Shown piece after piece: positions 1 to 59,060 of a stretch of DNA of 59,060 bases. The translations under genes and the position numbers were made by a program. The DNA lies in IMG/VR virus record IMGVR_UViG_3300045996_002405, positions 1-59,060 of that record. One strand, 5' to 3'. The notes beneath the pieces were generated by a model. The model had not been told where the DNA came from. It was given only the letters and a program-made list of their open reading frames with translations, and ran no database searches. Source of the DNA: a virus (lineage: Duplodnaviria; Caudoviricetes). Each line of letters begins with the position of its first letter. Within the stretch, counting starts at the first letter, position 1.

Positions 1-127
1 AACGCGTGGACGGCCGGGCTCAACGCCACCGTCGCGGCCGCCGCGGCGATCGTCAGCTGGGCGATCGGCCTACCTGGGCAGATCACCGGCGCGGTGCAGG
101 GCCTCGCCGGCCAGCTCTCGGCGTGGG
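1..127. repeat. Terminal overlap identical to 58934-59060 (circular assembly overlap)
   Basis: Exact 127-bp match between the window start and end; the reading frame continues across the join. Confidence 0.95.
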
Positions 128-723
128 GGCGCAACGCGTGGAACTCGGCGTACCAGGGCACCGTCGGCGCGGTCGGTGAGCTGATCAGCTACGTCAGCGG
201 CATCGGTGGCCGGATCGTCTCGGCGGTCGGGGACCTCGGCGGCCGGCTCGTCGCGGCGGGGCGCGCGATCATCTCCGGACTGCTGTCGGGGATCAGGCAG
301 GGCGCGCAGGAGGTCTTCGACTTCGTCAGCGGGATCGGCGACCGGATCGCGTCGCTGAAGGGACCGTTGCCCTACGACAAGGTTCTGTTGATCCCGAACG
401 GCAAGGCGCTGATGACCGGGCTCGACGTCGGTCTGCGTCGCGGCTGGCCGCAGGTCGAGGCGACCCTGCGCCGGATGACCGCCGACCTGCCGTCCACGGT
501 CCCGGTCCGCCTGGCGGGCAAGCGACCGGCGCCGCAGCTGCAGCGCGCCCCGATGACCCGTAACGGCGTCACGCTCACCCCGCAGCAGGTGCCGCGCTCG
601 ACGACCACGATCGACAACAGCCGGACGATCACCGCGACGATCCCGATCACGACGCGCGCCGAGAACCCGCTGATCGTCGCGCGTCGCGCGGCCGACGAGC
701 TGGCACTACTGGGACAGGGGTAG
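1..723 (+). CDS. Tape measure protein, C-terminal part (continues from 56543-59060)
   Basis: Ala/Gly/Trp periodic helical repeats and a TMP-like C-terminus (KGPLPYDKVLLIPNGKALMTGL); in frame with the ORF at the window end. Confidence 0.9.
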   Translation, partial: NAWTAGLNATVAAAAAIVSWAIGLPGQITGAVQGLAGQLSAWGRNAWNSAYQGTVGAVGELISYVSGIGGRIVSAVGDLGGRLVAAGRAIISGLLSGIRQGAQEVFDFVSGIGDRIASLKGPLPYDKVLLIPNGKALMTGLDVGLRRGWPQVEATLRRMTADLPSTVPVRLAGKRPAPQLQRAPMTRNGVTLTPQQVPRSTTTIDNSRTITATIPITTRAENPLIVARRAADELALLGQG

Positions 724-725
724 CG

Positions 726-2108
726 ATGGCCTACTTCGGGTGGCTCTCGTTCGCGGGGACCGAGCTGATCAACAACGAGCGTGCGTCGACGTACGCCGCG
801 CTCGCGGGGATCGACCTGCGTTGCGACGTCCCCGACCTGGCCGCGTCGCTCGGTGACGACCCCTACGTCGACCCGGTCACCGACGACGCCGCGTGGATCG
901 ACCCGAGCCTGCCCGAGTCCGGCCGGTTCTACGGCGTGGCCGGACTGGAGTTCGTGGGGCTGCAGCGCAGCACCAGCGCGCGGTCCTGGTCGGAACTGCT
1001 CGGCGACGGCGGCGTGCCGGGCGGATCACGACGCGCCTCGATCGAGTTCGAGGTACGGGCGGTGATGGTCGGCGTCGACGAGCCCGCGATGAGCTACGGC
1101 CTGGCGTGGCTGGACGCCGCGCTGCGCGGGTCCTCGTGCACGACCTCGTGCGAGGGCGACGAGCTGTGCCTGTACGCGGCGCGGCCGACGCGGCCGCGGC
1201 TGCTGGTGCCCGGTGACGGTGAGTGCGTCGACACCGGCGGCGATCCCGATACGACGTGGGATCCGCTGCTGGGCAACGACGTCGCGCCAGGCGGTGACGC
1301 CCTGGTGCGCAACCTGTACCGGGTCGCGACGATCGAGGGCCCGGAGGTGACCGCGCGGCGGTTCGTGCCCGGCGGGGCGATCTGGAACGTTCGCTGGCTC
1401 GTCCGGGTCGGTACGCCCTGGCTGTTCAGCTCCCCCCGTCTGGTGGCTCGACGTGAGGGCTCGGGCACGAACCCGGCGTTTTACACGGACACGGTCCCCG
1501 ACTACGACCCGTGGTCCTGGCGCGACGCGTGTCCGGACACCGTGTCGTGTCTGGACGAGGACCCGTGGTGCACGGTGCCGGTCCTGCCGCCGCTGACCGC
1601 ACCGGCGCCACCCGACCCCTGCTTCCCCAACGACCCGCGCAACAACCCGCCGGACGAGCCGACGCGGCACCGGTTCAGCGCCGGCCGGATCGTGTTCGCG
1701 ATCCCGCGCGGCACCGGCGGCGACTGGTTCGACAAGGTGCCGGTGATCAGGTTGTTCAGCGGCAACCTGCCCGCGCAGCGGATCATCGTGCGCTGGTACG
1801 ACAACCCGCGCGCCGAGGTCTGCGGCGGCGGGCTGGACCCGTGCAACTCCTGCGCGGAGATCAATCTGGTGTGGCTGCCGCGCTCGTCACTGCTGACCCT
1901 CGACGGCCGCGTGCAGGCCGCGACGGTCGACTGCCCCGGCGGGGTGATCCAGGAACCCCGGCTCTACGGCCCGTCCGGCGGGCCGCTGACCTGGCCGGTG
2001 TTCGAGTGCAGTGCGCCGCTGTGCTGCGAGGTGATCATGGATTCGGCCACCGTCGCCGAGAACTCCTGGATCGACGTGAGCATGGTTCAGAGGCAGGGGA
2101 TCGCATGA
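726..2108 (+). CDS. Minor tail protein (distal tail / Dit-like, Cys-rich)
   Basis: Directly after the TMP; N-terminus MAYFGWLSFAGTELINNER resembles cluster-B-type first minor tail proteins. Confidence 0.75.
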   Translation: MAYFGWLSFAGTELINNERASTYAALAGIDLRCDVPDLAASLGDDPYVDPVTDDAAWIDPSLPESGRFYGVAGLEFVGLQRSTSARSWSELLGDGGVPGGSRRASIEFEVRAVMVGVDEPAMSYGLAWLDAALRGSSCTTSCEGDELCLYAARPTRPRLLVPGDGECVDTGGDPDTTWDPLLGNDVAPGGDALVRNLYRVATIEGPEVTARRFVPGGAIWNVRWLVRVGTPWLFSSPRLVARREGSGTNPAFYTDTVPDYDPWSWRDACPDTVSCLDEDPWCTVPVLPPLTAPAPPDPCFPNDPRNNPPDEPTRHRFSAGRIVFAIPRGTGGDWFDKVPVIRLFSGNLPAQRIIVRWYDNPRAEVCGGGLDPCNSCAEINLVWLPRSSLLTLDGRVQAATVDCPGGVIQEPRLYGPSGGPLTWPVFECSAPLCCEVIMDSATVAENSWIDVSMVQRQGIA

Positions 2109-3247
2109 GCGCCGTCGAGCGGCTGGGGTGCGCGGAGGACTACCGCGCGGTGATCAAGTTCCGGGGTGGTCGCACCGTGTGGACGCCCGTGCGCGGCCTG
2201 GCGGCCGTGGCGTGGGGACGACGCCGCGACGACTGGTCCGAAGCGACGATCGACGTGGCGAAGGTGGACGCGGGCGGGGACTGCTGCGCGAAGCTGGGCG
2301 ACACGCGCACGTGGGGGCACGAGCTGGCGCTGTACCGCGGCGACGAGCAGGAACCGTGCTGGGAAGGGCCGATCGTCGACAAGGTGGAGCGGCGCGCCTC
2401 GTTCTCCTTCGCGGCCCGCGACGTGGCGTTCTGGCTCGACCGGACGCCGGTGGAGTACGACTACTTCTGGCCGGATCCGACCGACACCGGGCAGATCATC
2501 CGGACGCTGATCACCGACGCGTTCGAGGTCGACGATCCGGGCCTGGTCGAGTGGATGGACGTGCGCGACACCGGCCGCATGTCCACCACCGACCGGCTGT
2601 GGGGCTGGTCCCAGCCGCTCGGCGAGGTGATCCGCGAGCTGATCGGCGTCGGTGTCGACCTGTTCACGGTCGGGCGTCGGCTGTACGTGATCAGCGACCG
2701 CACGCAGCTCGACGAGGGCGCTCCCTACCGGCTGGACGCGGCGCACTTCCTCGACGAGCTGCAGGTACGTGAACACGGCCTGGATGCCGCGATGCTGGGC
2801 ATCGCCGTCGGCGGGCAGCCGCTGGACGGCGAGGGGCAGCCGATCCAGGACGTCGCGCCGGTGCTCGGGTCGCAGGGTGGCCCGAACGACGGCTACGACC
2901 CGTTCTACGGGCGCGTCACCCGCTGGACGTCCTCCCCGAACACCGTCGCGCAGTCGGTCGCCGACGGGCTGGCCAGCGCGGTCTACCACGCGGGCCAGCC
3001 GCCACCGGTCGACCTGGTGGTGCCAGACGGTGCGCGGCTGTCCCCGACGGCGCCGGTCAGCATGGGGCAGCTCGTGCCCGGCAGGAAGTTCCACGTGGCG
3101 CTCGGCGACGAGTACTGCACGCGGGTCGACGCGCTGTTCCGGCTGCACGAGGTCGACGTGACGTGGACCCGCCAGCAGGACGAGGCGAGCGAGTCGGTCG
3201 CGGTGTCGCTGTCCAGCTCGGGAACGGCCGCCGGGGTCGTGCCGTGA
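2105..3247 (+). CDS. Minor tail protein (baseplate hub-like)
   Basis: ATGA overlap with the previous gene; MSAVERLGC... 380 aa; synteny after the first minor tail gene. Confidence 0.7.
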   Translation: MSAVERLGCAEDYRAVIKFRGGRTVWTPVRGLAAVAWGRRRDDWSEATIDVAKVDAGGDCCAKLGDTRTWGHELALYRGDEQEPCWEGPIVDKVERRASFSFAARDVAFWLDRTPVEYDYFWPDPTDTGQIIRTLITDAFEVDDPGLVEWMDVRDTGRMSTTDRLWGWSQPLGEVIRELIGVGVDLFTVGRRLYVISDRTQLDEGAPYRLDAAHFLDELQVREHGLDAAMLGIAVGGQPLDGEGQPIQDVAPVLGSQGGPNDGYDPFYGRVTRWTSSPNTVAQSVADGLASAVYHAGQPPPVDLVVPDGARLSPTAPVSMGQLVPGRKFHVALGDEYCTRVDALFRLHEVDVTWTRQQDEASESVAVSLSSSGTAAGVVP

Positions 3248-3501
3248 AGCACCGGGGCGCGGGATCGTCGCGCCGTCCCGCCGCCGCGGCTGCGCGCGCG
3301 TCCGGGCAGGCCGCCGCGGCGGTCGGTCGACGTCCCGCGTCGAGTCCGTCGCCGCTCGGCCACCAGGTACCGACCGTCGCGGCCGCGCCGACGGTGCAGG
3401 TCGGGAACTGGCAGCTCGTGCAGGGAGACGCGGGCGACCTGCTCGCGGTGTGGCTACCAACGGGGGAGACGCGCACGATCGCGCTCCCTCCGCAGAACTG
3501 A
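3244..3501 (+). CDS. Small minor tail-associated protein
   Basis: GTGA coupling; C-terminal VQVGNWQLVQGDAGDL segment resembles small tail genes in this position. Confidence 0.5.
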   Translation: MKHRGAGSSRRPAAAAARASGQAAAAVGRRPASSPSPLGHQVPTVAAAPTVQVGNWQLVQGDAGDLLAVWLPTGETRTIALPPQN

Positions 3502-3512
3502 GGGAGGAACAC

Positions 3513-5504
3513 ATGCCGCGGTGCGGATGTGGTGACCGGTGCTCGTGCGTGCTGCAGGACGGTCTCGGGGTCGACGTCACCGGCACCGGTGACCCGAACA
3601 ACCCCTACGTCGTCGAGTTCGACGGCTCCGAGGTCGTCGCGCAGGGCCTCACGTGGGACAGCAGCGTGCGCAAGCTCTCGGCGAAGTTGGCGCCCGGCGG
3701 CGGGTTGGAGTTCGACGCCGGCGGCGCGATCCGCAGCACCGTCACCGGCGGTGGTGAGGAGGTCGGCTGGACCACGATCGCCGACCTCGAAGCGCGGGGA
3801 GCCAACGTGGTGATCGGACACGCGGGCGCGGGCTACCTGGTCAAGCCGGAGACGGCGCGACGCAGCTACGAGTACGGCCAGCAAATCGGCGTGGACGCCA
3901 TGCACGTCCCCGTGCGGATGCTGATGGACGGAACGCCTGTGGTGCACTCCGACGAGACGCTGGGACGCACGCACGGGGAGCCGTGGAACGCGGCGGCGTG
4001 GCAGGCGATCCACGTCCAGGAGATCGACGGGCACCGCTGGGGAATCGTGCCGATGCTCTCCGGGCTCGACAGCCCCTATCTGCGCAACCAGCCGGACGGC
4101 AACACCGACCCGACGATCGAGTTCAACGCCGCGGCGTGGGCGGACAACGCGAAGTGGCAGACCCGGTCGCCGAGCTTCGGGTTCCTCGGGAACCGGGAGC
4201 AGCCGCAGTACGGCGGGACGTTCCTGGCGGACGTGTTCCGCGACGTCGGCGGTCGAACACCGTTGATCATCGACCTGCGCTGGCCGGCGCGCACCGGCGG
4301 CAACGGGGCGTTCGTGCGCTCGACACCGGCCTGGCGCACCGACCTGTTCCTGCGCAACACGCTCTCCATGATCCAAAGGTTCGGGCTGTCGTCCTACGTG
4401 GTCGTCACCTCCGACCAGATCACGATCCCCGCGCAGGTCGTCGGGCAGACCGTCAACGTGCTGGACTACTTCTCGTCGGCGGGGATCCGAGTCGGCCCGC
4501 AGATGACGTCCGCGAACGTCAGCACCTACCCGCCCAGCTCCTGGCCCGCGACGTGGAGCTGGGCGTTCTTCCCGACGACGATCAGCGACGCCACGATCGC
4601 CACCTATGCCGCGCTCACGCCCGGCGGGAACCCGCTGCGGCGGGTGTTGCTGCAGGTCCAGCGACAGACCGTGTGGCGCGACCGGATCACCACGCCGGGC
4701 CTGCTCGGCGGCACGAGCGCTGACCCGGTCTACGCGTACGGCCTGGTCGGCGGCACGCACCCGCTGTCCGGGCTCGGGTACCGACGCAACTGGTCGGACT
4801 GGGGACAGGCCACCGTGCAGCACGGGTTGATCCCACCGGCCGAGGGCGCGACGAGGGTGTCGCCGTACCTGCGCGGCCTGCACGAACCCGGCGTGGACCG
4901 CACCCTGTTCGGGCCGCAGATGGTGCCGGTCGTGTCCGGCACGGGCTATCACGTGCTGCAGGGCCGTCTCGGTCCGCTGCCGGTCCCCACCGACGTGAGC
5001 TTCGACTTCGTGCTGGGCATGGACGAGTTCGAGTCGCCGCGGGTCGGCGGCTGGCTCGGGTTCACCTTCGGCCGCGTCGACGACTCCCAGTTCACCGACT
5101 GGAACCCGGCGCCGGGGGCGAACGCGGCCGCGCAGAGCGGGTACCTGTTCCTGATGAACGGGCTCAACACCGCGACGGACGCCGTGAACCCGAACCTCTA
5201 CCTCTACGGCTACCAGGGCAGCGCGGTCGTCACGATCGGCTCGGCGCGGACCCTCACACCCGTGGCGGCCGGCGCGGGCAAGCGGTTCCGGATCGGGGTT
5301 AACAACAAGGGCCTCCGGATCTCGGCGGTGCAGGGCGACGGATCCCTGGTGACGCTGATCGAGTCCCGGACCGACCTGGCCAAGGCGCACCGCGGCCCGT
5401 ACATGCACCTCGGACGCCGCAGCCAGACATCGGCGGGCTGGTACGGATGGTGTGAGGGATTCACGTGGACCGCGTTCGCCGGCGCGGTCGACGGCCCGCA
5501 GTAG
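3513..5504 (+). CDS. Tail protein with glycerophosphodiester phosphodiesterase (GDPD)-like domain; probable receptor-binding protein
   Basis: RBS GGGAGGAA; Cys-rich N-terminus; VIGHAGAG...PET...G.DAMHVPVRMLMDGTPVVHSDETLGRT aligns by eye with the GDPD signature IAHRG..PENT..E.DV..TKDG..VV.HD.TL.RT. Confidence 0.65.
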   Translation: MPRCGCGDRCSCVLQDGLGVDVTGTGDPNNPYVVEFDGSEVVAQGLTWDSSVRKLSAKLAPGGGLEFDAGGAIRSTVTGGGEEVGWTTIADLEARGANVVIGHAGAGYLVKPETARRSYEYGQQIGVDAMHVPVRMLMDGTPVVHSDETLGRTHGEPWNAAAWQAIHVQEIDGHRWGIVPMLSGLDSPYLRNQPDGNTDPTIEFNAAAWADNAKWQTRSPSFGFLGNREQPQYGGTFLADVFRDVGGRTPLIIDLRWPARTGGNGAFVRSTPAWRTDLFLRNTLSMIQRFGLSSYVVVTSDQITIPAQVVGQTVNVLDYFSSAGIRVGPQMTSANVSTYPPSSWPATWSWAFFPTTISDATIATYAALTPGGNPLRRVLLQVQRQTVWRDRITTPGLLGGTSADPVYAYGLVGGTHPLSGLGYRRNWSDWGQATVQHGLIPPAEGATRVSPYLRGLHEPGVDRTLFGPQMVPVVSGTGYHVLQGRLGPLPVPTDVSFDFVLGMDEFESPRVGGWLGFTFGRVDDSQFTDWNPAPGANAAAQSGYLFLMNGLNTATDAVNPNLYLYGYQGSAVVTIGSARTLTPVAAGAGKRFRIGVNNKGLRISAVQGDGSLVTLIESRTDLAKAHRGPYMHLGRRSQTSAGWYGWCEGFTWTAFAGAVDGPQ

Positions 5505-5525
5505 TCGATCACCTAGGAGGAGCCC

Positions 5526-6080
5526 GTGCCCCACCCGTCCCCGAGCCCCGATGCACCGGGCACCTACGGCCCGTTCCGCCTGCAGCTGCGGATCGGCACA
5601 CCGCCGGACTACGAAGAGCAGTGGCTGCCCGGTGGCGGGCTACCCGGATCGATGGTGTCGGAAGTCCAGGTCGGGATCGCCGCAGCTCTGGACGCACAGC
5701 CCGCCGCCGCCGAGGTGACCGTGACGACGACCAACCCGGCCACCGGTGGATCGTCGGCGGTGACGTCGACGGTGCAGGTCGGCAGCGACCAGGCGTTCCG
5801 GGGCACACCGGACATGGCGTGGCCGCCACCGGCCGAGGGACCGGACGTGCAGCTCTGGACGGCGCAGGTCTGGTGCTACGCGGAGAACCCGCCGTCGGCC
5901 ACGCCGCTCGATTTCGCGGTCGTCGCGCGCGAGTGGGCGTCGCGGGTGGCGACCCTGGTCACCGAGTCCGGCGCTGAGTGCACGCTGCAGGTGGTCGGCG
6001 TGTGGACGTCGTCGGGGGACACCTGGTGGCCGCTGGACGCGGGCTATCCGGACAACGGGCACACCGTCGTCGTCGCGTAG
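5526..6080 (+). CDS. Hypothetical protein, last gene of the late operon
   Basis: RBS AGGAGGAG before GTG; followed by a hairpin. Confidence 0.7.
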   Translation: MPHPSPSPDAPGTYGPFRLQLRIGTPPDYEEQWLPGGGLPGSMVSEVQVGIAAALDAQPAAAEVTVTTTNPATGGSSAVTSTVQVGSDQAFRGTPDMAWPPPAEGPDVQLWTAQVWCYAENPPSATPLDFAVVAREWASRVATLVTESGAECTLQVVGVWTSSGDTWWPLDAGYPDNGHTVVVA

Positions 6081-6094
6081 CGGGTCGACACAGG

Positions 6095-6131
6095 ACGAGC
6101 CCCCGGTGAGCACTGCTCACCGGGGGCTCGT
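6095..6131. terminator. Bidirectional hairpin between convergent late and early arms
   Basis: ACGAGCCCCCGGTGAGCA-C-TGCTCACCGGGGGCTCGT inverted repeat. Confidence 0.8.
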
Positions 6132-6146
6132 GGTCTGTCCGGCCGG

Positions 6147-6599
6147 TCAGTCGATCTTGTCACCCGGTGTCCGCCGCGGCTTCCTGGCTGCGACTTTGCG
6201 GCGACGCGCCCGCTCCGCAGCGATCCCCTCCGCTCGACCGGCGGCGAGCCCGGCGCGGTACGTCCGGTCGAGCAGGGACGCGATCACGACGACCGTCACG
6301 CGTTCCCAGTCCGACAACCAGCGCAGGATGCGATCCTCCCGCGGGGTCGTCTCGACCCCGTGCAGGGCCTCGCGCATCAGCGCTTCCGCCCGCGCGTTGG
6401 TGCGCGTGCGCCAGGTGTCGACCGGTTCGTACCTGCCGTCGACGATGCGCTGTTCGTCCAGCGGGTCGCGCGGTCCGTAGTACGCACGATCAGCGTCGGT
6501 CCCGTCCGGCCGGTAGCGCAGCGGCTCCGCGTCGATCGGCCGGTGGATCGTCACGCCGTGCTCGTCGACCACCGGCGGCCGCGTCGGTCGCCTGCTCAC
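6147..6599 (-). CDS. Hypothetical protein
   Basis: GTGA coupling to the upstream gene; protein-like composition (VSRRPTRPPVVDEHG...). Confidence 0.65.
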   Translation of the reverse strand: MSRRPTRPPVVDEHGVTIHRPIDAEPLRYRPDGTDADRAYYGPRDPLDEQRIVDGRYEPVDTWRTRTNARAEALMREALHGVETTPREDRILRWLSDWERVTVVVIASLLDRTYRAGLAAGRAEGIAAERARRRKVAARKPRRTPGDKID

Positions 6600-7213
6600 T
6601 GCGAACCCGCCGGCGTCGACTGCGGAAGCCGGCGCGCAGCCCGGCGGGGAGCCGCCCACGTGTCGAAGCGGCTTCCCCCGACACCTTCGGGCAGCTCGCG
6701 CCACGTCTGCCAGTCCTCGACCTCCGCCAGGTACCGGGCGCACCCCGGAGCGTGCCCCCGCTCGGCGTCGTCGGGGTGCCGCTCGTACGGCCCGAAGTCC
6801 GTCACCCCGCGGCCACACGTGCTGCAGCGCCACCTCGTGTGGGCACGGTCGAAGGTGCCCTGCTGCATCGGGGACGTGACGAACTCGTAGGCCGCTTCGG
6901 CGAACGACCTGTCGTCCGGCTCGTGGTCCAGGAGGAGTTGTCCGATCTCGTGCCAGCCCCACCCGTCACCGCGAGCGCGGTCGACCACGCTGCCGAACTG
7001 CAGGCGCACCTCGTTGCGCAGCAGCCGCAGCGCGGAGATCGCCGCGGCGGTGTGCGGGACGCTGACGGTGGACGCTGCGCCCTCGAAGATCGGGCGCGTC
7101 TCGAAGCCTTCCTGGCCGTGCTCGCGGTGAACGATGCTCGCCACGCCCCGATCGATCGCCTGTCGCGCACGGAAGTCGGGATCGTCGTAGCTCGCGAAGT
7201 CGCTCGTACTCAT
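6596..7213 (-). CDS. Hypothetical protein (CxxC plus His/Cys, possible Zn-binding)
   Basis: RBS GAAGGAGAGG; 205 aa; WRCSTCG...H...HAPGC. Confidence 0.75.
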   Translation of the reverse strand: MSTSDFASYDDPDFRARQAIDRGVASIVHREHGQEGFETRPIFEGAASTVSVPHTAAAISALRLLRNEVRLQFGSVVDRARGDGWGWHEIGQLLLDHEPDDRSFAEAAYEFVTSPMQQGTFDRAHTRWRCSTCGRGVTDFGPYERHPDDAERGHAPGCARYLAEVEDWQTWRELPEGVGGSRFDTWAAPRRAARRLPQSTPAGSQ

Positions 7214-7247
7214 CGCTGCTGCCTCTCCTTCGGTGGTGGTGGGGTGC

Positions 7248-8408
7248 TCAAGGCGTGCGGTCGGCGAACTGCCGGCCGATGACGGTCGACGGGCTGCCCG
7301 CGTAGCTGCCGCGACGGCGGCCGTAGCGGACGGTCGTGGTGATGCTCGCGTGCCCGAACTGCCGCTGGATCTCGGGCAGCGGCACCCCAGCGCGGTCCGC
7401 GGCGTCGCGGAGGCTGTGGCGCAGCACGTGCGGGGTGACGGTGTGCGGCTCCTCGATGCCGGCGATCTGAGCCAGGTGGCCGATCAGGGCGTCGATGCCC
7501 TGGCGGCTCATCCTCGCGCCGGTGCGGGTGTAGAACGCCGGAGCGGAGCGGCCGCCGACGTCGCCGACGCGGGCCAGCGCTGCCCGGTCGCCGCGGCGGT
7601 CGGTCTCCCAGTACTCGACCAGCGCCGACCAGGCCCAGTCGTTGACCGCGACGGCGTGGACGTGGTCGCCCTTGACGCGCAGCCGCGCGATCCGTTGTCC
7701 GACGTCGATGCGGAAGTCGTCGCGGTTCAACGCGACCGCTTCGGACACGCGGCATCCGACGGTCGCCATGAACCGCGTAACCGCCCGCGCGCGGGGACGC
7801 AGGTCGAGCGGCGTGAACTGGTCGCCCGCGTCGACGAACGCGTTCAGCTCGTCGGCCGACAGCGACCGGGTCGGGGACACGGTGGGCACCTGCAGTTCGG
7901 CGCGACGCCGGTTGATCACGACCGGTGTGCAGTCGATCCGCTCGGCTACCGTCACGGCGTGCTCGTAGAACATCTCCACGGCGGTGAGGGCGTTCGCGCG
8001 CGACGCCGTCGACAGCGGTCGGCCGCGGTTCTTCCCCCGCGTCTGGGGCATCGTCGCCAGCAGCTCCAGCCAGTGCACGACCACCCGCCGACCGGCGTCG
8101 TAGGGGTGCAGGCCCAGACCGCGGCACAGCGTGAACCAAGACGCGCCGTTGAGCATGTCCGGCACCCGCTGGGACCGGTCGGGTCGGTCGAGCGCGACCG
8201 GATCCCACCAGGCGCCGAGAGCGTTCGCGTAGGTGAGGCGCGTCCGGTGCGACGTGTAACCCGACAGCCACTCGTCGGTGTCCGCGCGGAGCGCGACCCA
8301 GTCGGGGTCGCGCTCCGTCCACGTGCGCGCGTCGGCCGAGCCGGTCGCGGTCTGCTGCGGCGGGATGATCAGCTGCCCGGTCATCGCGGGCAGCACCAGC
8401 TTGGTCAC
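7248..8408 (-). CDS. Tyrosine recombinase (XerC/D-like integrase or resolvase)
   Basis: Catalytic set present: GCRVSEAVAL (R), RVKGD (K), PHVLRHS (HxxR), FGHASITTTVRY (H,Y); GTGA-coupled start at 8408. Confidence 0.92.
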   Translation of the reverse strand: MTKLVLPAMTGQLIIPPQQTATGSADARTWTERDPDWVALRADTDEWLSGYTSHRTRLTYANALGAWWDPVALDRPDRSQRVPDMLNGASWFTLCRGLGLHPYDAGRRVVVHWLELLATMPQTRGKNRGRPLSTASRANALTAVEMFYEHAVTVAERIDCTPVVINRRRAELQVPTVSPTRSLSADELNAFVDAGDQFTPLDLRPRARAVTRFMATVGCRVSEAVALNRDDFRIDVGQRIARLRVKGDHVHAVAVNDWAWSALVEYWETDRRGDRAALARVGDVGGRSAPAFYTRTGARMSRQGIDALIGHLAQIAGIEEPHTVTPHVLRHSLRDAADRAGVPLPEIQRQFGHASITTTVRYGRRRGSYAGSPSTVIGRQFADRTP

Positions 8409-9337
8409 GCCCGCACCTCCTTGGTGCCGTACTCGACCACGTGCCAGCCGGACTGCCGGTGACGCCGCACGGTGTCGCCGGAGAAGGCGTAGGCCTCCAC
8501 CGGCCACACCGCCGCCGTGCTGGTCTTGATCCGCACCGCGAAGCCGCGGCGGTCGACGTGCGGGGGAACCAGGTCGCGGGGCAGGTCGGCGACGGGCACG
8601 ACACTTCCGCCGGACCACTTGGCGATCAGCTGGGCATTGCTGTCGGTCAGCCGCACGCAGTCCCCGCCGAGCAGACCGATCGAGCGGCACTCTTCAAGGT
8701 CCCACGACACCCGGCACGAGTGGCGCCCGATGTCGGCTTCGTTGAGCTCGGGCGGTCCCTGGTCGATGCGGAAGCGCACACCGTGCAAGGCCAGCGCTTC
8801 GGCGAGCGTCCCGGCTTCGTGCTCCGTGATCCAGCGGCCATGTTGGGCCGCCAGGTGCAGCGCGCCCTTCACGTAGCGCAGCTCTTCGTGCAGGTCGATC
8901 GTCATGCGGGGCTCGGGGTCGTTGGCGGACGTCGGATGCTCCACCACCCGGTGATTCGCACCGATCAGACGCAGCGCGTGCACGTACTCCTGAACGTGCG
9001 CCTTGGTGGTGCGGACACGGACGCCGTCGGCGTCTATCAGCTGGCAGAAGTGGTGGGGGGGCGTCCGACCCCAGGGGTACGGCGGCAGCTCGTCGACCTC
9101 GTCCGCCGTCAGCAGCGCGGCGTGCGGGCCTCGAACGAGGTCGAGGCGCACGCTGCCGTCCCGGACCTCGACGGTGTCCAGCCGCCAGCCGCGCACCGCG
9201 AGCAGGTCACCGACCTCGTCGGCCAGCCATGCGGGAAACGGGTCGCCGACCGGGGCCGCGTCCGCGTGCTCCGCTTCCGGCGTGGGGAGCGCGGTGCGCC
9301 GTCCCAGATCGCACAGGAGCCTCTTCCAGACGCTCAC
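8405..9337 (-). CDS. Hypothetical protein
   Basis: 310-aa ORF in a coupled minus-strand operon. Confidence 0.7.
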   Translation of the reverse strand: MSVWKRLLCDLGRRTALPTPEAEHADAAPVGDPFPAWLADEVGDLLAVRGWRLDTVEVRDGSVRLDLVRGPHAALLTADEVDELPPYPWGRTPPHHFCQLIDADGVRVRTTKAHVQEYVHALRLIGANHRVVEHPTSANDPEPRMTIDLHEELRYVKGALHLAAQHGRWITEHEAGTLAEALALHGVRFRIDQGPPELNEADIGRHSCRVSWDLEECRSIGLLGGDCVRLTDSNAQLIAKWSGGSVVPVADLPRDLVPPHVDRRGFAVRIKTSTAAVWPVEAYAFSGDTVRRHRQSGWHVVEYGTKEVRA

Positions 9338-9379
9338 GCTGTCTTCTCCGTCTTCTCCAGTTCGTCGGGCAGAACTGCC

Positions 9380-9970
9380 TCACGCATCGTCCCCACCGCC
9401 CGGACACGCGCCGTGGTCGTCGAAGGGGCAGTGCTGATGGTGCTGGCGCAGCGCTCCCACGTACACCCTGCTCGCCTCTTCGTCGAGGCCGATCGTCCCG
9501 CGCAGGTATCGCCGATACGCGGCGTCCAGGTCGGCGGCCGCCGCCACCTGCAGAACGTTGCCCACGTGGCTCATCGCCCCGCACGGCGACCACTGCCACT
9601 CGGCGACGCCGGGGATCTCGCACCGCAGGAACCCCCGCAGCGTGCGACGGGCGATGCCCGGTGTCACCTGCAGCCGGCCGAGCGCCCGGACATCGATGTC
9701 CGGGCGCTCGGCGCGCAGGTCCTGCACCGTGACGAGCGCGTGTTCGCGGCCGACCGCTGGCACCAGCTGCGCGAGCAGCGCGGCGTCGTAGGCGGCGCGG
9801 GTCGCGTGCTCGGTCAGGGCGCGGGTGTAGGAGCCGACCTCGTCGGGGGTCAGGACGAGTGCGAAGTCGCGGCCGACCTGGATCGTCGTGCGGTAAACGC
9901 CGTCCGCCGTCGGGTCGGTGGTGACCCAGACCCGACGATCGTCCGGAAGATCCGGCGTGGTCGTGCTCAC
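9380..9970 (-). CDS. Hypothetical protein
   Basis: GTGA-coupled start (VSTTTPDLPDD...). Confidence 0.65.
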   Translation of the reverse strand: MSTTTPDLPDDRRVWVTTDPTADGVYRTTIQVGRDFALVLTPDEVGSYTRALTEHATRAAYDAALLAQLVPAVGREHALVTVQDLRAERPDIDVRALGRLQVTPGIARRTLRGFLRCEIPGVAEWQWSPCGAMSHVGNVLQVAAAADLDAAYRRYLRGTIGLDEEASRVYVGALRQHHQHCPFDDHGACPGGGDDA

Positions 9971-10293
9971 CGCGTCACCTCGGCAGGGCAGGGCAGCGGC
10001 GTGAGCTCGTCGCCCTGCAGATCGAAGTCGTCGACCTCCTGGTTCAGCGCGGCCGATACAGCGTCGGCGGGCAGCGCGACGAACCTGAACGAGTACGGCT
10101 CGCCCGGCATCCCGCACGTGACGTCGTACCCGGTGATCGGGTCGCCGCGGCCGTCCTGCACGGGGGAGACCTCGACGATGCGCCACTGATCGGTGTCGTC
10201 GATCGGCAACATCGAGTCCCGTATCCCCCCCGGACCGCCGAGCAGGATCACCCCCGCCGCGACCACGGCACCGGCTACCACGCGGCCGCTCAT
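9967..10293 (-). CDS. Hypothetical protein with N-terminal hydrophobic segment
   Basis: ATGA-coupled start MSGRVVAGAVVAAGVILLG. Confidence 0.6.
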   Translation of the reverse strand: MSGRVVAGAVVAAGVILLGGPGGIRDSMLPIDDTDQWRIVEVSPVQDGRGDPITGYDVTCGMPGEPYSFRFVALPADAVSAALNQEVDDFDLQGDELTPLPCPAEVTR

Positions 10294-10952
10294 CGCTGCA
10301 CCGCCGGCGCGGTGTCGGTGAGGCCCAGCGCGGAGTCGGACACCATCGACAGGCGCCGGACCGCTTCCGGCCACGTCAGCCCGCCCTCGATCGGCGGCGC
10401 GTCGGCGTCCGGCGAGATGGCGTAGGACCACGTGACCCGCAGCCGGTCGTCGGTGATCGTCGGCCACAGCTCACCGGCCCAGCGGCCGCGCGCCTCACCG
10501 GTGTACGGCGGCCGCGCCCCGCCCGCGGTGAGCAGCACGCACCCCCGGTCGTGATCCGGCCACGCCGAGCGGTACCTGCCGTCCGCCGTGGTCAGCACGG
10601 CACCGCCCCCGCCCATCACCACGGTGCAGCTCACCGACCCCTCGTGGTACTGCTGCTCGTCCTGCGGCACCAGCAGCCACGCCTCGGCATTGCGCCGCGC
10701 GGCCGTGATGTTCGATCCCAGTTCCGGGCCCAGCGGGTAGGCGACGTGCTGCGCCTCGGCCCAGTCGTCGTCGGTCAGGTGCGGGTGCTCCCGGAAGTGC
10801 CACCCGGGGTAGGTGCGGCCGAGCTCGCGCGCCCACCGGGCGCTGACCTTGACGAGCTGGTGCAGGCGGTCACCGTGGCGCACCGCGCCGTACCGGCCTT
10901 CGGCCGTGGGCGTCCACCGCAGAAGGCTGCCGAACCACCGCCTGCCGCTCAT
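10290..10952 (-). CDS. Hypothetical protein
   Basis: ATGA coupling at both ends; 220 aa. Confidence 0.7.
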   Translation of the reverse strand: MSGRRWFGSLLRWTPTAEGRYGAVRHGDRLHQLVKVSARWARELGRTYPGWHFREHPHLTDDDWAEAQHVAYPLGPELGSNITAARRNAEAWLLVPQDEQQYHEGSVSCTVVMGGGGAVLTTADGRYRSAWPDHDRGCVLLTAGGARPPYTGEARGRWAGELWPTITDDRLRVTWSYAISPDADAPPIEGGLTWPEAVRRLSMVSDSALGLTDTAPAVQR

Positions 10953-11215
10953 GAGCTGAACTCCTCGGTGGACGGAACCGCGGGGCGGGGGAGCGCGGCC
11001 GTGCGGACGCGGTCGAGCAGTGTCACGGCGGCGGCGTGAGCGTCCTCGTGCGACGGCGTGCCGCCGGTGGTCGTGAGGTACATGTGCGGGTTGGGGATCT
11101 CGCCTGCCAGGGGGGGCACGCTCGTCCAGGTCATGAACTCAGGTCCTTCCGATGGGGTGTGGTGGGCGGGCACGGACTCGTCGGCCTGCAACCAGGTTTC
11201 GATCAGCTTGATCAC
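10949..11215 (-). CDS. Hypothetical protein
   Basis: Coupled 88-aa ORF. Confidence 0.6.
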   Translation of the reverse strand: MIKLIETWLQADESVPAHHTPSEGPEFMTWTSVPPLAGEIPNPHMYLTTTGGTPSHEDAHAAAVTLLDRVRTAALPRPAVPSTEEFSS

Positions 11216-11658
11216 GACGTCGTTTCCGTGACGGGCTGCCCGGCCTGCGCGTCGGCAACCTGAGCTAGGGCGCGCATCAGGGTCGTGGACGCCGTCGCCG
11301 GTTGGGCCAGCACCACGCGAGCGACCTGCCGCAGCAACCGCTGATGCACATCGTGCGATGCCTTGCTGAGCTCGACGAGGTGAGAGGCCAGCTCGACCCG
11401 GTTGGCCAGCTGCTCACGGTCGGGCGCGACGGTGACGCGGCGGCGCAGGACGAGGTCTAGCGCATCGACGCGGCTGCCCGCCTGGTCGAGCGCGGGCAGG
11501 TGCAGACCGAGCACGCCGGCGTCGACGAGCGCGGCGAACAGGTCCAGGACGTCGGCGGCAGCGGCGATCAGCTCGTCGCTGTGCAGGGTCGAGTCGCGGA
11601 CGAGCTTGGCGGTCTTCTGGTACTGCACCGCGTCGGTGTGGCCTGGGTCGAACGGCAT
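11212..11658 (-). CDS. Hypothetical protein
   Basis: 148-aa helical ORF with an upstream CCCCACCACCAG motif. Confidence 0.7.
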   Translation of the reverse strand: MPFDPGHTDAVQYQKTAKLVRDSTLHSDELIAAAADVLDLFAALVDAGVLGLHLPALDQAGSRVDALDLVLRRRVTVAPDREQLANRVELASHLVELSKASHDVHQRLLRQVARVVLAQPATASTTLMRALAQVADAQAGQPVTETTS

Positions 11659-11761
11659 GGGAGGAGTCCCTGTCTGGTGGTGGGGTGTGCAGTGGTGATC
11701 AGTGCTGATCAGTCATCAGCCGCGGCGAGCAGCGCGAGGTGCTCGCGCTGCTCGCCGTCCA

Positions 11762-12577
11762 TCAGGAGACCTGCTCGGAGCTGGTCTGGCCGTACTCGGC
11801 ACGCAGGTCGGCGATGAGCTGCGCGCGGTCCGGCGTCAGCGGGTGCACGTAGATCACGCGGCGGCCCTTCTCCAGTGCGTCGATGTTGACGCTCCACACC
11901 AGTCCGGCGACCTCGTCGACGTGGATCTCCCGACCGGTCCGGTCGTCCGGGCCGAGCGGGACGGCGACAGCGCCGTCAGCGACGGCGTCGGCGCTGTTGC
12001 TGTCCGGCCGGTACGTCGAGTCAGAGCTGAACTCCTGGTGGACGCGCGTGCGGAGCTGTTCGCGCCGCTTGCGGGTGTCGAACTCGTTGCGACGCCGGTC
12101 GTTCTCGGCGTCGACGTCGTCCTGCGTCGCAGCGCGGACACGCGCGATGTAGAGGTAGCCGCGGTCTTCGCCGACGCCGTAGGTCAGCCCGTCCTCGTCG
12201 TAGTACTCGCGGATGACCTCGACGGGCACGACGAGCCCGGAACGGTCGCCGTTGAGTTCGTCGCGCTGGCGGAGGGTCGTGAAGGTCGGGTTGCTGGCAG
12301 GCTGCCAGCGTGCGCTGACGACGCGGCCGACGATGAGCGGCGAGATCCGCGGGTTGCGGAGGTCGCCGGATCCTCGGGTCACGATCACCTCGTCGTCCCC
12401 GGTGCGTGTGCGGAGGGCGTGAACGGGGTCGGTGGTCGAGGACTTGCCGGCCGACGTGGCGGAGCCCCGGATCTCGGTGACCGACGACACGGTGCAGGGG
12501 GTTCCGTCGGCGTAGCGACCGACCGCGACGTCGACGTCCGGGTCCGGGTTCTGCGGGGGTATTGGCATAACACGCAT
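11762..12577 (-). CDS. Hypothetical protein (start at 12577 or 12568)
   Basis: Protein-like from MRVMPIPPQNPD onward; upstream region is AT-rich and regulatory. Confidence 0.65.
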   Translation of the reverse strand: MRVMPIPPQNPDPDVDVAVGRYADGTPCTVSSVTEIRGSATSAGKSSTTDPVHALRTRTGDDEVIVTRGSGDLRNPRISPLIVGRVVSARWQPASNPTFTTLRQRDELNGDRSGLVVPVEVIREYYDEDGLTYGVGEDRGYLYIARVRAATQDDVDAENDRRRNEFDTRKRREQLRTRVHQEFSSDSTYRPDSNSADAVADGAVAVPLGPDDRTGREIHVDEVAGLVWSVNIDALEKGRRVIYVHPLTPDRAQLIADLRAEYGQTSSEQVS

Positions 12578-12587
12578 TATGCCAATA
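12560..12587. other. dif-like tyrosine-recombinase site (11-6-11)
   Basis: TATTGGCATAA-CACGCA-TTATGCCAATA: perfect 11-bp arms and 6-bp spacer; inner GCATAA-N6-TTATG matches canonical dif. Confidence 0.65.
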
Positions 12588-12905
12588 CCCCCTAGTTTTT
12601 CTACAAGCTCTAGGGTTCGTCCGTTTCGGTGATGTCCGGACACTTCCCGCATTTCTGCTGGCAATCGGCAGATCAGCTCGACCAACCCTGCGACCAGTTC
12701 ACGAACTGCTCGCACGTCCTGCTGATCACCAACCATGCGGTCTGGACGTGAAACGGCCCCGCCGGTCGGCTGCGGGGGGTGCAGTCGACCGGCGGGGCCG
12801 TTGGGGTGCCGCTCGGCTCCCGGGGGGAGGAACCGCTGCGCTCGCACGGTAGAGCTGTCGGCGGCCGCGCCGGATACACGTCCGACCGGACGTCACCCGA
12901 TCGAG

Positions 12906-13307
12906 TTACGCGAACAGCGCGAACTGCCCGCCCTCGTCGCGCGCGGGCTGCTCGGTGAGGACCCGGTGCCGGTTCGGGTGGCACGTGCACGGACACCGGT
13001 AGCGGCACACCCGGTCGGCGAGCCACACCCGCACCGTCGATCCGCGAGCGTGCCGCGGCTTCGTGTCGCCCGGGTAACTCACGACGACGGTCCCGGACCG
13101 ATCGCACAGGTACGTCTCGCACGTGGGCATCAGCGCGCCGGTGCACCGGCCGTGCTGCGTGCCCGAGCAGTGACCGGTCGGGCCGGCCTGGCACGCGCAC
13201 GTCGTCGCGGCCTGCGGCACGTCGTGGTGCACCTGGCGCTGTCGAGGCGTCCAGGCGTTCTCGCGAATCCAGGCGGCGCGCTCGTCGTCGAACGGCGGGC
13301 TCACCAC
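12906..13307 (-). CDS. Cys-rich protein (DUF6248-like) with C-terminal QFALF
   Basis: AAWIRENAW...CACQ.G....C...H..C...VWLADRVCRYRCPC pattern. Confidence 0.65.
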   Translation of the reverse strand: MVSPPFDDERAAWIRENAWTPRQRQVHHDVPQAATTCACQAGPTGHCSGTQHGRCTGALMPTCETYLCDRSGTVVVSYPGDTKPRHARGSTVRVWLADRVCRYRCPCTCHPNRHRVLTEQPARDEGGQFALFA

Positions 13308-13564
13308 GGGCCGACGCTGAACCGCTCGCGCTCGTCACCGTCGCGGCCGATGACCATCTCCGCCTTGTCGACCTCGACGGTGACGGTCTCGCCGAGCACG
13401 ACGACGGCGTTGCGGTCGACCAGCTCGACGATCACGACGTCGGACCCGGGGTCGTCGGGCTCGCGTGCGGTGACCCACTCGGACACGGCGTTGATCCAGC
13501 CGATCACGGCGTCGCGGTTGAGCAGGGTCAAGGTGATCTGGTTGTCGGTCTGCGGTTCGGACAC
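13301..13564 (-). CDS. Hypothetical protein
   Basis: RBS AGGAG before GTG (VSEPQTDNQITL...). Confidence 0.6.
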   Translation of the reverse strand: MSEPQTDNQITLTLLNRDAVIGWINAVSEWVTAREPDDPGSDVVIVELVDRNAVVVLGETVTVEVDKAEMVIGRDGDERERFSVGPW

Positions 13565-13572
13565 GGGATCTC

Positions 13573-13944
13573 CTAGGGGATGAGGTCGGTCAGGGCGATC
13601 TGGTCGGGGTCGAAGTCGGCTGGCCGCGGCTCGCGGCCGGTGGTGCAGTCCGGGCACCAGAAGCGGCGCCGGTGCTCTTCCACGTGCCAGCCGGACGAGC
13701 GCGCGAGCGCGGCCGCGGCGGACCAGGACGGGCAGTGCGCGGCGACGAGGTCGACCAGGTGTCCGCACGCGACGCAGGCGGCGCTCACGCACCGCTCGTT
13801 CGCACGGGACACCTGGCGGCCCGTCGCCGCGGCGGCGGCACGGGTCGAGTGGTGCTGGCCCGCTGCGATCCAGCACCGCTCGCCGACGGCGTACGGGTAG
13901 TCGGTCAGCGCCGGTACCGCCTGTCGATCCAGCGGGTGATCCAC
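13573..13944 (-). CDS. Putative zinc-finger protein
   Basis: CVACG ... WCPDC motifs. Confidence 0.55.
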   Translation of the reverse strand: MDHPLDRQAVPALTDYPYAVGERCWIAAGQHHSTRAAAAATGRQVSRANERCVSAACVACGHLVDLVAAHCPSWSAAAALARSSGWHVEEHRRRFWCPDCTTGREPRPADFDPDQIALTDLIP

Positions 13945-14204
13945 TGCGCGGGGTCGCCGTGCCGGTGGCTGATCGCGTCGAGCACCGTTGGATCTCCCTC
14001 CTGGAACCAGGCCGACAGGTCGTCGAGCACCGAGACGGGGTCCTGCTCACGGCGGGTCAGCTCGGACAGCTGGACGGCCAACAGCTCGAAGCTGGGGGAG
14101 GCGATCACGGGATCGGCCAGGACGCGTGGCAGGGAGTCGTCCACAAAGCGGACGGCGTTCTGCACCTGCTGCTCTCGGAGGCGCTGCTGCTCATGGGTGG
14201 GCAC
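13905..14204 (-). CDS. Hypothetical protein
   Basis: RBS GAAGGAG before GTG (VPTHEQQRLREQ...). Confidence 0.6.
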   Translation of the reverse strand: MPTHEQQRLREQQVQNAVRFVDDSLPRVLADPVIASPSFELLAVQLSELTRREQDPVSVLDDLSAWFQEGDPTVLDAISHRHGDPAQWITRWIDRRYRR

Positions 14205-14501
14205 GGGGCTCCTTCGCGCTGGTGAGGAGATGATGAGCGCGAGCCCCGACCAGCGGCGGGAGGTCTGCCGGTCGGGGCTCGCTGGTTGGTCACCGCGCGT
14301 TGAGGGAGTCGCGCGGTGACCTGGCTGGGGGCGCGGAGAGCGACGGCGGTCGGGGTCACAGGACCGCCGTCGCCCTCTCGCTGGCAGGGCCGGTCGCGCG
14401 CCGGGGGGCTGGGGGGGGAGCCCGCCCGGTCGGGGGCCGCGCTGACCGGCCGTGGTCGGACCGGTCGGGTCGGGGGAAGGAGACACCCGACCCGACCGGG
14501 G

Positions 14502-14933
14502 TCAGCTGGCCCGCAGCTGGTGCCAACCGGTCGGGTGCCGGTCGCCGTCGCACAGGCCGATGGTGTCGCCCTGCACACCGCAGGTGAGGCAGGCGAAGTC
14601 GACGTCGGGGTCGGTGCAGCCGTCGAGGGTCGCGACGCGGTGCAGGGCGCCGGTGAAGTGCTCGACGTCCTCGAACGTGGCGGTCACGCCGTCGGGGAGC
14701 GTGGACGTGCTCCACAGCAGGCCGCAGAGGGTCAGCACGTCGTCGAACTGCCGCGCCTGGATCGGGGCGTCGGTGAAGCGGGTCCGCGTCCAGCCCGCAC
14801 CGGCGAACCAGATCAGGTCGTCGTTGCCGGGGACCAGACGGACGTCCGTGACCAGCCGCAGGACGTCGCCGATCACGACCTGTGAGCCGCGCCGGACGTC
14901 CGCGGTGGTGACGATCCGCATCGTGTCGCTCAT
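14502..14933 (-). CDS. Hypothetical protein, first gene downstream of the 14.97-kb promoter
   Basis: 143 aa; directly follows a TTGACC-17-TAGGGT promoter. Confidence 0.7.
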   Translation of the reverse strand: MSDTMRIVTTADVRRGSQVVIGDVLRLVTDVRLVPGNDDLIWFAGAGWTRTRFTDAPIQARQFDDVLTLCGLLWSTSTLPDGVTATFEDVEHFTGALHRVATLDGCTDPDVDFACLTCGVQGDTIGLCDGDRHPTGWHQLRAS

Positions 14934-14944
14934 CCCAACCCCTT

Positions 14945-15056
14945 AACCCTAGACTTTCTACCAACACAACTAACCCTAGGGTTTACAGGGGAACGGGTCA
15001 AGCCCCTTCGTGTGATCGGCCAGACTTCCCCTGGTATCCCCACTAACGGTAGGGTT
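14945..15056. promoter_or_regulatory. Divergent promoter region with three AACCCTAGGGTT-type operators
   Basis: Operators at 14945-14956 (partial), 14972-14983 (perfect) and 15045-15056 (AACGGTAGGGTT). Leftward promoter TTGACC(15001-14996)-17 bp-TAGGGT; rightward TAGGGT 7 nt before ATG 15063. Confidence 0.8.
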
Positions 15057-15062
15057 AGGCGT

Positions 15063-15374
15063 ATGACTGATGCGCCGAACGATGAGTCGCTGGTGTTCCG
15101 GTTCCAGCCGCCGGCTGACCGCGAACAGACCCCTGACCTGCGCAGGGCGAGCCAGCTCAACGCCGACGAGCTGCGGCGCGTCCTCGGCGGCCGGCTCGAA
15201 CGCGCGACGCATCGCAACGAGCCGACGCAAATCTGGAAGCACGGCGAGGAAGTGGCGGTGCTGGTCGGGACCGAGTGGTTCTGGGAGGCGAACGAGCTGA
15301 TGCGGCGTGCCGGACGACCTCACGCGCACACGGAGTTCGACCCCCTGCCCCGACGGGAGTCCCCGCGCACGTAG
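15063..15374 (+). CDS. Orphan Phd/YefM-fold DNA-binding protein (candidate repressor)
   Basis: LNADELRRVLGGRLERATHRNEPTQIWKHGEEVAVLVGTEWF matches the Phd/YefM pattern; only clear plus-strand gene in the 15-kb minus-strand arm; probably leaderless. Confidence 0.65.
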   Translation: MTDAPNDESLVFRFQPPADREQTPDLRRASQLNADELRRVLGGRLERATHRNEPTQIWKHGEEVAVLVGTEWFWEANELMRRAGRPHAHTEFDPLPRRESPRT

Positions 15375-15388
15375 CGCGACCTCGGCCA

Positions 15389-15497
15389 CCGGCGCACGAC
15401 GAAGCCCCCGGACCACCACGGTCCGGGGGCTTCGTCGTGCGCCGGGCGCTCGTCGACGACGCACGAGCCCCCGGCACCACGTGGTGCCGGGGGCTCG
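15389..15497. terminator. Two tandem hairpins between convergent genes
   Basis: Inverted repeats at 15389-15445 and 15464-15497. Confidence 0.75.
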
Positions 15498-15510
15498 AGA
15501 TCCGGGCCGC

Positions 15511-15738
15511 TCAGTCGAACAGGTCGCGCAACTGCTGCTGCTCGTCGACGTGGTCCAGCACCAGACCGACGCGCTCGCGCAGCTGGGGTGCGCGCGGCGG
15601 GGTGTAGCAGCCTTCCACACCGGCGACGTGCGACTGCATCACCGGGCGCCACCCGGCGTCGTAGGAGTCGCGATACCACCGCGCGAGCATCTCGACGTCG
15701 TCGGCCGACAGCGTGCGCAGCGCACGTGAGCGGTTCAC
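15511..15738 (-). CDS. Small hypothetical protein ending QLRDLFD
   Basis: GTGA-coupled start VNRSRALRTL. Confidence 0.6.
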   Translation of the reverse strand: MNRSRALRTLSADDVEMLARWYRDSYDAGWRPVMQSHVAGVEGCYTPPRAPQLRERVGLVLDHVDEQQQLRDLFD

Positions 15739-16190
15739 GGCTGCACCTTCCTGATCTGCGCGGCCGCCATGTTGGCCGCGCGGGCGCGTGCGTCCCGGCT
15801 GGCGAACTCGGTGCTCGTCAGGTGCGGGGCGACCTGGATGCGCTGCACCAGGACGTCGGCGTGCCCTCCCTCGGGGGAGAGCATCACCCAGCGCAGGTCG
15901 ATCACCGGGGGCTGCAGCGGCATGTCGGTCTCCGCCGAGGCCCACCGGTCGAGGGCGAACAGCGCGGCGTCGGACTGCTCGTCGAACTCGCGGCCGAGGT
16001 CGTAGACGTTGGGCACGGCGTAGTAGCGGCGGATCAGCTTCGAGCCGACAGCGATGAGACCGAGCACGGTTTCCCCCGTGGACATGGTGCGGGCGCGGTC
16101 CGCGCCCGCTGGACTTTGAGCGGTGGACTGCCGAGCGGGTGCACAGCACGCGCAGTGCGCGCCGTGCACCCTGGCGACGGGCTGGGTCAT
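15735..16190 (-). CDS. Hypothetical protein
   Basis: ATGA-coupled start MTQPVARVHG. Confidence 0.6.
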   Translation of the reverse strand: MTQPVARVHGAHCACCAPARQSTAQSPAGADRARTMSTGETVLGLIAVGSKLIRRYYAVPNVYDLGREFDEQSDAALFALDRWASAETDMPLQPPVIDLRWVMLSPEGGHADVLVQRIQVAPHLTSTEFASRDARARAANMAAAQIRKVQP

Positions 16191-16513
16191 CGGGTCAGCA
16201 GCGCCGTGGTGGCGCACTCGACGGCCGCGGGGATGGACAGGTCGGCCAGCGTCACGCCGGACTCGATCTCGCTGGTGAGGGTCCAGGTCAGGACGTCGTC
16301 GCGGCCGTCGACCGGCTGGCTGACCAGGCACCAGCGGTGCTCGTTGCGCTCGGTGGTCAGGACGAGGGCGGAGCCGGGGACGTCGTGCCGGGCGACCCAC
16401 GTCGCGCCGAGCACGGTCACCGTGTAGTCCACCTGCGCGCCGGTGTGGTCGACGGCGTCGGGGCCGGTGCGCACGACTGCGGGGTTCGGGCGGGGGACGG
16501 TCAGCTGGGACAT
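16187..16513 (-). CDS. Hypothetical protein
   Basis: RBS GAAGGA; 108 aa. Confidence 0.65.
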   Translation of the reverse strand: MSQLTVPRPNPAVVRTGPDAVDHTGAQVDYTVTVLGATWVARHDVPGSALVLTTERNEHRWCLVSQPVDGRDDVLTWTLTSEIESGVTLADLSIPAAVECATTALLTR

Positions 16514-16563
16514 GTGGCGTTCCTTCGAGGTCGTGTTCTTCGGGGTCAGGGCGGTCGGGGTGG

Positions 16564-16824
16564 TCAGCGGCCGAACTTCGGGGCGGCGGTCAGGGTGCGG
16601 CGGGCGCGGTCCTGGCGACCGGCGCTCACGGCGTCCTCGACGCGGTAGAGCGTCAGCAGTGCGGTGTCGTGGTCGAGGGCCGCGCGGGCGAGCGCGATCA
16701 GCGCGGCCCGGTCAGCGCCGTCGAACTGCTCGACGAGGTCGGGGACCTGAACGCAGGTGGCCCGGATCCACGCGATGATCTTCCGTTCGGTCGCGCGGAC
16801 GGGGTGCGGGTAGTTGGTCTTCAC
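16564..16824 (-). CDS. Hypothetical protein
   Basis: RBS AGGAGG; downstream of an operator-promoter. Confidence 0.7.
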   Translation of the reverse strand: MKTNYPHPVRATERKIIAWIRATCVQVPDLVEQFDGADRAALIALARAALDHDTALLTLYRVEDAVSAGRQDRARRTLTAAPKFGR

Positions 16825-16855
16825 CGGTCGCCCTCCTAACTCTGGTATCGCTAGT

Positions 16856-16885
16856 AACCCTAGGGCTAGATGGGGTGGAAATCAA
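16856..16885 (-). promoter_or_regulatory. Promoter TTGATT-17-TAGGGT with overlapping operator AACCCTAGGGCT
   Basis: Operator 16856-16867; -35 at 16885-16880. Confidence 0.75.
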
Positions 16886-16917
16886 CCGGGTTGGTGAAGT
16901 TCTTGCAGGCCAGAGAG

Positions 16918-17388
16918 CTAGGCGAGCAGCGCGAGACTCTTCGCGGCTTGCTTCTGGTAGCCGATTCCCGGCGCCGCTTCGTAGACGTCGTGGGTTACGA
17001 CCCATGACGTCTCGACGCGCTCGGCCGCGTCCGCCAGGCGCACGCGGTACGCGGCGGGCAGGAAGCACCAGACCTCGACCAGCTCGCGGCCGCCGGTGAC
17101 GTCGGCGAGCTGGTCGGCGAGCTGGTCGATGTCGATCGAGCACGCGTCGCGCATCGTGACGTCGTAGGGGTCGACGACCTGGTCGAGGTCGAGCAGGCCG
17201 TACCGGGCCGACAGGATCATGACGCGGGTCGGACCGCTGGTCGCGGCCGCTTCGGCGACGACGTCGCGGAGGACCTGGCGGAACGCGCTCCCGGTGTAGA
17301 GGTCGCGCGCGGGGGCGGCCGCGGCGAGCTTGGCACCGCCGCAGGGGACGACGAAGACGTTCAGCCGCTCGTCCTGGTCCTGGTGCAC
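16918..17388 (-). CDS. DUF6884-like protein
   Basis: VVPCGGAK...ARDLYTG..F...ILSARYGLL....V.PYDVTM...GIGYQ signature. Confidence 0.7.
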   Translation of the reverse strand: MHQDQDERLNVFVVPCGGAKLAAAAPARDLYTGSAFRQVLRDVVAEAAATSGPTRVMILSARYGLLDLDQVVDPYDVTMRDACSIDIDQLADQLADVTGGRELVEVWCFLPAAYRVRLADAAERVETSWVVTHDVYEAAPGIGYQKQAAKSLALLA

Positions 17389-17406
17389 GGTGCCCCCCTG
17401 GTGTGA

Positions 17407-17439
17407 TGCCCTACCAACACCACAAACCCTAGGGTTTGT
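17407..17439 (-). promoter_or_regulatory. Operator/promoter with 18-bp palindrome ACAAACCCTAGGGTTTGT
   Basis: Palindrome 17422-17439; 28 bp shared with 21431-21458. Confidence 0.8.
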
Positions 17440-17508
17440 ACGGCTATGTCGGTAGACGCCGAACGGGGCGTACCGGCCGGTACGCCCCGTTCGACCAGGG
17501 GGAGAGGG

Positions 17509-17856
17509 TCAGGCGGACAGCTGGAAAAGCACGGCCTGGTCGCCCGGTTCCGGTGTCGCCGGCGTGCTCGCGCGGGCGACGACGTGGTTGCGGCACGCGG
17601 GCCGGCGGCAGGAGATCTCGTCGGACGTCTCGTGCAGCCGGCCGAAGTCCCAGCCGGAGACCCCGACCCGGCACGCGGGCACCATGACGTCGACGCCGAG
17701 GAAGGTCGCCGGGATCACGGCGTGCACGCGGCCGCGGGGACCGACGCGCCCGTTGCGGCCGCCGCGGAACCGCCGCACGAACTCTTCGCTCACCCCGTGC
17801 AGGAACGTGCGTGCGCTCACCAGGGTCAGCGGGTCCGTGTGCGCTGTAGCGCTCAT
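17509..17856 (-). CDS. Hypothetical protein ending QAVLFQLSA
   Basis: MSATAHTDPL start; Cys residues near the C-terminus. Confidence 0.6.
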   Translation of the reverse strand: MSATAHTDPLTLVSARTFLHGVSEEFVRRFRGGRNGRVGPRGRVHAVIPATFLGVDVMVPACRVGVSGWDFGRLHETSDEISCRRPACRNHVVARASTPATPEPGDQAVLFQLSA

Positions 17857-17975
17857 GGCGTCAGTGTGGCAGGTCGCCCAGCTGCTCACTTGCGTCGTTC
17901 GGGTCAATGTCCGGACACAAGTGGTCCCCCTCACACGGACGCGTGAGGGGGACCACCGTGGTGCTGCTCGGGGAG

Positions 17976-18731
17976 CTACTCCGGTGATGGTGCGCCTTGG
18001 TTGAGCGCGGGTGCGCCCTGGTCCAGCAGGTCGTGCCACTGGGCCAGCTCGTGCTGCCAACCGGCCCCGTCTCCGGGGTCGTCGCCGCCGAGACCGAACG
18101 TCACGCCCAGCGCCATGACGAGCGTGGTGGCGATCTGCTGGTGGTGTGCGGCCAGCTGCAGATGACGGTCACCGCGACGAGCCGCGGCGCGGCGTTCGCG
18201 GTCGGACCGCTGCGCGCCGGCGGGCAGCACGACCTCGGCTTCGGCGTAGAGATTCGCCGCGCACGCCGCATGCATCTCGGCGGTCCGCACGTGGTCGGCG
18301 CCGCTGCGTTGACCGGCATCGAGCCGCCAGGTGCACAGTTTCCGCAGCCGTGCGTACTTCGTGCGGGTGCTGTGGCCGTCCCACAGCGCGGCGGGGTGTC
18401 CGGGGTCGACGGTGGGCACGTGGCCGAACACGGTCGCGGCCTGCTCGGCGGGGATGTGCCAGCTCATCTGTCCGACGAGGTTGTTCGTCACGTAGAGCAC
18501 GACGAACCCCGGCCAGCGCGGGTCGTTGTCGCAGAGCACCGCGTGCGAGTCGGGGTCGACGGTCAGCCACTCCAGAACGCGGGAGCGCTCTTCGTACACG
18601 GCGTCGAGCGCGGGCCGAACGGTCTCCCGGTGCAGGATGGTCGCCCACTCACGGGCGACGTCCGCGTACGGCCGGTCGGGGATGCCCTCGGCCAGCAGCT
18701 CGGCCAGTCGGGCGCTCAGGGTGTCGATCAC
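17976..18731 (-). CDS. WDGH-motif phage protein
   Basis: GFVVLYV...GQMSWHIP...WDGHST motif; GTGA coupling. Confidence 0.65.
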   Translation of the reverse strand: MIDTLSARLAELLAEGIPDRPYADVAREWATILHRETVRPALDAVYEERSRVLEWLTVDPDSHAVLCDNDPRWPGFVVLYVTNNLVGQMSWHIPAEQAATVFGHVPTVDPGHPAALWDGHSTRTKYARLRKLCTWRLDAGQRSGADHVRTAEMHAACAANLYAEAEVVLPAGAQRSDRERRAAARRGDRHLQLAAHHQQIATTLVMALGVTFGLGGDDPGDGAGWQHELAQWHDLLDQGAPALNQGAPSPE

Positions 18732-19096
18732 GTGTTCGTCGCCTTCCTGCTCTCGTCGGCCAGCCGTGCGGCTTCGCGCCGGAAGTCGGCGGCCATCGCG
18801 TCGCCGGACGCGATCAGCGCGCCGAGGTACTGCAGAACCTCGGTCGCGTCGACGTTCGTCGGTATCCGGCGGGTGGTGCTCCAGTCCGCGGCGCTCTGCG
18901 GGGTCGAGGGCAGCGGCCCGAGGTCGTCGATCTGATCGCGCAGCTCGATCAGACCGGTCGCGAACGTCGTCCACCAGGTCGCGGCGCGGGCGGCGTCTTC
19001 CTCTCCGCGCACGAGCGCGTGACGGACGGCGTGCTCGGTGCGCACATCGGGGTCGGGGTGCCAGCTGGGTCGGTCGTGCTCGGTGGTGGTGCTCAT
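18728..19096 (-). CDS. Hypothetical protein
   Basis: RBS AGGAGGA; 122 aa. Confidence 0.7.
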   Translation of the reverse strand: MSTTTEHDRPSWHPDPDVRTEHAVRHALVRGEEDAARAATWWTTFATGLIELRDQIDDLGPLPSTPQSAADWSTTRRIPTNVDATEVLQYLGALIASGDAMAADFRREAARLADESRKATNT

Positions 19097-19117
19097 GTCG
19101 GGGTCATCCTCCTGAGA

Positions 19118-19175
19118 CGGACATTGCTCCCATAACCCTAGTAAAACTAGGTTTAGGGGAGCAATGTCCGGACAC
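19118..19175. promoter_or_regulatory. Inverted repeat enclosing two operator half-sites, plus a TGTCCGGACA palindrome
   Basis: CGGACATTGCTCCC...AACCCTAG...CTAGGTTT...GGGAGCAATGTCCG. Confidence 0.6.
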
Positions 19176-19373
19176 TCGGCGTTCGGGTGAATCAGGCCGA
19201 TTCGCGCAGTACCGGCGCGGTGTGGACGGTGCCCAGGAGCTCGTCGTCAGTTCGCGGAGCGCGTCCAGCCAGTCGTCGGCCTGGTCCACGGTCGGCAGCA
19301 GCAATGGGCTATACGCCGGACGGGTGACCCCGACGCTCTCGGCGTCGACGACCACCCGTCCGACCAGCGCAGA

Positions 19374-19961
19374 TCAGGGCGTCAGGATCCCACCGCAGGT
19401 CCGGCACAGCACCCGGTCGAGCGGGTCTCCGGCCGGCGTCACGTGTCCGCACGCACTGCACACCCACTCCCCGCGCCAGTCGTCCCACAGCCCGTAGTCG
19501 GTGGGCAGGAAGCGCGTCCAGAGGTGTTCGGCCGTGACCGGGTCGACGACGATTCGGCGCACCGCGTCCCAGCGGCGCCGGGCGACGGGGTCGGTGATGT
19601 CGCTCATCCACTCCCGCACGCGCGAGTAGTGCGGTTCCGCCAGCTCGCCGTCTTCCATCGCGCGCGTGGCCCGCATCGTGCAGTCGGCTTCGTCCAGCGC
19701 CGCCGCCGTGACGAGCCGACCCGCGGCTACCTGCAGCCGCTCGGTCACGGCCCGGTCGCCGCGACGCTCGGCGCTCATCCGCGCGGTCACCAGCGCGAGC
19801 GCGAGCACGCTGTTCGCCGACAGCACGCCGGAGCCCTCGGCGGCCAGGTGCTCGGCGTAGCGCACGGCCTGGTCCAGCTGCTCGACTGCGACGGCCGCAG
19901 TCAGCATGCGGACCGCGTCCAGGGTGTAGCTGTCGAGTTCGTAGTGGTCGTGTCCGTACAT
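19374..19961 (-). CDS. Hypothetical protein with C-terminal Zn ribbon
   Basis: MYGHDHYELD start; CSACG...CRTCGG. Confidence 0.65.
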   Translation of the reverse strand: MYGHDHYELDSYTLDAVRMLTAAVAVEQLDQAVRYAEHLAAEGSGVLSANSVLALALVTARMSAERRGDRAVTERLQVAAGRLVTAAALDEADCTMRATRAMEDGELAEPHYSRVREWMSDITDPVARRRWDAVRRIVVDPVTAEHLWTRFLPTDYGLWDDWRGEWVCSACGHVTPAGDPLDRVLCRTCGGILTP

Positions 19962-20032
19962 GGCAGTCCCGTCCTGGTGGTGGGGGAGTGCGCGCCCGCA
20001 CCGGCGATCGGTGCGGGCGCGCGGTGGTGGGG

Positions 20033-21415
20033 TCACGACGCCTTGCGGCGTCCCTTGCCGCGGCCCGGGTAGTACTGCGAGACGCACAGCACCTCACCGA
20101 GCACGGTGAACACCGCGCGGTCGGACTCGTCCTCGATCGTGACGAGGTAGCGCACGCGGCACCACGGGCACGTTGCCGGTGCCACCTGACCGGCCGTCAT
20201 CGGCAGGGTCAGGAAGTGATCGCAGCACGGCGACAGCGTGCGGAGCTTGCCGCGGCTGGTGTCGGTGTAGCGGTAGATCACACGCGTCGGTTCCAGCTGG
20301 TCGGCCGTCACCTGCACGTCCGGACCCAGCTCCGCGAGCGCCGGTCCGTCGAACGACCTGGGATCGAAGTCAGGTTCGAGGTCGGCCAGCAGAGCACGGT
20401 CCCGCTCGGCCTGCTCCGCGTGCTGCAGGTGCCGGGCGAACCGTGCGCGGCCGTCCTCGACCGGCGCGTCCTCGACCGGCGCGTCCTCGCGCTGGACGAG
20501 GTCGACCGCCACGGGCGCGGACTCCTCCGCCGTTGCCTGGTCGTCGGAGGGCTGCTCGGGCTGGACGAGGACGAGGGGCGCGGGCGCGGACTCCTCTGCC
20601 GAAGCGTCGTCGTCGTCCTGGTCGGCGCTCGGCTCGTCGTCGACGTCCTGGTTCTCGTCATCGAGGTGCGACGCGTCGACGTCCTCGACGGGCTCGGTCT
20701 CCAGTTCGGCGACCTCGTCGACGTCGGCCTGGTCCTGGTCGAGCGACAGCTGCTCGGGCTCGTCGACCTCGACCGGCGCCGGAGCGTCGACGGTCTGGTC
20801 GTCCTCGACGACCGTCGCGGCACCCGCGCCCAGCTTGCGCTCGAACTTCTCCCACTGAGCCTCGGTCAGCTCGCGAGGGGTGGTCACACGGACGCCGACG
20901 CTGGTCGTGTCGACCAGGCCCGGCCAGCCGTCGAGGGACGCGGCCAGCTGCTCGGGCGTGGTGTCGGAGCCCTGCGGCAGGTTGGCGCTGGTGAGGTAGA
21001 TCGTGCCGACGATCCGGGTCCGGGCGTTCAGGCCGGGGCCGGAGATGCCGAGCACGGTGCGGACGGCGGAGGTGACGACGCTGGTCGTCGGGAAGCGGAC
21101 GGGAGAGGTGACGGCGGTCATGTCCTCGACCTTTCCAGGGGTGGGAGCGGGGCAGTCCAGGGCGGTGCAGGGCAGAAACTCGGTGAACTCGGCGAACTCG
21201 GCCGGGGTGTCGCCGGGTTCCATGCAGTCGGCCCACGTGGCGGCCAGCAGCGCGGCGGCCGCGGCGTCGTGTCCCAGTTGCGCGTCGACCTCGACCGGGA
21301 ACACGACCTCTGCGCAGAACGCCTCGTGTCGCACGTCCTGGCACGACGTGCGGTGCACCCGTCGGTTGCCGTCGACGCTGTGGATCACCGTGTACGTCGC
21401 CTTGAAGCCCGCCAC
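20033..21415 (-). CDS. Multi-domain protein with a long D/E-rich region and C-terminal Zn finger
   Basis: RBS GAGGGAG before GTG 21415; directly downstream of an operator-promoter. Confidence 0.7.
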   Translation of the reverse strand: MAGFKATYTVIHSVDGNRRVHRTSCQDVRHEAFCAEVVFPVEVDAQLGHDAAAAALLAATWADCMEPGDTPAEFAEFTEFLPCTALDCPAPTPGKVEDMTAVTSPVRFPTTSVVTSAVRTVLGISGPGLNARTRIVGTIYLTSANLPQGSDTTPEQLAASLDGWPGLVDTTSVGVRVTTPRELTEAQWEKFERKLGAGAATVVEDDQTVDAPAPVEVDEPEQLSLDQDQADVDEVAELETEPVEDVDASHLDDENQDVDDEPSADQDDDDASAEESAPAPLVLVQPEQPSDDQATAEESAPVAVDLVQREDAPVEDAPVEDGRARFARHLQHAEQAERDRALLADLEPDFDPRSFDGPALAELGPDVQVTADQLEPTRVIYRYTDTSRGKLRTLSPCCDHFLTLPMTAGQVAPATCPWCRVRYLVTIEDESDRAVFTVLGEVLCVSQYYPGRGKGRRKAS

Positions 21416-21430
21416 TGTCACTCCCTCGTT

Positions 21431-21478
21431 TGCCCTACCAACACCACAAACCCTAGGGCTACTAGGGGAGATGTGCAA
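21431..21478 (-). promoter_or_regulatory. Promoter TTGCAC-17-TAGGGT with overlapping operator AACCCTAGGGCT
   Basis: Operator 21449-21460; -35 at 21478-21473. Confidence 0.8.
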
Positions 21479-21807
21479 CGCCGGATCTTGTGGGCGCGCC
21501 CACGTTTTCGCAGGTGGCCGCCGGTACGCCGAACGGCGTCGTCCGCGCCGGGTAGCATCCACGCCGCTGGTCAGCTTCGTCCCTTACCTGGTGGTGGGGT
21601 CATCGGCGACACGGCACGAACGACCCTCACGGCGCGCGGCGACGTGGGGGTCGTTCGCGTTCCGGCCGGCTGGAAGCCGCAGAAGTGCTGCGCGGACACG
21701 CCGACCGCCCGATCACGTGTGCGAAACGCAGACGTGGTGTACGGTGCGCATGTCGATCACGGCGCTGGTCCTGCAACGAGCTGACCAGCCCAAACTAGGG
21801 AGGGCAC

Positions 21808-22113
21808 GTGTCCGTGCAGCGATTGCGGAAGTACTGCGAGGGCAGCGCGGCGGCCGACCCGCAGGTGAGTCTCGCGGCGAAGGGCGTCTGGCTCACCCTG
21901 GCCCGCCACGCCGACGCGCAGGGGCGGGTCTTCCTGTCGATCCGTGCGATCGCCGCCGAGACGGCGTCGGGGATCCGGTCGGTGCAGACCGCGCTCGACG
22001 AGCTGATCAGGATCGGGTACCTCACGCGCTACCTGCGTCATCAGGGCGTGCGCGGGTCGGTGTCGACGCTGCACCTGCACTCCCACCCGCAGCCCGGACG
22101 ACGCGCTTCCTGA
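21808..22113 (+). CDS. Small winged-helix (HTH_36-like) protein
   Basis: SLAAKGVWLTLARHAD..G..FLSIRAIAAET..GIRSVQTALDEL...GYL. Confidence 0.75.
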   Translation: MSVQRLRKYCEGSAAADPQVSLAAKGVWLTLARHADAQGRVFLSIRAIAAETASGIRSVQTALDELIRIGYLTRYLRHQGVRGSVSTLHLHSHPQPGRRAS

Positions 22114-22255
22114 CCCCCAACGACGAGCGTTACAGCAGGTAACGCAAGGTCCCCCGTACGAGTGATGTTCTCGCTAAATCGCGTGGAATTTTCGCGTCCC
22201 GGTGCGAGGGTCGACGAGCAAGTACCGCCGTCGACGTGACCCCGTGACCCCAAAC

Positions 22256-22293
22256 GGAAGCGCCCGACACCCTGTCGGGTGTCGGGCGCTTCC
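22256..22293. terminator. 17-bp hairpin in the rep leader
   Basis: GGAAGCGCCCGACACCC-TGTC-GGGTGTCGGGCGCTTCC; followed by GTTT on the minus strand. Confidence 0.6.
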
Positions 22294-22494
22294 ACGTAGT
22301 TCGGTCGAGATCCCAGCTTGTTACTTGGCGGTACGCGCTGGGGTGTCGGCTTCTCCTCCGCTGAACGAACTGACCCCGTGAGGCTACCGCGACCGCCGGA
22401 CATAGTCCGCCGGTAGATCGGGTGCACTAGCTCACGGCACGGAAGGACCCACCGTGCAGAACACGACCGTCCCCACCCAGCTCCGGGGGACACG

Positions 22495-23661
22495 ATGAGC
22501 CATCTCGTGCAGGACTGGGCCGAGGAGGTATCCGTGGCCGACGTCTACGAGCGCGTGCTGCTCATGTCGCTCGCGCAGCGCGCGTCGCCGGACGGTACCG
22601 GCTGCTACCCCGCTGTTGCCACGCTCGCCCGAGCATCGATGTCGAGCACGCGCACGATCCAGCGTCGGCTCACGCAGCTCGCGGAACGAGGGATCATCCG
22701 GCTCGGGGACCAGGCGAAGGTCTCCTACCTCCCGGCGGGCAAGCGTCCGACGGTGTGGGACCTGATGGTCCCCTACGACTGGTACTCGGCCGCGCAGATG
22801 GAGAAGGTCCAGCTGTGGCGCGCGGAGAACAACCTGCCCCCGCTGCGACCCGAGGACCGCCCGCCGCTGCCCCCGGTCGAACCCGCGCGCAAGCGGCGTT
22901 CGGACTCGGGCAAGTCGCGCCCGAGGAAGCGCACTGCTGAAACCACCGCTGACCAGCAGGAAGGCGATGTGACGCGACTACTAGTCACCCCTGTTGACAG
23001 CCCGTCCGACCCTGTGGACAACCCCCAGGGTGGGGTGACTAGTAGTCCGGCAGGGGTGACTAGTAGTCCTGAACTGACGCGACTCGTAGTCACCCAAACC
23101 CGTAAAGAACTAACCCGTCCTGTGAATCCGTCCTTTTCTACTGCTCCGGTGGGCACGGTCCCCCCCACCGGTACGGAAGTTGACGCGCGAGCGGGGGAGG
23201 GGACGACCTCCGGACACGACGACGAGCGGCACGACCTGCTCGACGTCGAGTCCACCCGGCGCCTGCAGGCCGGGGCGCTGCTGCGGTCCCTGCCGATGCC
23301 GCCCGCAGCAGCCCCGCCGACGCTCGACGAGAAAGCCGCGCTCGTCGAGCTGGTGCTGCAGCTGTGGGCCGCCGGGGCTTCGACGGTGGAGATCCGCAAG
23401 GACCTGAGCCGCGACCTCTCCGGAGTCCGCTACGCCGGACGCATCTGGATCACACGGCTCGGTGTGCTGCTCGAACACGTGCGGGCCCGGGCCGCGGCGC
23501 GGGCTGCGACCCCGCCGCTGTGCGGGCAGTGCGAGGGCAGGCCGAACGAGGGGGTCGCATCCCGGACCGTGTGGCTCGACGACCAGCACGAGCGGTTCGC
23601 GCTGTGCCCGCGCTGCCACCCGGCGGGGTTGCAGCAGGTCGTCTCAATCGGCGCTCACTGA
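22495..23661 (+). CDS. HTH replication initiator (RepA / lambda-O-like)
   Basis: N-terminal ERVLLMSLAQRA..DG.GCYPAVATLA....STRTIQRRL..L...GII wHTH; internal repeats; C-terminal CGQC...CPRCHP. Confidence 0.8.
   Translation: MSHLVQDWAEEVSVADVYERVLLMSLAQRASPDGTGCYPAVATLARASMSSTRTIQRRLTQLAERGIIRLGDQAKVSYLPAGKRPTVWDLMVPYDWYSAAQMEKVQLWRAENNLPPLRPEDRPPLPPVEPARKRRSDSGKSRPRKRTAETTADQQEGDVTRLLVTPVDSPSDPVDNPQGGVTSSPAGVTSSPELTRLVVTQTRKELTRPVNPSFSTAPVGTVPPTGTEVDARAGEGTTSGHDDERHDLLDVESTRRLQAGALLRSLPMPPAAAPPTLDEKAALVELVLQLWAAGASTVEIRKDLSRDLSGVRYAGRIWITRLGVLLEHVRARAAARAATPPLCGQCEGRPNEGVASRTVWLDDQHERFALCPRCHPAGLQQVVSIGAH
22976..23142. repeat. Putative replication origin inside rep: iterons, DnaA box, AT-richer tract
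   Basis: GGGGTGACTAGTAGTCC at 23032-23048 and 23053-23069; inverted copies at 22976-22991 and 23081-23095; TGTGGACAA (reverse complement TTGTCCACA) at 23013-23021. Confidence 0.7.
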
Positions 23662-23685
23662 CGTCCAGGAGCGCTCAGGACACGA

Positions 23686-23728
23686 CAGAGCCCCCGCCCG
23701 GGTCCGGTGACCTTCGGCGGGGGCTCTG
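23686..23728. terminator. Hairpin after rep
   Basis: CAGAGCCCCCGCC...GGCGGGGGCTCTG between convergent genes. Confidence 0.7.
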
Positions 23729-23753
23729 GAGACGCAGGGGGCTGATCATCCGG

Positions 23754-24089
23754 CTAGTCGCTGGCGGCGACTCCGTAGGCCAGGAGCGCGGTCACGGGGA
23801 AGGCCAGCGCGAACCACGTCGACAGGACGCCGAGCGCGACGAGCACGATCACGGCGGCCCCGGTGGCGATCACCGCGAGGATCAGCCGGAAGCGCACCGC
23901 GTGGTCGAGTCGACGCAGCTCCGGCACGCGATCGGCGTAGTCGATCTTCGCGCCGGTCAGCGCGTCGATCCGGGCCTGCAGGGCGTGCCACTGCTCGCCG
24001 CGGTAGGTGACGTGCGCCTGGTCGCGACGCAGCGCGCGCAGCTGCTCGTCGAGGTCCGAGGTGTGCTGGTCGAAACGGTCGATCGACAT
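23754..24089 (-). CDS. Small membrane protein (coiled coil plus 2 TM)
   Basis: RBS AGGAGG; hydrophobic C-terminus. Confidence 0.7.
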   Translation of the reverse strand: MSIDRFDQHTSDLDEQLRALRRDQAHVTYRGEQWHALQARIDALTGAKIDYADRVPELRRLDHAVRFRLILAVIATGAAVIVLVALGVLSTWFALAFPVTALLAYGVAASD

Positions 24090-24177
24090 GGTGGCCTCCT
24101 ACGGCGACGAGCCAGCGTATCGCGCGCCGGCGACGGTCCGGGGTGGTGATTCACCCGGTCGGTCGGTCGTGTCGGGG

Positions 24178-24207
24178 TTGTCCCTGCACAGCCCTAGCCC
24201 TAGGGTT
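24178..24207 (+). promoter_or_regulatory. Promoter TTGTCC-17-TAGGGT with overlapping operator AGCCCTAGGGTT
   Basis: -35 at 24178-24183; operator 24196-24207. Confidence 0.75.
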
Positions 24208-24302
24208 GCTCGGGTCAGTAGGGCTACAGAGCGGGTCGACCCGGTGGGCCGTAGGAAGCGACCGGGTCGACCCGAGCCCCCGCCGTAGACGGGAGAACAC
24301 CA

Positions 24303-24416
24303 GTGTCCACCACCTACCAGGGACCGAACGACCTCGACCCGCGCGAGCCGGCCGAGTCCGACGCCGCCGTCGGCTGGACCGAGATCGTCGCCAGCGGCGT
24401 CGGCGGCCAGCAGTGA
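24303..24416 (+). CDS. 37-aa peptide
   Basis: RBS GGGAG before GTG; GTGA-coupled to the next gene. Confidence 0.45.
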   Translation: MSTTYQGPNDLDPREPAESDAAVGWTEIVASGVGGQQ

Positions 24417-24928
24417 GCGACCAGCACGTCGGCCAGGACGTCGACGAGCCCGACGACGCCGTTCGTCAGCCACTGCCGTGGGACGTCGCCGAGCTGAACC
24501 GCGCCCACTACGACGAGCAGGCCCGCCAGGAGGACCAGGTGCACTCGAAGGCCGCGCTCCTGCTCGTCGGCTTCGGCGTGCTCGGCGCGGTCGGCGGGGA
24601 CAAGCTGCTCGACCTCGCCGCGGCACCGACCGCGCGCTGGTGGCAGCTCGCACCGCTGGGCGTCGCGGCCGTGCTGGGCGTGCTCGCGCTGATCGTGCTG
24701 CTGCTGCGCGTGCTGCGCCCGAAGTTCGGACCGCACGCGTTCACCGCGGCCGAGGACCAGGACGACGTCGACGCGGCCGCGTACTGGCACCGGATGACCG
24801 GGATCCTGCGACCCGCGAACCGGCGCCGCTACGACGGCCTGCGCGTGGCGATCGACCTGCTCGTCGCGACGCTCGTCGTCGGGACCGTCGCGGTCGTCCT
24901 GCTCGTCGTCCCGGCCGCAGCGGCATGA
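24413..24928 (+). CDS. PycTM/DUF5706-like 3-TM membrane protein
   Basis: Q...SKAALLL-TM ... TM-VLRPKF ... RRRYDGLRVAIDLL-TM architecture. Confidence 0.55.
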   Translation: MSDQHVGQDVDEPDDAVRQPLPWDVAELNRAHYDEQARQEDQVHSKAALLLVGFGVLGAVGGDKLLDLAAAPTARWWQLAPLGVAAVLGVLALIVLLLRVLRPKFGPHAFTAAEDQDDVDAAAYWHRMTGILRPANRRRYDGLRVAIDLLVATLVVGTVAVVLLVVPAAAA

Positions 24929-25530
24929 TCCAACCGGACACCACCACCACCGACAGGACCCCGCCACCGATGACCACAGAGGACATGCTCACCGCTTACC
25001 TGCAGCTGGCCAACGACGCCGTCGCCGAGCTGCAGCAGCTCCCCGTCGGCACCGAGCGCTACGACGCCGGGGCGAACACCGTGATCGTGTCGTTCACGGT
25101 GACCGCGCTGCTCGCCGAGCTCCACGCGATCGACCCCGACCGCGCCGACGCCCTGGCCAGCCGGATCGTCGACGCCCTGACCAACGCCGACACCGTCACC
25201 GACCTCGTCGTCCGCTGGTCCCGCTCGCTCAACGACGGGCAGCCGTTCACGCTGGCCGAGGTCGAGCACGCCGACGACGGCGAGACCGACCCGGTCGTCG
25301 ACACGCGATCCGACGAGCAGGCCCAGCGCGCCGAGTGGTCGCGCATGGTCCACCTGCTCAACACGCTCGCCGCGCAGAACCGGCCGCGCGCCGACGAGCT
25401 GTGGCGCCAGGTCAACGACCCGAACCACCCGCTCACCGCAGCGCAGGTGATCGCCGAGATCGAGGCGCTGCTGCGCCACGTCGCGTCGAGCACGCCCTAC
25501 CAGCCGCCGCAGCGCGGGCCGCAACACTGA
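24925..25530 (+). CDS. Hypothetical protein
   Basis: ATGA coupling; helical composition. Confidence 0.65.
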   Translation: MIQPDTTTTDRTPPPMTTEDMLTAYLQLANDAVAELQQLPVGTERYDAGANTVIVSFTVTALLAELHAIDPDRADALASRIVDALTNADTVTDLVVRWSRSLNDGQPFTLAEVEHADDGETDPVVDTRSDEQAQRAEWSRMVHLLNTLAAQNRPRADELWRQVNDPNHPLTAAQVIAEIEALLRHVASSTPYQPPQRGPQH

Positions 25531-25595
25531 CCACCGGCCCGGTCCACCGCGCGGACCGGGCCGGTTCCATCCCCACCACCAGGAACGAGGAACCC

Positions 25596-26321
25596 GTGAA
25601 CGACGAGCACCAGTTCGAGCCGGTCACGCTCGACGAGCTGTACCGGCTGGCCAACGACACCCCGCGCGAGATCCTGACTGCGGCCGCGGCCGCAGTCGAG
25701 GACCTGCAGCAGGACGCCCAGACGTGGCCGAACGTCGCGGCCGCGCTCACCCTGTACGGCGAGCTGATCGCCGGGCACGGACGCACCATCGCGGCCGCGC
25801 TCGCCGACTACGCCGAGCACAACCCCACCCCGGCTCCCGCACCCGATGGTCGGGTGTCGGTGCTGCTGATCGGACGCGAGCAGCACCAACGACTCTGGTC
25901 GGAGGCGGCGGAGGCGACGAGGTCGCGCAACGGCGGCCAGCTCGCGGCCCCCACGGCCGAGGACTACCGGAACGCGTTCGAGATCGAGCACGGTCGCCCC
26001 GACGTCGACGTGCTCGTCGAGCTGCTCGACAAGCACGACCACGTTCGTCCCGTGCTCGTGATCCAGCACGTTCCCGGCGCACCCGACCAGCGCTTGCAGG
26101 TGCAGATCGGCGGGTGGACCAAGGACGCGCATTACGACCGGATCGAGGCCCTGCTGTCCGATCGGGGGATCGAGGCCGGCCCGCCCGCCTACTGGGCACC
26201 GGTCCCGGGTCAGCACCGGTTCCTCTCGATCGCCGCCGGCGGGCAGCCCGGGCTGTTCGACCACTTCGGCCGCGCCGTCGAGCTGGTCGACCCCGGTGTC
26301 GACCTGCACCGCGGCGACTGA
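25596..26321 (+). CDS. Hypothetical protein with QPGLF near the C-terminus
   Basis: RBS GAGGA before GTG (VNDEHQFEP...). Confidence 0.7.
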   Translation: MNDEHQFEPVTLDELYRLANDTPREILTAAAAAVEDLQQDAQTWPNVAAALTLYGELIAGHGRTIAAALADYAEHNPTPAPAPDGRVSVLLIGREQHQRLWSEAAEATRSRNGGQLAAPTAEDYRNAFEIEHGRPDVDVLVELLDKHDHVRPVLVIQHVPGAPDQRLQVQIGGWTKDAHYDRIEALLSDRGIEAGPPAYWAPVPGQHRFLSIAAGGQPGLFDHFGRAVELVDPGVDLHRGD

Positions 26322-26387
26322 CCCGCACGACCCAGCAGACGGCAGCAGGTCCTCACCGTTTTGGTGAGGGCCTGCTGCCGTCTGGGA

Positions 26388-26567
26388 CTACTTCGCGACG
26401 ATCCGCCGACCGCCACGCGGTCGGAGCGTCACACCTGCCTCGCGCAGCAGTCGGTGCACGGTGCCGTAGGACCGGCCCACGTGCGCGGCGATGGACCGCA
26501 GCGACTCGTCGTTGGCGTAGCGGTGTCGAACCTCCGCCGACAGCTCGTCGCGCTGGACGGTGGACAT
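26388..26567 (-). CDS. Small actinobacterial HTH regulator (HTH_58-like)
   Basis: RYANDESLRSIAAHVGRSYGTVHRLLREAGVTLRPRGG. Confidence 0.8.
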   Translation of the reverse strand: MSTVQRDELSAEVRHRYANDESLRSIAAHVGRSYGTVHRLLREAGVTLRPRGGRRIVAK

Positions 26568-26660
26568 GCGACGACGTCTGGGCCCGCTCGATCCGGTGGT
26601 CTGTCCCACGTCTGTTCCTCCGATCGGTTGCCCCGATGGTGGCCCAACCGGCCGCACTGA

Positions 26661-26930
26661 TCAACCGGGCTCGTGGTCGGGTGGTCGCGCCGCGGCCGGT
26701 GGTGTCACCTGGTACCCGAGGGCGCGCAGCTTCCGCACGGCGCACGCGACGTGCTGGTCGTCGACGCAGCGGCAGTCGGGCGACGGCTCGTCGGGAAAGA
26801 CCACGATCTCTCGTCGTCCCCTCGGGGACTGCTCGGCTCGGACGGGGAGACGGCCGCGGTGGTACCAGCGGTTCGCGGTCGGGTAGGACACGCCACGTCG
26901 GCGTGCCCACTCGGCGAGCGGGATCGGCAT
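26661..26930 (-). CDS. MerR/excisionase-like HTH protein resembling the IS607 TnpA N-terminus
   Basis: LAEWARRRGVSYPTANRWYHRGRLPVRAEQSPRG; no serine-recombinase domain follows. Confidence 0.65.
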   Translation of the reverse strand: MPIPLAEWARRRGVSYPTANRWYHRGRLPVRAEQSPRGRREIVVFPDEPSPDCRCVDDQHVACAVRKLRALGYQVTPPAAARPPDHEPG

Positions 26931-26979
26931 CGGCCGATCTTCTCACGAGTGAGAAGATCATGCTAGCCTCGGCTCAGCC

Positions 26980-28461
26980 GTGTACGGCCATGAGAGGACG
27001 GACCAGGTGGACCAGCGCACCGATCAGCCGGACGACGATCTGCCACCGGCAGACGTCGTCGCCCAGCTCGGGTGGTCAGCGCGCCGGCAGCTCGGTCGGG
27101 AGATCACCGCTCGCCAGCGCGAGCGGACCAGGACGATCGCCGACGACGAGCGCCGGAAGCGCCGCGACAACGCCGAGACCGACAAGCGCAAACGCGCCGA
27201 CGACAAGCGCAAGCGCAGGCAGGACGCCCGCAACGCAGCCGAAGCGGGCACCGACGGGGGGTCGCTGATCGCGCGACACCGCGCCCTCGCGATCACCGTG
27301 CTCACGATCGCCCTGTCGCTGTCGACGGCGATCCCCTCCCAGATCAAGTGGCTCAACGCCGCCCCGAGGAACCTGGGCCTGGCCGCGTGGACCCTCGGCC
27401 TGCTCGTCGAGCTGCTGGGGTGGCTCGGGGCGTTCCTGTACCTCGACGCCGTCAAGCGCGGGAAGTCGGAGCAGGGACGCGTCTACCGACTGACGACGTG
27501 GTTCTTCGCAGCCGTCGCCGCGCTGATGAACTTCGCGCACGGATTCGAGACGTCGTGGATCGTCGGCGTCGGGCTCGCGATCGCCTCCCTGATGGGTGTC
27601 GGCGCGTTTGAGCTGTACATGCACAAGAAACGGAACCTGAAAATCGGTCTCAGTCCCGCTGAAATGCGGGTGATCTGGCTGCGCCAGGTGAGGTTCCGCA
27701 AGGTGGTTCGTGAGCAGAACCGGCTCCGCGCCGTGTACGGAGCAGGCCCGACCGACGAGGTGCTGTGGCGCATGGCGTGGCTGCGCAAGGAAGGCACGCC
27801 GACCGTTCCGGTGCCGCTCGCTTCGCCGGTGATCACGGCGTTCTTTGCCAGCGCGACGAGCGACGCGAACACCGCGAACACGAAGTCCGGACAATCGTCG
27901 GACGTCGCTCCGGTCGACCTGCACGCCGAGCCGAGTTCGTCGACGGCCGTCGACGGCGGTTCGCTGGCCGTGGCCGAGCGCGAACAGGGCGACCACGACG
28001 GCGAACAGGTCATCGAACTCGCGATCGACTGGAGCCAGGTGAACGACCTCGGATCCCTCGTCGAGCGCTACTGGCCCGAGGTCACCGGAGCCCCCGGCGA
28101 ACCTCCGGCGAACAGCGACCAGGCGCACGCGAACGGCGACCCGGAGCAGACCGACATCCTGCCCGTGATCGGCGCGAACGACGCGAACACTGACGCGAAC
28201 ACCGACGGCGAACAGACGCCCGACCCGTACGCCGCGATCCCGGCGGACCAGGACGAGACGGTCGCCGCGGCGACCCGACTCCGCCGCTACTTCGCCCGGG
28301 TGCACGAACTCGGCGTGCCCGCCGACCACATCGCGCCGCGGCGGGGCGAACTGGCTTGCGGAACCTCCCTGCGGTACGCGCAGATCGCGTACCGCACCTG
28401 GTACCACGAACTCACCGCGAACAGCCCTGCGAAAACCGGACACGAACAGGTCGAGTCGTGA
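26980..28461 (+). CDS. Spd-like (DUF2637-type) plasmid-spread membrane protein
   Basis: Charged coiled coil, about 4 TM helices (...AALMNFAHG...), low-complexity linker and C-terminal helical domain; first gene of the operon ending in traB. Confidence 0.6.
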   Translation: MYGHERTDQVDQRTDQPDDDLPPADVVAQLGWSARRQLGREITARQRERTRTIADDERRKRRDNAETDKRKRADDKRKRRQDARNAAEAGTDGGSLIARHRALAITVLTIALSLSTAIPSQIKWLNAAPRNLGLAAWTLGLLVELLGWLGAFLYLDAVKRGKSEQGRVYRLTTWFFAAVAALMNFAHGFETSWIVGVGLAIASLMGVGAFELYMHKKRNLKIGLSPAEMRVIWLRQVRFRKVVREQNRLRAVYGAGPTDEVLWRMAWLRKEGTPTVPVPLASPVITAFFASATSDANTANTKSGQSSDVAPVDLHAEPSSSTAVDGGSLAVAEREQGDHDGEQVIELAIDWSQVNDLGSLVERYWPEVTGAPGEPPANSDQAHANGDPEQTDILPVIGANDANTDANTDGEQTPDPYAAIPADQDETVAAATRLRRYFARVHELGVPADHIAPRRGELACGTSLRYAQIAYRTWYHELTANSPAKTGHEQVES

Positions 28462-28531
28462 CCCGCTGAATGCACAAGTGACCGAATAGCTCGACGATCT
28501 GGCGAACACCGTTCGCGCGGTGTTCGCCAGA
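27864..28531 (+). repeat. Co-oriented GCGAAC repeat array ending in a 14-bp inverted repeat
   Basis: About a dozen GCGAAC copies in the 3' part of the CDS; TCTGGCGAACACCG-TTCGCG-CGGTGTTCGCCAGA at 28498-28531. Confidence 0.65.
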
Positions 28532-28615
28532 TGTGGCCGAGGTCGAGGTTTGCGCCCGGAAGAACACGCCGGACGCATTCCGGGGCTCGGACCCCACCAC
28601 CAGGAAAGAAGGATC

Positions 28616-30160
28616 ATGAGCGACACCACAGAGGAGAAGACACCAACCACCGACGCCCCTGCCGAAACCCCCGCCGAGACAACCCCGCAAACCAGCACCG
28701 ACCCCGCTGTTGTGACGACCCCGGACACGAACGCGACCGAGGTCAAGAATTCCACTCCCGCACCCGAGATCCCCGAGACCGGGGTTTCGTCGCTCGCCGT
28801 GGCCGGATCCACCGTCGGCGCTCTCGGAGTGTTCGGCGCGACCGCGCTCGGCGCTGCGACCGGCCCGCTCGGACTCGCGATCGGCGCCGGTGTCGTGGTC
28901 GCCGGTGTCGGGGCGGGGATGCTGCGAGCGCGTCGAGCCGCCACCGACGGCCACCGCGCACGTGGTGAGGGGCGACGCGGCAGGACCAGGACGGGACGCG
29001 GGTCGGGCTCGCGACGTCGAGCACGGGTGACCGGGGTCGGCGGCACCGGCAAGCGCGCCTCAGCGCTCCGCAGGGCCGCATCGGCACGCAGGGGTGCAGC
29101 GGGGGCCGCGAAGCGGTCTGCGGGCCGTACGGGGGCCACGAAGCGTCCGCTCGGCGCGACGCCGAAACGGCACGTCGGCACCCGGACCCCGACGCGCGGC
29201 AAGTCGCTCGCGCAGACCCTCGGCCGCAGTCCGGCCGCGCGCAAGAGCACCGGACGCGCACCCGGACGCGGCGGAAAGTCGCTGCTCAGCGGCGGTAAGA
29301 GCGGTTCCGGTAGCCGTCGCAAGAACACCAGCGGCCCGAAGAACAACCGCAGCAAGAGCGGCAAGGGCAGCAGCAAGGGCACCGGCGGACGGATCCGGTC
29401 GCTGCTCGGCGGGTCCAACGGTCCTGGTCGCACGAAGCGGTCCAAGGGCAAGGACCACCGGTCGAAGGGCAAGGGCTCCGGCTCCGGCCGCAAGGACAAG
29501 CGGTCGAAGAGCAGGCGCACCCCGCGCCGCTGGTGGCGCTGGATCGCCGGGATCGGCAAGTACTCCGGCGGTCAGCTGCGCCGGGTCGGCTGGTGGCTGT
29601 GGGGACCGAAGAGCAAGCCGGCCCCGAAACCCCTCATCGCCGAGGACAGCGCGCCGGCCGAACCCGCGAAGAAGCCGAAGAAGCCGAAGGGCGCACCCCG
29701 CGTCGACCCCGACGGCGAGACGCCCCGCAAGCGCCCCACCAGCAGCAACCCGCCACGCGGCATCAGCACAGCAGGAGGATCGGACATGGCGAACATCAAA
29801 GACGACTTTTTCGCAGGATCGCGCGACGCCCTGCAGGCCGACTTCGCGCGACTGCGCAACGTCTTCCAGGACGTCGACCGGGGCGGGTGGAGCGACACGA
29901 AGGACGCGATGCGCAGCTTGGCGGCCCTGTTCGAGCAGCTCGGGCTGTCCGGCCGCGTGTTCGCCGACGACAACGACGAGCGCGGCGGCTACGTCGGCGG
30001 GTTCGCCGAGGTCGTGCGCGAGCTGTCGGGACACTCGCTCGGCATCGGGGACCGCTGCCACGAAGCGCTCGACGTCGTGCGCACCGGGCAGAAGGAACTC
30101 GTCGAGTACGCGGAGGACGGCCGCGGCGGCCGCTTCGACCAGAGCACGAACAACGACTGA
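28616..30160 (+). CDS. Transfer-region protein (TM segment, very basic R/K/G/S linker, helical C-terminal domain)
   Basis: RBS GAAGGA before ATG 28616; in-frame internal RBS GGAGGA plus ATG at 29786. Confidence 0.65.
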   Translation: MSDTTEEKTPTTDAPAETPAETTPQTSTDPAVVTTPDTNATEVKNSTPAPEIPETGVSSLAVAGSTVGALGVFGATALGAATGPLGLAIGAGVVVAGVGAGMLRARRAATDGHRARGEGRRGRTRTGRGSGSRRRARVTGVGGTGKRASALRRAASARRGAAGAAKRSAGRTGATKRPLGATPKRHVGTRTPTRGKSLAQTLGRSPAARKSTGRAPGRGGKSLLSGGKSGSGSRRKNTSGPKNNRSKSGKGSSKGTGGRIRSLLGGSNGPGRTKRSKGKDHRSKGKGSGSGRKDKRSKSRRTPRRWWRWIAGIGKYSGGQLRRVGWWLWGPKSKPAPKPLIAEDSAPAEPAKKPKKPKGAPRVDPDGETPRKRPTSSNPPRGISTAGGSDMANIKDDFFAGSRDALQADFARLRNVFQDVDRGGWSDTKDAMRSLAALFEQLGLSGRVFADDNDERGGYVGGFAEVVRELSGHSLGIGDRCHEALDVVRTGQKELVEYAEDGRGGRFDQSTNND

Positions 30161-30208
30161 CCCCTGCACGACCTGCTGACTGACCCCACCACCAGGGAGA
30201 ACACGCCC

Positions 30209-32560
30209 ATGAGCACCACCCAGCAGGGGAGGTCGTCCCCCCGGTCGCTGCTCGCGACCATGTCGACCACGAAGTTCCGGCACGGCAGCTGGTTCACACC
30301 GGTGCTGGTGTCGATCTGGCTCTACGTCGCGGCCTGTCTGCTCGTGCAGATCGAGCCGATCACCGCGCAGCCCTGGCTCTACGTCGGCGTGCCGGCGGGG
30401 CTCGCGGTGCTGATCGGGCCGTTCGCGACGTTCGTGCACGTCCAGGCCGAGCCCGACACCACCTGGCGGACCGCGACCCGAGCCGGTCAGTACGCACTGC
30501 TCGTCGCCGCAGCGGCCGGCGGGTGGCTGCTGTACTCGATCCTCACCACCCCCCCCGCCGCCTTCCCCGCGTCCGGCCTGTGGGCGCTGGTGTGCGCGAC
30601 GATCGTCGTCGGCCCCTGGTACGGCCTGCTGCGGCGCGCGAAGCGCACGCTCGTGCAGCAGGCGCACGAACAGCGCGTCGAGGCCGTGCGCGTCGAGCAG
30701 CAGCGCCGCGCGATGGAGTACCAGTCCGATTGGACGGCGATCCTCGCGGCCGCCGGGTATCCGGGGATGACGGTGATCGACAAGCTGGGCACGCGCTCGG
30801 GCTACCGGTTGACCATGACGCTGAACCCCGAGCGGAACCAGACCTATGACCAGCTCAAACAGGCCGAGAAGTCGATTGCGACCGCGGCGTCGCACCGTCT
30901 GCGCCACCAGGGCGTGAGGATCGGCACCAGGGCGATCCGGGTTGAGGAGTGCCCCGACGCCGACACGGTCATGATCCACGTCCGCACGACCGACGTGCTC
31001 ACGGTGACCATGTCGGTCCCCGACGTCGGCAAGCCGCTCGACGTCGCCGACGGACTGGAAATCGGCCTGTACGAGGACGGGCAACCGATCATCATGCCCG
31101 TGGTCGGCGTGCACACCGAGGTCGTCGGCATGTCCGGATCCGGAAAGTCCGGACTCGCGCGGACCATCTTCACGCGGCTGTCGCAGTGCTGGAACGCCGT
31201 GATCTGGTGCGGCGCCAGCTCGAAGCTCTTCCCACTGGTCGGCCCGTGGTGCGACGCCTGGTGGTCCAACCCGCGCACCGCCGACAACCCTGACGGCATC
31301 GGCGGATCGATCTTCGACTGGATCGCAGGTCAGAGCCCCGACGAGGTCCGGCAGATGCTCGCGTCCGCGTACGAGCTGATCGACCTGCGCTCGAAGATCA
31401 AGCGCGTCGGCGACAACCTGGAGCCGACAGCGGAGAACCCGCTGGTCTTCGTCGCGCTCGAAGAGTCGATGACGATCCTCGTCGACCGGACGAAGATCCT
31501 CTGTCACGACGGCGTGATGCGGACCGCGTCCGAGCTGGTGCGGCTGATCACGCAGCTGGGCCGGTCCGAACTGGTCCACCTGTGCCGCTTCGACCAGTAC
31601 GGCCTGATGGACAGCGCCGGTGCCGAGGGCAACAAGATCCGACGCAACACGCGCAACCGCATCTGCTTGAAGACGATGTCGAGCAGCGACAGCACCGCCG
31701 TGCTCGGCAGCAGCGCTCCGGACACCACGAAGCTGACCAACAATTGCATGTATGTGTCGCTCGGTGAGGAAGTCGTACGACCGGTTCTCGGCAAGGCGTA
31801 CTTCTCCGAAGCGGATCCGGAGAAGGCCCGGAAGTTGGGAATCCTGTCCGTAGCGGAAATTGCAGCAGCGCATGACGAATTCCGTTTCGAGCTGTCCCCG
31901 AAGTGGACGCGTCGTCTCGGGCGTCGCTACCAGGATCGCTGGACCAAGCCGAGGATCGCGGAACTGCTGCAGTACAAGCGCGGCGAGATCGACGGCGACG
32001 AGGAAACCGAGGGCGCACGCGTCGCGGTGATGACAGCTCCCGAGCCGGACACCCATCGTGAGGAGAACCCCACCGTGAACGAATCGCAGCCTCGACCTGA
32101 CAGTGAGAACGCGTTCGGGGCACCGCCGAACCTGGCCGACGCCATGCGCCGGGGAATGCAGAAGAAGCAGAAGCCCCCGACGAAGCCGGACAGCGACAAG
32201 CCGTCGACCGGCGATGCCGGATCGGTCGACTGGGACACCGAACTGCGGAAGCTGCTCGGCGCGGACCCGGTGGAACAGGCCGCGCCGAGCCTGATCAACC
32301 GGCTGACCGGACTGATGCTCGCCGGCGAATTCGGCACGATCGACGATTCGACGTTCATCGAGCAGGGCCGCGCGGCGGAGTTGTTGGGCTATCCCACCGT
32401 CGCGGCCCTGGTGCGGGAGATGGCCGCGGCTCCGATCAACCTGTCGGTCCAGCGCGCCGCCGAGACCAAGATCCCGAGCAGGCCCCGCGGCTGGTGGGCA
32501 ACCGACGTGTTCAACGCCGCGGCCCGGATCGACCAGGAGGGCGTCGACGGGCAGGAGTAA
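30209..32560 (+). CDS. traB: TraB/FtsK-SpoIIIE-type DNA translocase
   Basis: Four N-terminal TM helices; Walker A GMSGSGKS; Walker B FVALEE; LGRSE.V Arg-finger-like motif; C-terminal wHTH-like tail. Confidence 0.75.
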   Translation: MSTTQQGRSSPRSLLATMSTTKFRHGSWFTPVLVSIWLYVAACLLVQIEPITAQPWLYVGVPAGLAVLIGPFATFVHVQAEPDTTWRTATRAGQYALLVAAAAGGWLLYSILTTPPAAFPASGLWALVCATIVVGPWYGLLRRAKRTLVQQAHEQRVEAVRVEQQRRAMEYQSDWTAILAAAGYPGMTVIDKLGTRSGYRLTMTLNPERNQTYDQLKQAEKSIATAASHRLRHQGVRIGTRAIRVEECPDADTVMIHVRTTDVLTVTMSVPDVGKPLDVADGLEIGLYEDGQPIIMPVVGVHTEVVGMSGSGKSGLARTIFTRLSQCWNAVIWCGASSKLFPLVGPWCDAWWSNPRTADNPDGIGGSIFDWIAGQSPDEVRQMLASAYELIDLRSKIKRVGDNLEPTAENPLVFVALEESMTILVDRTKILCHDGVMRTASELVRLITQLGRSELVHLCRFDQYGLMDSAGAEGNKIRRNTRNRICLKTMSSSDSTAVLGSSAPDTTKLTNNCMYVSLGEEVVRPVLGKAYFSEADPEKARKLGILSVAEIAAAHDEFRFELSPKWTRRLGRRYQDRWTKPRIAELLQYKRGEIDGDEETEGARVAVMTAPEPDTHREENPTVNESQPRPDSENAFGAPPNLADAMRRGMQKKQKPPTKPDSDKPSTGDAGSVDWDTELRKLLGADPVEQAAPSLINRLTGLMLAGEFGTIDDSTFIEQGRAAELLGYPTVAALVREMAAAPINLSVQRAAETKIPSRPRGWWATDVFNAAARIDQEGVDGQE

Positions 32561-32581
32561 CTCGGTACCGTCACTCTCCGG

Positions 32582-32613
32582 CGACGCCCCTCGGTCACGA
32601 TCGGGGGGCGTCG
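32582..32613 (+). terminator. Hairpin after traB
   Basis: CGACGCCCCTCGGTC-AC-GATCGGGGGGCGTCG. Confidence 0.65.
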
Positions 32614-32629
32614 TGCTGTCCGGGGCGCG

Positions 32630-32870
32630 ACGGTCCACGTGGACCGGTCCACGGTCCGCGTGGCGGTCCTCACCCGCTGTGGACCGGTCCGCGGACCGCG
32701 CCGAGGACCATGGACCGCCACCCGTGGACCTGGGGTCTGACCAGCACGGACGTCCTGGTCCACGGTAGCGGTCCACGCGCCGGACAGGCCCGCCGCAGGC
32801 CCTGCGGACCCCGGATCGGCGGCAGAGGAGGGGTGTGTGCGGCGGTGTGCTCCGGGCGTGGACCGGACCA
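32630..32870. repeat. Non-coding GTGGACCG/CGGTCCAC repeat array (clt-like)
   Basis: 16 GGWCC cores counted in about 240 bp, in both orientations, between traB and the ParB-like gene. Confidence 0.7.
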
Positions 32871-32968
32871 CACAGACCTACTCCACACGGCGCACCCGGT
32901 TGACGACTGTGCGTGAGGCTTTGCGTCGTTCGTCACCACCACTGGATCACGGTGTAACACTCTGAGTC

Positions 32969-33574
32969 ATGACGCCGCCGCGCCCCCTGCAGATGACGCA
33001 CAAGATCGTCCCGATCGACGAGGTCACCGCGTTCCCCGGCAACGCCCGGCTCGGCGACCAAGCCGGCATCGGCGAGTCGCTCGATGCGCACGGGCAGTTC
33101 GACCCGCTGATCGTGCAGGCGAGCACCGGTCACATCATCGCCGGGAACAACACCTGGGCCGCGATGAAACAACAGGGCGCGACCGAGGTCGCGATCTCGC
33201 TCGTCGACGTCGACGACGACACCGCGCGGAAGATGAACCTCGTACACAACCGGCTCAACGACAAAGCGCGGTACGACGACCGGCTGCTGCTGGAAATGCT
33301 CGCCGACCTCGACGACCTCGACGGCACCGGCTACGACGCCGACGACATCGACGCCCTCGAAGAATCGTTGCGCACCGCCGACCTAGACGAGCTGGCCGAC
33401 GAGATCGGCGACCCCGGACGCGACGACGGCTGGCCCTCGATCAACGTCCGGGTGCCGCACGTGGTCATGGCCGCCTGGAAATCACACGTCGACACCCACA
33501 GCGGCGACGACGCACAGGCAATGGCCGGACTGCTGGGAATCGATTGGGACCAGGTAGATTCGGCCGATCGATGA
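32969..33574 (+). CDS. ParB/Srx N-terminal domain protein
   Basis: VPIDEV...PGNAR......IGESL..HGQFDPLIV.....IIAGN..W.A motif; heads the deazaguanine cluster. Confidence 0.85.
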   Translation: MTPPRPLQMTHKIVPIDEVTAFPGNARLGDQAGIGESLDAHGQFDPLIVQASTGHIIAGNNTWAAMKQQGATEVAISLVDVDDDTARKMNLVHNRLNDKARYDDRLLLEMLADLDDLDGTGYDADDIDALEESLRTADLDELADEIGDPGRDDGWPSINVRVPHVVMAAWKSHVDTHSGDDAQAMAGLLGIDWDQVDSADR

Positions 33575-34512
33575 CGACCCGCATCGACACACCGGTCGAC
33601 ACCCTCGTCTCGTACCACTACTTCCGGCGCGACGAGGTGATGCGAGCCCTCACCGGCACGAAGAAACTCCGGCTGATCGCGGACTCGGGCGCGTTCTCCG
33701 CGTTCAGCCAGGGCGCGGAAATCGCCCTGGACGAGTACGCCCAGTGGTGCCGCACCTGGTCGGACCACCTGTGCTGGACCGCGAGCTTGGACGTGTTCGG
33801 CAACCCGCGCGCCAGCTATGCGAACTGGCGGACCCTGCTCGACGAGCACGGCCTGCGCACCGTCCCGACGATCCACATCGGCACCGACCCGACTTGGCTC
33901 GACACCTACGCCGACGCCGGCGTGGACTTCGTCGGGCTCGGAGGCATGGTCGGCCGCGGAACCGGGGTGATCCGCTGGGTCGTGCACGTGCTGCGCTACG
34001 CACGCGACCGGCACCCCGCGATGCGGTTCCACGGGTGGGGCGTCACCGCGCCGACCATGCTCGACCGCGTCCCGCTCTACAGCGCCGACAGCAGCGGCCT
34101 GGTCAACCAGGCGTGCCGCTTCGGGTCGCTGCGGCTCTACGACCCGCGCACCCGCACGCACCGGACGTTCCGCCTCGACGGCCGCACCCCGCACCAGCAC
34201 CGGCGCCTGCTGTCCGAGGTCTACGGCGTCTCGGCCGCGCAGGTCGCCACCAGCCACGCGAGCAACCGCGCCCAGATCATCCAGCTGTGCGCCGCGGCGA
34301 CCCAGCTCTACGCGGCCGACCTGCAGCGGCGGCACCGCGTCACCGCGCCGTCGTGGGGCATCAACCACGCCGCGCCCTCGATGCCGGGCGACGCACTCAC
34401 CGGTCCCCGCGTCCACATGGTGTCCGCGCAGCCGAAGGACTTCCCACGGCTGCTCGGGCTCGACCCGCACCAGCTCCTCCCGACCCCTACTCGAAGGACG
34501 GCCCAACGGTGA
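33571..34512 (+). CDS. dpdA: DpdA/TGT-like DNA deazaguanine transglycosylase
   Basis: TGT-barrel motifs LIADSGAFS, SLDVFG, VPTIH, VGLGGMV, FHGWG, SADSS; coupled to queC. Confidence 0.75.
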   Translation: MTTRIDTPVDTLVSYHYFRRDEVMRALTGTKKLRLIADSGAFSAFSQGAEIALDEYAQWCRTWSDHLCWTASLDVFGNPRASYANWRTLLDEHGLRTVPTIHIGTDPTWLDTYADAGVDFVGLGGMVGRGTGVIRWVVHVLRYARDRHPAMRFHGWGVTAPTMLDRVPLYSADSSGLVNQACRFGSLRLYDPRTRTHRTFRLDGRTPHQHRRLLSEVYGVSAAQVATSHASNRAQIIQLCAAATQLYAADLQRRHRVTAPSWGINHAAPSMPGDALTGPRVHMVSAQPKDFPRLLGLDPHQLLPTPTRRTAQR

Positions 34513-35243
34513 CCCACCAACCCCCGCCGCTCGACGGCGACCGCTCGTACCTCGTCCTGCTCTCCGGCGGACTCGACTCGACCGTGCTCACGACCGACCT
34601 GCTCGTCTCCGGCGCGACCGTGCAGGCCGTGTCGATCCACTACGGCCAGCGGCACGAGCGCGAACTGATCGCCGCGGCGGCCGTCGCGGCGCACCTGCAG
34701 GTGCCCTACTCGCCGATCGAGCTGCTGGCGCTCGGCTCCCACCTGACCTCGTCGCTCACCGGCGCCGCACCGGTGCCCCACGGCCACTACGCCGACGCGA
34801 ACATGTCCAGCACGGTCGTCCCCAACCGCAACGCGATCATGCTCATGGTCGCCGCCGGGATCGCCGCGGCGCGCGGCCTCGACGCCGTGGTCACCGCCGT
34901 GCACGCCGGTGACCACCCGGTGTACCCCGACTGCCGGCCCGAGTTCGTCGCGGCCGCGAACACCGCGGCGCTGCTGGGCACCGGCGGGCAGGTGGAAATC
35001 CACGCGCCGTACGCCCGGATCACCAAGGAGCAGATCGTGCAGCGCGGCGCGCGCGTCGTCGCACCGTTCGCGCTGACGTGGTCCTGCTACCAGGGTGGTG
35101 ACACCCACTGCGGACGGTGCGGCACGTGCGTTGAGCGCGCCGAGGCGTTCGCGGCCGCCGGCGTGCAGGACCCCACGACCTACCTTGACCCGGACTTCTG
35201 GCGCACCGCCACCGAGCGCCAGGCCGCCGAGGTGACCTCATGA
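34509..35243 (+). CDS. queC: 7-cyano-7-deazaguanine synthase
   Basis: LLSGGLDST, YGQRH..E, VPNRN, YPDCRPEF, TWSCY...HCGRCGTCVER. Confidence 0.97.
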   Translation: MTHQPPPLDGDRSYLVLLSGGLDSTVLTTDLLVSGATVQAVSIHYGQRHERELIAAAAVAAHLQVPYSPIELLALGSHLTSSLTGAAPVPHGHYADANMSSTVVPNRNAIMLMVAAGIAAARGLDAVVTAVHAGDHPVYPDCRPEFVAAANTAALLGTGGQVEIHAPYARITKEQIVQRGARVVAPFALTWSCYQGGDTHCGRCGTCVERAEAFAAAGVQDPTTYLDPDFWRTATERQAAEVTS

Positions 35244-35731
35244 CGCGCGGCTTCCCGCACGGCGCGGCCCCGGGCCCGATCCCCGGCGGGTGCGCTGTCA
35301 CCGTGCGGCACAACTTCGAGGCCGCGCACCGGCTGCCCGCGCTCGGCGGCAAGTGCGTCTCGCTGCACGGCCACTCATGGTGGCTCGACGCGACCTTCGG
35401 CACGCCCGCCGACGACCCGTCGAACCCGCCGATCGACTTCGGGCAGGTCAAGAGCGCCGTGCGGCACTGGGTCGACAAGCACCTGGACCACGCGACGCTG
35501 ATTGGGGAATCCGACCCGCTGCTGCCCGCGCTCACCGCCGAGGGCTGCAAGGTCTACCGCTTCGGCCACGACTACCACGCCCGCGACCTGGCGTGGCCCA
35601 CGGTCGAAGCCGTCGCGGTGCTGGCATACCGCACTCTGCGCGTGATCGCCGCGACGCTGCACCCCGACCTGACCCTGCTGCGCGTGCGGGTGCAGGAAAC
35701 CCACACCAACGCCGTCGAGGTGCCGTCGTGA
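35240..35731 (+). CDS. queD: 6-carboxy-5,6,7,8-tetrahydropterin synthase
   Basis: FEAAHRL...KCVSLHGHS, IDFG.VK, LDH, PTVE, ET motifs. Confidence 0.95.
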   Translation: MTRGFPHGAAPGPIPGGCAVTVRHNFEAAHRLPALGGKCVSLHGHSWWLDATFGTPADDPSNPPIDFGQVKSAVRHWVDKHLDHATLIGESDPLLPALTAEGCKVYRFGHDYHARDLAWPTVEAVAVLAYRTLRVIAATLHPDLTLLRVRVQETHTNAVEVPS

Positions 35732-36531
35732 TGCGGCCGGTCGTCACCGGGCACGGCCTGGCTTGGCTGCGCGCCACCGACGCCGACGCCCGCGCGCTGC
35801 CCCCGCTGTCCGACCGGGCGACCCTGCCGCTCGCGGAGGTGTTCGGCCCGACCTGGCAGGGCGAGGGACCGCACACCGGCGTTCCGGCCCGGTTCGTCCG
35901 GCTCGGGCACTGCAACCTCTCGTGCGGCGCGGACGGCGGCACGATGCGGTGCGACACCCCGCAGACGTGGGACCACGACCGGTTCAACGTCGGCGCCGAG
36001 TGTCCGGACACCACGACGCGGGAGATCGTCGAGCGCGCTGCGGCGATCCCGGCAGCGATCACCGTTCTGACCGGCGGTGAGCCGCTGCTGCACCACCGCA
36101 GACCCGCTTTCGCCGCGCTGCTGGCGCACCTGGCCACGCTCGGTCCCGTGCACGTCGAGACCAACGGCACGATCCCACCCGCCCCCGAGCACGACTACGT
36201 GATCGCGCACTACTCGGTCAGCCCGAAGCTGACCAACACCGGCGACCCTCACCGGCGCCGCATCCGCCGCGGCGCACTCGTCGATTTCAACGACCGGCGC
36301 TCGGCGATCTTCAAGTTCGTCTGTGCCAACACGGCCGACGTCGACGAGGTGCACGACCTCGTCACCGACTGCGGACTGGACCCCGACCGAGTGTGGATCA
36401 TGCCCGAGGGCATCACCGCCGACGACGTGCTGGCCACCCACCGACTCATCGCCGACGACGTGCTGCGTCTCGGCTACCGGACCACGACACGGCTGCACAC
36501 GCTGCTGTGGGGAAGCGAGCGCGGACGATGA
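35728..36531 (+). CDS. queE: 7-carboxy-7-deazaguanine synthase (radical SAM)
   Basis: EVFGPTWQGEG, FVRLGHCNLSC...CDT, LTGGEPLL, VETNGT, VSPKL. Confidence 0.95.
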   Translation: MMRPVVTGHGLAWLRATDADARALPPLSDRATLPLAEVFGPTWQGEGPHTGVPARFVRLGHCNLSCGADGGTMRCDTPQTWDHDRFNVGAECPDTTTREIVERAAAIPAAITVLTGGEPLLHHRRPAFAALLAHLATLGPVHVETNGTIPPAPEHDYVIAHYSVSPKLTNTGDPHRRRIRRGALVDFNDRRSAIFKFVCANTADVDEVHDLVTDCGLDPDRVWIMPEGITADDVLATHRLIADDVLRLGYRTTTRLHTLLWGSERGR

Positions 36532-37154
36532 CCACCACCGCCCAGCCCGACCAGCTCGTCGACGGGCACCAGGCCGACGACGTCGACGAGGTGCTGCGCC
36601 GCGCGCACGACGGCGTCCGCGCTCTGCTGCAGCTGGCGGGGGAGGACCCCGACCGCGAGGGACTGCGCCGCACGCCGGCACGCGTCGTCGCCGCGCTGCA
36701 GGACATGACCAGCGCCCCCGGCGACCCCGCCGCGCTGCTGGGCGTGCAGTTCGAGCACGTCGACGCCGGCGGGGAGGTCGTGCAGCTCGGCCCGATCAGC
36801 TTCACCAGCACGTGCGAGCACCACCTGCTCCCCTTCACCGGCCACGTCTGGATCGCCTACCAGCCCACCGACCGGGTCGTCGGCCTGTCCAAACTCGCGC
36901 GCCTGGTCGAGCACCACGCGCGCCGCTTGCAGATCCAGGAGCGGATGACCCAGCAGCTCGTCGACGACCTCGTGACCCACCTGGCACCGGCGGGCGCGGC
37001 CGTCACCGTCCGCGCGACGCACACGTGCATGGCGCTGCGCGGCATCCGCAAACCCGGTGCCGTGATGGACACCGCCGCCCGGCGGGGGGTGTTCCGCACC
37101 GACCCGACGATCCACGCCCAGCACGCGCAGTTCGTGCAGACGCAACGACCCTGA
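36528..37154 (+). CDS. folE: GTP cyclohydrolase I
   Basis: REGLRRTPARV, CEHHLLPF.G, VGLSKLAR, RLQIQERMT, H.CM..RG. Confidence 0.97.
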   Translation: MTTTAQPDQLVDGHQADDVDEVLRRAHDGVRALLQLAGEDPDREGLRRTPARVVAALQDMTSAPGDPAALLGVQFEHVDAGGEVVQLGPISFTSTCEHHLLPFTGHVWIAYQPTDRVVGLSKLARLVEHHARRLQIQERMTQQLVDDLVTHLAPAGAAVTVRATHTCMALRGIRKPGAVMDTAARRGVFRTDPTIHAQHAQFVQTQRP

Positions 37155-37250
37155 TGTGATCATGATCTGACCAGCCCACCAGGACACACCAGTGACCCCA
37201 CCACCACGGCCCCGCACCACCCGAACACGAGCACCACGGGGAGGCGTCGC

Positions 37251-37844
37251 GTGACCTTTCGCGATCTCGAACTGGCCCCCGACCTCGATCCGTGGGAGCA
37301 GCAGCCCCACGAATCCAACGCCGCCCACGCGAAGTTCAGGCTCTACCTGAACCAGCCACCGTCGAAACGCTCCGCCCGCAAGGTGGCAGAAAGTGTTCAA
37401 AAATCACTGCAGGTGATCAACCGTCAGCGTGTGGCGCACCTGTGGGACGAGCGCGTGCGCGCCTACGACGCCGACCAGCAGCTACGCCACCAGCACGAGA
37501 TCGAAGAACGCGTCGTCAAGCTGGCCACGACGCAGATCGCCGTGTCGTCGGCGATGCTGTCCGTCGTCGCCGGATCCGTCGCGGCGATCGGCCGCGGCGA
37601 GCAACCGAAGCTGGCGCCGCTCGTCGCGACCCGCTGGGTCGACGCGTCGATCAAGCTGTCGAAGGCGGCGCGCGACGTCCCGGAGCTGCGCCTGCAGCTG
37701 GTCGCCGAGCACGAGCACAGCGGAACCCTCGACCTGCAGATCCCGGAGCTGGACGGACTCACCGACGAGGAGGCGCGCGAGCGGGTCGGCGACATGCTGA
37801 CCTCGGTCGCCCGGCTCGACGAGTACCGCTCCCGCGCCGGTTGA
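37251..37844 (+). CDS. Terminase small subunit
   Basis: PWEQQPHES..A...F..YL...RS..KVA...W.ERVRAYD pattern; directly upstream of terL. Confidence 0.75.
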   Translation: MTFRDLELAPDLDPWEQQPHESNAAHAKFRLYLNQPPSKRSARKVAESVQKSLQVINRQRVAHLWDERVRAYDADQQLRHQHEIEERVVKLATTQIAVSSAMLSVVAGSVAAIGRGEQPKLAPLVATRWVDASIKLSKAARDVPELRLQLVAEHEHSGTLDLQIPELDGLTDEEARERVGDMLTSVARLDEYRSRAG

Positions 37845-37848
37845 CGCG

Positions 37849-39447
37849 GTGGGGCGACGTCTGGCGCTGTCGCGCCGCGATCAGGCCCGTCTCGCCGACG
37901 CTGCGAGACGGGCCGACCGCGCCCTGCTGGAACACCCCGCGCTCATGGCCTACTGCCTCGACACCGCGTGGCAGACCAGGGTGCACACCGAACGGATCTC
38001 CCGCGCGCTGGCCGAGCTGCGCGACGGCACCCTGCAGCGGCTGATGATCTTCACCCCGCCGCAGATCGGGAAGAGCACGTTGGCCGTCGAGTGGTTCGTG
38101 TTCTGGTGGTTGTGCAACCACCAGGCCGCGCGGGTGGTGATCGGCTCCTACGGCAAGGACCTGGCCACCCGGCGCGGCCGCCGGATCCGCGCGCTCGTGC
38201 GCCGCTACGGGCACCGGTGGGACCTGCAGCTGGAGCAGGGCGCGTCCTCGGTCACCGAGTGGTCGCTGACCACCGGCGGAGGGGTGAAATCCGTCGGTGT
38301 CGGGTCCGGCGTCACCGGCTCGCCGGGCGACCTGATCGTGATCGACGACCCGCACAAGAGCCGCGCCGACGCCGAGTCGCTAGTCGCCCGCGACACCGTC
38401 GCTGCCTGGTACTCCGCGGACATGTTCACCCGGCGCTCACCCCGCGCGCCGATCGTGATCATCCAGACGCGCTGGCACCACGACGACCTGTCCGGCCGTC
38501 TGCTGGCGCAGGAGGGCGACGACCGGCACGGCGGGCGGTGGCGGGTGCTGCGGATGCCCGCCTACGCCGACAAGGCCGACGACCCGCTGGGCCGCGACCT
38601 CGGCGCGCCCCTGTCGCATCCGCGCATCCCCGAGCACGACCGCCAGGCGCTCGTCGCGCACTGGGAGGAAGCCCGCGCGGCCGTGACCGTGCGGGACTGG
38701 TTCGCCCTCTACATGGCCGACCCGAAGCCGATCGTCGGGGTGCTCGTCGACGAGGCGCTGCTGCGCGCACGCCGGCACCACCCGATGCCGGTCGGCAGCA
38801 CCAAGTCCGCTGTCGGGGTCGACCCGTCCGGTGGCGGCCGCGACCAGGCCGGAGTGATCGGCGGGCACCTGGGCGAGGACGGGCGGCTGTACTTCACCCA
38901 CGACCGGTCGATCACCGGGCCGTCGACCCTGTGGGGGATCGAGGCGGCGATTCTCGCGGCCGAGATCGACGCCGAGCTGGTCGTGATCGAGAAGAACTAC
39001 GGCGGTGACCAGGTCGCGGTCGTCGTGCGGTCGGCGTGGGACGCGGCGCAGCGGATGAGCCGCGGGGAGCGGCTGACCGGGTACGACGAGCTGATGCACG
39101 ACCGGTGCCTGGCGCTGGCGGCCCAGTTCGAGCGGATGATCCCGGAGATCCGGACCCGGTCGGTGAAGAAGAACAAGGTGCTCAAAGCCGAGCCGGTCGG
39201 CCAGCAGTGGAAGGACGACCGCATCCGCACCGGCGATTACCTGCCCGAGCTGGAACAGGAGTGGACGACGTGGAGACCCACCGACAAGAAGTCGCCCGGC
39301 CGGATCGACGCGTCGTGCATCCTGGCTTACGAGGTGCTCCCGATCCCCGGCGCCGAGCAGATCGTGTCGAGCCCCGCCGGGGTGAAGCGCTCCCAGATCC
39401 GGCCCGACGCCGGTCGTCCCCGGATCCAGCGCGCACGGCGCGGCTGA
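37849..39447 (+). CDS. terL: Terminase large subunit
   Basis: PPQIGKS Walker A, IVIDDPHK Walker B, IQTRWHHDDL, VGVDPS nuclease, SPGRIDA. Confidence 0.95.
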   Translation: MGRRLALSRRDQARLADAARRADRALLEHPALMAYCLDTAWQTRVHTERISRALAELRDGTLQRLMIFTPPQIGKSTLAVEWFVFWWLCNHQAARVVIGSYGKDLATRRGRRIRALVRRYGHRWDLQLEQGASSVTEWSLTTGGGVKSVGVGSGVTGSPGDLIVIDDPHKSRADAESLVARDTVAAWYSADMFTRRSPRAPIVIIQTRWHHDDLSGRLLAQEGDDRHGGRWRVLRMPAYADKADDPLGRDLGAPLSHPRIPEHDRQALVAHWEEARAAVTVRDWFALYMADPKPIVGVLVDEALLRARRHHPMPVGSTKSAVGVDPSGGGRDQAGVIGGHLGEDGRLYFTHDRSITGPSTLWGIEAAILAAEIDAELVVIEKNYGGDQVAVVVRSAWDAAQRMSRGERLTGYDELMHDRCLALAAQFERMIPEIRTRSVKKNKVLKAEPVGQQWKDDRIRTGDYLPELEQEWTTWRPTDKKSPGRIDASCILAYEVLPIPGAEQIVSSPAGVKRSQIRPDAGRPRIQRARRG

Positions 39448-39488
39448 TGTTCCGCCGTTCGGTGGCTCGCCGTGCTTACTCTGTGATC

Positions 39489-39908
39489 GTGACCAGCCTC
39501 CTTCACCTCCTTCGACTGACGGGCCTCACCGCCCGGGTGACCCGACTGATCGTCAGCGACACGATCACCGCTCCCGCACGCGAACACGTGATCAAGCTCC
39601 TCACCTACGACAAGAACCAGCGCGCGGCGATCCGGAAGCACGAGCGGGACCGTGCGGCCGCGATCACCGAGGGAACCCCACCCGACGCGCTGCCGAAGCT
39701 CCGGCTCCCCGCTCCGACGTCAGCCGCGGCGGCCGCGGTCCGGACGCGGATCGCCGAGCTGATCACCTGCCGGTGGTGCGCCGGCGTCTGGGTCGCCGCG
39801 GCCGTCGTGCTCTCCGCACGGCTGGCCGGACACCGGCGTGCCTGGCAGCACGTCGCGGACGCCGCGACAGCGGCCTACCTGACCGGGTTCGTCGCGGGAC
39901 ACGAGTAG
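39489..39908 (+). CDS. DUF1360-like membrane protein
   Basis: ARVTRLIVSDTIT.P.R and LITCRWCAGVW motifs; TACTCT -10 shortly before GTG 39489 (alternative start 39447). Confidence 0.7.
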   Translation: MTSLLHLLRLTGLTARVTRLIVSDTITAPAREHVIKLLTYDKNQRAAIRKHERDRAAAITEGTPPDALPKLRLPAPTSAAAAAVRTRIAELITCRWCAGVWVAAAVVLSARLAGHRRAWQHVADAATAAYLTGFVAGHE

Positions 39909-39917
39909 GGGGGACGC

Positions 39918-41846
39918 ATGGGGTTGGACTTCCGCCGCCCGGTCACCGCGGCGCACACCCGCGAGGGCGTTGACGAGAGCACGCAGAAGCGGCGGTCGGT
40001 GACGATCGCCAGCGCGTCGCTGGTGCGCCCGTCCGGCGGGCCGCGCCGCAGCAGGCCGCGGCAGGCGTGGCAGGACGAGGCGTGGCGCTACCGGCGCACC
40101 GTGCCCGAGCTCGGCTTCGCGATCCGCTGGCTGTCCAAGGGGCTGTCGCGCTGCAATCTGTTCGTCGGGGAGCAGATTCCCGGCACCGGTGACGCGGTGC
40201 CGGTCGACCACGCGCCGCGCCTGGCGCTCGACGTGCTCGCCCGGTTGCACGGCGGGCCGTCCGGGCAGAAGGAGATGCTGCGGCGCATGGCGGTGCACCT
40301 GTCGGTGCCCGGTGAGACCTGGCTGGTGGGCATCGACCCCGGCGCCGACGGCAACAGCTCCGGCGACGACGTGCGCTGGGTGACCGCGTCGGACCGGGAG
40401 TGGCGGCAGAGCGGGGACAGCGGCACGCTGCTCGACCCCGAGGACGGCCACCCGATCAAGATCGACCTTGCGGCGGAGACCAGCGGCGCGCAGGTCGTGC
40501 GGCTGTGGCAGCCCGACGACGAGAAGGGTTGGCTCGCGTCGAGCGCGCTGCAATCGTGCCTCGACGTCCTCGGCGTGATCGAGGGTCTGCACCGGCGGAT
40601 CAAGGTGGACATCGACTCGCGGCTGGCCGGTGCGGGCATCCTGATCGTCCCCACCAGCGCGACGATCCCGAACCCGCGATCGTCGGAGGGCGGCGACGTC
40701 GCGCCGCTGCACGAAGACCCGTTCGTCGACGCGCTGATGCAGGGGATGCTCCTGCCGATCCAGGACCCCGACGACGTGTCCGCGCTCGTGCCCCTGGTCG
40801 TCAAGGTCCCGATCGAGGCGATCGACAAGATCAAGCACATCTCGTTCGCGACGGAGTTCGACAAGAACCTGGCGAGCAACCTGCAGAACGAACTCAAGCG
40901 CTTCGCCATCGGCGCGGACCTACCCGCCGAGATCGTCACCGGTGGACTCGCCGAGGCGAACCACTGGTCGGGCTGGCTGATCGACGAGGTCGGCGTCAAA
41001 TTGTTCGTCGCCCCGCTGGGGGGAACGATCTGCGACGCGCTGACGCAGCAGATCCTCTGGCCCGCTCTGCGCGCCGCGGGGGAGCGTGATCCCGAGCGCT
41101 GGGTGATCGGACTGGACACCAGCGAACTCGACCAGCGGCCGAACAAGGCCACGGAGGCGGCGGAGCTGCACTCGCGCGGCAAGCTGGCCGACGTGGCGCT
41201 GCTGCGTGAGTCCGGTTTCGGGCCCGAGGACATGCCCGACGACACCGAGCGGCAGCGGTGGCTGCTGGAGCGGCTGGTGCTCGCGCACCCGCAGTACCTC
41301 CCGTACGTGGCGCCGCTGCTCGACCTGCCGCAGATCAGGATCATCGAGATCCCGGAGGACACCCCGCCGGCGATCGAGCCCAGCGACGGCGACTCTCCGG
41401 ACAGCAGCCGTCCGGAGATCCCCGAGCAACAGTCCGGTCCCCCGGCGCTGTCGACGAGCGCCGCGGCAGTCCTGCGCGGTGATGAGCAGGTCGTGCGGTG
41501 GATGGTCACCGCTGTGGAGAGCGCTGTCGTGCGGGCGCTGGAAGTGGCGGGGAAGAAGCTGCTCGGCTCCGGCGGTCGAGGGGACCGGCACCGCTCCGCC
41601 CCCGGCCGGCAGGTTCCGGCTTGGAACGTGCACACGACGGTGCCTCGACCGATCGAGGACGCCGACGTCGATCGGCTGCTGGCCGGTGCGTGGACGACCC
41701 TCGACGCGGTGATGCCGGACCAGCCGTGCATCCGGGTCGCGGCCGACACCTACTGCCGCGCGCTGCTCATGTCGGGCAAGCCTCACAGCCGTGATGGGCT
41801 GGTCGAGGTGCTGCAGTACGCGGGGTGCCTGACCGAAGCGGCGTGA
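39918..41846 (+). CDS. Portal protein
   Basis: WQDEAW...VPEL.F, LSVPGE.W, SRLAGAGIL.VP, ANHWS.W motifs of cluster-B-like portals. Confidence 0.9.
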   Translation: MGLDFRRPVTAAHTREGVDESTQKRRSVTIASASLVRPSGGPRRSRPRQAWQDEAWRYRRTVPELGFAIRWLSKGLSRCNLFVGEQIPGTGDAVPVDHAPRLALDVLARLHGGPSGQKEMLRRMAVHLSVPGETWLVGIDPGADGNSSGDDVRWVTASDREWRQSGDSGTLLDPEDGHPIKIDLAAETSGAQVVRLWQPDDEKGWLASSALQSCLDVLGVIEGLHRRIKVDIDSRLAGAGILIVPTSATIPNPRSSEGGDVAPLHEDPFVDALMQGMLLPIQDPDDVSALVPLVVKVPIEAIDKIKHISFATEFDKNLASNLQNELKRFAIGADLPAEIVTGGLAEANHWSGWLIDEVGVKLFVAPLGGTICDALTQQILWPALRAAGERDPERWVIGLDTSELDQRPNKATEAAELHSRGKLADVALLRESGFGPEDMPDDTERQRWLLERLVLAHPQYLPYVAPLLDLPQIRIIEIPEDTPPAIEPSDGDSPDSSRPEIPEQQSGPPALSTSAAAVLRGDEQVVRWMVTAVESAVVRALEVAGKKLLGSGGRGDRHRSAPGRQVPAWNVHTTVPRPIEDADVDRLLAGAWTTLDAVMPDQPCIRVAADTYCRALLMSGKPHSRDGLVEVLQYAGCLTEAA

Positions 41847-41909
41847 CCGGCGTGGTGGGTGCTCGTCGCCGGACATCACCCTGTCGGCGGATACCCCACC
41901 AATCCTAGT

Positions 41910-41921
41910 AACCCTAGGGTT
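41910..41921. promoter_or_regulatory. Operator AACCCTAGGGTT upstream of a small inserted gene
   Basis: Perfect palindrome within an ACCCCACCAA...TTGGTGGGGT inverted repeat. Confidence 0.75.
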
Positions 41922-41960
41922 GGTGGGGTCAGGACGTGAACGACCGGAAGGACCACCACC

Positions 41961-42152
41961 GTGACGCACATGAACCCCGAGCTGGGACGCCCCACCTCCG
42001 AGCTGCTCGCGGATCAGGCGGCCACCAGGGCCGAGCGCACCGGCCGCGTCGCGCGCGGCTACGACGTCGAGGACCAGAACGCCCGGCTCCGGAACCTGAA
42101 CCAGGCGCTCCAGTCCAAGCCCGCGAACGACAAGGCATTCCGCAACAGGTAG
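41961..42152 (+). CDS. Small hypothetical protein
   Basis: RBS GAAGGA; own promoter/operator and a terminator at 42163-42198. Confidence 0.6.
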   Translation: MTHMNPELGRPTSELLADQAATRAERTGRVARGYDVEDQNARLRNLNQALQSKPANDKAFRNR

Positions 42153-42212
42153 CACCAGCAGACGAAGAGCCCCGCACCGGCAGGTGCGGGGCTCTTCGCG
42201 TTCGTCGACCTT

Positions 42213-42512
42213 CTACGCGTCGACTTCGGCTGCGCGCTCGCGGGCGGGGTGCGCCGCGTACCCGAGGGTCTGCCGCTGCGTCTCGCCGTACCCCGGACGA
42301 CGGGTGCACGGACGCCCGACCGGCGCCCAGCACTTCGGGCAGCGCACGGTCTGCGCGCGCCGGTACCGCTGCTCGCGGTCGGTGATCGAGAGCGTCGTCT
42401 GCCCACCGGTGCTCTCGCCGATCGGCAGGGCGACCGGGCCGGTCCGCCGCGGCGCGCGACGCGGGCGCAGCGCGTGCTCTTCGCTCTCGCGCCGGCCGTA
42501 CTGGATTGCCAC
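42213..42512 (-). CDS. Phage zinc-finger protein
   Basis: VRCPKCWAPVGRPC...HPARE motif; RBS GGAGG; operator variant AACCCCAGGGTT at 42599-42610. Confidence 0.7.
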   Translation of the reverse strand: MAIQYGRRESEEHALRPRRAPRRTGPVALPIGESTGGQTTLSITDREQRYRRAQTVRCPKCWAPVGRPCTRRPGYGETQRQTLGYAAHPARERAAEVDA

Positions 42513-42711
42513 CGTCGAGCCCTCCGTTCCGTGTCACAGGTGTGTGGTCTGCGTCAAGTGTGCAGGTCAGCACCGACAATGTCCCCCCTAAAACTGGCAA
42601 CCCCAGGGTTTGCGCAGCTAGACCCCGGTGGCGACGCCGGCGAGCTCGTCGACCTCGACCGAGATCCGTGGTCATCACGGCGGTCCCGTCTACCCTGATC
42701 AGCAGTCGTCG

Positions 42712-42761
42712 CCGATCTGGCTGTGGGCCGGGCGCTACCCCGACAGGAGTGCGCCCGCATG
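42712..42761 (+). promoter_or_regulatory. Late-gene leader element, copy 1
   Basis: CCGATCTGGCTGTGGGCCGGG followed by a stem covering the RBS. Confidence 0.7.
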
Positions 42762-45245
42762 ACCCTCCCCGCCGCGTGGCAGACCCAGCTCGACGCGTTC
42801 ACCGCCCGCGTCGACGACGCCGAGGTCGTCGTGTTCGACACGACACTGGCCGCGATGAGCGAGTACCTGCGGCTCGTGCGCGCCGCGGTGCTCGGCGGCC
42901 GCACCATCACCGCGGCCGCCGACGACGAGGTGCCACCGGAGCAGCTGCCCCCGAACCTCGACGCGTTCCCCCCGCCGGAGGTGTGGGCACAGCTGCTCGC
43001 CGACGGGCTGCTGGCCACCCTGGAAGCGGTGTGGGGAGAGGCGTTCGCGGCCATCGCGCGGATCGCCCCGATCGCGGTGACGCCCTACCGCGCCACGTTC
43101 GTCACCGAGGTCACCGACCGCCTCTCGCGCAACCTGTGGCCCGACGGTGTCTTCGAGGAGTGCCGCTACGAGCTGCAGGAGGGGATCGACGCAGGGGAGT
43201 CGATCAACCAGCTGCGCGACCGGCTCGGCCTGGTCCTCGGGATCGATGCGCCGTCACGCGCGGTCCGCGCGCAGATCAACGAGCACAAGCGCCGCGGTGA
43301 ACCGGTCCCCGGCGAGCTGTACGCGCAGCTGCGCGAGGCAGACCGCACCTGGCACTACTTCGCGCGCCGCATCGCCCGGACCGAAACGCTCATGGCCAGC
43401 AACGGCGGCACTCACGCGGCTGCCGTCGCCAGCGTCGACCTGCTGGGCGAGCAGCGCTGGAAGGTCTGGTACGCCACCAGCGACAACCGCGTGCGCGACG
43501 CTCACTGGCTCGCGCACGGCCAGGTGCGCGACGTGCGCGAGAAGTTCGACGTCATGGGGGAGGGGCTGGACCACCCCGGCGACCCGCTCGGCAGCGCCGC
43601 GAACGTCATCCAGTGCCGCTGCACCGAGCTGATCTTGACCACGCAGGACGAAGCCGACGAGCAGGCCGCGCGCTACGACGCCGAGCTGCCGCACCGCACC
43701 GACCCGGAAGGGGAACCGCTCGTGCCGACACCGAAGGCCACCGGCCGCAGGAGCACCACCGCCGCGGCGGTCGACGACGTCGACCCCGCCGAGCAGACCA
43801 CGCAGACCACGCAGACCCCGCTGTACTGGGAAGGGCCTCTCATGGCCCTCGACCACGCCACCGGTGACGGCAGGCTGATGGAGACGCCCAAGGACGGCAT
43901 CGTCGCGACGAACCACCCCTGGCTGTCCTGGCAGCGAGCATCGGCCTACGGCCACGACGGCAAGGTCGGTGTCGGGCGGCCCGAGCGGCTGTGGATCGCG
44001 CCGGCCGCGCTGGACGGGCAGCAGGTGCCGCACCTGTGGGGCGGCGGCACGTTCGACCCGACCGACGCCGACGCCGACACCTTCGTCGCGAAGCTGGCCG
44101 CCGGGTACGCCGGCACCGTGTCGGTCGACCTCGACCAGGCGGTCGGCGAGACGCGCTGGTTCGACCCCGAGGGCAACCAGGTCGACGAGCCCACCGAGGA
44201 CGAGTGGTGGGACTGGGCCGAGGGACAGGACATCGGCAAGGAACCCCTCGCCGTGTTCCCGCAGTGGCGGTTCGCCGGTGTCACCGGCGTGCAAGACCCG
44301 GCGTTCCACACCGGCTGGATCCAGCTCGTCAGCACGCCCTCGTCGACGGCCGACGTGTGGACCCTCGACATGACCAGCTTCACCGGGGCCCAGGCGATCA
44401 CCGCGTCGGCCGGGTCGCTGACGTGGTGCGAGCAGGTCGCCGCGCGAGCCCCCGAACAGCCGCCGGCGGCCTGGTTCCAGGATCCGCGGCTCACCGGGTG
44501 GAGCAAGCTCCGCGTGACCGATGAGGGCCGCGTGTACGGACACATCGCGCCGTGGGGCGCCGAGCACGCTTCGATCCCCGGCATGTACGTCCCCGCCGAC
44601 CCGCACGGCGGCTCCTACCCCCGGTGGCACCATCACCCGGTGCACTGCTCGGACGGGTCGGTCGTGCTGACCGGGCCGATCAGCACCGGCGGCCACGCCG
44701 ACACCGACGAGTGGACCACCCTCACGCAGGCCCAGGCGCACTACGACCGGCCCGAGTTCGTCGGGGCCGACGTCGTGGTCGGGGAGGACGCTCACGGCAT
44801 CTGGTGCTCCGGGTCGCTGCGGCCCGGCGTCACGCCGCTGCAGGTGCTCTTCCTCTCCCGCTACAGCCAGTCCGGCGACTGGCGCAACGGCGAACTGATC
44901 GCGTCGTGCGCGGTGTCCGTCCCCGCGTTCGACGCGCCGCACGACCCGAGCGTCGTCGCGCTGGCCGCGTCAGCCGGTCCTCACCGGCCCGTGCTGGCGT
45001 CGGCGCGCACCCGGTGCCGGATCGACGAGCACGGCCGGGTCGCCGCGCTCGTCGCCGCCGGCGTGCCGCGAGGACGAGCGCGGCGGACCGACCGAGCGGC
45101 CGCCGCGCTGCCCGCGACCGCCGGGTTCGACCTCATGCGCCAGCTGCGCCAGGCGCAGCGCACCGACCACCAGGTCGCGGCCGCGGCTCGCCGGATCGTC
45201 GGTGCCGGGGTCGAGGCTGCTCGTCACCGCGTCATCGGAAACTAG
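42759..45245 (+). CDS. MuF-like / capsid maturation protease fusion
   Basis: ARRIARTET, KVW.AT.D.RVR.AH...GQ, PGDP......VIQCRC (MuF), then TGDGR, VSVDLD, GRVYGHIA and SGDWR. Confidence 0.88.
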   Translation: MTLPAAWQTQLDAFTARVDDAEVVVFDTTLAAMSEYLRLVRAAVLGGRTITAAADDEVPPEQLPPNLDAFPPPEVWAQLLADGLLATLEAVWGEAFAAIARIAPIAVTPYRATFVTEVTDRLSRNLWPDGVFEECRYELQEGIDAGESINQLRDRLGLVLGIDAPSRAVRAQINEHKRRGEPVPGELYAQLREADRTWHYFARRIARTETLMASNGGTHAAAVASVDLLGEQRWKVWYATSDNRVRDAHWLAHGQVRDVREKFDVMGEGLDHPGDPLGSAANVIQCRCTELILTTQDEADEQAARYDAELPHRTDPEGEPLVPTPKATGRRSTTAAAVDDVDPAEQTTQTTQTPLYWEGPLMALDHATGDGRLMETPKDGIVATNHPWLSWQRASAYGHDGKVGVGRPERLWIAPAALDGQQVPHLWGGGTFDPTDADADTFVAKLAAGYAGTVSVDLDQAVGETRWFDPEGNQVDEPTEDEWWDWAEGQDIGKEPLAVFPQWRFAGVTGVQDPAFHTGWIQLVSTPSSTADVWTLDMTSFTGAQAITASAGSLTWCEQVAARAPEQPPAAWFQDPRLTGWSKLRVTDEGRVYGHIAPWGAEHASIPGMYVPADPHGGSYPRWHHHPVHCSDGSVVLTGPISTGGHADTDEWTTLTQAQAHYDRPEFVGADVVVGEDAHGIWCSGSLRPGVTPLQVLFLSRYSQSGDWRNGELIASCAVSVPAFDAPHDPSVVALAASAGPHRPVLASARTRCRIDEHGRVAALVAAGVPRGRARRTDRAAAALPATAGFDLMRQLRQAQRTDHQVAAAARRIVGAGVEAARHRVIGN

Positions 45246-45257
45246 GGAGTACCGAAA

Positions 45258-45668
45258 ATGTGTTGCGGACAGACCCCCCGAACCTCTCCGACGCTGCTCG
45301 CGGCCGCCGTACCGGCCGGTACCCGCGACGACGGACAGTGGCGCGTGACCTACCCCAACGGCCGCGAAAGGCTGTTCGACGCCGAGTGGCAGGCCAAGGC
45401 GTCGCAGGCGGTCGCGGGCGGCACCGTCGAGCGCGTCGAGCAGCCCGCGGCGGAGGAGACGACCGCCGCGGCGGAGGTCGACGGCGGCGCGTCGACGTCG
45501 ACGACCGAGGGCGACCAGGTCGCCGACGCGGCCACGCGGACGCTCGCCACGTCCTCGACGACGACCGAGCAGCAGTCCGCGCCGGACAAGTCCGCTGGCA
45601 AGCGTCCGCGCGGCCGCACCTCGACGACGCGCAAGCGCGGCCCGCGCAAGCCCCCGGCGACCAGCTGA
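45258..45668 (+). CDS. Small protein (MCCG start) between protease and capsid genes
   Basis: RBS GGGAG; position conserved in cluster-B-like head modules. Confidence 0.6.
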   Translation: MCCGQTPRTSPTLLAAAVPAGTRDDGQWRVTYPNGRERLFDAEWQAKASQAVAGGTVERVEQPAAEETTAAAEVDGGASTSTTEGDQVADAATRTLATSSTTTEQQSAPDKSAGKRPRGRTSTTRKRGPRKPPATS

Positions 45669-45745
45669 TCGTCAGCTATTCTTCGAGCTGATCGCCCCCC
45701 GTGACCTCGCCAGGAGTCCCCGGGGTCACGGGGGGCGACACCGCA

Positions 45746-45810
45746 CCGATCTGGCTGTGGGCCGGGTGCACGTCCGTACATCACGACGTGCACTAGGAGT
45801 GCCCCGCATG
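45746..45810 (+). promoter_or_regulatory. Late-gene leader element, copy 2
   Basis: Identical 21-mer CCGATCTGGCTGTGGGCCGGG upstream of the major capsid RBS. Confidence 0.7.
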
Positions 45811-47802
45811 AATTTCCTCGACGAGCTGATCGACGCCGTCTGCGCATCCGAGCTGGTGGGCGACGAGCTGGTCGCATCCGTGCGCCAGCTCATCCAGGCC
45901 AACCAGGACGGCGACACACCCGCCGACCTGGCCGAGCTGGAGCAGGCCGCGGTCGCCGCGTTCCAGCAGCGCTACAACGACGGCGAGTACGACCCCGTCG
46001 ACGCGCCGGTCCTGATCGGCCTGGACGCCGTCACCGGCGCCGTGCGCGCCGAACTCGCGGAGCAGCAGACCCAGCAGGACGCGCTCGACGCGCAGCTGCA
46101 GGGGCTCGCCGACCGCGTGCTGTCCCCGGACGCCGAGGGGGACGACGACAGCGGGGACGACGACCAGGTCGACCCCGACGACGACCCCGACGACGACCAG
46201 GTCGACGGAACTGGCAGCGACGGTGACGACGCCCCGACCGCGCCGCCGGCCGAGTCCGCGCTGCAGCCCGCGTCGCGACGCCGCGCGCCGATGACCTCGC
46301 GCGCCACCCAGCAGCACCGCCTGGACCGCAACGGCGGCCGCAAGCGCACCGGCGCACCGGCGACCGGCGGCCGCGGGGCGCTGCGTCGGATGAGCATCAC
46401 CGCCGCGGCGGACGTCCCCAACACCCCGACCGGCTCGTCGCTGACCCTGCGCCAGCTCGCGGAAGCCAGCATCCGAAAGTTCGGCCAGATGCCGATCGGC
46501 ACGAAGAACGCCTACGTCCGCAGCTCGCTCGCGGTCGTGCGACGGGAGACCGACGCGTCCCTGGTGGCATCCGGTGGCCGCGACGACGTCGAGCTGGTCG
46601 ACCGGATCGCCAACGAACGCAACTTGCCCGGCGGGTCGCTGCTCGCGGCGCACCGGCGCGCGGTCACCGCCGCGGCGTCGACCGGCACGTTCACCTACGG
46701 CGGGATGTGGTGCGCGCCGTCGGAGACGGACTACACGCTGTGCCCGCAGCTGGCCACCGAATCGGGGATGCTCGACCTCCCCACGATGACCGTGACGCAC
46801 GGCGGGCTCCGCTACCCGGTCACCAACGAGTACCCCGACCTCGGGTACGACCAGTACTTTCGCGAGTACGACGAGAACCACGTGTTCGACCCCGAGGACC
46901 CCGACTCGTTGAAGCCCTGCATCTCCGGGTTCTGCCCGGAGTGGGACGAGGTCCGGTTGAAGGCCCGCCCGCTGTGCATCATGGGCGACATTTTGAAGGA
47001 CCGGGCGTGGCCCGAGCTGGTCGAGCGGTTCATGTCCGACGTGATGATCAAGAACGCGCACTGGATGAACGCGAACTACCTCGCGTACATCGCGTCGCGG
47101 TCGGACCAGGTCGCCTCGTTCTCCGCGCAGACCGGCCAGTTCGGCATCGGCAGCGCGTCGTTCGCGATCGCCGACCGGATCGGCCTGCTCGTCACCTGGT
47201 TCCGCAACCTGTACCGGATGGACCCCGGCGCCACCCTGGAAGGTGTGGCGCCGATGTGGCTGCTCGACCTGTTGAAGGCCGACATCGCCAAGCGGAGCAA
47301 CCGCAACAGCACGGCCGTGTCGACCGCCGAGGTCGACCAGGTCTTCACCGAGCGCGGCGCGCGGATGCAGTGGGTCTACGACTGGCAGTCCGACGCGCTG
47401 GGCGCGGCGAAGGTGTCCGTCCCCAACCCGGACGCCGGACAGCCCGGTCAGCCCGCGACGCTGCAGAGGTGGATGCCGCCGGCGACGTGGCCGACCTCGG
47501 CGACGCTGATGTTCTACCCGGCGGGGAGCTGGGTCCTGGGCCAGCAGGACATCATCACCCTCGACGCGGTGTACGACTCGACGAACCTGCGGCAGAACAT
47601 CTTCACCAGGCTGTTCACCGAGGACGCGTACCTGCTGCTGAACCGCTGCGGCCGCTCGTTCAAGATCACCGTGACCGACCTGTGCGCGAACGGCGCGCTC
47701 GGTCCGTTCCGCGACGCGTGCCCGCCCGCGCTGCCCGCCGTCCCCGGCGCGACCGAGGACGCGCCGCTGTTCACCAGTGAAGTCGCGGCGGCCACGCCGT
47801 GA
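45808..47802 (+). CDS. Major capsid hexamer protein (N-terminal scaffold-like domain)
   Basis: ITAAADVP, GGMWCAPSET.Y, GMLDLP, KPC, WPELV, QWVYDWQ, YDST.L..N..T.LFTED motifs. Confidence 0.9.
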   Translation: MNFLDELIDAVCASELVGDELVASVRQLIQANQDGDTPADLAELEQAAVAAFQQRYNDGEYDPVDAPVLIGLDAVTGAVRAELAEQQTQQDALDAQLQGLADRVLSPDAEGDDDSGDDDQVDPDDDPDDDQVDGTGSDGDDAPTAPPAESALQPASRRRAPMTSRATQQHRLDRNGGRKRTGAPATGGRGALRRMSITAAADVPNTPTGSSLTLRQLAEASIRKFGQMPIGTKNAYVRSSLAVVRRETDASLVASGGRDDVELVDRIANERNLPGGSLLAAHRRAVTAAASTGTFTYGGMWCAPSETDYTLCPQLATESGMLDLPTMTVTHGGLRYPVTNEYPDLGYDQYFREYDENHVFDPEDPDSLKPCISGFCPEWDEVRLKARPLCIMGDILKDRAWPELVERFMSDVMIKNAHWMNANYLAYIASRSDQVASFSAQTGQFGIGSASFAIADRIGLLVTWFRNLYRMDPGATLEGVAPMWLLDLLKADIAKRSNRNSTAVSTAEVDQVFTERGARMQWVYDWQSDALGAAKVSVPNPDAGQPGQPATLQRWMPPATWPTSATLMFYPAGSWVLGQQDIITLDAVYDSTNLRQNIFTRLFTEDAYLLLNRCGRSFKITVTDLCANGALGPFRDACPPALPAVPGATEDAPLFTSEVAAATP

Positions 47803-48695
47803 CCTCGTCGCTCGCCCCCCGCGTCCGCGTTCCCGCGGCCGCGGGGGGCGCTCCCACCCGCCACGGCCTGTTCGGCGCGGCGAACCTCGTCGAGGGCCTG
47901 GACGATCACGCGCTGCACGGCGTCGAGTACGACGCGCTGTGCGGCGTGCCGGTCGACCTGTGGCCGATGCCGTGTCCGGGTAGCGCGATCCCACCCGCCT
48001 ACCAGAACGTCACCAAGGACCCGCGACGCTCGCTGGCCGGGGTCTACGCCGACCCGTTCGCGGTGTACGCGGCCGAGGACTGCAGCGCCGTCGGCCGCCA
48101 GCTCGACGAGGCTCGGACGCAGCTGCGCACGCGCCTGACCCTCGGCGAGCAGGCCACCGTCGAGCGCACGGTGTGGACCGGGGAGGTCGGCAACACACCA
48201 GCGCTGACGGTCGGCGCGACCGTGCTGCGCGGCGGTGACGCCGTCCAGCTCCCCGACGCTCTGGGCCTGCTCGAACTGTGGCTGGCCACCGTCACGGGCG
48301 CGACGGGCACCATCCACGCCCCGCGCTGGCTCGCTCCGCGGCTGGCGATGGACTCCTGGCTGAACACCTCCGGAGCGCGGGCCACGACTCCGCTCGGGAC
48401 GACGTGGGCGCTGGGCACCGGCTACCCCGGCACGCCGCCGATCACCGACCCCGTCACCGTCGACGACGGCGCGCTGTGGCTGTTCGCGACCCCGCCGGTC
48501 ACCGTGCGCCGCTCCGGGATCGTCGAGCCCGCCGACTGGCAGAGCGGCTCGTTCACCACGCGCACGAACGGCGCGTATCTGCTGGCCGAGCGCGTGTACG
48601 TCGTCGACTGGCCGTGCAACAGCGCGGCCGTGAAAACCACCCTCACCCGCGCGGACTACGTCGCGCCCGAACCACCCGAGGAGCCGCTGCCGTGA
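47799..48695 (+). CDS. Major capsid pentamer protein
   Basis: HGLF, GVEY, PFAVY...CS..G, EQ..VE, TPLGT.W..G.GY, AER.YVV...C; coupled to the hexamer gene. Confidence 0.8.
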   Translation: MTSSLAPRVRVPAAAGGAPTRHGLFGAANLVEGLDDHALHGVEYDALCGVPVDLWPMPCPGSAIPPAYQNVTKDPRRSLAGVYADPFAVYAAEDCSAVGRQLDEARTQLRTRLTLGEQATVERTVWTGEVGNTPALTVGATVLRGGDAVQLPDALGLLELWLATVTGATGTIHAPRWLAPRLAMDSWLNTSGARATTPLGTTWALGTGYPGTPPITDPVTVDDGALWLFATPPVTVRRSGIVEPADWQSGSFTTRTNGAYLLAERVYVVDWPCNSAAVKTTLTRADYVAPEPPEEPLP

Positions 48696-49684
48696 CCGCA
48701 CCCGCACCCGTGCTGGAACCGTCCGCTCTCTGCGTGAGCTACATCGGCGCTCGACGAGGTCGTGTGACCCTCGTCGACCGGTGTGGCCGCGTGCAGTACG
48801 GCCCGAAGTCGATGGCCAGCTTCAAGGGCTTCACCGAGGTCGAGATTTCCCCCGAGGTCGAAGAAGGTGAGGACTACTCGCAGCGCGACATCGACGGCGA
48901 GTGGTGCGTGGTCGGCAAGGGGGAAGACTCCGTCAAGTGGTGGTCGGTGAAGATCACTTTCTGCAAGGTCGACGCCGACGTCTTCCACATGATGAACCGC
49001 GCGTGGCGGCTCAACCTGAACGCGCAGGGCAAGACCAGCGGCGTCCGGATGGGCCAGAAGATCAGCAACGACCTGGGTTTCGCACTGGAGCTGTGGCCGA
49101 AGCTGGCCGAGGGCGGCGGGGGCGTGTGCGACGACGAGGACGCGCCGGCCGACGTCGACCCGTCCGGGTACCTGCTGCTGCCGTGGTGCGTGAGCATGGC
49201 CCCGGACAGCTGGAACCTGGCCAACGGTGTGGCCACGTTCGCGCTGAACGCCCGCACCCGCGCCGGTTCGCGGTGGGGTGTCGGCCCCTACGACGTCGTG
49301 CGCCAGGTGGACGGCACGCCCGGACCGCTGCTCGTCCCGATCGACTCCGGCCGGACCGGTACCGACCCCGACCTGGTCATCACCGACGTGGTCGACGTCG
49401 CCCCGCCGCCGGTGATGTGCGGCGCACAGCCGCTGTCCAACCCGCTCGGTCCGGCGTTCACCGTCGAGACCGTCGACGGGCAGCCGCTGCAGCGCGAGTT
49501 CACCCCACCCGCCACCGGCGGCCCGTACTCCCTCGACCCCGGCGACGGCTCCGCCGCGGTGACCCTGCCGACCGCCGGGCTGGTCCACACCTACGCGGCC
49601 GCGGGCGTCTACGCCCCGTCGGTCTACCCGACCGCCACACCGGGCCGCGTCACCTTCCAGCTCGTCGAGGTGACCGCGACGTGA
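48692..49684 (+). CDS. Major tail protein with C-terminal PKD-like domain
   Basis: RVT.VD.CG, EEGED, FCKVD, GFALELW, GYLLLPW, WGVGPYDV; HTYAAAGVY tail. Confidence 0.88.
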   Translation: MTAPAPVLEPSALCVSYIGARRGRVTLVDRCGRVQYGPKSMASFKGFTEVEISPEVEEGEDYSQRDIDGEWCVVGKGEDSVKWWSVKITFCKVDADVFHMMNRAWRLNLNAQGKTSGVRMGQKISNDLGFALELWPKLAEGGGGVCDDEDAPADVDPSGYLLLPWCVSMAPDSWNLANGVATFALNARTRAGSRWGVGPYDVVRQVDGTPGPLLVPIDSGRTGTDPDLVITDVVDVAPPPVMCGAQPLSNPLGPAFTVETVDGQPLQREFTPPATGGPYSLDPGDGSAAVTLPTAGLVHTYAAAGVYAPSVYPTATPGRVTFQLVEVTAT

Positions 49685-50085
49685 TGACCCGCCGGCCGGT
49701 CGCTGCAGTGCCCGCGCACGCCGTGCGGACGCTGCAGCGCGTCATGTCCGTGATCTGGACGGTCGCGGGGATCGCGCTGACCTGCGTCGTGCTCGGATCG
49801 CCGCTGACCGCGTTCGATCCGCCGGTGCGGGTGCTGGTGGGGTCGCTGTGCATCGTCAGCGTGGCGGTCATGCCGCTGCGCGCCCTGGCTCCGGAGCTGC
49901 GGATCTTCGCGTCGTGGCCGCTGCAGTTGATCGGCGGGTGCTCTGTCGCCGCGTCGGTGATGAGCCTGTTCAACGCGGCCGACACGACGTGGAGCGTCGC
50001 GCGCGTCGGCTGGGCGCTGCTGCTCCTCTCCCTCGCCGCGGTTGCGTACCTGCACCAGGTGGGGGAGCGGGTGTTTCTGAGGTGA
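49684..50085 (+). CDS. Membrane protein (4 TM), lysis-associated
   Basis: Hydrophobic segments; upstream of the lysin. Confidence 0.6.
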   Translation: MTRRPVAAVPAHAVRTLQRVMSVIWTVAGIALTCVVLGSPLTAFDPPVRVLVGSLCIVSVAVMPLRALAPELRIFASWPLQLIGGCSVAASVMSLFNAADTTWSVARVGWALLLLSLAAVAYLHQVGERVFLR

Positions 50086-50237
50086 CCAAGCTCGTCGAAT
50101 CGCTGATCAGTGCCGGTGTGGGCGTCGTGGCGTCCCTGCTGGTGACCTACCTGCAGCACCGGCTCACGCAGCGGTTGAAGCGTCACACCCCGCCGTCGAT
50201 CGAGATCGTTCCGCCTCCCCCGAAGGACGAGCCGTGA
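50082..50237 (+). CDS. Small 1-TM protein
   Basis: GTGA coupling on both sides. Confidence 0.5.
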   Translation: MTKLVESLISAGVGVVASLLVTYLQHRLTQRLKRHTPPSIEIVPPPPKDEP

Positions 50238-50545
50238 CCGAGTACACCGTGATTCCCGACCCCGACCCCGACCCGACCACCCCCCGCGCGGGGCCGCTGC
50301 GCAGCGAACCGGTGGTGGTCAGCAACTCGATCGCGCTGATCGTGATCGTGCTCGCCACGCTGCTGCCGCAGCTCGGCGTCAACCTGCCCGCGGCCTGGGA
50401 CTGGCTCCTGGGCGCGCTCGTCGCCGGTGGCTCGCTCACCGGCGCGACGGTCGTCGCCCGCCGCCTGGCGACACCGGTCGTCGACCCGCGCGACAACACC
50501 GGTCGCCGCCTGGTCCCCGATCAGTCCCCCCGATCGGGAGCGTGA
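50234..50545 (+). CDS. Holin-like protein (2 TM)
   Basis: RSEPVVV...TM...TM...ARR..TPV.DPRD..G pattern; adjacent to the lysin. Confidence 0.65.
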   Translation: MTEYTVIPDPDPDPTTPRAGPLRSEPVVVSNSIALIVIVLATLLPQLGVNLPAAWDWLLGALVAGGSLTGATVVARRLATPVVDPRDNTGRRLVPDQSPRSGA

Positions 50546-50548
50546 GCC

Positions 50549-51628
50549 GTGGAGACCAGAGGGATCGACGTCTTCCGGATCTACCAGCAGGTGCGCGACT
50601 GGCAGGCCGTGCGGGCATCCGGCGTCACCTACTGCTGGGCGAAGGCCACCAACGGAACCCGGATCGCGTTCGGCAACGACGCAGCCCGCACGCCGGCGCC
50701 AGCGGATCCGACGATCGAGGGAGCACGCAGCGCCGGGATCGCCCCCGGCGTTTACGGCTACGCGCTGCCCGGTGACCCGATCGCGCAGGCCGACGTCCTG
50801 GCGAACGAAGCACTCCGGCTCCGCTGCGTCGGCCCCGGAACGCTCCCGCCCGCCCTCGACCTCGAAGAGCCCGGCACGAAGTCGGCGGACTTCGCGGTCA
50901 GGTTCTTGCGTCGACTGCAGGAGCGCACCGGCCAGCAGCGCGTCGCGATCTACATGAGCGCGTCGTGGGCCGCCGAGCTGCGTCCAGACACCTGGAACGT
51001 GCCCGGTCTGATCATCTGGATCGCCTCCTACGGCCCGAACAACGGCGGCCGGCACCCGATCCCCTACTACTCCGGCCGGACCGACGTGCACCAGTTCACG
51101 TCGGTGGGGCTGGGCCTGGTGCGGGGCATCACCTCGTCGGGGCTCGACGTCAACGACGCCGAGATCCCGCTGCACGTCCTACTCGGAGAGGAAGACGACG
51201 ACATGCCGATCACCGATGACGACGTGGCCAAGATCGCCCGTGCGACGGTGGACCAGCTGTGGTTCCGCACGCCGGTCGCTGGCCCGCACGGCGACAACCC
51301 CGGCAACGTCAACGACCACGTGTACTGGGACAACCAGAACATCTGGAAGATCCCCGGCATCGCGGACAAGATCGACGCGATCGGGGAGGTCCTCGCGCAG
51401 CTGGCCGAGCGCGACGACCAGGTCGTGCTGAGCCCCGAGCAGTTCGAGGCGCTGCGCGCTCAGGTCGGATCGTCGATCACCGACCAGCTCGACGACCAGC
51501 TGATCGACCTGGCCGAGCGCCTGGCGGGTCGGGACCGGGCAGCGATCGAGCAGGCGTTGCGCGAGTTCTACGGCCGCGCGGTCGTCACGCCGACGCCGGT
51601 CGGTGACCTCGTCGAGCAGGCGACCTGA
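50549..51628 (+). CDS. Endolysin, GH25 muramidase
   Basis: GIDV, DW.AV, AKATNG, PPALDLEE (DxE), WIASY, HQFTS, LDVN. Confidence 0.9.
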   Translation: METRGIDVFRIYQQVRDWQAVRASGVTYCWAKATNGTRIAFGNDAARTPAPADPTIEGARSAGIAPGVYGYALPGDPIAQADVLANEALRLRCVGPGTLPPALDLEEPGTKSADFAVRFLRRLQERTGQQRVAIYMSASWAAELRPDTWNVPGLIIWIASYGPNNGGRHPIPYYSGRTDVHQFTSVGLGLVRGITSSGLDVNDAEIPLHVLLGEEDDDMPITDDDVAKIARATVDQLWFRTPVAGPHGDNPGNVNDHVYWDNQNIWKIPGIADKIDAIGEVLAQLAERDDQVVLSPEQFEALRAQVGSSITDQLDDQLIDLAERLAGRDRAAIEQALREFYGRAVVTPTPVGDLVEQAT

Positions 51629-51631
51629 TCC

Positions 51632-52474
51632 GTGGCCCGCGCCTTCGCTCCCGACAACACCTGGGCCATGCCCGAGGGCGACGGGCCCTGTGCGACGTGG
51701 CCGCTCGCGGGCTGCTCCGAGTTCCCGGACGACGTCACGGCGTGGGACGAGCTGATGTACGTCTCCGTCGAGGTCGCGACGGAGCTGCTGTGGCGGCTGA
51801 CGGCCGGTCGGTACGGGCTCTGTGAGGAGACCGTGCGGCCGTGCCGTCGGGCACCGCGCGCGATGACCGGCGTCGCCGACGGCGCCGGATGGATGCCCGT
51901 GCTCGACGACGGGCGCTGGCTGAACCTCACGTGCGGGTGCCCGCGCGAGGTCCTGCGCACCGGGTGCGGCTGCGACGACGTCCCGCAGGTCCGACTTCCG
52001 GGGCCGGTGACGCTCGACGACGCGCACCCGATCACGGTCACCGTCGACGGCGTCGTGCTGCCGTCGACGGCTTGGCGGCTGGACGAGCCGGGCTGGCTGG
52101 TGCGCGTCGACGGGCAGCGCTGGCCACTGCGGCAGCGCCTCGACCAGCCGACGACCGCCGAGGGAACGTGGTCGATCACCTACTGGCGCGGCACGCCGGT
52201 CCCGATCGCGGGGCAGATGGCTACCGCTCGGTACGCGGCGGAGTGGTGGCGCAGTTGCACCGGGCAGGACTGCGCGCTGCCGAAGCGCGTGCAGACGATC
52301 TCCCGGCAGGGCGTCACGTACACGCTGATCGACCCGCGCGACTACCTCGACGCCGGCCGGACCGGTGTGTCGGCGGTCGATCAGTGGTTGGCGGCGGTCA
52401 ACCCCGACTCCCACCGCGAACCGTCGGCCGTGTACTCCCCGGACGCGGCCCGGTACCGGCAGGCGAGGTCGTGA
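51632..52474 (+). CDS. Head-to-tail adaptor
   Basis: ATELLW.LT..RYGLC..TVRPC, C.LP.RV..ISRQGV, GRTG...VDQWL.AVNP. Confidence 0.8.
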   Translation: MARAFAPDNTWAMPEGDGPCATWPLAGCSEFPDDVTAWDELMYVSVEVATELLWRLTAGRYGLCEETVRPCRRAPRAMTGVADGAGWMPVLDDGRWLNLTCGCPREVLRTGCGCDDVPQVRLPGPVTLDDAHPITVTVDGVVLPSTAWRLDEPGWLVRVDGQRWPLRQRLDQPTTAEGTWSITYWRGTPVPIAGQMATARYAAEWWRSCTGQDCALPKRVQTISRQGVTYTLIDPRDYLDAGRTGVSAVDQWLAAVNPDSHREPSAVYSPDAARYRQARS

Positions 52475-53004
52475 CCACGCCCGCGCCGCAGAGCACCGAC
52501 CGCATGATCTGGCCGGTGCTCTCGGCACTGCGTGTGTGCGTCGGCGTCGAGCTGGCCAGGATCGGACGCCCGGTGTGCCGCTTCCCGCTCGTCTGGGGTG
52601 CGGATCGCCCACCGGCCGACGACTGCGACTGCAGGTGCGCCGACGGCGGGCAGGGCACGGCGTGGGGCCGCTGGGTCACCGCGGCGCAGACACCGTCACC
52701 GGCGGCGCGTGCGGACTGCTCAGGGGGCTCGTGGGGCGTGCAGGCCGAGTTCGGGGTGTACCGCTGCTATCCCGTGCTCGACGACGACCTGGCCGCCCCG
52801 GCGGAAGCGGTGGTCGACCTGGCCACGCGGGGGCTGCTCGACGACCTGGCCGCGCTGCGGCGCGCGATCCGCTGCTGCGCATATCTGGCCGACCACGACA
52901 TCGGCTGGTCGTTCGTCGCGGCCGCGCCGCTGGAACCCCGGGGAGGCTGCGCCGGTGCGGTGGTTCAGATCAGGTTCGACCGGACCGAGTGCAGATGCCC
53001 GTGA
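52471..53004 (+). CDS. Tail terminator / head-tail connector-like protein
   Basis: GTGA coupling; GVYRC, P.GGC.G motifs; hairpin at 53012-53048 follows. Confidence 0.65.
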   Translation: MTTPAPQSTDRMIWPVLSALRVCVGVELARIGRPVCRFPLVWGADRPPADDCDCRCADGGQGTAWGRWVTAAQTPSPAARADCSGGSWGVQAEFGVYRCYPVLDDDLAAPAEAVVDLATRGLLDDLAALRRAIRCCAYLADHDIGWSFVAAAPLEPRGGCAGAVVQIRFDRTECRCP

Positions 53005-53369
53005 GGTCGAGGAGCCCCGCCCGGGGAACACGTGCCCGGGCGGGGCTCGACTCACACGGACCAGACCGCAGGAGCGTCTTAGCGTGACGGTGACCCCGTG
53101 GTGCTCGACTCCTTGGCTCCGCTGACCGCCCGACCACCCAGCTAAGGCGCGGGCGGGGCGGTGACTTTCACGGTCGGGATGGTCCGCCCGCACACCGTAG
53201 ACCAACGAAGATCACTAAAGTGAGGCCCACATGACGGACGACACGTCTACCGCTCATCCGGAGCAGCGCGCAGAGCCCTACGACGTCGACTGGCCGGTGT
53301 GCTACCGCGACCCGCACGACGGCCGCGCCTACCCGCCGGGCACGTGGCACTGGTCACCGAGGATCTGAC

Positions 53370-53669
53370 GTGGTCACCCGACTGCGCGTGCGCGCGAACG
53401 CGACGATCGCCGGGATCGGCGAGCACGGGTCGCAGTGGTGGTGCGACGACAGCCCCACCGTGCGGCTTCTGGCCCGCACGCGGCAGCTGACGATCCTGGA
53501 CCAGGTCGACGACGAGGACGAGGGGGAGACCGGTGTCCCGAGCACGGATCGAGATCAACGAGTCGGCGGTGGCGGAGCTGCTGACGGGTCCGACGGGGCC
53601 GATCTTCCGGCAGGTGGAGAACTGGACCACCCGGACGACGACGCTGGCCAAGACGCGAACGCCGGTTGA
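53370..53669 (+). CDS. Small hypothetical protein (3' end overlaps the next gene)
   Basis: N-terminal half looks protein-like; RBS GAGGA upstream. Confidence 0.4.
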   Translation: MVTRLRVRANATIAGIGEHGSQWWCDDSPTVRLLARTRQLTILDQVDDEDEGETGVPSTDRDQRVGGGGAADGSDGADLPAGGELDHPDDDAGQDANAG

Positions 53670-54033
53670 CGAGGGTCGGCTGCGCGCGTCGCTGCAGGGC
53701 ACGGTCCGGGTCGAGGGGCTGCGGGTCATCGGCCGCAGCGGCTCCGACGTCGAGTACGCCCGGTACGTCCACGACGGAACCGGGGTCTTCGGTCCGCGCG
53801 GGACGCCGATCGTGCCGGTCACCGCCAAGGCGCTGGTGTTCGAGCCCGGTCGGATGATGGGGCCGCTCCCGCGTGGTGTGCGCGGGCGGGTCACCGGCGC
53901 GGCACGCGGCGAAAACTCGAAGTGGGCCGGCCTGGTGGTGACGAAGTCCGTGAAGGGCAGCCCACCGAACCCGTTCCTGCTGTCCGCACTGGAAGACGTC
54001 GTGCCCTTCCCGGTCAACCGGCGGGGCGCGTAG
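53533..54033 (+). CDS. HK97 gp10-like tail completion protein
   Basis: TPVDEGRLRAS, VEYARYVHDGT, V.G..PNPFL..AL. Confidence 0.85.
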   Translation: MSRARIEINESAVAELLTGPTGPIFRQVENWTTRTTTLAKTRTPVDEGRLRASLQGTVRVEGLRVIGRSGSDVEYARYVHDGTGVFGPRGTPIVPVTAKALVFEPGRMMGPLPRGVRGRVTGAARGENSKWAGLVVTKSVKGSPPNPFLLSALEDVVPFPVNRRGA

Positions 54034-54150
54034 CGTCGCGAACGGCCCCCCTGGCTGCCCCCAGGAGGGCCGTTCGCGTTCTCGGCGGGTGACCACCTGG
54101 GGGAAGCGCTGCTCGACCGTTCTGGTGCTGCTCGGCCGTACTCTCCGGCC

Positions 54151-54903
54151 ATGACGCAGCGCATCGAATTCAGCAGCCCGGTCCGCAAGGCGCGCCAGGC
54201 GCGGCCGATCACCGTCGACCTGTACGGCAAGCACGAGATCGTGCTGCAGCGCCCGAAGGACGCCGTCCTGTTCTTCGCGTCCGTCGCCGGGGCCGACAAC
54301 GCCAGCAGCGGCGACCGGGCGGCCGCGATCATCCAGTTCGTCAACGGCGCGACGGAGCCGGTGCAGCAGCAGAAGTTCTGGCAGCTCGCGATCCGGGGTG
54401 AGCTGAACCTGCAGGCGACGGTCGACCTGATCACCGCGGCGACGACCCGCTGGCAGCACTGGGACGCGAAGAACACGGCCCCGATCCGGATCACGTGGAC
54501 CCCGTCGGCGGCCGAGTACGAGCCGGTCGAGGTGGTGAACGAGGACCTGGACCTGCACCTGGTGTGCACCCCGCCGACCGACCTGATCCTGACCTGCGTG
54601 GCCGCCAGCATGGCCAGCAGCGCGAGCGAGGCCGATCAGGCGTGGGGCATCGGCATGTTCCTCGACGCCGCGCTGTCGCCGGCCGACGGCATGGTCGTCT
54701 CCCAGCGGCTCCGGAGCCTGAACGGCGATCTCGAACTGGAGGACGTCGGCGAGATCGTCACGCGGCTGATCGACGTGTGGAAGCCGACGTCGAACCGCGA
54801 CGGACGGCGTGCCGCGCAGAAGAAGCCCGCGGCGTCCACCGCCCGCCGGCAGAGCGCCGGTCGCGGCACCGTGCGTCGCACCCCGGCGAAGCGAGCGCGG
54901 TGA
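54151..54903 (+). CDS. Tail assembly chaperone
   Basis: Position upstream of the TMP; two similar halves; TACTCT -10 just before ATG. Confidence 0.6.
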   Translation: MTQRIEFSSPVRKARQARPITVDLYGKHEIVLQRPKDAVLFFASVAGADNASSGDRAAAIIQFVNGATEPVQQQKFWQLAIRGELNLQATVDLITAATTRWQHWDAKNTAPIRITWTPSAAEYEPVEVVNEDLDLHLVCTPPTDLILTCVAASMASSASEADQAWGIGMFLDAALSPADGMVVSQRLRSLNGDLELEDVGEIVTRLIDVWKPTSNRDGRRAAQKKPAASTARRQSAGRGTVRRTPAKRAR

Positions 54904-55556
54904 CCGGTCCGCTCCGTGCCAGCTCGACCGGCCTGCCCGCCGAGCTGCCGCTCACGGTCGTCGTCGACGGCGTCGAGATCGAGATACCCGACCTGCCCGC
55001 GCGGGTGTGGGTGGACGCGCTCACCCACGAACCGCCCGGATGCTGGTGGAAGCTCATCCCTGAACAGCTACACGACACCGACGCTGACCTGCTGATACAG
55101 CGGGTGCTCGACTCCGCCGACGCGTTCGACCTCGACGACCTCGAAGACCTCGCCGTCGAGGTGCTGACGGCCGTGCTGGGCTGCGACCTGTGGGCCGCGC
55201 GCCGGCTCGTGCTCAGTGCGTGGTCGAACTGGTTGCACTTCGACGGCTGGTGCGTCACCCGGGGACTCGACTCCCTGCTGACCGGGCACCCCGCGCGGAT
55301 CGTGTCCGCGGCCTGGGCGTGGCGGCTGTCGATGTGCCAGAAGAAATCCGAAGTGACGGCGCTGGAATCGGAGGTCTGGTCACCCGACCGGCCCGACCGC
55401 GCGTCCGGCCGGCCGCGCGACGCCGCGCCGGAGGGATGGGACGACCAGGCCGAGGGCGGCGCGTTCCTCGCGGCGATGGGACAACTCGGGTCCAGCCGTC
55501 GACGTCAAGCGCAGCAGGCCGCGCTCGCTGACCAGGAACCCGCAGAAGTGCGGTGA
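54900..55556 (+). CDS. Second tail assembly chaperone
   Basis: GTGA coupling; W.A.RL...W..FDG...RG.D pattern. Confidence 0.6.
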   Translation: MTGPLRASSTGLPAELPLTVVVDGVEIEIPDLPARVWVDALTHEPPGCWWKLIPEQLHDTDADLLIQRVLDSADAFDLDDLEDLAVEVLTAVLGCDLWAARRLVLSAWSNWLHFDGWCVTRGLDSLLTGHPARIVSAAWAWRLSMCQKKSEVTALESEVWSPDRPDRASGRPRDAAPEGWDDQAEGGAFLAAMGQLGSSRRRQAQQAALADQEPAEVR

Positions 55557-55794
55557 TCCGTGTCGGTGGTGCGCGCTAGTCTGCCCCGGTCCCCGCTCAT
55601 GGGGGGTGCTCCGCAGGTCGAAGAAGTTCGGCCGCTGTAGTCGTCCCCGCGCAAGCGGGGCTTGCGTCGACCCCGTGTCGACGAGGATCGCAACTCTGTC
55701 TGTCACTCGGGCGAGGTCAGCACGGTCAGCACGAAGAAGCCCCGGCGAGCACGGCTCGCCGGGGCTTCACCCGTTTCGACAGGGCGCTGATCGG

Positions 55795-56097
55795 CTACGC
55801 GGATCCGGGGTCGTCGACGTCAACGGGCACGAGTTCGCGGAGCTGCACGACGAGCGGATCCAGCACGGCGAGCATCTGCGCGGCCACCGTGCCCGCGTCG
55901 CGCGCGAGCGACCCGAGGCGGACGAGCGTGGTTCCGATGAGCAGCTGCACCTCGTCGTCGGCACCGCTGCGGAGCAGCTCGCCGGTGAACGCGTGGCAGC
56001 GCGCGCAGTAGCCGAAGCGCACGTCTTCCGGGTGCGGGCTGCTCGTGCCGCACAGCGGGCACGCGAACGTCGTCGGCGTCTCCGGGTGCGCGGTCAC
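55795..56097 (-). CDS. Small zinc-finger protein
   Basis: FACPLCG.SS.HP.D...GYCARCHAFT; hairpin at 55735-55768 downstream. Confidence 0.65.
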   Translation of the reverse strand: MTAHPETPTTFACPLCGTSSPHPEDVRFGYCARCHAFTGELLRSGADDEVQLLIGTTLVRLGSLARDAGTVAAQMLAVLDPLVVQLRELVPVDVDDPGSA

Positions 56098-56348
56098 AGG
56101 GCGTCCCAGCACGACCAGAGCGTCGAGTCCTCGACCCCGTGGACGAGCTGCACCGGCATTCCGAGCACGGTCGGCCTGGCGCTCAGGTAGGCGTCCCAGT
56201 CCAGCGGCACCGGTCGACCGGACTCCGCCAGGAGCCCGCCGACCTGCTGACGGGTCAGACGGATCGGGCCGTCGAACGGCGGTCGGTGCTGCTCGGCGCT
56301 GCGCTGCGTCAGGTGTCCCACAGCGGTGATCAGCATGTTCGTCAGCAC
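56094..56348 (-). CDS. Hypothetical protein
   Basis: G-rich RBS before GTG; coupled to the zinc-finger gene. Confidence 0.5.
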   Translation of the reverse strand: MLTNMLITAVGHLTQRSAEQHRPPFDGPIRLTRQQVGGLLAESGRPVPLDWDAYLSARPTVLGMPVQLVHGVEDSTLWSCWDAL

Positions 56349-56491
56349 GGTCCCCCCCTCTCTGCGGTGGTGGTGGTCGTGTGCACGGTAGCTGTCCACT
56401 GCCGGACACAGCACGGGTTCGGATCATCCCCGCGCGCGGGACCAGGGCGTACGACCACCCGCGCTCTATGCTGGCCGTCGAGTAGCTGCTG

Positions 56492-56545
56492 CCGATCTGG
56501 CTCAGGGCCGGGCACACGATCCCGTAGGGGAGGTGTGCCCGCTTG
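56492..56545 (+). promoter_or_regulatory. Late-gene leader element, copy 3
   Basis: CCGATCTGGCTCAGGGCCGGG plus CGGGCACAC/GTGTGCCCG stem around the RBS of the TMP. Confidence 0.7.
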
Positions 56546-59060
56546 AACATCGCCGAAGCGATCGTCGAGATCATCGCCGACGGCAAGCGCTTCACGGCGT
56601 CGTTCCGCAACCAGGTCGGCAAGGCCGGTGCGGAAGCGGGCCGGCAGTTCGACGCGGGCTTCGAGAAGGCCACCGCGCAGACCGGCGCGAAGGTCTCCCG
56701 CGACGTCAACGGCCGACTGCGCGACGAGCGCGGACGTTTCCTCTCCGGCGGTGCGCAGGCCGGCACGACGTGGGGTGACGCGTTCCGCAACGCGCTCGCG
56801 TTCAAGCTGGCCAGCGGGGCGATCAGCAAGATTTTCGCGCCGCTCAACGCGCTCGGCAGAGGACTCGGGCTCGCCGTGGCCGGAGCTGGCGCCGCGGCGG
56901 CCGCGGCGCAGCTGCTGACGTTCGTCGGCGTGGCCGGTCAGACCGCCGGCGTGCTGCTCGCGATCCCGGCGGCCGCGCTGGTGGGAGCGGCCGCGCTGTC
57001 GACGTTGCGCGTCGCGACCTCCGGCATGAGCGACGCGTTCGCCGCCGCGGCGTCCGGCGACCCGAAGAAGCTGGCCGAAGCGCTCAAACAGCTCTCACCG
57101 GCCGCGCGGTCGGTGGTGGGCGAGTTCGCCGAGCTGGTGCCGCAGCTCAACGCTGTGCGCACGGCCGTCCAGGACGCGTTCTTCGACCAGCTGCAGGGCC
57201 AGCTGACCGCCGTCGCGGCGAACCTCGCGGGGCCGGTTCAGAGCGGCATGGTCGGCACCGCCGCAGCCGCCGGAGCCGTCGCGCTCGGGATCGCGCGCAT
57301 CGCGCAGCAGGCAGAGACCGCGCAGCTCGTCAGCGGCGTGTTCGACACCGCCGCCGGATCGATCGCGAACCTCGAGCCGGGGCTGCTCGCGATCGTCACC
57401 GGGTTCCGCGACCTCGGCGGGGTCGCGCTGCCCCTGGTGGGGCAGCTGTCGCAGGGGATCGGCGGGCTTGCGGTCCAGTTCGGCACGTGGCTGTCCTCGA
57501 TCGCCGGCAGCGGCCAGGCGCTCACCTGGATCCAGACCGCCGTCGGCACGCTGCGTCAACTCGGCGACCTGCTCACGCAGGTCGGCGGCATCTTCGCGAC
57601 CATCTTCGGCGCCGCGCAGACCACCGGCGGCGGGCTGCTGGGCACGCTGACCGAGCTGTTGCGCGGCGTGAACGCGTTCCTCTCCTCCGGCGAGGGGCAG
57701 TCGGCGCTGCAGGCGGTTTTCCTCGCGCTGCAGGAGGTCGGCGGGGCGCTGGGGCCGGTGCTCGGGTCGCTGCTGAGCGCGCTCGGTCAGCTGGCCGGCC
57801 CGGCGGCCGCGCTGGCTGTGGCGCTCGGACCCGGCATCTCCGCGGCGCTGCGGGCACTGGGGCCGGCTATCGCAGCGCTGGGTCCTGGGCTCGAAGTCGT
57901 CGCGAAGGGGCTCGCCGACGCGCTGGCCAACCCCGACGTCGCCGCGGGGCTGCTGTCGCTGGGGCAGGGCCTCTCGGCGACGCTCGCGGCGCTGGGCCCG
58001 CTGATGCCCGTGCTCGGCCAGCTCGTCGCGGTGATCGGCAACGCTCTCGGGCGGTCGCTGCAGGTCGTCGCGCCGATCCTGCAGAAGGTCGCGGAGGCGC
58101 TGGCGTGGCTGCTCCCGCCGATCATCTCCCTGATCGACAAGGCGCAAGCGCTGGTCACGGCGTTCGTCGGCTGGGCCTACCTCGACGTGCTACCGGCGGT
58201 GCTGGGCCGCATCGGTGATGCCGCGGCCGCGGTCGGGCGATGGTTCGCCGGGCTGTGGGACACGCTGACCGGGTTCAGCTGGTCGGACGTGACCTCGGCG
58301 ATCGGCGACGCCGCTGCTGGCATCGGCGGTTTCTTCTCCGGGCTCGGCTCGACCGTGCTCGGCGCGTTGCGCGGTGTCGCGTCGGGTGTCGCGGACTGGG
58401 CCTCCGGGCTCGCGTCGTCGGCAGGTTCCGGCGTGTCCGACTTCGTGGGGTCGGTCGTCGACTGGTTCGCGGCGCTACCAGCCCGCATCGGTGCCGCGCT
58501 GGCCGCGCTGCCCGGTCAGCTGTGGCAGCTGCTCGTCAACGCGCTGACGTTCGCCGCGACGGCGGTCGGCTACGGCATCGGTGCCGTGCTGGCCGCGATC
58601 GTGCTGCTCCCGCAGCTGATCGCGAACGTCCTCGTCGGGCTCGGTCAGCTGCTCTGGAACGTGCTCACCGCGGCGTGGACGTACGCGACGACCGCCGTGG
58701 TGACCGGGCTCGCTGCGATCGTCACCTGGTCGATCGGCCTCCCGGCTCGGATCATCGCTGGTCTGCAGACCCTCGGTGAGCAGCTGTCGGCGTGGGCGTC
58801 GAACGCGTGGACGGCCGGGCTCAACGCCACCGTCGCGGCCGCCGCGGCGATCGTCAGCTGGGCGATCGGCCTACCTGGGCAGATCACCGGCGCGGTGCAG
58901 GGCCTCGCCGGCCAGCTCTCGGCGTGGGCGTCGAACGCGTGGACGGCCGGGCTCAACGCCACCGTCGCGGCCGCCGCGGCGATCGTCAGCTGGGCGATCG
59001 GCCTACCTGGGCAGATCACCGGCGCGGTGCAGGGCCTCGCCGGCCAGCTCTCGGCGTGGG
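56543..59060 (+). CDS. Tape measure protein, N-terminal part (about 1037 aa in total with 1-723)
   Basis: Not in the ORF track because it runs off the end. RBS GGAGG, TTG start, MNIAEAIVEIIADG...GRLRDERGRF; Ala/Gly/Leu-rich helices. Confidence 0.9.
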   Translation, partial: MNIAEAIVEIIADGKRFTASFRNQVGKAGAEAGRQFDAGFEKATAQTGAKVSRDVNGRLRDERGRFLSGGAQAGTTWGDAFRNALAFKLASGAISKIFAPLNALGRGLGLAVAGAGAAAAAAQLLTFVGVAGQTAGVLLAIPAAALVGAAALSTLRVATSGMSDAFAAAASGDPKKLAEALKQLSPAARSVVGEFAELVPQLNAVRTAVQDAFFDQLQGQLTAVAANLAGPVQSGMVGTAAAAGAVALGIARIAQQAETAQLVSGVFDTAAGSIANLEPGLLAIVTGFRDLGGVALPLVGQLSQGIGGLAVQFGTWLSSIAGSGQALTWIQTAVGTLRQLGDLLTQVGGIFATIFGAAQTTGGGLLGTLTELLRGVNAFLSSGEGQSALQAVFLALQEVGGALGPVLGSLLSALGQLAGPAAALAVALGPGISAALRALGPAIAALGPGLEVVAKGLADALANPDVAAGLLSLGQGLSATLAALGPLMPVLGQLVAVIGNALGRSLQVVAPILQKVAEALAWLLPPIISLIDKAQALVTAFVGWAYLDVLPAVLGRIGDAAAAVGRWFAGLWDTLTGFSWSDVTSAIGDAAAGIGGFFSGLGSTVLGALRGVASGVADWASGLASSAGSGVSDFVGSVVDWFAALPARIGAALAALPGQLWQLLVNALTFAATAVGYGIGAVLAAIVLLPQLIANVLVGLGQLLWNVLTAAWTYATTAVVTGLAAIVTWSIGLPARIIAGLQTLGEQLSAWASNAWTAGLNATVAAAAAIVSWAIGLPGQITGAVQGLAGQLSAWASNAWTAGLNATVAAAAAIVSWAIGLPGQITGAVQGLAGQLSAW
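58802..59060 (+). repeat. 132-bp (44-aa) tandem repeat in the tape measure gene
   Basis: 58802-58928 is identical to 58934-59060; a diverged copy lies just upstream. Confidence 0.9.

Follow-up and report, generated by a model that had tools for sequence, protein, structure and literature searches.

The locus described here lies in the genome of a soil actinophage (59 kb, 71% GC, circularly permuted), all 59,060 nucleotides of which were analyzed and are referred to below as the window. Its central feature is a perfect 16-6-16 palindrome at positions 12555–12592, GGGGGTATTGGCATAA-CACGCA-TTATGCCAATACCCCC, established by direct reading: two fully complementary 16-nt arms (12555–12570 and 12577–12592) enclose a non-palindromic 6-nt spacer, CACGCA, at 12571–12576. 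The inner 11-6-11 portion is just as a first-pass annotation of this DNA had written it; that annotation interpreted the palindrome in terms of dif, Xer recombinases and FtsK, an interpretation that is partly supported by the results presented here.

The palindrome overlaps the start of a 268-aa orphan gene on the minus strand (11762–12568; GC3 0.90–0.91), the first five codons of which fall within it. The ATG at 12566–12568 was chosen as the start codon on the basis of GC3, and the public 268-aa gene call begins there too; a second in-frame ATG, at 12575–12577 on the same strand, is also within the palindrome. Searched against 5.8 billion proteins, the orphan protein matched only itself, and no Pfam or PHROG family, PDB relative, or usable Atlas match was found for it. 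None of the proteins neighboring the palindrome has a recognizable DNA-binding domain, and no candidate repressor was found among them. The plus-strand frames near the palindrome are antisense-type in composition.

Two G+C-rich hairpins on the minus strand delimit the gene. One (12752–12802; 22-nt arms, 95% complementary; -46.8 kcal/mol, z -7.5) lies downstream of the gene at 12906–13307 and is likely the terminator of the upstream unit, and the other, a perfect 16-3-16 hairpin (11723–11757; -35.5 kcal/mol), comes right after the orphan gene's stop codon; the orphan gene therefore forms its own unit. The recurrent palindrome TGTCCGGACA at 12633–12642 (no strand assigned), the second such in the intergenic regions of the phage, has 12 matches at up to one mismatch (2.8 expected), with exact intergenic copies at 12633, 17908, and 19165. 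Palindromes are also present in other promoter regions of the phage (19118–19170 and 26936–26959).

Structure and uniqueness of the palindrome

Counting perfect inverted repeats whose arms span 11 nt or more, the window has 24 distinct ones; in nine of these the arms measure 16 nt or more. Perfect palindromes are thus a recurrent feature of the genome. Among them, the palindrome at 12555–12592 is the exception in composition and position: the other eight long repeats are G+C-rich, terminator-like hairpins (18–27% A+T), and it has the highest A+T content of all nine (47%). None of 60 first-order Markov simulations of the window reached a perfect arm of 16 nt (spacer 0–10 nt), 13 nt being the longest that they produced. 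The site is unique in the window, as the 11-mer arm has no further copy at up to two mismatches (the two matches being the two arms themselves) and the 7- to 10-mer arm cores have no copies elsewhere; flanking arm-type repeats are absent as well. The predicted hairpin energy is -29.7 kcal/mol on the plus strand and -30.4 kcal/mol on the minus strand (z -7.1 and -6.3, respectively). On the plus strand the pattern is terminator-like, with 16 pairs, a loop of six, a G+C-rich stem base, and a T-rich tail, TAGTTTTTCT (12593–12602), directly 3' of the hairpin; the minus-strand equivalent of this tail is the A-rich spacer of a predicted promoter.

A predicted promoter and start codon inside the palindrome

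An extended -10 element, TGgCATAAT (12576–12584), with its CATAAT hexamer at 12581–12576, lies within the palindrome's minus-strand 5' arm and the first spacer base, and a putative -35-like hexamer, TAGAAA, is found at 12598–12603 as a consensus match only. The promoter predicted from these elements, TAGAAA-N16-CATAAT, has 9/12 consensus matches and a TG preceding the -10, and shuffled sequence is expected to give 0.0 such matches per 600-bp region and 0.4 per 20 kb. Under the same criteria it is the single match in the region 6000–25900 and the sole sigma-70-consensus match on either strand of the whole 59-kb genome. The start codon of the orphan gene follows the -10 hexamer by 7 nt, which is leaderless geometry; the elements of a sigma-70-type promoter with a leaderless start (a -35, an extended -10, and an ATG 6–8 nt after the -10) are thus all represented in the prediction. 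The aside in the first-pass annotation that the site overlaps a CATAAT -10 box and the start of the gene was correct, both by direct reading and by the promoter scans.

The other promoters of the phage are of a different, recurrent type, TTGnnn-N17/18-TAGGGT (five copies), and the palindrome promoter is therefore separately controlled. A remnant, CCCTAGAG, at 12608–12616 has neither a -35 box nor the last T of a -10 box, and on the plus strand of 11500–13000 neither a TTGnnn-N17/18-TAGGGT nor a consensus-type promoter was found. Both ATGs lie in or beside the stem of the palindrome, and a Shine-Dalgarno-like GGGGG run, 10 nt before the ATG at 12577, pairs with C5 in that stem. Codons 2 and 3 of the orphan gene, CCA and ATA, are rare in the phage (35 of 1062 Pro codons, or 3.3%, and 6 of 527 Ile codons, or 1.1%, over 65 predicted genes); the right arm is therefore held by symmetry and not by coding, a constraint on the first codons that acts at the nucleotide level.

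The phage tyrosine recombinase

A single Phage_integrase match (Pfam, 6e-22) was obtained among the 65 predicted phage proteins scanned: a tyrosine recombinase (integrase) of 386 aa with an apparently simple, Xer-like fold, encoded at 7248–8408 on the minus strand. Residues R206, K246, H327, R330, H353, and Y362 do not vary across an alignment of 21 sequences (A1), and the protein has the catalytic R-K-H-R-H and tyrosine nucleophile that define the tyrosine recombinase superfamily. Its AlphaFold model has helices only before residue 230 and no visible beta-rich arm-binding domain, with pLDDT below 50 at residues 1–31 and 69–88 and one close homologue covering the N-terminus. The best PDB fold matches of the model are XerH, XerA, and XerD, followed by IntI and Cre; Cre and the Brujita integrase are among the fold matches at ranks 18 and 30. 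Against the NCBIfam Xer families, by contrast, it scores only 43–94 bits where the cut-offs are 220–335 (XerD 93.7 vs 329.6, XerC 79.6 vs 335.15, XerA 84.5 vs 220, XerS 42.9 vs 267), so that the earlier description of an Xer-like recombinase holds for the fold and not for the family.

The distance of 4 kb between site and recombinase given in that annotation is right (4,147 bp to the int start at 8408), but the site is not beside the gene: seven predicted genes intervene. In single-recombinase systems (loxP/cre, difSL/xerS, difH/xerH) the sites usually adjoin the recombinase gene, an adjacency that the palindrome does not share. No family match was found for the gene overlapping int (8405–9337). 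The proposed FtsK partner, previously annotated as TraB/FtsK, is a 783-aa P-loop ATPase (30209–32560, plus strand; Walker A at residue 307) with weak matches to a PHROG FtsK/SpoIIIE-like family (E 2.7e-5) and to a TraB model (31.4 bits, the cut-off being 800). It has no FtsK_SpoIIIE or FtsK_gamma Pfam match even at E≤1, and the notion of a phage-borne FtsK-Xer-dif trio fails for that reason.

Comparison with dif sites

[quoted passage not shown] In common with the sites of XerC/XerD, XerH (difH), XerS (difSL), and XerA systems, it is laid out 11-6-11 like a tyrosine-recombinase core, and CATAA/TTATG flank its spacer; to this extent the dif-like anatomy claimed for it is real, but in sequence it is identical to the three references at only 14–17 of 28 positions. 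Moreover, its arms are symmetric at 11/11 positions, compared with 4–6/11 in the three dif sites: the distinct XerC and XerD arms that are a criterion of dif are replaced by identical ones, which would suit one enzyme, as in the single-recombinase dif variants. On the XerD side, 7–8 of 11 bases are shared with the E. coli and predicted Frankia sites, and the left arm matches XerC-side arms at 5–7 of 11. The palindrome also differs from dif systems in being phage-borne, 4.1 kb from the recombinase gene, atop a promoter, and lacking an FtsK partner.

A match between the spacer and candidate host dif sites, which the first-pass annotation had suggested looking for, was not obtained: CACGCA occupied none of 27 ATAA-N6-TTATGCCAA places in 401 sampled Actinomycetota genomes and none of 21 ATAA-N6-TTATGTCAA places in 151; as these are samples, the result is a failure to find CACGCA and no proof of its absence from the host.

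A match to the ends of RIT-like transposons

The central 18-mer of the palindrome occurs at 15 loci in 185,579 species genomes, with about 8–17 estimated by chance. Eight of them, spread over five genomes, mark the end of an element in which three tyrosine recombinase genes overlap. Over TAT[T/C]GGCATAA-CACGCA-TTATGCC the phage site and the terminal core of these RIT-like transposons (loci L039, L042, L043, L045, L048–L051; L054) are identical at 23 of 24 positions, whole spacer included; it is only this extension and the context of the matches that are unusual, not their number. In the same genomes the core was found only in this transposon family and as scattered single matches, and none of the 15 loci has phage-like flanks or a visible lysogen junction.

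RITs are described in an excerpt of PMC10214605 as three recombinases with 34-bp terminal inverted repeats, whose transposition has never been reproduced. The likeness to the phage site lies in the inverted half-sites, the 6-bp spacing, and the Xer-like inner arms. The differences are as follows: the transposon site is within about 40 nt of the element end, beside three overlapping recombinase genes, whereas the phage has one recombinase, and so is no RIT; the transposon end carries four or five half-sites and the phage a single pair; and symmetry extends over 8 nt per arm in the transposon and 16 nt in the phage, both sites being putative. The trio recombinases are 29% (over 150 aa) and 24% (over 128 aa) identical to the phage integrase and are not specifically related to it.

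Relatives, site scans, and sequencing reads

Scans of IMG/VR with the orphan protein, the integrase, a DUF6248 neighbor, and the integrase alignment gave no usable relative. A single weak 21-residue match (L002) was observed in IMG/VR. In the same database neither the full arms with any spacer nor the exact 18-mer had a single locus. With the 8-nt arms and any spacer, 35 loci came up, all on contigs of 30–46% GC and none with CACGCA; they were judged unrelated. The integrase homologue P0003 found nothing in species genomes and, among metagenome contigs, one 6.2-kb contig (L003) syntenic with positions 4857–8321 of the window. This only relative found contains no CATAA-N6-TTATG; it reaches just 1.7 kb upstream of int, short of the palindrome region, and is therefore uninformative on the retention of the site in relatives.

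No nucleotide similarity to 11000–14500 was seen in GenBank phages, in which the nearest terminase was 49% identical and the nearest integrases about 32%. For the terminase, the best matches reached 43% among 401 Actinomycetota genomes sampled and 39% among 301, so that neither sample revealed a close prophage. An Rfam search at E≤5 returned sub-threshold chance matches only, with no tRNA fragment to mark an attP, and ARAGORN found no tRNA. One soil sequencing run contains 26% of the sampled phage words, and no RNA run was listed among those containing such words; the reads of three runs gave contigs of 190–330 nt at about 1–3x depth, and none of those listed covers 12407–13095. The joints and loose ends in these contigs had 20–24-nt side matches typical of other organisms.

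Discussion

The palindrome is most likely a regulatory switch, and it also resembles a recombinase target. In its specific form, which we hold tentatively and at somewhat under even chances, we hypothesize that it is a symmetric protein-binding operator, or a hairpin, that gates the promoter of the leaderless orphan gene. The minus-strand 5' arm would supply the extended -10, RNA polymerase would begin some 7–8 nt beyond it, on or beside the A of the start codon that the 3' arm provides (ATG at 12568), and the mRNA would, from this inferred transcription start, begin with its own start codon. A dimeric or tetrameric DNA-binding protein on the identical arms, the existence and identity of which we infer, would turn the promoter off by covering the -10, start site, and initial codons; in transcripts reading in from upstream both ATGs would be buried in a hairpin of about -30 kcal/mol, and only transcripts from the internal promoter would be translatable.

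Several observations argue for such an operator. The genome's single sigma-70-consensus match coincides with the palindrome, its -10 ends 7 nt before the ATG that opens a 268-codon frame with a GC3 of 0.91, and it is of a type unlike the phage's five other promoter copies; the gene forms its own unit between two hairpins, and its rare codons 2 and 3 are imposed by symmetry. The half-site occurs nowhere else in the genome, as would be the case for a dedicated operator, and further promoter regions of the phage have palindromes of their own. The arrangement resembles operators over the -10 and start of leaderless actinobacterial and phage genes in its symmetric cover of the -10, start, and first codons, its dedicated single copy, and the terminators flanking the gene. 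It differs from them in its perfect symmetry, which at 38 bp is long for an operator and uncommonly exact, and in that the cognate regulator is only postulated, no repressor candidate being found among the neighboring proteins. Further, a CATAA-N6-TTATG core automatically brings a -10-like hexamer and an ATG 7–8 nt downstream, so that a recombinase site could give rise to the promoter geometry incidentally. An operator also leaves the 23/24 match to the transposon core as a coincidence.

That the palindrome is instead the core site of the phage's putatively arm-less, Xer-like recombinase, either an attP or a single loxP-like site for resolving genome dimers, is possible but less probable. With two monomers on the identical arms, strands would be exchanged where the asymmetric 6-bp spacer meets them; as the crossover would part the -10 box from the start codon, the integration state would govern orphan-gene expression. 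The version in which such a core site (attP- or loxP-like) doubles as a promoter, with strand exchange in the spacer rewiring orphan-gene expression by integration state, we rate as unlikely to a marginally greater degree. The identical arms and asymmetric spacer adjoined by CATAA/TTATG are what such an enzyme would act upon; the integrase has the full catalytic set, its model has helices only and no arm-binding domain before the catalytic domain, and its top folds are the single-recombinase XerH and XerA, then XerD, IntI, and Cre. A simple recombinase needs no arm-type repeats, and none are present; the eight RIT-like ends from five genomes, matching over the whole spacer, point in the same direction.

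Against a recombination site, on the other hand, are the 4,147 bp and seven genes that separate the palindrome from int, 16-nt arms with G5/C5 ends that exceed the needs of such enzymes, a number of 18-mer loci close to chance, the lack of phage-like flanks at those loci, the absence of any specific kinship (24–29%) between the integrase and the trio recombinases, and the low model confidence at its N-terminus. Among temperate phages, loxP and the Brujita attP adjoin the recombinase gene or lie inside the gene next to it, and the palindrome, 4.1 kb from int, differs and is a candidate recombination site only. Simple enzymes of this kind do drive some phages, such as Brujita: an excerpt of PMC8138268 counts 27 phages with simple enzymes and 410 with arm-binding enzymes. 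Cre, which acts on loxP in P1, and the arm-less Brujita integrase are temperate-phage recombinases of the simple type, each with a short symmetric site and no arm-type sites.

Two further explanations are, in our estimation, improbable, each to a similar degree. The hairpin could act as an intrinsic terminator of antisense (plus-strand) transcripts, or insulate the upstream unit and the orphan gene from each other in both directions; the 16-bp stem with its G+C-rich base, the TAGTTTTTCT tail, and a folding energy of -29.7 kcal/mol fit a terminator, as does the terminator-like look of eight of the nine long perfect repeats. There is, however, no plus-strand gene or promoter upstream (promoters having been searched in 11500–13000) and the plus-strand frames are antisense-type; the upstream minus-strand unit already has its hairpin at 12752–12802, and the A-rich promoter spacer of the minus strand accounts for the T-run equally well. 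Alternatively, control could be at the RNA level only, with the mRNA starting upstream and the hairpin sequestering GGGGG and the ATGs so as to throttle translation, no DNA-binding protein being involved. The pairing of G5 with C5, the position of the ATGs in or beside the stem, and the perfect pairing that selection on a hairpin predicts are in its favor; yet no good promoter was found further upstream, where CCCTAGAG is incomplete, and the -10 box is inside the stem, so that a transcript started there would lack the 5' arm.

Since the site shares 23 of 24 nucleotides and the whole spacer with the RIT-like terminal core, a sub-variant of the recombination-site explanation has the transposon end as the chromosomal attachment site of the phage, parasitized as IMEX elements parasitize dif; we consider this very improbable. 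Least credible of all is the literal dif reading of the first-pass annotation, a host-dif mimic used by host XerC/XerD with FtsK in the manner of IMEX elements: the inner CATAA/TTATG and the 7–8/11 agreement on the XerD side are offset by the identical arms, the 5–7/11 agreement on the XerC side, the absence of CACGCA from all 27 and 21 dif-like places in the sampled Actinomycetota, the restriction of the core, in the 185,579 species genomes, to a transposon family and scattered single matches, and the lack of an FtsK domain in the 783-aa protein.

Other candidates were rejected. A protelomerase (telRL-type) target requires a palindrome continuous through its center, and CACGCA is not self-complementary; an origin of replication is better sought in the iteron-like repeats at 22976–23095; parS was set aside given the single copy and a ParB_N-like gene that sits with a 7-deazaguanine cluster; and no resemblance to LexA, IdeR, Zur, NrdR, CRP, or AdpA boxes was seen, as judged against consensus sequences only.

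Under either of the two leading explanations, the claim of a phage-borne FtsK-Xer-dif trio is removed. If the operator is real, the site is an ordinary but unusually clean switch for a leaderless phage gene, holding its own -10 and start codon, and its chief use would be in high-GC actinobacteria, as a regulatory part that is compact and portable. If instead it is a recombination site, the phage would join the rare tailed phages that rely on a simple Xer-like recombinase, and the site would tie phage sites to the putative end sequences of RIT transposons and would have recombination and promoter function written in the same 38 bases.

The palindrome and its setting

Positions 12555-12592 hold a perfect 16-6-16 inverted repeat, GGGGGTATTGGCATAA-CACGCA-TTATGCCAATACCCCC, bearing out the symmetric repeat noted in the first-pass annotation. 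By itself a perfect palindrome is nothing unusual in this phage: 24 distinct perfect inverted repeats reach an arm length of 11 nt or more, and in nine the arms are 16 nt or longer. Apart from this one, all of these nine are G+C-rich and terminator-like, with 18-27% A+T, against 47% here. The palindrome is real and non-random, and the longest perfect arm in 60 Markov simulations was 13 nt, compared with 16 observed. Its arms form a single pair, with no further copy in the genome at up to 2 mismatches, and the 7- to 10-nt cores of the arm do not recur there.

The palindrome lies in a 328-bp gap between a DUF6248 gene (12906-13307) and a 268-codon frame on the minus strand (11762-12568; GC3 0.91), whose start at ATG 12568 is favored by GC3 score and is also the one in the public gene annotation (268 aa). 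A hairpin with a 22-bp stem (12752-12802) closes the gene upstream of the palindrome, and a perfect hairpin (11723-11757) directly follows the frame's stop codon; because these hairpins bound it on both sides, the frame is a transcription unit of its own. It is also an orphan: among 5.8 billion proteins its product matched nothing except itself, and searches for a family, a relative of solved structure or a usable Atlas neighbor returned none. Its second and third codons are CCA and ATA, both seldom used in this phage (35 of 1062 proline codons and 6 of 527 isoleucine codons), and hence the right arm is kept by symmetry, not by coding needs.

Genome, promoters and recurrent motifs

Given its direct terminal repeats (127 bases common to both ends), its 71% G+C and its genes for a terminase, a Mu-F-like head protein, a GH25 lysin, 7-deazaguanine synthesis and one tyrosine recombinase, this complete IMG/VR virus record of 59,060 bases represents a tailed phage of temperate type whose host is a high-GC actinobacterium. 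The closest terminase among GenBank phages (49% identical) comes from a Saccharomonospora phage. Minus-strand genes occupy the stretch between 21415 and 6147, and plus-strand genes the remainder. The 7-deazaguanine (queuosine/archaeosine precursor) cluster (32969-37154), comprising a ParB_N-like protein, an unassigned 313-aa protein, QueC, a 6-pyruvoyl-tetrahydropterin synthase-like protein, a radical SAM protein and GTP cyclohydrolase I, suggests modified phage DNA. Between two replication-initiator-like HTH genes, one of them an HTH_36 gene (21808-22113), four copies of GGGTGACTAGTAGTC in both orientations (22976-23095) look like iterons, and this stretch is therefore probably an origin of replication. 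An apparent unannotated coding stretch spans about 22496-22960, with approximate frame coordinates and stop codons inside.

On the minus strand the 5' arm of the palindrome ends in TGGCATAA and, with the T of the spacer, forms an extended -10 box, TGgCATAAT (12584-12576), with a -35-like TAGAAA 16 nt upstream. In a consensus promoter scan of 6000-25900, TAGAAA-N16-TGgCATAAT was the sole promoter-like site, and it was again the only one when the same criteria were re-implemented for both strands of the whole genome. ATG 12568 begins seven bases past the -10 hexamer, which is the geometry of a leaderless mRNA, common in actinobacteria. The earlier proposal that the site overlaps a CATAAT -10 box and a gene start is thus supported.

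The remaining phage promoters belong to a separate family, TTGnnn-N17/18-TAGGGT, with five copies (14973-15001, 16857-16885, 19135-19164 and 21450-21478 on the minus strand; 24178-24206 on the plus strand), each 35-45 nt before a start codon bearing a Shine-Dalgarno sequence. Positions 17426-17435 and 41911-41920 are also assigned to this family, the -10 box lies within a palindromic AACCCTAGGGTT motif, and five of six TTG-N-TAnnnT matches genome-wide end in TAGGGT. One copy is enclosed in a 53-bp near-perfect palindrome (19118-19170; 25-nt arms, 92% complementary), so that each strand carries -35 and -10 boxes that mirror and face those of the other. Just upstream of the 12555-12592 palindrome lie a degenerate remnant of the family, CCCTAGAG (12608-12616), and, at 12633-12642, one instance of TGTCCGGACA, a second palindrome that recurs in this phage.

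Exact intergenic copies of TGTCCGGACA occur at 12633, 17908 and 19165, and the similar CCGGACATCGATGTCCGG is contained in a 36-bp perfect palindrome without spacer (9677-9712) within a coding gene (9380-9970, minus strand). An A+T-rich perfect 11-2-11 palindrome, GATCTTCTCAC-GA-GTGAGAAGATC (26936-26959), ends 20 nt before gene 26980-28461 and is another candidate operator. The motif CCCCACCACC has nine copies, against 0.26 expected by chance, always on the strand of their own gene block (7235-7244, 11676-11685, 19976-19985, 20023-20032 and 21590-21599 on the minus strand; 25571-25580, 28592-28601, 30184-30193 and 37196-37205 on the plus strand). In the five copies checked, a purine-rich stretch and a start codon follow closely; the gene after the orphan gene and the gene after the integrase each have a copy in front of them. 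The motif may serve as a signal for translation or processing, or represent a second class of promoter.

Regulatory interpretation

The best positive evidence links the palindrome with the genome's one consensus promoter and with the start of the orphan gene. We tentatively favor a symmetric protein-binding operator on the promoter of a leaderless gene, forming a hairpin in read-through RNA. A symmetric binding protein would cover the orphan gene's -10 box, start site and first codons, and a read-through transcript would fold the palindrome into a hairpin (computed energy -30 kcal/mol), burying both ATGs. The operator reading is weakened on three counts: no regulator for the palindrome was identified, operators seldom show perfect symmetry over as much as 38 bp, and every CATAA-N6-TTATG core has, by construction, a -10-like hexamer and an ATG at the same spacing.

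The integrase and a match to RIT ends

The 386-aa recombinase (7248-8408, minus strand) has the full catalytic set, and it is not a Xer, since every Xer family model scores far below its cut-off. In its AlphaFold model (mean pLDDT 69, N-terminus weak) only helices, without a beta-rich arm-binding domain, precede the catalytic domain, and the best structural matches are XerH, XerA and XerD, then IntI, Cre, Tn1549 Int, lambda Int and Brujita Int; on both grounds the protein is predicted to work like a simple, Xer-like recombinase. The Xer-like recombinase of the first-pass annotation therefore stands in fold, not in family membership. In PMC8138268, simple enzymes are recorded for 27 phages and arm-binding ones for 410. 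The integrase's sole relative, 55% identical, lies at 1741-2883 of a 6.2-kb metagenome contig that reaches only 1.7 kb upstream of this gene. Synteny with the window runs through two genes after the integrase, into tail-end genes; the upstream gene differs, so the 310-aa protein overlapping the integrase in the window is not a conserved partner.

A scan for the central 18-mer of the palindrome in one genome per species (185,579 species) gave 15 loci, against a chance estimate from base composition of 8-17. Eight of the loci, from five genomes in four phyla (one the Actinomycetota genome G002, flagged unpublished), are the same object, namely an element end in which overlapping tyrosine recombinase genes come after several TTATGCC half-sites. 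These elements are RIT-like (recombinase-in-trio), and the gene they interrupt encodes either an ArdC-type metallopeptidase or an IS256-type transposase; in the Rhizobium copy three consecutive overlapping frames all match Phage_integrase, and a matching inverted repeat was not found at its other end. The elements listed are L039, L042, L043, L045, L048-L051 and L054 (210-317 and 318-3506), their hosts are Paracoccus, Rhizobium, Thiobacillus, Scalindua and an Actinomycetota genome, and their conserved end combines one 6-bp-spaced core with four or five TTATGCC half-sites. [quoted passage not shown] The 16-mer CATAACACGCATTATG had no occurrence in the literature searched.

The phage palindrome is identical to the RIT end at 23/24 bases, extending past the searched 18-mer and including the whole spacer, whereas the phage enzyme is only 24-29% identical to the trio recombinases. 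This extension, together with the RIT context, is judged unlikely to be pure chance, and a simple recombinase would act on a short symmetric core that lacks arm sites, a description that the anatomy of the site fits. The RIT lead raises the standing of a recombination site, which we still hold doubtful: besides the low identity between the enzymes, phage-like flanks occur at 0/15 loci, the palindrome is 4,147 bp and seven genes from the integrase, and the whole genome yielded neither a tRNA fragment nor any other mark of an attP. Three soil sequencing runs supplied too few reads for junctions to show.

Other readings

The plus-strand hairpin followed by TAGTTTTTCT fits the pattern of an intrinsic terminator, an improbable function here because a search upstream found no plus-strand gene or promoter. 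A purely RNA-level device, in which G5 as a Shine-Dalgarno sequence pairs with C5, is likewise hard to credit, as a good promoter further upstream is absent.

The site had also been proposed as the dif of a phage-borne FtsK-Xer-dif trio. The trio fails, since the 783-aa protein (30209-32560), which has a Walker A motif and weak FtsK/TraB-like hints, yielded neither an FtsK_SpoIIIE nor a gamma domain even at E<=1. Compared with three reference dif sites from PMC3025954 (E. coli, B. subtilis and Frankia alni, the last predicted), the site is identical at 14-17/28 bases (XerD side 7-8/11, XerC side 5-7/11, spacer 1-3/6) and has 11 symmetric arm positions against only 4-6; it is dif-like in its recombinase-core anatomy and not in dif membership. 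Nor did comparison with candidate dif sites recover the spacer CACGCA, which, these genomes being samples, counts as not found rather than absent: 0/27 ATAA-N6-TTATGCCAA places (7 for the reversed control) in 401 Actinomycetota genomes and 0/21 ATAA-N6-TTATGTCAA places (9 for the control) in 151 genomes. Several of the latter places lie near the middle of single-contig chromosomes, as would be expected of dif, with spacers such as TCCACG or GCCACA. A literal mimic of the host dif is thus extremely improbable.

The first-pass interpretation is partly supported overall: Xer, dif and FtsK membership fails wherever testable, and what holds up is the recombinase-core anatomy of the site together with the integrase's Xer-like fold. 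Of all the results, only the RIT match is left unexplained by every ordinary reading; such a transposon end may possibly be the phage's attachment site, and the match is worth a bench test.

Follow-up and report, generated by a model that had tools for sequence, protein, structure and literature searches.

Background

Plasmids of actinomycetes pass double-stranded DNA between hyphae by means of a membrane DNA pump and a set of helper genes. The relevant sections of PMC4447253, PMC3583192 and PMC3218068 describe, for the TraB-Spd plasmids (pSVH1, pIJ101) and for the Tra of AICEs of the pSAM2 and pMEA300 types, an FtsK-like, membrane-associated translocase some 650-780 aa in length, accompanied by Spd membrane proteins encoded beside tra, a clt locus of short repeats adjoining tra and a divergent repressor. 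The plasmid-phage pZL12, which possesses a conjugal transfer (tra) locus, has been in print since 2010, as can be gathered from the passages in which it is cited (PMC3583192, PMC4487206, PMC5431353, PMC7157519), and its traA-traC genes probably correspond to pZL12.71c-73c. In the part of PMC5431353 that deals with PhiNon1 of Nonomuraea gerenzanensis (59,257 bp, 70% GC), this is presented as a plasmid-phage element that replicates itself and occurs both in circular form and integrated at a tRNA gene, and on that account an integrase is compatible with a plasmid-like state.

The stretch of viral DNA analysed here (59,060 nt, hereafter the window) had been described in an earlier note as a complete tailed phage with a Streptomyces-type TraB conjugation module. 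On balance, we consider it probable that the region of 26.3-32.9 kb is a self-contained TraB/Spd-type dsDNA transfer module residing in a complete temperate siphophage genome.

Genome and virion genes

The window is the entire record, and its two ends share an exact overlap of 127 bp, removal of which gives a circular assembly of 58,933 bp (~58.9 kb) and places the tape-measure ORF 56543..58933 (797 codons) in frame with 1..723. The overlap sits within the 132-bp-period tandem repeat of the tape-measure gene, which is a caveat on circularity, and a circular assembly does not tell whether the genome was present as a plasmid or as phage DNA in packaged or replicating form. The window is one complete, circularly closed genome of a temperate siphophage with a high-GC actinomycete host, the latter presumably of mycelial habit.

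Searches of Pfam and PHROGs identified TerS, TerL, portal, MuF-like, major capsid, major tail and adaptor proteins, as well as tail completion, chaperone, tape measure and minor tail proteins and a GH25 endolysin. The full virion and lysis gene set claimed for a circular genome is thereby borne out by protein families and by the terminal overlap, except that the holin is only presumed to lie among the small ORFs; complete virion, packaging and lysis genes are also what characterizes phage-plasmids of the pZL12 type. In agreement with the earlier description, no polymerase, primase or helicase family was matched in the window (Pfam, PHROGs), while the rep function assigned to it may be represented by two HTH_36 replication-initiator-like ORFs and the Xer-like recombinase by the following gene:

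7248-8408, minus strand: tyrosine recombinase, matched by XerD/XerC models with scores far under their cut-offs

Repeats of 16-17 nt occur at 22976-23100. ParA was not found in the window (Pfam, PHROGs), and the sole ParB-type match was a 201-aa ParB-N protein scoring under the family cut-offs. A 7-deazaguanine cluster is carried by the window, from which a GntR-type TraR/KorA is absent.

Layout of the putative transfer module

The module spans 26.3-32.9 kb (26.4-32.9 kb if counted from the first HTH gene), and its features, together with the gene that follows it, are as follows:

26336..26384: hairpin with 22-nt arms (95% complementary) and a 5-nt loop, between the upstream plus-strand genes and the minus-strand HTH gene
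26388..26567, minus strand: HTH_58 DNA-binding protein, 59 aa (Pfam HTH_58 2.1e-20; PHROG HTH DNA binding 3e-7)
26661..26930, minus strand: Cox-like excisionase/repressor-type HTH protein, 89 aa (PHROG 575, 4.2e-7)
26936..26959: perfect palindrome GATCTTCTCAC-ga-GTGAGAAGATC with 11-nt arms (100%), in the divergent promoter region
26980..28461, plus strand: multi-TM protein P0002, 493 aa, with a basic N-terminus, 3-4 TM segments at about residues 102-213 and a long C-terminal part
28616..30160, plus strand: basic TM protein, 514 aa, with an acidic N-terminus, TM region 60-105 and an acidic helical C-terminal domain
30209..32560, plus strand: TraB-like translocase P0001, 783 aa, a membrane-anchored P-loop ATPase
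32582..32613: GC-rich hairpin with 15-nt arms (87%), 22 nt past the ATPase stop codon
32631..32865: repeat cluster of CGGTCCRCG (8-9-mer; core GGTCCAC), 13 copies on both strands over 235 bp, starting 71 bp past the ATPase stop
32969-33574: ParB-like protein gene (ParB-N domain), next gene after the repeat cluster

The first hairpin is probably a bidirectional terminator and the left border of the module, and the GC-rich hairpin is the probable end of the operon. Both HTH genes lie on the minus strand, opposite to the operon, as had been stated; the HTH_58 protein, recognized by Pfam, is a candidate regulator of the module, the product of 26661..26930 is Cox-like by its PHROG with no match in Pfam, and the palindrome between these genes and the operon is a candidate operator. 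The two short-repeat arrays proposed to flank the operon are reduced to the downstream one at 32631-32865, since no such array was found upstream, where just the hairpin 26336-26384 and the palindrome 26936-26959 are present.

Anatomy and family of the ATPase

P0001 begins with four TM helices (26-145; hydrophobic segments 27-52, 57-78, 95-114 and 116-141), continues with a stalk helix extending to residue 181 and an alpha/beta domain at 188-260, and has its P-loop motor at 283-590, where the Walker A sequence GMSGSGKS (307-314) as well as E419, R452 and Q463 are located. Residues 600-690 are a disordered linker, and a small C-terminal domain of helices and strands occupies 695-776. The AF2 model has a mean pLDDT of 86, with about 90 for the four long N-terminal helices, pointing to membrane association of the N-terminus. 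Residues G312, K313 and E419 are invariant in alignments of 128 and 64 rows, and Walker A and B of the FtsK/HerA-type motor domain are intact. In the PDB, the fold is matched best by FtsK motor domains (E 8e-14 to 7e-12, ~430 columns), followed by the conjugation coupling protein TcpA (1.6e-11) and EccC (1.6e-10). The C-terminal domain is modelled with a pLDDT of 83 in the order H-E-H-H-E-H, and its best matches, the winged helices of MarR, SmtB and Rex, are at chance level (Foldseek E 0.04-0.3, VIA Z 5-7).

Among NCBIfam models, P0001 scores best with plasmid_TraB (E 7e-8) and next with EccCa (7.6e-7), while Pfam FtsK_SpoIIIE and FtsK_gamma gave no match at E up to 10. The match to the plasmid_TraB equivalog NF041214 covers residues 234-350 only, with 31.4 bits against a cut-off of 800; in the strict sense, therefore, TraB membership does not hold and P0001 falls outside a curated equivalog that is itself narrow, being reached at E 1e-20 or better in just 1 of 151 sampled Actinomycetes genomes. 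A bona fide TraB, L010 (998 bits), is likewise missed by Pfam FtsK_SpoIIIE at 1e-5; shortly before Walker A, L010 and L011 have YDDG/YEDG and the P0001 family has G-YEDG. This family is large (1248 representatives), and among 64 of its members NCBIfam matched plasmid_TraB in 35 (best 5e-24), EccCa in 33 and FtsK in 2, whereas Pfam FtsK_SpoIIIE matched 20 and FtsK_gamma 2. Within a set of 18 sequences, P0001 was 24% identical to pZL12.71c (E 1e-10) and 23% identical to pIJ101 Tra (E 0.003). Its nearest cultured relatives belong to Pseudonocardiaceae, not Streptomyces, and the label "Streptomyces-type" was an overstatement.

Membrane proteins encoded upstream of the ATPase

P0002 shows three clear hydrophobic stretches (102-120, 132-158 and 191-213) behind an N-terminal segment of 95 residues rich in R, K, D and E. 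Its match to Pfam DUF2637 (E=0.036, 14.4 bits, residues 135-223) stays below the cut-off of 22.8 bits, and phmmer gave no match to the Spd/DUF2637 proteins of the fetched loci. An Atlas feature score, to be read as a lead only, was 0.93 to DUF2637-bearing clusters (17 of 30 matches in the DUF2637 set) and 0.85 to SpdB_N/HTH_SpdB_C; one relative was found, at 39% identity. The account of SpdB2 in a section of PMC4447253 gives a basic/coiled N-terminus, about four TM helices, a long C-terminal domain and a gene beside tra. By this architecture and the low scores, P0002 may tentatively be called SpdB2/DUF2637-like.

The 514-aa protein, the start codon of which was our choice within ORF 28520..30160, contains a stretch of about 270 residues rich in Arg, Lys, Gly and Ser (28% K+R across residues 120-390) and has no family match in Pfam, NCBIfam or PHROGs. 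Conservation of its C-terminal domain extends to the H. lacisalsi element, where it is encoded immediately before the ATPase (tblastn against L005, 5e-14; phmmer 3.5e-11). The operon as first described, with a multi-TM protein, a basic TM protein and an anchored ATPase of 783 aa, is thus retained, although the DUF2637 assignment of its first product is weak, at 14.4 versus 22.8 bits.

Phylogeny and genomic context of the homologues

In a quick ML tree of 75 rows, the P0001 family forms one group with the ATPases of pGBA129-24a and pAmyja1 (SH-aLRT 92), located on the side of NF041214-type TraB, pZL12.71c, pSQ10 and pFP1 Tra. FtsK is joined to EccC with a support of 93, FtsK sequences being a separate group at 100% support. 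The backbone is weak (65-84) and the plasmid Tra proteins are not one group, those of the pIJ101 type being on the FtsK/EccC side. Forcing the P0001 family together with FtsK and EccC costs 26.9 lnL in an AU test (p-AU 0.0024), for which the group was named after the tree had been seen. Within the limits of this backbone, the phylogeny that had been suggested as a check places P0001 with plasmid Tra and not with FtsK or EccC.

Gene context was surveyed in 16 genomes (17 stretches), where 150 of the 161 called genes, all of at least 180 aa, were scanned. With Int + Rep + Tra as the AICE criteria (PMC3218068), Phage_integrase and Prim-Pol were found beside the ATPase in 4 of the 16 genomes (L070, L073, L074, L075), with DUF3631 additionally in L073 and L074, and in L082 an IstB/DnaA-like ATPase accompanies an integrase that scores marginally below the Pfam cut-off. 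A GntR regulator lies near the ATPase in 7 of the 16, ParA, TrwC, NUDIX or HTH_36 genes do so in others, and phage context was seen in 2. By context, the homologues are thus the Tra gene of AICEs or plasmids, and the chromosomal family members lie in AICE- or plasmid-like surroundings. Fold, family scans, gene context of the homologues and the tree with its AU test concur in supporting the identification of P0001 as a dsDNA translocase of the Tra/TraB-like kind, and not as FtsK or EccC.

It is highly improbable that P0001 is an EccC-like ATPase of a type VII-like system exporting proteins instead of DNA. EccCa is the second-best NCBIfam match, is matched by about half of the family members scanned and appears among the fold matches; however, P0001 has a single P-loop domain against three, the EccC domains group with FtsK apart from the P0001 family, and no other T7SS family was matched in the window.

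Another explanation, which we regard as unlikely, is that the ATPase serves maintenance and not transfer: in the manner of SpoIIIE/FtsK it would move or clear phage-plasmid copies through the host's own cross-walls and sporulation septa, possibly with dimer resolution by the Xer-like recombinase and with the GGTCCAC repeats as orienting or loading sites, and inheritance would be vertical only. It draws on the FtsK fold of the motor, on the XerD/XerC-like scores of the recombinase and on the lack of a ParA match (Pfam, PHROGs), because of which another segregation device would be useful; part of the text of Thoma et al. (PMC4447253) also suggests that Spd homologues on actinophages might help phage DNA to spread within the mycelium. 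Against it stand the grouping of the P0001 family with plasmid Tra and not FtsK, the presence of chromosomal members in AICEs, which are transferred elements, and the position of the recombinase gene, 19 kb from the module and unlinked. In TraB systems, one protein serves both intramycelial spread and intermycelial transfer, so that maintenance in this sense overlaps with the reading of the locus as a transfer module.

Repeat cluster 3' of the ATPase gene

Within 32632-32864, which is 0.4% of the window, fall 8 of the 24 window matches of GTGGACC, and 13 of the 179 matches of CGGTCCRCG (up to one mismatch) fall within 32631-32865. The top 7-mer occurs 7 times in 350 bp at the 3' end of the ATPase gene, a count reached by just 1.0% of 588 genome windows. 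As published clt loci consist of short repeats lying within tra or adjacent to it, according to the pertinent part of PMC3583192, the sequence feature agrees with a cis-acting locus, and the cluster is a candidate clt-like site.

It could instead be a binding array of the ParB-like protein (32969-33574), or the operator/promoter of the ParB-like/7-deazaguanine/terminase operon, in which case the ATPase may nevertheless be a translocase that recognizes another site; we deem this rather unlikely, if plausible. The cluster falls within a 408-bp gap upstream of the ParB-N-domain gene, its inverted pairs on both strands would suit dimeric regulators, and 11 of 18 related elements, including pZL12 and pIJ101, have no cluster at the 3' end of the ATPase gene. 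In contrast, the other 7 carry such clusters directly 3' of that gene, made of unrelated short words (e.g. CGACAAG x9, CCCGGAC x9); they include the AICE-type L070 and L073-L075, where no ParB family was matched (Pfam, genes of at least 180 aa), and the related circular contig G384:C28 has a ParB-like gene yet no repeat cluster after its ATPase gene.

Related modules in phages and phage-plasmids

The search for further elements combining phage and tra genes, as recommended in the earlier note, was productive. Homologous ATPases are encoded on circular, phage-gene-bearing plasmids of cultured strains (pGBA129-24a and pAmyja1, Pseudonocardiaceae), on circular phage-plasmids of the pZL12 type of 85-94 kb, also from cultured strains, in two phage-like contigs of cultured genomes and in one isolated phage, PIS 136. 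Among the 40 matches listed, 33 are Streptomyces or Kitasatospora plasmids of 85-94 kb (pZL12-type), and no Nonomuraea record was present among the plasmid or phage matches. The module is found in at least four unrelated phage backbones, namely the window with G384:C28, the pZL12 type, pGBA129-24a/pAmyja1, and PIS 136.

In a Micromonospora plasmid record of 58.7 kb, the 14 kb upstream of a TerL relative contain no such ATPase gene, so that phages of this kind can do without the module. That it is passenger DNA from an AICE or plasmid, inactive or repurposed (e.g. for exclusion of related elements) and without a role in moving the phage genome, would be in line with such TerL relatives, with the mosaic nature of phage genomes and with the hairpins bounding the module on both sides. 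We find this improbable, as all three operon ORFs are intact, the ATPase and multi-TM genes show coding GC3 bias (the middle gene was called on GC3 for its last 124 codons only), the catalytic residues G312, K313 and E419 are retained, the link with phage genes is seen again in several unrelated lineages and no defence family was matched beyond a P-loop match of 31 residues.

Proposed mechanism and significance

Overall, homology, context and anatomy support the reading of the locus as a TraB-type transfer module within a phage, as judged from sequence. The HTH_58 and Cox-like proteins would probably repress the divergent operon through the palindrome 26936-26959; once expressed, the operon would provide the SpdB2-like multi-TM protein, the basic membrane protein and the FtsK-fold ATPase with its membrane anchor. 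On the model of TraB, this ATPase may form a hexameric pore, recognize with its C-terminal domain the GGTCCAC repeats 3' of its own gene and pump the circular phage genome as dsDNA through hyphal walls or septa into neighbouring mycelium, where the DNA would move along the recipient compartments with assistance from the two membrane proteins, as presumed from Spd proteins. The phage would thereby gain a route of spread without virions, its resting state presumably being a plasmid or an integrated prophage. The plasmid state put forward in the earlier note is no more than a possibility, as ParA was not matched (Pfam, PHROGs) and the genome has a tyrosine recombinase and a Cox-like gene.

More tentatively, it is possible that tailed phages of mycelial actinomycetes have recurrently taken up TraB-type dsDNA transfer modules as an exchangeable accessory, and that the present phage, equipped with a tyrosine recombinase and a Cox-like gene, moves or persists by virions, by integration or plasmid carriage and by virion-free hyphal transfer of its entire genome, guided by its own clt-like repeats. 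Distribution of the module over unrelated backbones would mean repeated capture and selection. If the module works, the virus could spread through and between mycelia without particles and escape receptor-based resistance and extracellular decay, and the boundary between phage, plasmid and AICE would blur. pZL12 is one precedent with experimental support, and the association proves far wider in the present searches, to which the window contributes a fully assembled case of compact size that has a clear candidate clt, making the question of whether tailed phages conjugate directly testable.

Comparison with known systems

With the TraB-Spd plasmids and AICEs, the window shares a translocase, membrane-protein genes beside it, adjoining repeats and divergent regulators. 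Unlike the window, those elements lack virion genes and are regulated by a GntR-type protein in place of HTH_58 and Cox-like proteins, and spd genes follow tra in L004, L036 and L037, whereas the membrane-protein genes precede the ATPase in the window, pFP1 being an exception with a DUF2637 gene upstream of tra.

Chromosomal FtsK/SpoIIIE offers the best structural match to P0001 in its motor fold with alpha and beta domains, and both proteins are anchored in the membrane at the N-terminus and end, after a long linker, in a small C-terminal domain, which reads DNA in FtsK. P0001 differs in giving no Pfam FtsK_SpoIIIE or FtsK_gamma match, in its place outside the FtsK group of the tree and in the location of its gene in a mobile element. 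EccC/EssC possess three tandem FtsK-like ATPase domains, in contrast to the one Walker A and one motor domain of P0001.

PhiNon1, as far as it is characterized in the part of PMC5431353 referred to above, is nearly equal to the window in size and GC. The pZL12/phiZL12 element (GQ919031; Zhong et al. 2010) and its relatives, e.g. pSLE1, are likewise circular with a full tailed-virion gene set, and in pZL12 the genes for a multi-TM protein, a large protein with TM segments and an FtsK-like ATPase follow one another just upstream of terS/terL, the three-gene order being that of the window; the TerL of the window is 32-35% identical to the pZL12 group. The ATPases are 24% identical and lie on different tree branches, and the genomes measure 59 kb in the window against 90 kb in pZL12, which has a ParA and ParB pair that the window lacks, whereas the 7-deazaguanine cluster and the repeat cluster after the ATPase gene are features of the window and not of pZL12. 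The arrangement is thus one already known from the Streptomyces plasmid-phage pZL12 (2010), and the window is a further example of it.

Genome closure and gene content

The first and last 127 bases of the window, which is the entire record (59,060 bases, 72% G+C), are identical, and the window closes as a 58,933-bp circle because, without the overlap, the frame 56543..58933 (797 codons) continues across the junction into the frame 1..723 as a single tape-measure gene of about 1037 codons. The assembly is thus very likely closed as a circle, with the overlap lying inside a tandem repeat of 132-bp period in this gene. The repeat (58711-59060 joined to 1-127) amounts to 2.7 copies with 90% matches, and since the contig was cut inside it, the true copy number could differ from that of the assembly. 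Such a circular assembly is compatible alike with a plasmid, a replicating phage genome or a circularly permuted phage genome. No near-identical DNA was found in the phage and plasmid collections, and tRNA and Rfam scans of the window returned nothing.

Genes were called by third-position G+C bias and 72 products were scanned against Pfam and PHROGs. The predicted gene set is that of a full siphophage, including a GH25 endolysin, which bears out the full virion and lysis gene set described in the earlier note. Likewise in agreement with that note, no polymerase, primase or helicase family was matched among the 72 products in Pfam or PHROGs, nor was any ParA family.

Predicted genes of the window (TerS to minor tail proteins by Pfam/PHROGs)
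37251-37844, TerS
37945-39447, TerL
39918-41846, portal
42723-45245, MuF-like head protein
45799-47802, major capsid
48764-49684, major tail
50549-51628, GH25 endolysin
51632-52474, adaptor
53533-54033, tail completion
54151-54903, tail chaperone
56543..58933 joined to 1..723, tape measure
726-3247, minor tail proteins
7248-8408, minus strand, tyrosine recombinase
21808-22113 and 22495-23661, two HTH_36 replication-initiator-like ORFs
32969-33574, ParB-N-like gene
33571-37154, DpdA/QueC/QueD/QueE/FolE block

Directly upstream of terS, the region 32969-37154 carries the ParB-N-like gene followed by DpdA-like, QueC, QueD, QueE and FolE genes and is, by predicted function, a 7-deazaguanine DNA-modification block, the DpdA-like product matching the PHROG queuine tRNA-ribosyltransferase at 1.5e-80. 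Inside or next to the Rep-like ORF 22495-23661, whose coding bias is clear from 23149 onward only, the 16-17-nt word GGGGTGACTAGTAGTC occurs four times at 22976-23100 in direct and inverted orientation, a possible iteron-type origin. [quoted passage not shown]

Organization of the module

Two minus-strand HTH genes, a three-gene plus-strand operon and a repeat cluster make up the module at 26.3-32.9 kb, in which a sigma-70 promoter scan returned 0 sites.

Features of the module
26336-26384, strong hairpin, left of the module
minus strand, 59-aa HTH_58 gene (Pfam 2e-20)
minus strand, 89-aa gene (PHROG 'Cox-like excisionase and repressor', 4e-7)
26936-26959, perfect 11+11 palindrome
26980-28461, plus strand, gene of the 493-aa membrane protein P0002 (N-terminus charged; hydrophobic at 102-120, 132-158 and 191-213)
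28520..30160, plus strand, ORF of the second operon gene, start placed at ATG 28616, 514-aa product
30209-32560, plus strand, gene of the 783-aa ATPase P0001, with GMSGSGKS at residues 307-314
32582-32613, GC-rich hairpin
between 32631 and 32865, both strands, repeat cluster

The earlier note had described the first operon product as an Spd/DUF2637-like membrane protein. Its hydrophobic stretches stand, and its layout resembles that described for SpdB2 (N-terminal coiled part, four TM helices, C-terminal domain); the family assignment fares less well, as the Pfam DUF2637 score is weak (E 0.036) and a phmmer search of 374 proteins encoded in related loci, Spd/DUF2637 proteins included, gave no match with E up to 10. 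P0002 has one database relative, and its language-model features fall near actinobacterial clusters that are partly DUF2637 (0.93; 17 of 30 matches) or SpdB_N/HTH_SpdB_C (0.85), which serves as a lead only. The basic 514-aa protein has a TM region (60-105), then 270 residues of which 28% are Arg+Lys and 19% Gly, and it ends in an acidic helical part; no family could be assigned to it, and only its C-terminal domain is conserved, in an element of Halosaccharopolyspora lacisalsi.

Family and predicted fold of the ATPase

P0001 gave no match to Pfam FtsK_SpoIIIE even at E 10 and none to PDB sequences at E up to 1, while its best NCBIfam rows were plasmid_TraB (7e-8, 31 bits vs a cut-off of 800) and EccCa (7.6e-7), and PHROGs returned 'FtsK/SpoIIIE-like' at 3e-5. 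A word-indexed search yielded seven relatives only (36-53% identity), whose profile matched 1248 proteins at E<=1e-3, 180 of them at E<=1e-30, among 1.84 billion representatives. Nearly all of the 150 matches listed are 600-900 aa long, and those with a name, from Halosaccharopolyspora and Saccharothrix, are annotated as 'hypothetical' or 'FtsK domain-containing'. Among 64 family members scanned, plasmid_TraB was matched by 35 (best 5e-24), EccCa by 33, Pfam FtsK_SpoIIIE by 20 and FtsK by 2; a genuine TraB from a sampled genome (998 bits, NF041214) is also without a Pfam FtsK_SpoIIIE match at 1e-5. This TraB and its paralogue carry YDDG/YEDG shortly before Walker A, the family counterpart being G-YEDG. 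Pattern scans for relatives of P0001 found none in viral contigs, in genome contigs (alignment A1) or in metagenome contigs (alignment A1 and P0006, one of the closest relatives), and a locus was obtained for the relative P0010 only.

In the AlphaFold model of P0001 (64 sequences, mean pLDDT 86) the predicted parts are four helices in the membrane, a stalk formed by one long helix, an alpha/beta domain, the P-loop motor and, after a disordered linker (600-690), a small C-terminal domain. In the PDB fold comparison, FtsK motor domains rank first (E 8e-14 to 7e-12, about 430 columns), followed in order by the conjugation coupling protein TcpA, EccC and HerA. Modelled alone, the C-terminal 101 residues reach pLDDT 83 and have a winged-helix-like look; their best matches are all winged-helix DNA binders, with scores in the chance range (Foldseek E 0.04-0.3; VIA Z 5-7). 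A winged helix at this end is a defining feature of TraB, and in P0001 its predicted recognition helix would span about residues 731-739. A defence role for the module, to which a PADLOC match of the ATPase to mad8 would point, is less likely, the match being limited to 31 residues at the P-loop, and P0001 was set aside as a defence-system protein on this ground.

Phylogeny of the motor region

The tree was built on the motor regions of the window's ATPase and 46 members of its family. The comparison also took in the ATPases of four phage-plasmids, nine Tra/TraB proteins from plasmids (pIJ101 type, NF041214 type, pSQ10, pFP1 and two small plasmids), four FtsK sequences, eight domains of EccC type and three other proteins. 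In a quick ML tree the family forms one group with the ATPases of the plasmids pGBA129-24a and pAmyja1 (SH-aLRT 92), which is joined next by the pZL12-type Streptomyces ATPase and an H. lacisalsi paralogue (84); further out lies an unresolved node with NF041214-type TraB, pZL12.71c plus pSQ10, and pFP1. FtsK and EccC join each other (93), and pIJ101-type Tra falls on the FtsK/EccC side, the support of this split being 65 only. Constraining the family, FtsK, EccC and two unnamed proteins to a single clade apart from all 12 plasmid-type rows lowered lnL by 26.9 (p-AU 0.0024), a value to be read knowing that the group was named after the tree was seen and that long branches are present. The TraB affinity proposed in the earlier note holds to the extent that the tree does not separate the ATPase from the plasmid Tra proteins, which do not themselves form one clean clade. 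Protein secretion, the reading of the module that would go with the EccCa and EccC likenesses, is less likely.

Genomic contexts of the homologues

The strongest evidence on the ATPase comes from the contexts of its homologues. At E<=1e-20 the 64-member profile matched at least 46 of 401 sampled Actinomycetes genomes; the number is a minimum, since the first look was a stricter one. Stretches of 20 kb (17 in all) were taken from 16 genomes around the best-scoring matches, most covering most of the profile; G224, G164 and G356 (frames shorter or on short contigs) and the unpublished G015 lay outside this set. Of 161 called genes with 180 aa or more, 150 were covered by Pfam scans, the other 11 belonging to a second copy in genome G367.

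The ATPase stands beside Phage_integrase and Prim-Pol in 4 of the 16 genomes (loci L070, L073, L074 and L075), with DUF3631 too in L073 and L074. By their predicted genes these four are of the type of AICEs, which Ghinet et al. define by Int, Rep and Tra in the available text (PMC3218068). A further locus (L082) combines an IstB/DnaA-like ATPase with an integrase that falls narrowly short of the Pfam cut-off. In 7 of the 16 a GntR regulator, in most cases accompanied by UTRA (TraR/KorA type), lies near the ATPase, and ParA, TrwC, NUDIX, HTH_36, SLT transglycosylase or DUF2637 genes are found in other contexts. On contig G367:C1 (L077/L078, 44,570 bp) two ATPase copies (9660-11783 and 28718-30832), separated by about 19 kb, share the flanking GntR/UTRA, 608-aa and 533-aa ORFs, Abi_2 and ParA-like gene, this being either a tandem duplication or the assembly of a multimer.

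Phage contexts account for 2 of the 16. The H. lacisalsi contig has RusA and exonuclease genes. The C-terminal domain of the second operon product has a homologue there directly upstream of the ATPase, and downstream lies a TerL fragment 46% identical to the window TerL. The other, G384:C28 (L087-L089), is a whole contig of a genome assembly (56,308 bp, 95-bp terminal overlap) whose gene order follows that of the window (FtsK-like ATPase, ParB-like gene, QueD/QueE/FolE, TerL), thereby matching the 7-deazaguanine block in part; DUF2637 and YdjM genes are also present and its ATPase is FtsK_SpoIIIE-positive. It probably represents a circular phage or phage-plasmid whose layout is related to that of the window.

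Searched by tblastn against 72,556 plasmids, P0001 matched 22 records, and all three plasmid records opened carry phage genes.

Plasmid records with homologous ATPases, and pZL12
Actinoalloteichus pGBA129-24a, 59,408 bp: tape measure, holin, Gp19/Gp15/Gp42 family protein
Amycolatopsis japonica pAmyja1, 92,539 bp: tape measure, GH25 lysozyme
Streptomyces plasmid of pZL12 type, 90,105 bp: terminase, major capsid protein
pZL12 (GQ919031), 90,435 bp: pZL12.73c (398 aa, 3 TM), pZL12.72c (766 aa, TM), pZL12.71c (725 aa, FtsK-like)

The three pZL12 genes lie just upstream of its terS/terL, and we infer that they are the tra genes of the pZL12 paper. The pZL12 TerL matched 91 plasmid records; among the 40 of these listed, 33 are Streptomyces/Kitasatospora plasmids of 85-94 kb (55-90% identity), and at least seven of its plasmid matches are also among the 22 records matching P0001. 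Only two of 50,697 phage records match P0001 at E<=1e-5, one being Saccharomonospora phage PIS 136 with an 853-aa 'FtsK Spo IIIE protein'. In small-set comparisons P0001 shares 24-28% identity with the ATPases of the phage-plasmids (E 1e-10 to 5e-32) and 23% with pIJ101 Tra (E 0.003). A Micromonospora plasmid record (L091, CP108834.1, 58,733 bp, linear) has a TerL 42% identical to that of the window, with RecT, YqaJ and exonuclease genes upstream and no large FtsK-like gene within 14 kb upstream, and by its gene content is a phage-like extrachromosomal element without the module.

The repeat cluster as a candidate clt

In the cluster at 32631-32865, CGGTCCRCG occurs 13 times on both strands, these being 13 of the 179 near-matches in the window. 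The word GTGGACC is not over-represented genome-wide (24 found vs 18.3 +/- 4.5 expected), and 8 of its 24 copies lie within the 233 bp of the cluster. The second short-repeat array that the earlier note had placed upstream of the operon is absent, with only the hairpin and the palindrome of that region in its place.

In the available text of PMC3583192, clt loci are described as short direct or inverted repeats adjoining or overlapping the 3' end of tra, as exemplified by four 7-mers in pWTY27, nine 9-mers in pJV1 and the repeated 8-bp motifs of pSVH1 recognised by the C-terminal winged helix of TraB. For comparison, the commonest 7-mer on both strands was counted in the 350 bp starting 60 bp before the ATPase stop codon, against all 350-bp windows of the same locus. 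The phage window gave 7 copies, a number reached by 1.0% of its 588 windows. Among 18 other elements, the top 7-mer reached 5 or more copies, a count equalled in no more than 10% of windows, in 7: L070 (CCCGGAC x9), L074 (CGACAAG x9), L075 (x8), L073 (x6), pAmyja1 (CGTCCCC x6), H. lacisalsi (CTACACA x6) and the locus L084 (x5). Locus L071 has 7 copies of its top 7-mer on a noisy background (16%), and no repeat cluster was present at the ATPase 3' end in 10 of the 18, including pZL12, its Streptomyces relative, pGBA129-24a, G384:C28 and pIJ101. The clt of pIJ101 is reported near korB. Different words recurring at the same position fit a site whose sequence evolves together with the translocase that recognises it, and this position-specific, not universal, recurrence is consistent with such a role for the cluster. 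It also lies upstream of the ParB-like gene, and the GGTCCAC repeats may instead serve that gene or the downstream operon. In L070 (G382:C1:6326570-6328687) the AICE-type ATPase homologue has an in-frame TAG and is possibly a decaying copy, the nine CCCGGAC repeats being kept in its 3' flank.

Proposed role of the module

On balance, the analysis leans towards the module being a repressor-controlled TraB/Spd-like apparatus that moves the circular phage genome as dsDNA. The apparatus would load at the GGTCCAC repeats, and the phage genome would be pumped as dsDNA between and within hyphae. A maintenance-only role, in which copies are pumped across the host's own septa, overlaps with such intramycelial spread and is a less probable alternative; that the module is passenger DNA is less likely still. 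Rep-like genes and iteron-like repeats would suit a plasmid state, with ParA not found, and the tyrosine recombinase and the Cox-like gene would suit integration. PhiNon1 of Nonomuraea, an element of 59,257 bp with 70% GC, is reported as both plasmid and integrated in the available text of PMC5431353.

Comparison with known phage-plasmids

A tailed plasmid-phage with a TraB-like transfer locus is a kind already in print. The available texts on conjugative phage-plasmids of actinomycetes concern pZL12, pSLE1, which is syntenic with pZL12 (PMC4487206), and PhiNon1, and include a remark on SpdB2 homologues in phiC31 and VWB. In these texts, supplements (a possible place for such surveys) aside, neither a survey of TraB-like genes in actinophages nor a statement on how widely TraB-like modules occur in phage backbones was found. 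Compared with these systems, the window is an uncultured, compact example that differs in the branch of its ATPase and in its regulators; it carries a DNA-modification cluster, and its candidate clt is unusually clear.

Follow-up and report, generated by a model that had tools for sequence, protein, structure and literature searches.

Repeated leader motifs of actinobacteriophages, including SAS/ESAS and other cluster-specific repeats, are known; each is restricted to a single cluster, and to our knowledge none has been explained. In PMC3203893, the SAS and ESAS of Cluster K are described as short oriented repeats in the leaders of a subset of genes that are absent from host genomes, and a host or phage factor is suspected. 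There, the SAS is 13 bp long with the consensus 5'-GGGATAGGAGCCC, overlaps the RBS and lies immediately before the start codon, and the ESAS, which directly precedes the SAS, is built of imperfect inverted repeats of 17 bp separated by a 4-13 bp spacer. An analogue in Cluster EF is described in PMC7302621. SAS and ESAS are cluster-specific and lie mostly on non-structural genes. The element analysed here resembles them as an oriented repeat in leaders and, like the ESAS, is an inverted repeat whose spacer varies and which lies upstream of the RBS. Unlike the SAS of that description, it ends 21-89 nt (median 31, IQR 28.5-37) before the start codon and leaves the SD outside; unlike the ESAS, its arms are 5 (at most 6-7) nt and its loop 5-7 nt; and unlike both, it marks virion genes, stands behind a -10 box and is kept across clusters and host genera. 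Among Rfam families, such a hairpin would be filed as a cis-regulatory leader. The Rfam 15 search of the window gave no match at the gathering score, and none of 11 matches at E up to 10 overlapped the motif; literature searches found no description of a hairpin leader element of this kind.

The window is the whole stretch of 59,060 nucleotides that was analysed; its source is a soil phage. The motif CCGATCTGGCTNNGGGCCGGG was found in it at exactly three places, all on the + strand and with 0 mismatches outside the NN (Table 1), and 19 of 21 positions are identical across all three. Shuffled sequences gave 0.09 expected copies of the 21-nt motif, and at least three copies in 0/100 shuffles. 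With the 15-nt core at up to 3 mismatches, 63 matches were obtained against 66.75 expected, indicating no additional degenerate core copies in the window. The original prediction had placed a hairpin, hairpin A, upstream of the MuF-protease, major capsid and tape measure genes. Both parts were confirmed, as CTGGC/GCCGG with a flanking T.G pair is read directly in all copies, and the exact matches precede profile-identified genes. The tape measure gene passes the window end and resumes at 1-723, the record being terminally repeated (direct terminal repeats).

Table 1. Genes, motif copies, pairings and -10-like hexamers of the three leaders in the window
Feature	Position	Strand	Details
MuF-like / capsid maturation protease fusion gene	42759..45245	+	ATG 42759; Pfam Phage_Mu_F 2.6e-8; PHROG 859, 18402
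Major capsid protein gene	45808..47802	+	ATG 45808; phrog_777 (major head protein) 5.6e-109
Tape measure protein gene	56543..59059	+	TTG 56543; phrog_305 for both pieces
Motif copy 1	42712..42732	+	Arms CTGGC 42717-42721 / GCCGG 42727-42731; loop TGTGG
Motif copy 2	45746..45766	+	Arms 45751-45755 and 45761-45765
Motif copy 3	56492..56512	+	Arms 56497-56501 and 56507-56511; loop TCAGG
Stem B, leader 1	42729..42757	+	CGGGCGC 42729-35 / GCGCCCG 42751-57; encloses SD AGGAG 42745-42749; MFE fold
Stem B, leader 2		+	5' arm CGGG(T)GCAC 45763-71 / 3' arm GTGCCCCG 45799-806, directly before ATG 45808; SD AGGAG 45795-45799; read directly
Stem B, leader 3	56509..56541	+	CGGGCACAC 56509-17 / GTGTGCCCG 56533-41; encloses SD GGAGG 56529-56533
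Extra capsid-leader hairpin	45766..45793	+	GTGCACGTC 45766-74 / GACGTGCAC 45785-93; in MFE fold
-10-like hexamer TACCCT, leader 1	42691..42696	+	20 nt before CTGGC; fits family-wide TANNNT position
-10-like hexamer TATTCT, leader 2	45677..45682	+	Sole -10-like hexamer upstream of leader 2; 68 nt before hairpin
-10-like hexamer TATGCT, leader 3	56467..56472	+	24 nt before hairpin
Very stable stem-loop	45692..45738	+	After upstream 136-aa ORF; -41.4 kcal/mol, z -6.5, 0/200 shuffles

Dozens of phages and prophages with capsids of only ~30% identity carry the 15-nt core CTGGC-loop-GCCGG in the same context, among them Gordonia phage Tiamoceli and prophages of Streptomyces-family genomes; the host genera of the carriers are Gordonia, Streptomyces-family and probably Microbacterium. 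In 27 viral records picked from a pattern scan, 82 core matches at up to 1 mismatch were counted versus 17 for a backwards control pattern, nearly always co-oriented and numbering 1-9 per record (mostly 1-6). At loci retrieved by their capsid protein alone, the arm pattern was found upstream of the capsid gene in 45/124, about 10 of which resemble coding coincidences. The downstream ORFs of 84 copies, 56 in a first set and 28 in a second, were classed as major capsid (18 and 9, respectively), major tail (15 and 8), tape measure (7 and 5), endolysin (2 and 0), protease type (1 and 1), ParB-like (1 and 0), minor tail (0 and 1), and unknown or none (12 and 4). By these assignments, the downstream genes are almost always those for major capsid, major tail, tape measure, protease or lysin; in the annotated Tiamoceli genome, the genes behind the three copies encode the major head protein, the major tail protein and the endolysin. 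Exact core copies in three host genomes numbered 0-1, and across 121 genomes of one family the leader-type hairpin matches were confined to prophage clusters; judged from this distribution, the element is not a host regulon. PG1, whose module order is the same and whose capsid leader is homologous, lacks the hairpin, indicating that it is dispensable in the PG1 lineage.

Family-wide, the context runs in the order TANNNT, 10-26 nt, hairpin, ~30 nt containing the SD, and start codon. TANNNT ends 10-26 nt upstream of the hairpin (median 17) in 43 of 55 non-redundant copies, compared with 0, 2 and 2 of 55 for the controls. This is the geometry of a sigma-A-type promoter and would put the motif inside the transcript; lying downstream of the -10 boxes, the motif should therefore be transcribed, from a start placed by promoter geometry. 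The -10 boxes expected upstream of each window copy were all present, but that of the capsid copy lies outside the usual 10-26 nt spacing, and the stable stem-loop intervenes. This stem-loop, which has no T-run, may be terminator-like or a 5' structure.

Sequence variation among the copies was used to compare an RNA hairpin with a DNA site. In 103 leader-context matches the arms were exact in 73 and carried CTGGT, a C to U change opposite G, in 17, while reversed or swapped-arm control patterns gave 0 exact matches in leader context and the CTGGC/GCCAG form was not found among these matches. C to U opposite G is the sole recurrent arm change, and the arms are otherwise invariant, which is partly by construction since many loci were retrieved with the motif itself; U6 to C opposite G10 was also seen. 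Loops of 5, 6 and 7 nt occur with varying sequence, and the conserved flank near the hairpin is a weak GCYG only. Invariant arms, a variable loop and this C to U change are together better explained by an RNA hairpin than by a DNA site to which a dimer binds. In none of the copies compared did the stem arms carry a complete compensatory double change, so the comparative support for the structure consists of wobble-compatible changes and loop-length variation. The original prediction of a conserved leader element is supported, and hairpin A has comparative support.

The second predicted helix, stem B, forms in two of the MFE folds, those of copies 1 and 3, and all three window leaders can form it using G14-G16 of hairpin A. 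The extra capsid-leader hairpin, which had been proposed to free the capsid RBS, appears in the MFE fold and competes with the inner part of stem B, and the predicted unpaired probability of the SD is highest for the capsid gene (0.71), followed by MuF (0.37) and tape measure (0.21), a ranking consistent with the suggested role in the stoichiometry of virion proteins. Whole-leader folding energy is not unusual for copy 1 (z -0.8) or copy 2 (z -1.4), and copy 3 is the only outlier of the three (MFE -29.8 kcal/mol, z -3.2, 2/200 shuffles). Hairpin A alone is thermodynamically ordinary (z -0.9; -8.0 kcal/mol in copy 1) and is complete in just 4/44 MFE folds of leaders. The SD was at least 50% paired in 31 of these 44 folds, and its partners lay within the hairpin A region in 30. 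Across the family, the post-hairpin segment pairs better with its own pre-start region (-12.79 kcal/mol) than with those of other leaders (-11.61 kcal/mol; permutation p = 2e-4), and control CDS and upstream segments gave p > 0.5. Likewise, the pre-start 14 nt paired with GGGCCGGG at -7.54 for 42 hairpin genes versus -6.43 for 854 other genes (p = 0.004). Within genomes, own and cross stem B pairing did not differ significantly (p = 0.10), and in the window leaders the own pairs are no better than the cross pairs; within genomes, stem B pairing is not gene-specific. Several relatives, e.g. Tiamoceli, have no stem B, and several carry CCCGG(C) immediately ahead of the start codon, a tract perfectly complementary to the hairpin 3' arm. 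Stem B is real in the window and only a modest tendency family-wide.

The original prediction explained this arrangement by a translational switch, in which GCCGGG can be used either by hairpin A or by the SD-hiding stem B and a phage protein on hairpin A frees the RBS. In phage Mu, binding of Com at a hairpin of the mom mRNA frees the RBS, and the leaders studied here are alike in having a hairpin beside an SD-sequestering stem, such that hairpin binding would open the RBS. Stem B in the window, the enriched pre-start complementarity, the CCCGG(C) tracts and the frequent SD pairing with the hairpin A region all speak for the switch, which we nevertheless regard as rather unlikely. When hairpin A was enforced, SD accessibility was unchanged in the three window leaders (0.25 vs 0.26, 0.14 vs 0.21 and 0.26 vs 0.26), the two structures overlap by just 2-3 nt, a 4-bp inner hairpin coexists with stem B in copy 1, Tiamoceli-type leaders lack stem B, and the within-genome pairing test is not significant. 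Mu has one target gene and here there are many, and no Com-like protein was found: a BLAST comparison of 12 motif-bearing genomes, which small disordered proteins would escape, revealed no common non-structural phage protein, leaving the proposed protein trigger without a candidate. The same absence fits direct action on the conserved host RNA polymerase and so an antitermination signal, nut/boxB-like or put-like, that on the nascent RNA would let late transcription pass terminators, by loading a factor onto the polymerase or by acting on the polymerase itself. The lambda boxB hairpin is 15 nt long, with 5 bp in its stem and 5 nt in its loop, and the HK022 put RNA needs no phage protein to act on RNA polymerase. 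CUGGC/GCCGG, where its loop is 5 nt, has the boxB geometry, one small hairpin copy lies close behind each promoter, and strong terminator-like hairpins occur in the late region, e.g. at 45692-45738 and upstream of the L033 copy. However, the sequence is unrelated to nut or put, no boxA-like companion or N-like gene was seen, the capsid, tail and tape measure genes, each with a promoter of its own, depend less on read-through, and the tight start-codon spacing and pre-start complementarity, not a nut or put property, are unexpected for a purely transcriptional signal; we consider antitermination quite unlikely.

A further reading makes the hairpin a 5' stabiliser, or a processing determinant, that either blocks 5'-end-dependent RNases (RNase E/J) or directs them and so lengthens the life of capsid and tail mRNAs. 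This would agree with its position near the predicted 5' end, its association with the most abundant virion proteins and the possibly internal position of the window capsid copy, where processing would create a defined 5' end. Yet a stabiliser needs structure rather than invariant sequence, a single strand of probably 4-19 nt precedes the hairpin, and tape measure and lysin are not high-abundance products, making this account improbable in our view. A double-stranded DNA operator just downstream of late promoters, bound by a repressor or activator, would be comparable to the stoperators of cluster A mycobacteriophages, which are mentioned in PMC3203893. The motif shares with them the form of an oriented, repeated short intergenic site that would affect expression, and it is invariant, promoter-adjacent and present several times per genome; strong late promoters would need silencing in temperate or proviral phages, which the window phage and many carriers are. 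The immunity repressor binds stoperators as asymmetric 13-bp DNA sites, which number ~20-30 per genome and are immunity-specific. By contrast, 1-9 copies lie before late genes here, in inverted-repeat form with a variable loop, and the same site is kept across clusters and ~30%-identical capsids, with no shared regulator found in the 12 genomes compared. Moreover, the arms are no true DNA palindrome (CTGGC vs CCGGC), their spacing varies from 5 to 7 bp instead of the constant value of a fixed-length duplex site, and the common C to U variant preserves RNA pairing while altering one half-site only, so that an operator seems very unlikely. Finally, the near identity of the window copies could reflect three recent, functionless duplicates of one promoter-leader cassette; this is contradicted by the core being kept in context across ~30%-identical proteins with fully diverged flanks, and is scarcely credible.

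Since the same element precedes virion genes in many distant actinobacterial phages, we conclude that it is real and that it probably controls late gene expression as a signal not described before. The explanation we favour, with about an even chance of being correct, is an RNA leader hairpin that is read by a common factor and marks virion mRNAs, supplemented in the window by stem B damping. Host RNA polymerase would start a late transcript ~7 nt after the TANNNT of a sigma-A-type promoter, and each copy would form the 5' leader of such a transcript, with the hairpin ~4-19 nt from the 5' end, as placed by promoter geometry. The family-wide element would be the small RNA hairpin 5'-CUGGC-(N0-2)UNNGG-GCCGG-3', read by sequence, the fixed U.G pair included, by a factor common to all phage-host pairs. 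As no shared non-structural phage protein was found, the most likely partner belongs either to the host machinery, as RNA polymerase, the ribosome or an RNase, or to the proteins of the virion module. The hairpin may thereby mark capsid, major tail, tape measure, protease and lysin mRNAs to be expressed strongly or at a set time. In the window phage, as in some relatives, the G-rich 3' half of the hairpin and the next bases would also pair with the C-rich tract from SD to start, and the resulting gene-specific helix is predicted to damp translation, of the capsid gene least and the tape measure gene most, which would help to set stoichiometry. From the observed conservation, context, gene association and pairing potential, we infer that the motif is transcribed, that a factor acts in trans and that translation is affected. 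In a more speculative form, to which we give a rather low probability, the hairpin would itself be a direct RNA ligand of conserved actinobacterial machinery, needing no phage protein, for instance a put-like RNA polymerase modifier or a 30S/RNase decoy. This would explain how a 15-nt non-coding sequence stays invariant across clusters and genera while all surrounding proteins drift to ~30% identity.

The hairpin element is tied to the virion-gene module rather than to one cluster, spans different host genera and ~30%-identical capsids while marking the same small late-gene set, and looks like an RNA hairpin recognised by its sequence. It is present in cultured BSL-1 SEA-PHAGES phages, e.g. 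Tiamoceli on Gordonia terrae, so its function is directly testable. If it acts via host machinery, it would give Actinobacteria a portable expression signal and open a new way into the late gene control of these phages.

The window holds three copies of the 21-nt motif CCGATCTGGCTNNGGGCCGGG and no more, all on the plus strand; shuffles predict 0.09 copies, and none of 100 shuffles reached three or more. The exact pattern count and the identities of the downstream genes confirmed that these copies precede the MuF-protease, major capsid and tape measure genes. Both stems of the original prediction, hairpin A (CTGGC-loop-GCCGG, the 15-nt core of the motif) and stem B (the 3′ part of hairpin A paired with the bases before the start codon, enclosing the SD), were found at the predicted bases in all three leaders. 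Searching the window for degenerate copies of the 15-nt core with ≤3 mismatches gave 63 matches versus 66.75 expected, and none extra. A −10 box had been proposed upstream of every copy; this was borne out for copies 1 and 3, but the capsid copy has none at the usual distance, with a TATTCT lying 68 nt upstream and a −41.4 kcal/mol hairpin between TATTCT and motif. That stem-loop (45692-45738, z −6.5), located between a 136-aa ORF and the capsid leader, carries AGGAG in its loop and no T-run, and could either act as a terminator or form a 5′ structure on the capsid mRNA.

At 59,060 bp, the IMG/VR record that makes up the window is complete, has direct repeats at its termini and about 71% G+C, and represents a temperate actinophage. 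Its tape measure gene runs across the record ends, and therefore the record is circularly permuted or terminally redundant as assembled. The genes just 5′ of the terminase suggest 7-deazaguanine DNA modification. Capsid homologues at 62-65% identity exist (P0002-P0004); among cultured phages no close relative was found, the best capsid identity being 33%, and INPHARED blastn with the window returned short capsid-gene matches alone (70-78%).

Motif copies and annotated genes of the window phage
Feature	Position	Strand	Remark
Tyrosine integrase	7248-8690	-	
Cox-like gene	26661-26930		
ParB-like gene	32969-33574		
7-deazaguanine gene set	33544-37154		DpdA-like queuine tRNA-ribosyltransferase, QueD-like, GTP cyclohydrolase; just 5′ of terminase
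TerS	37251		
TerL	37849		
Portal gene	39918		
Motif copy 1	42712	+	
MuF-protease fusion	42759 (ATG)		downstream of copy 1
Motif copy 2	45746	+	
Major capsid protein	45808 (ATG)		downstream of copy 2
Motif copy 3	56492	+	
Tape measure protein	56543 (TTG)		56543-59059 and 1-723; downstream of copy 3

The core CTGGCTNNGGGCCGG was also present upstream of the capsid gene in distant relatives that had been retrieved via the capsid protein alone. The arm pattern stood 5′ of the capsid gene in 45 of the 124 loci that were anchored on the capsid and had an intact 5′ region; some 10 of these look like coding coincidences when the individual rows are read. A pattern scan of viral contigs gave at least 123 loci, and about 35 of the matches listed had, as judged by eye, the same architecture; in 27 of these records the core (≤1 mismatch) occurred 82 times versus 17 for the backwards control, with one to nine copies per record that were almost always co-oriented. 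The exact 21-nt motif had no match in the viral contigs searched, and DNA contigs from three soil runs yielded small identical pieces or spurious fragments only, with no leader variation among them. When the architecture of 70 copies (55 non-redundant) was parsed, 43 of the 55 had a TANNNT hexamer ahead of the hairpin, its end 10-26 nt away (median 17); the three controls gave 0, 2 and 2 of 55. A purine following T or C, often as TAG, recurs 6-8 nt past the hexamer, where transcription would be expected to start, and the hairpin is separated from the start codon by a median of 31 nt (IQR 28.5-37) that includes the SD. By these sequence comparisons, the element is a family and not a repeat private to the window phage. 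Two to three tandem promoter-plus-hairpin cassettes stand before one capsid gene in some metagenomic relatives (L063, 9848-9895; L064, 2351-2398; L065, 3572-3693; L009, 3601-3664). In G009, divergent transcription of the capsid gene and the major tail gene issues from one 100-bp region (18144 on the minus and 18242 on the plus strand; L232/L233), and each gene has its own hairpin in its own orientation.

The ORFs downstream of the hairpin were classed in two sets, one of 56 and one of 28, the latter from covariance-model matches and prophages.

Classes of ORFs downstream of the hairpin
Class	First set (of 56)	Second set (of 28)
Major capsid (phrog_777)	18	9
Major tail (phrog_792)	15	8
Tape measure	7	5
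Endolysin	2	0
Protease or MuF type	1	1
ParB-like	1	0
Minor tail	0	1
Unknown-function PHROGs	6	2
No PHROG match	6	2

Gordonia phage Tiamoceli (NC_053211.1) has three copies, which precede gp21, gp24 and gp39; the genes behind them are annotated as major head, major tail and endolysin. Mycobacteriophage PG1 (L296) shares the module order and lacks the hairpin; its capsid leader (about 9640-9754) is, 3′ of the hairpin position, a homologue of the hairpin-bearing leaders of L238 and L250, and the degenerate sequence at that position suggests a loss in cluster B1. In Microbacterium phage MementoMori (L435), a variant of the hairpin stands in front of the tape measure gene alone. Another, longer repeat, ...ccggattaggcg...tatagagtaggcgttagccaaacacc, lies upstream of the MementoMori early genes gp16, gp44, gp56 and gp62; it looks promoter-like and presumably corresponds to the repeat that PMC7302621 mentions for Cluster EI, the repeats of Clusters EI and EC being the subject of supplementary figure S10 of that paper.

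Whether the motif is read as RNA or as a DNA site was judged from its variation. The arms CTGGC/GCCGG are invariant with a fixed U·G pair, and in leader context 73 of 103 matches had exact arms, which occurred in none of the reversed or swapped-arm controls. In 17 of the 103 a C to U change, which still pairs with G, turns the arm into CTGGT; each remaining single arm change was seen at most four times, inside the control background of 4-22. The loop is 5, 6 or 7 nt long, the 3′ GG is mostly kept, and U6, opposite G10, is replaced by C in one Gordonia group. No true DNA palindrome form occurs among the matches. The invariant arms, the pairing-keeping C to U change, the variable loop length and the missing palindrome thus favour an RNA hairpin that would be read by sequence over a DNA site. 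On the other side, no full compensatory pair change in the arms was found among the motif copies, a sample largely collected using the motif itself as key, and at −8.0 kcal/mol (z −0.9) the stability of the hairpin is ordinary. Three further ideas on the loop were rejected. Copy 3 GATCTGGCTCAGG resembles the 5′ end of 16S rRNA, a likeness set aside because the two loop bases vary freely among copies; the same free variation spoke against a link of the TGT/UGU loop with the phage queuosine genes. An alternative small helix, CCGC/GNGG, appears in many MFE folds and rests on non-conserved loop bases.

The original prediction further held that hairpin A and the SD-hiding stem B are mutually exclusive states of a translational switch, probably flipped by a phage protein. 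Pairing potential supports this in part. Across 44 non-redundant leaders, the motif 3′ half plus 9 nt paired better with its own pre-start segment (−12.79 kcal/mol) than with those of other leaders (−11.61, p = 2e-4), also when the variable parts alone were compared (−5.42 versus −4.38, p = 2e-4), and CDS and upstream control segments gave no such difference (p > 0.3). Supportively, a comparison over 12 whole genomes had the last 14 nt ahead of the start codon pairing with GGGCCGGG at −7.54 in 42 hairpin genes and at −6.43 in 854 other predicted genes (p = 0.004). However, own and cross pairs did not differ within genomes (p = 0.10), nor did own stem B pair better in the window; in copy 1, stem B and hairpin A have only 2-3 nt in common, enforcing hairpin A in folding did not open the SD, and the Tiamoceli leaders lack stem B. 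These results weaken the switch, and stem B is therefore read, from the folding models, as a putative lineage-specific translation-damping helix and not as the conserved core of the element. The predicted SD accessibility in the window (capsid 0.71, MuF 0.37, tape measure 0.21) matches the expected protein demand. In one group of capsid leaders (L255, L258, L286 and L353), CGGGCAC pairs with GTGCCCG directly 3′ of hairpin A across a 3-nt loop, and not with a segment beyond the SD, which places the arm sequence of window copy 3 in a different topology.

Phylogenetic profiling for a trans factor returned only virion proteins as common to all 12 motif-bearing genomes. The window proteins found in the 11 others were virion or packaging proteins of 22-48% identity, with ParB-like and queuosine genes in a patchy distribution besides, and all-against-all clustering of 2,201 ORFs gave no non-structural family in all 12; a ParB-like family was present in nine. 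Three host genomes held zero or one exact motif copy. In the Streptomyces sp. 130 family, covariance-model matches were obtained in 24 of 121 genomes; those with leader architecture were all of the CTGGTT form, several in same-strand clusters, the following ORFs that were identified being virion genes for capsid, tail and tape measure, and the other matches lay within coding sequences, e.g. WLWAE or WLRAG. The model also matches the conserved host coding sequence ...YGSWLWAEHQG... (L408, L410-L413, L415, Streptomyces-family genomes), a source of false positives for scans with this short model. Judged from these sequences, the hosts do not use the motif. Since no non-structural family is common to the phages either, the reader would be part of the conserved host machinery, a protein of the virion module or one too small for BLAST to detect.

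The motif had no match in Rfam, and no description of it was found in the openly accessible literature searched. The closest known elements are SAS/ESAS and other cluster-specific actinobacteriophage leader repeats (PMC3203893, PMC7302621); compared with these, the present element has another size and position, other target genes and conservation across clusters. Promoter SD13 of phiSASD1 was rejected as a counterpart; by PMC13722658, it belongs to an unrelated phage and serves the phiSASD1 sigma-factor gene. The portion of the Samy prophage study obtained (PMC11302927) holds nothing on motifs, and a term search of the Gordonia phage survey text available (PMC5559632) gave no mention of motifs or promoters.

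Collectively, the observation of a repeated leader motif before three virion genes holds, and of its original interpretation the conserved leader element is supported and the switch is weakened. The best reading is a late-gene RNA leader hairpin with a candidate common factor and, in the window phage, gene-specific SD masking: the conserved hairpin would act at the RNA level via this factor, and the masking would be layered on top.
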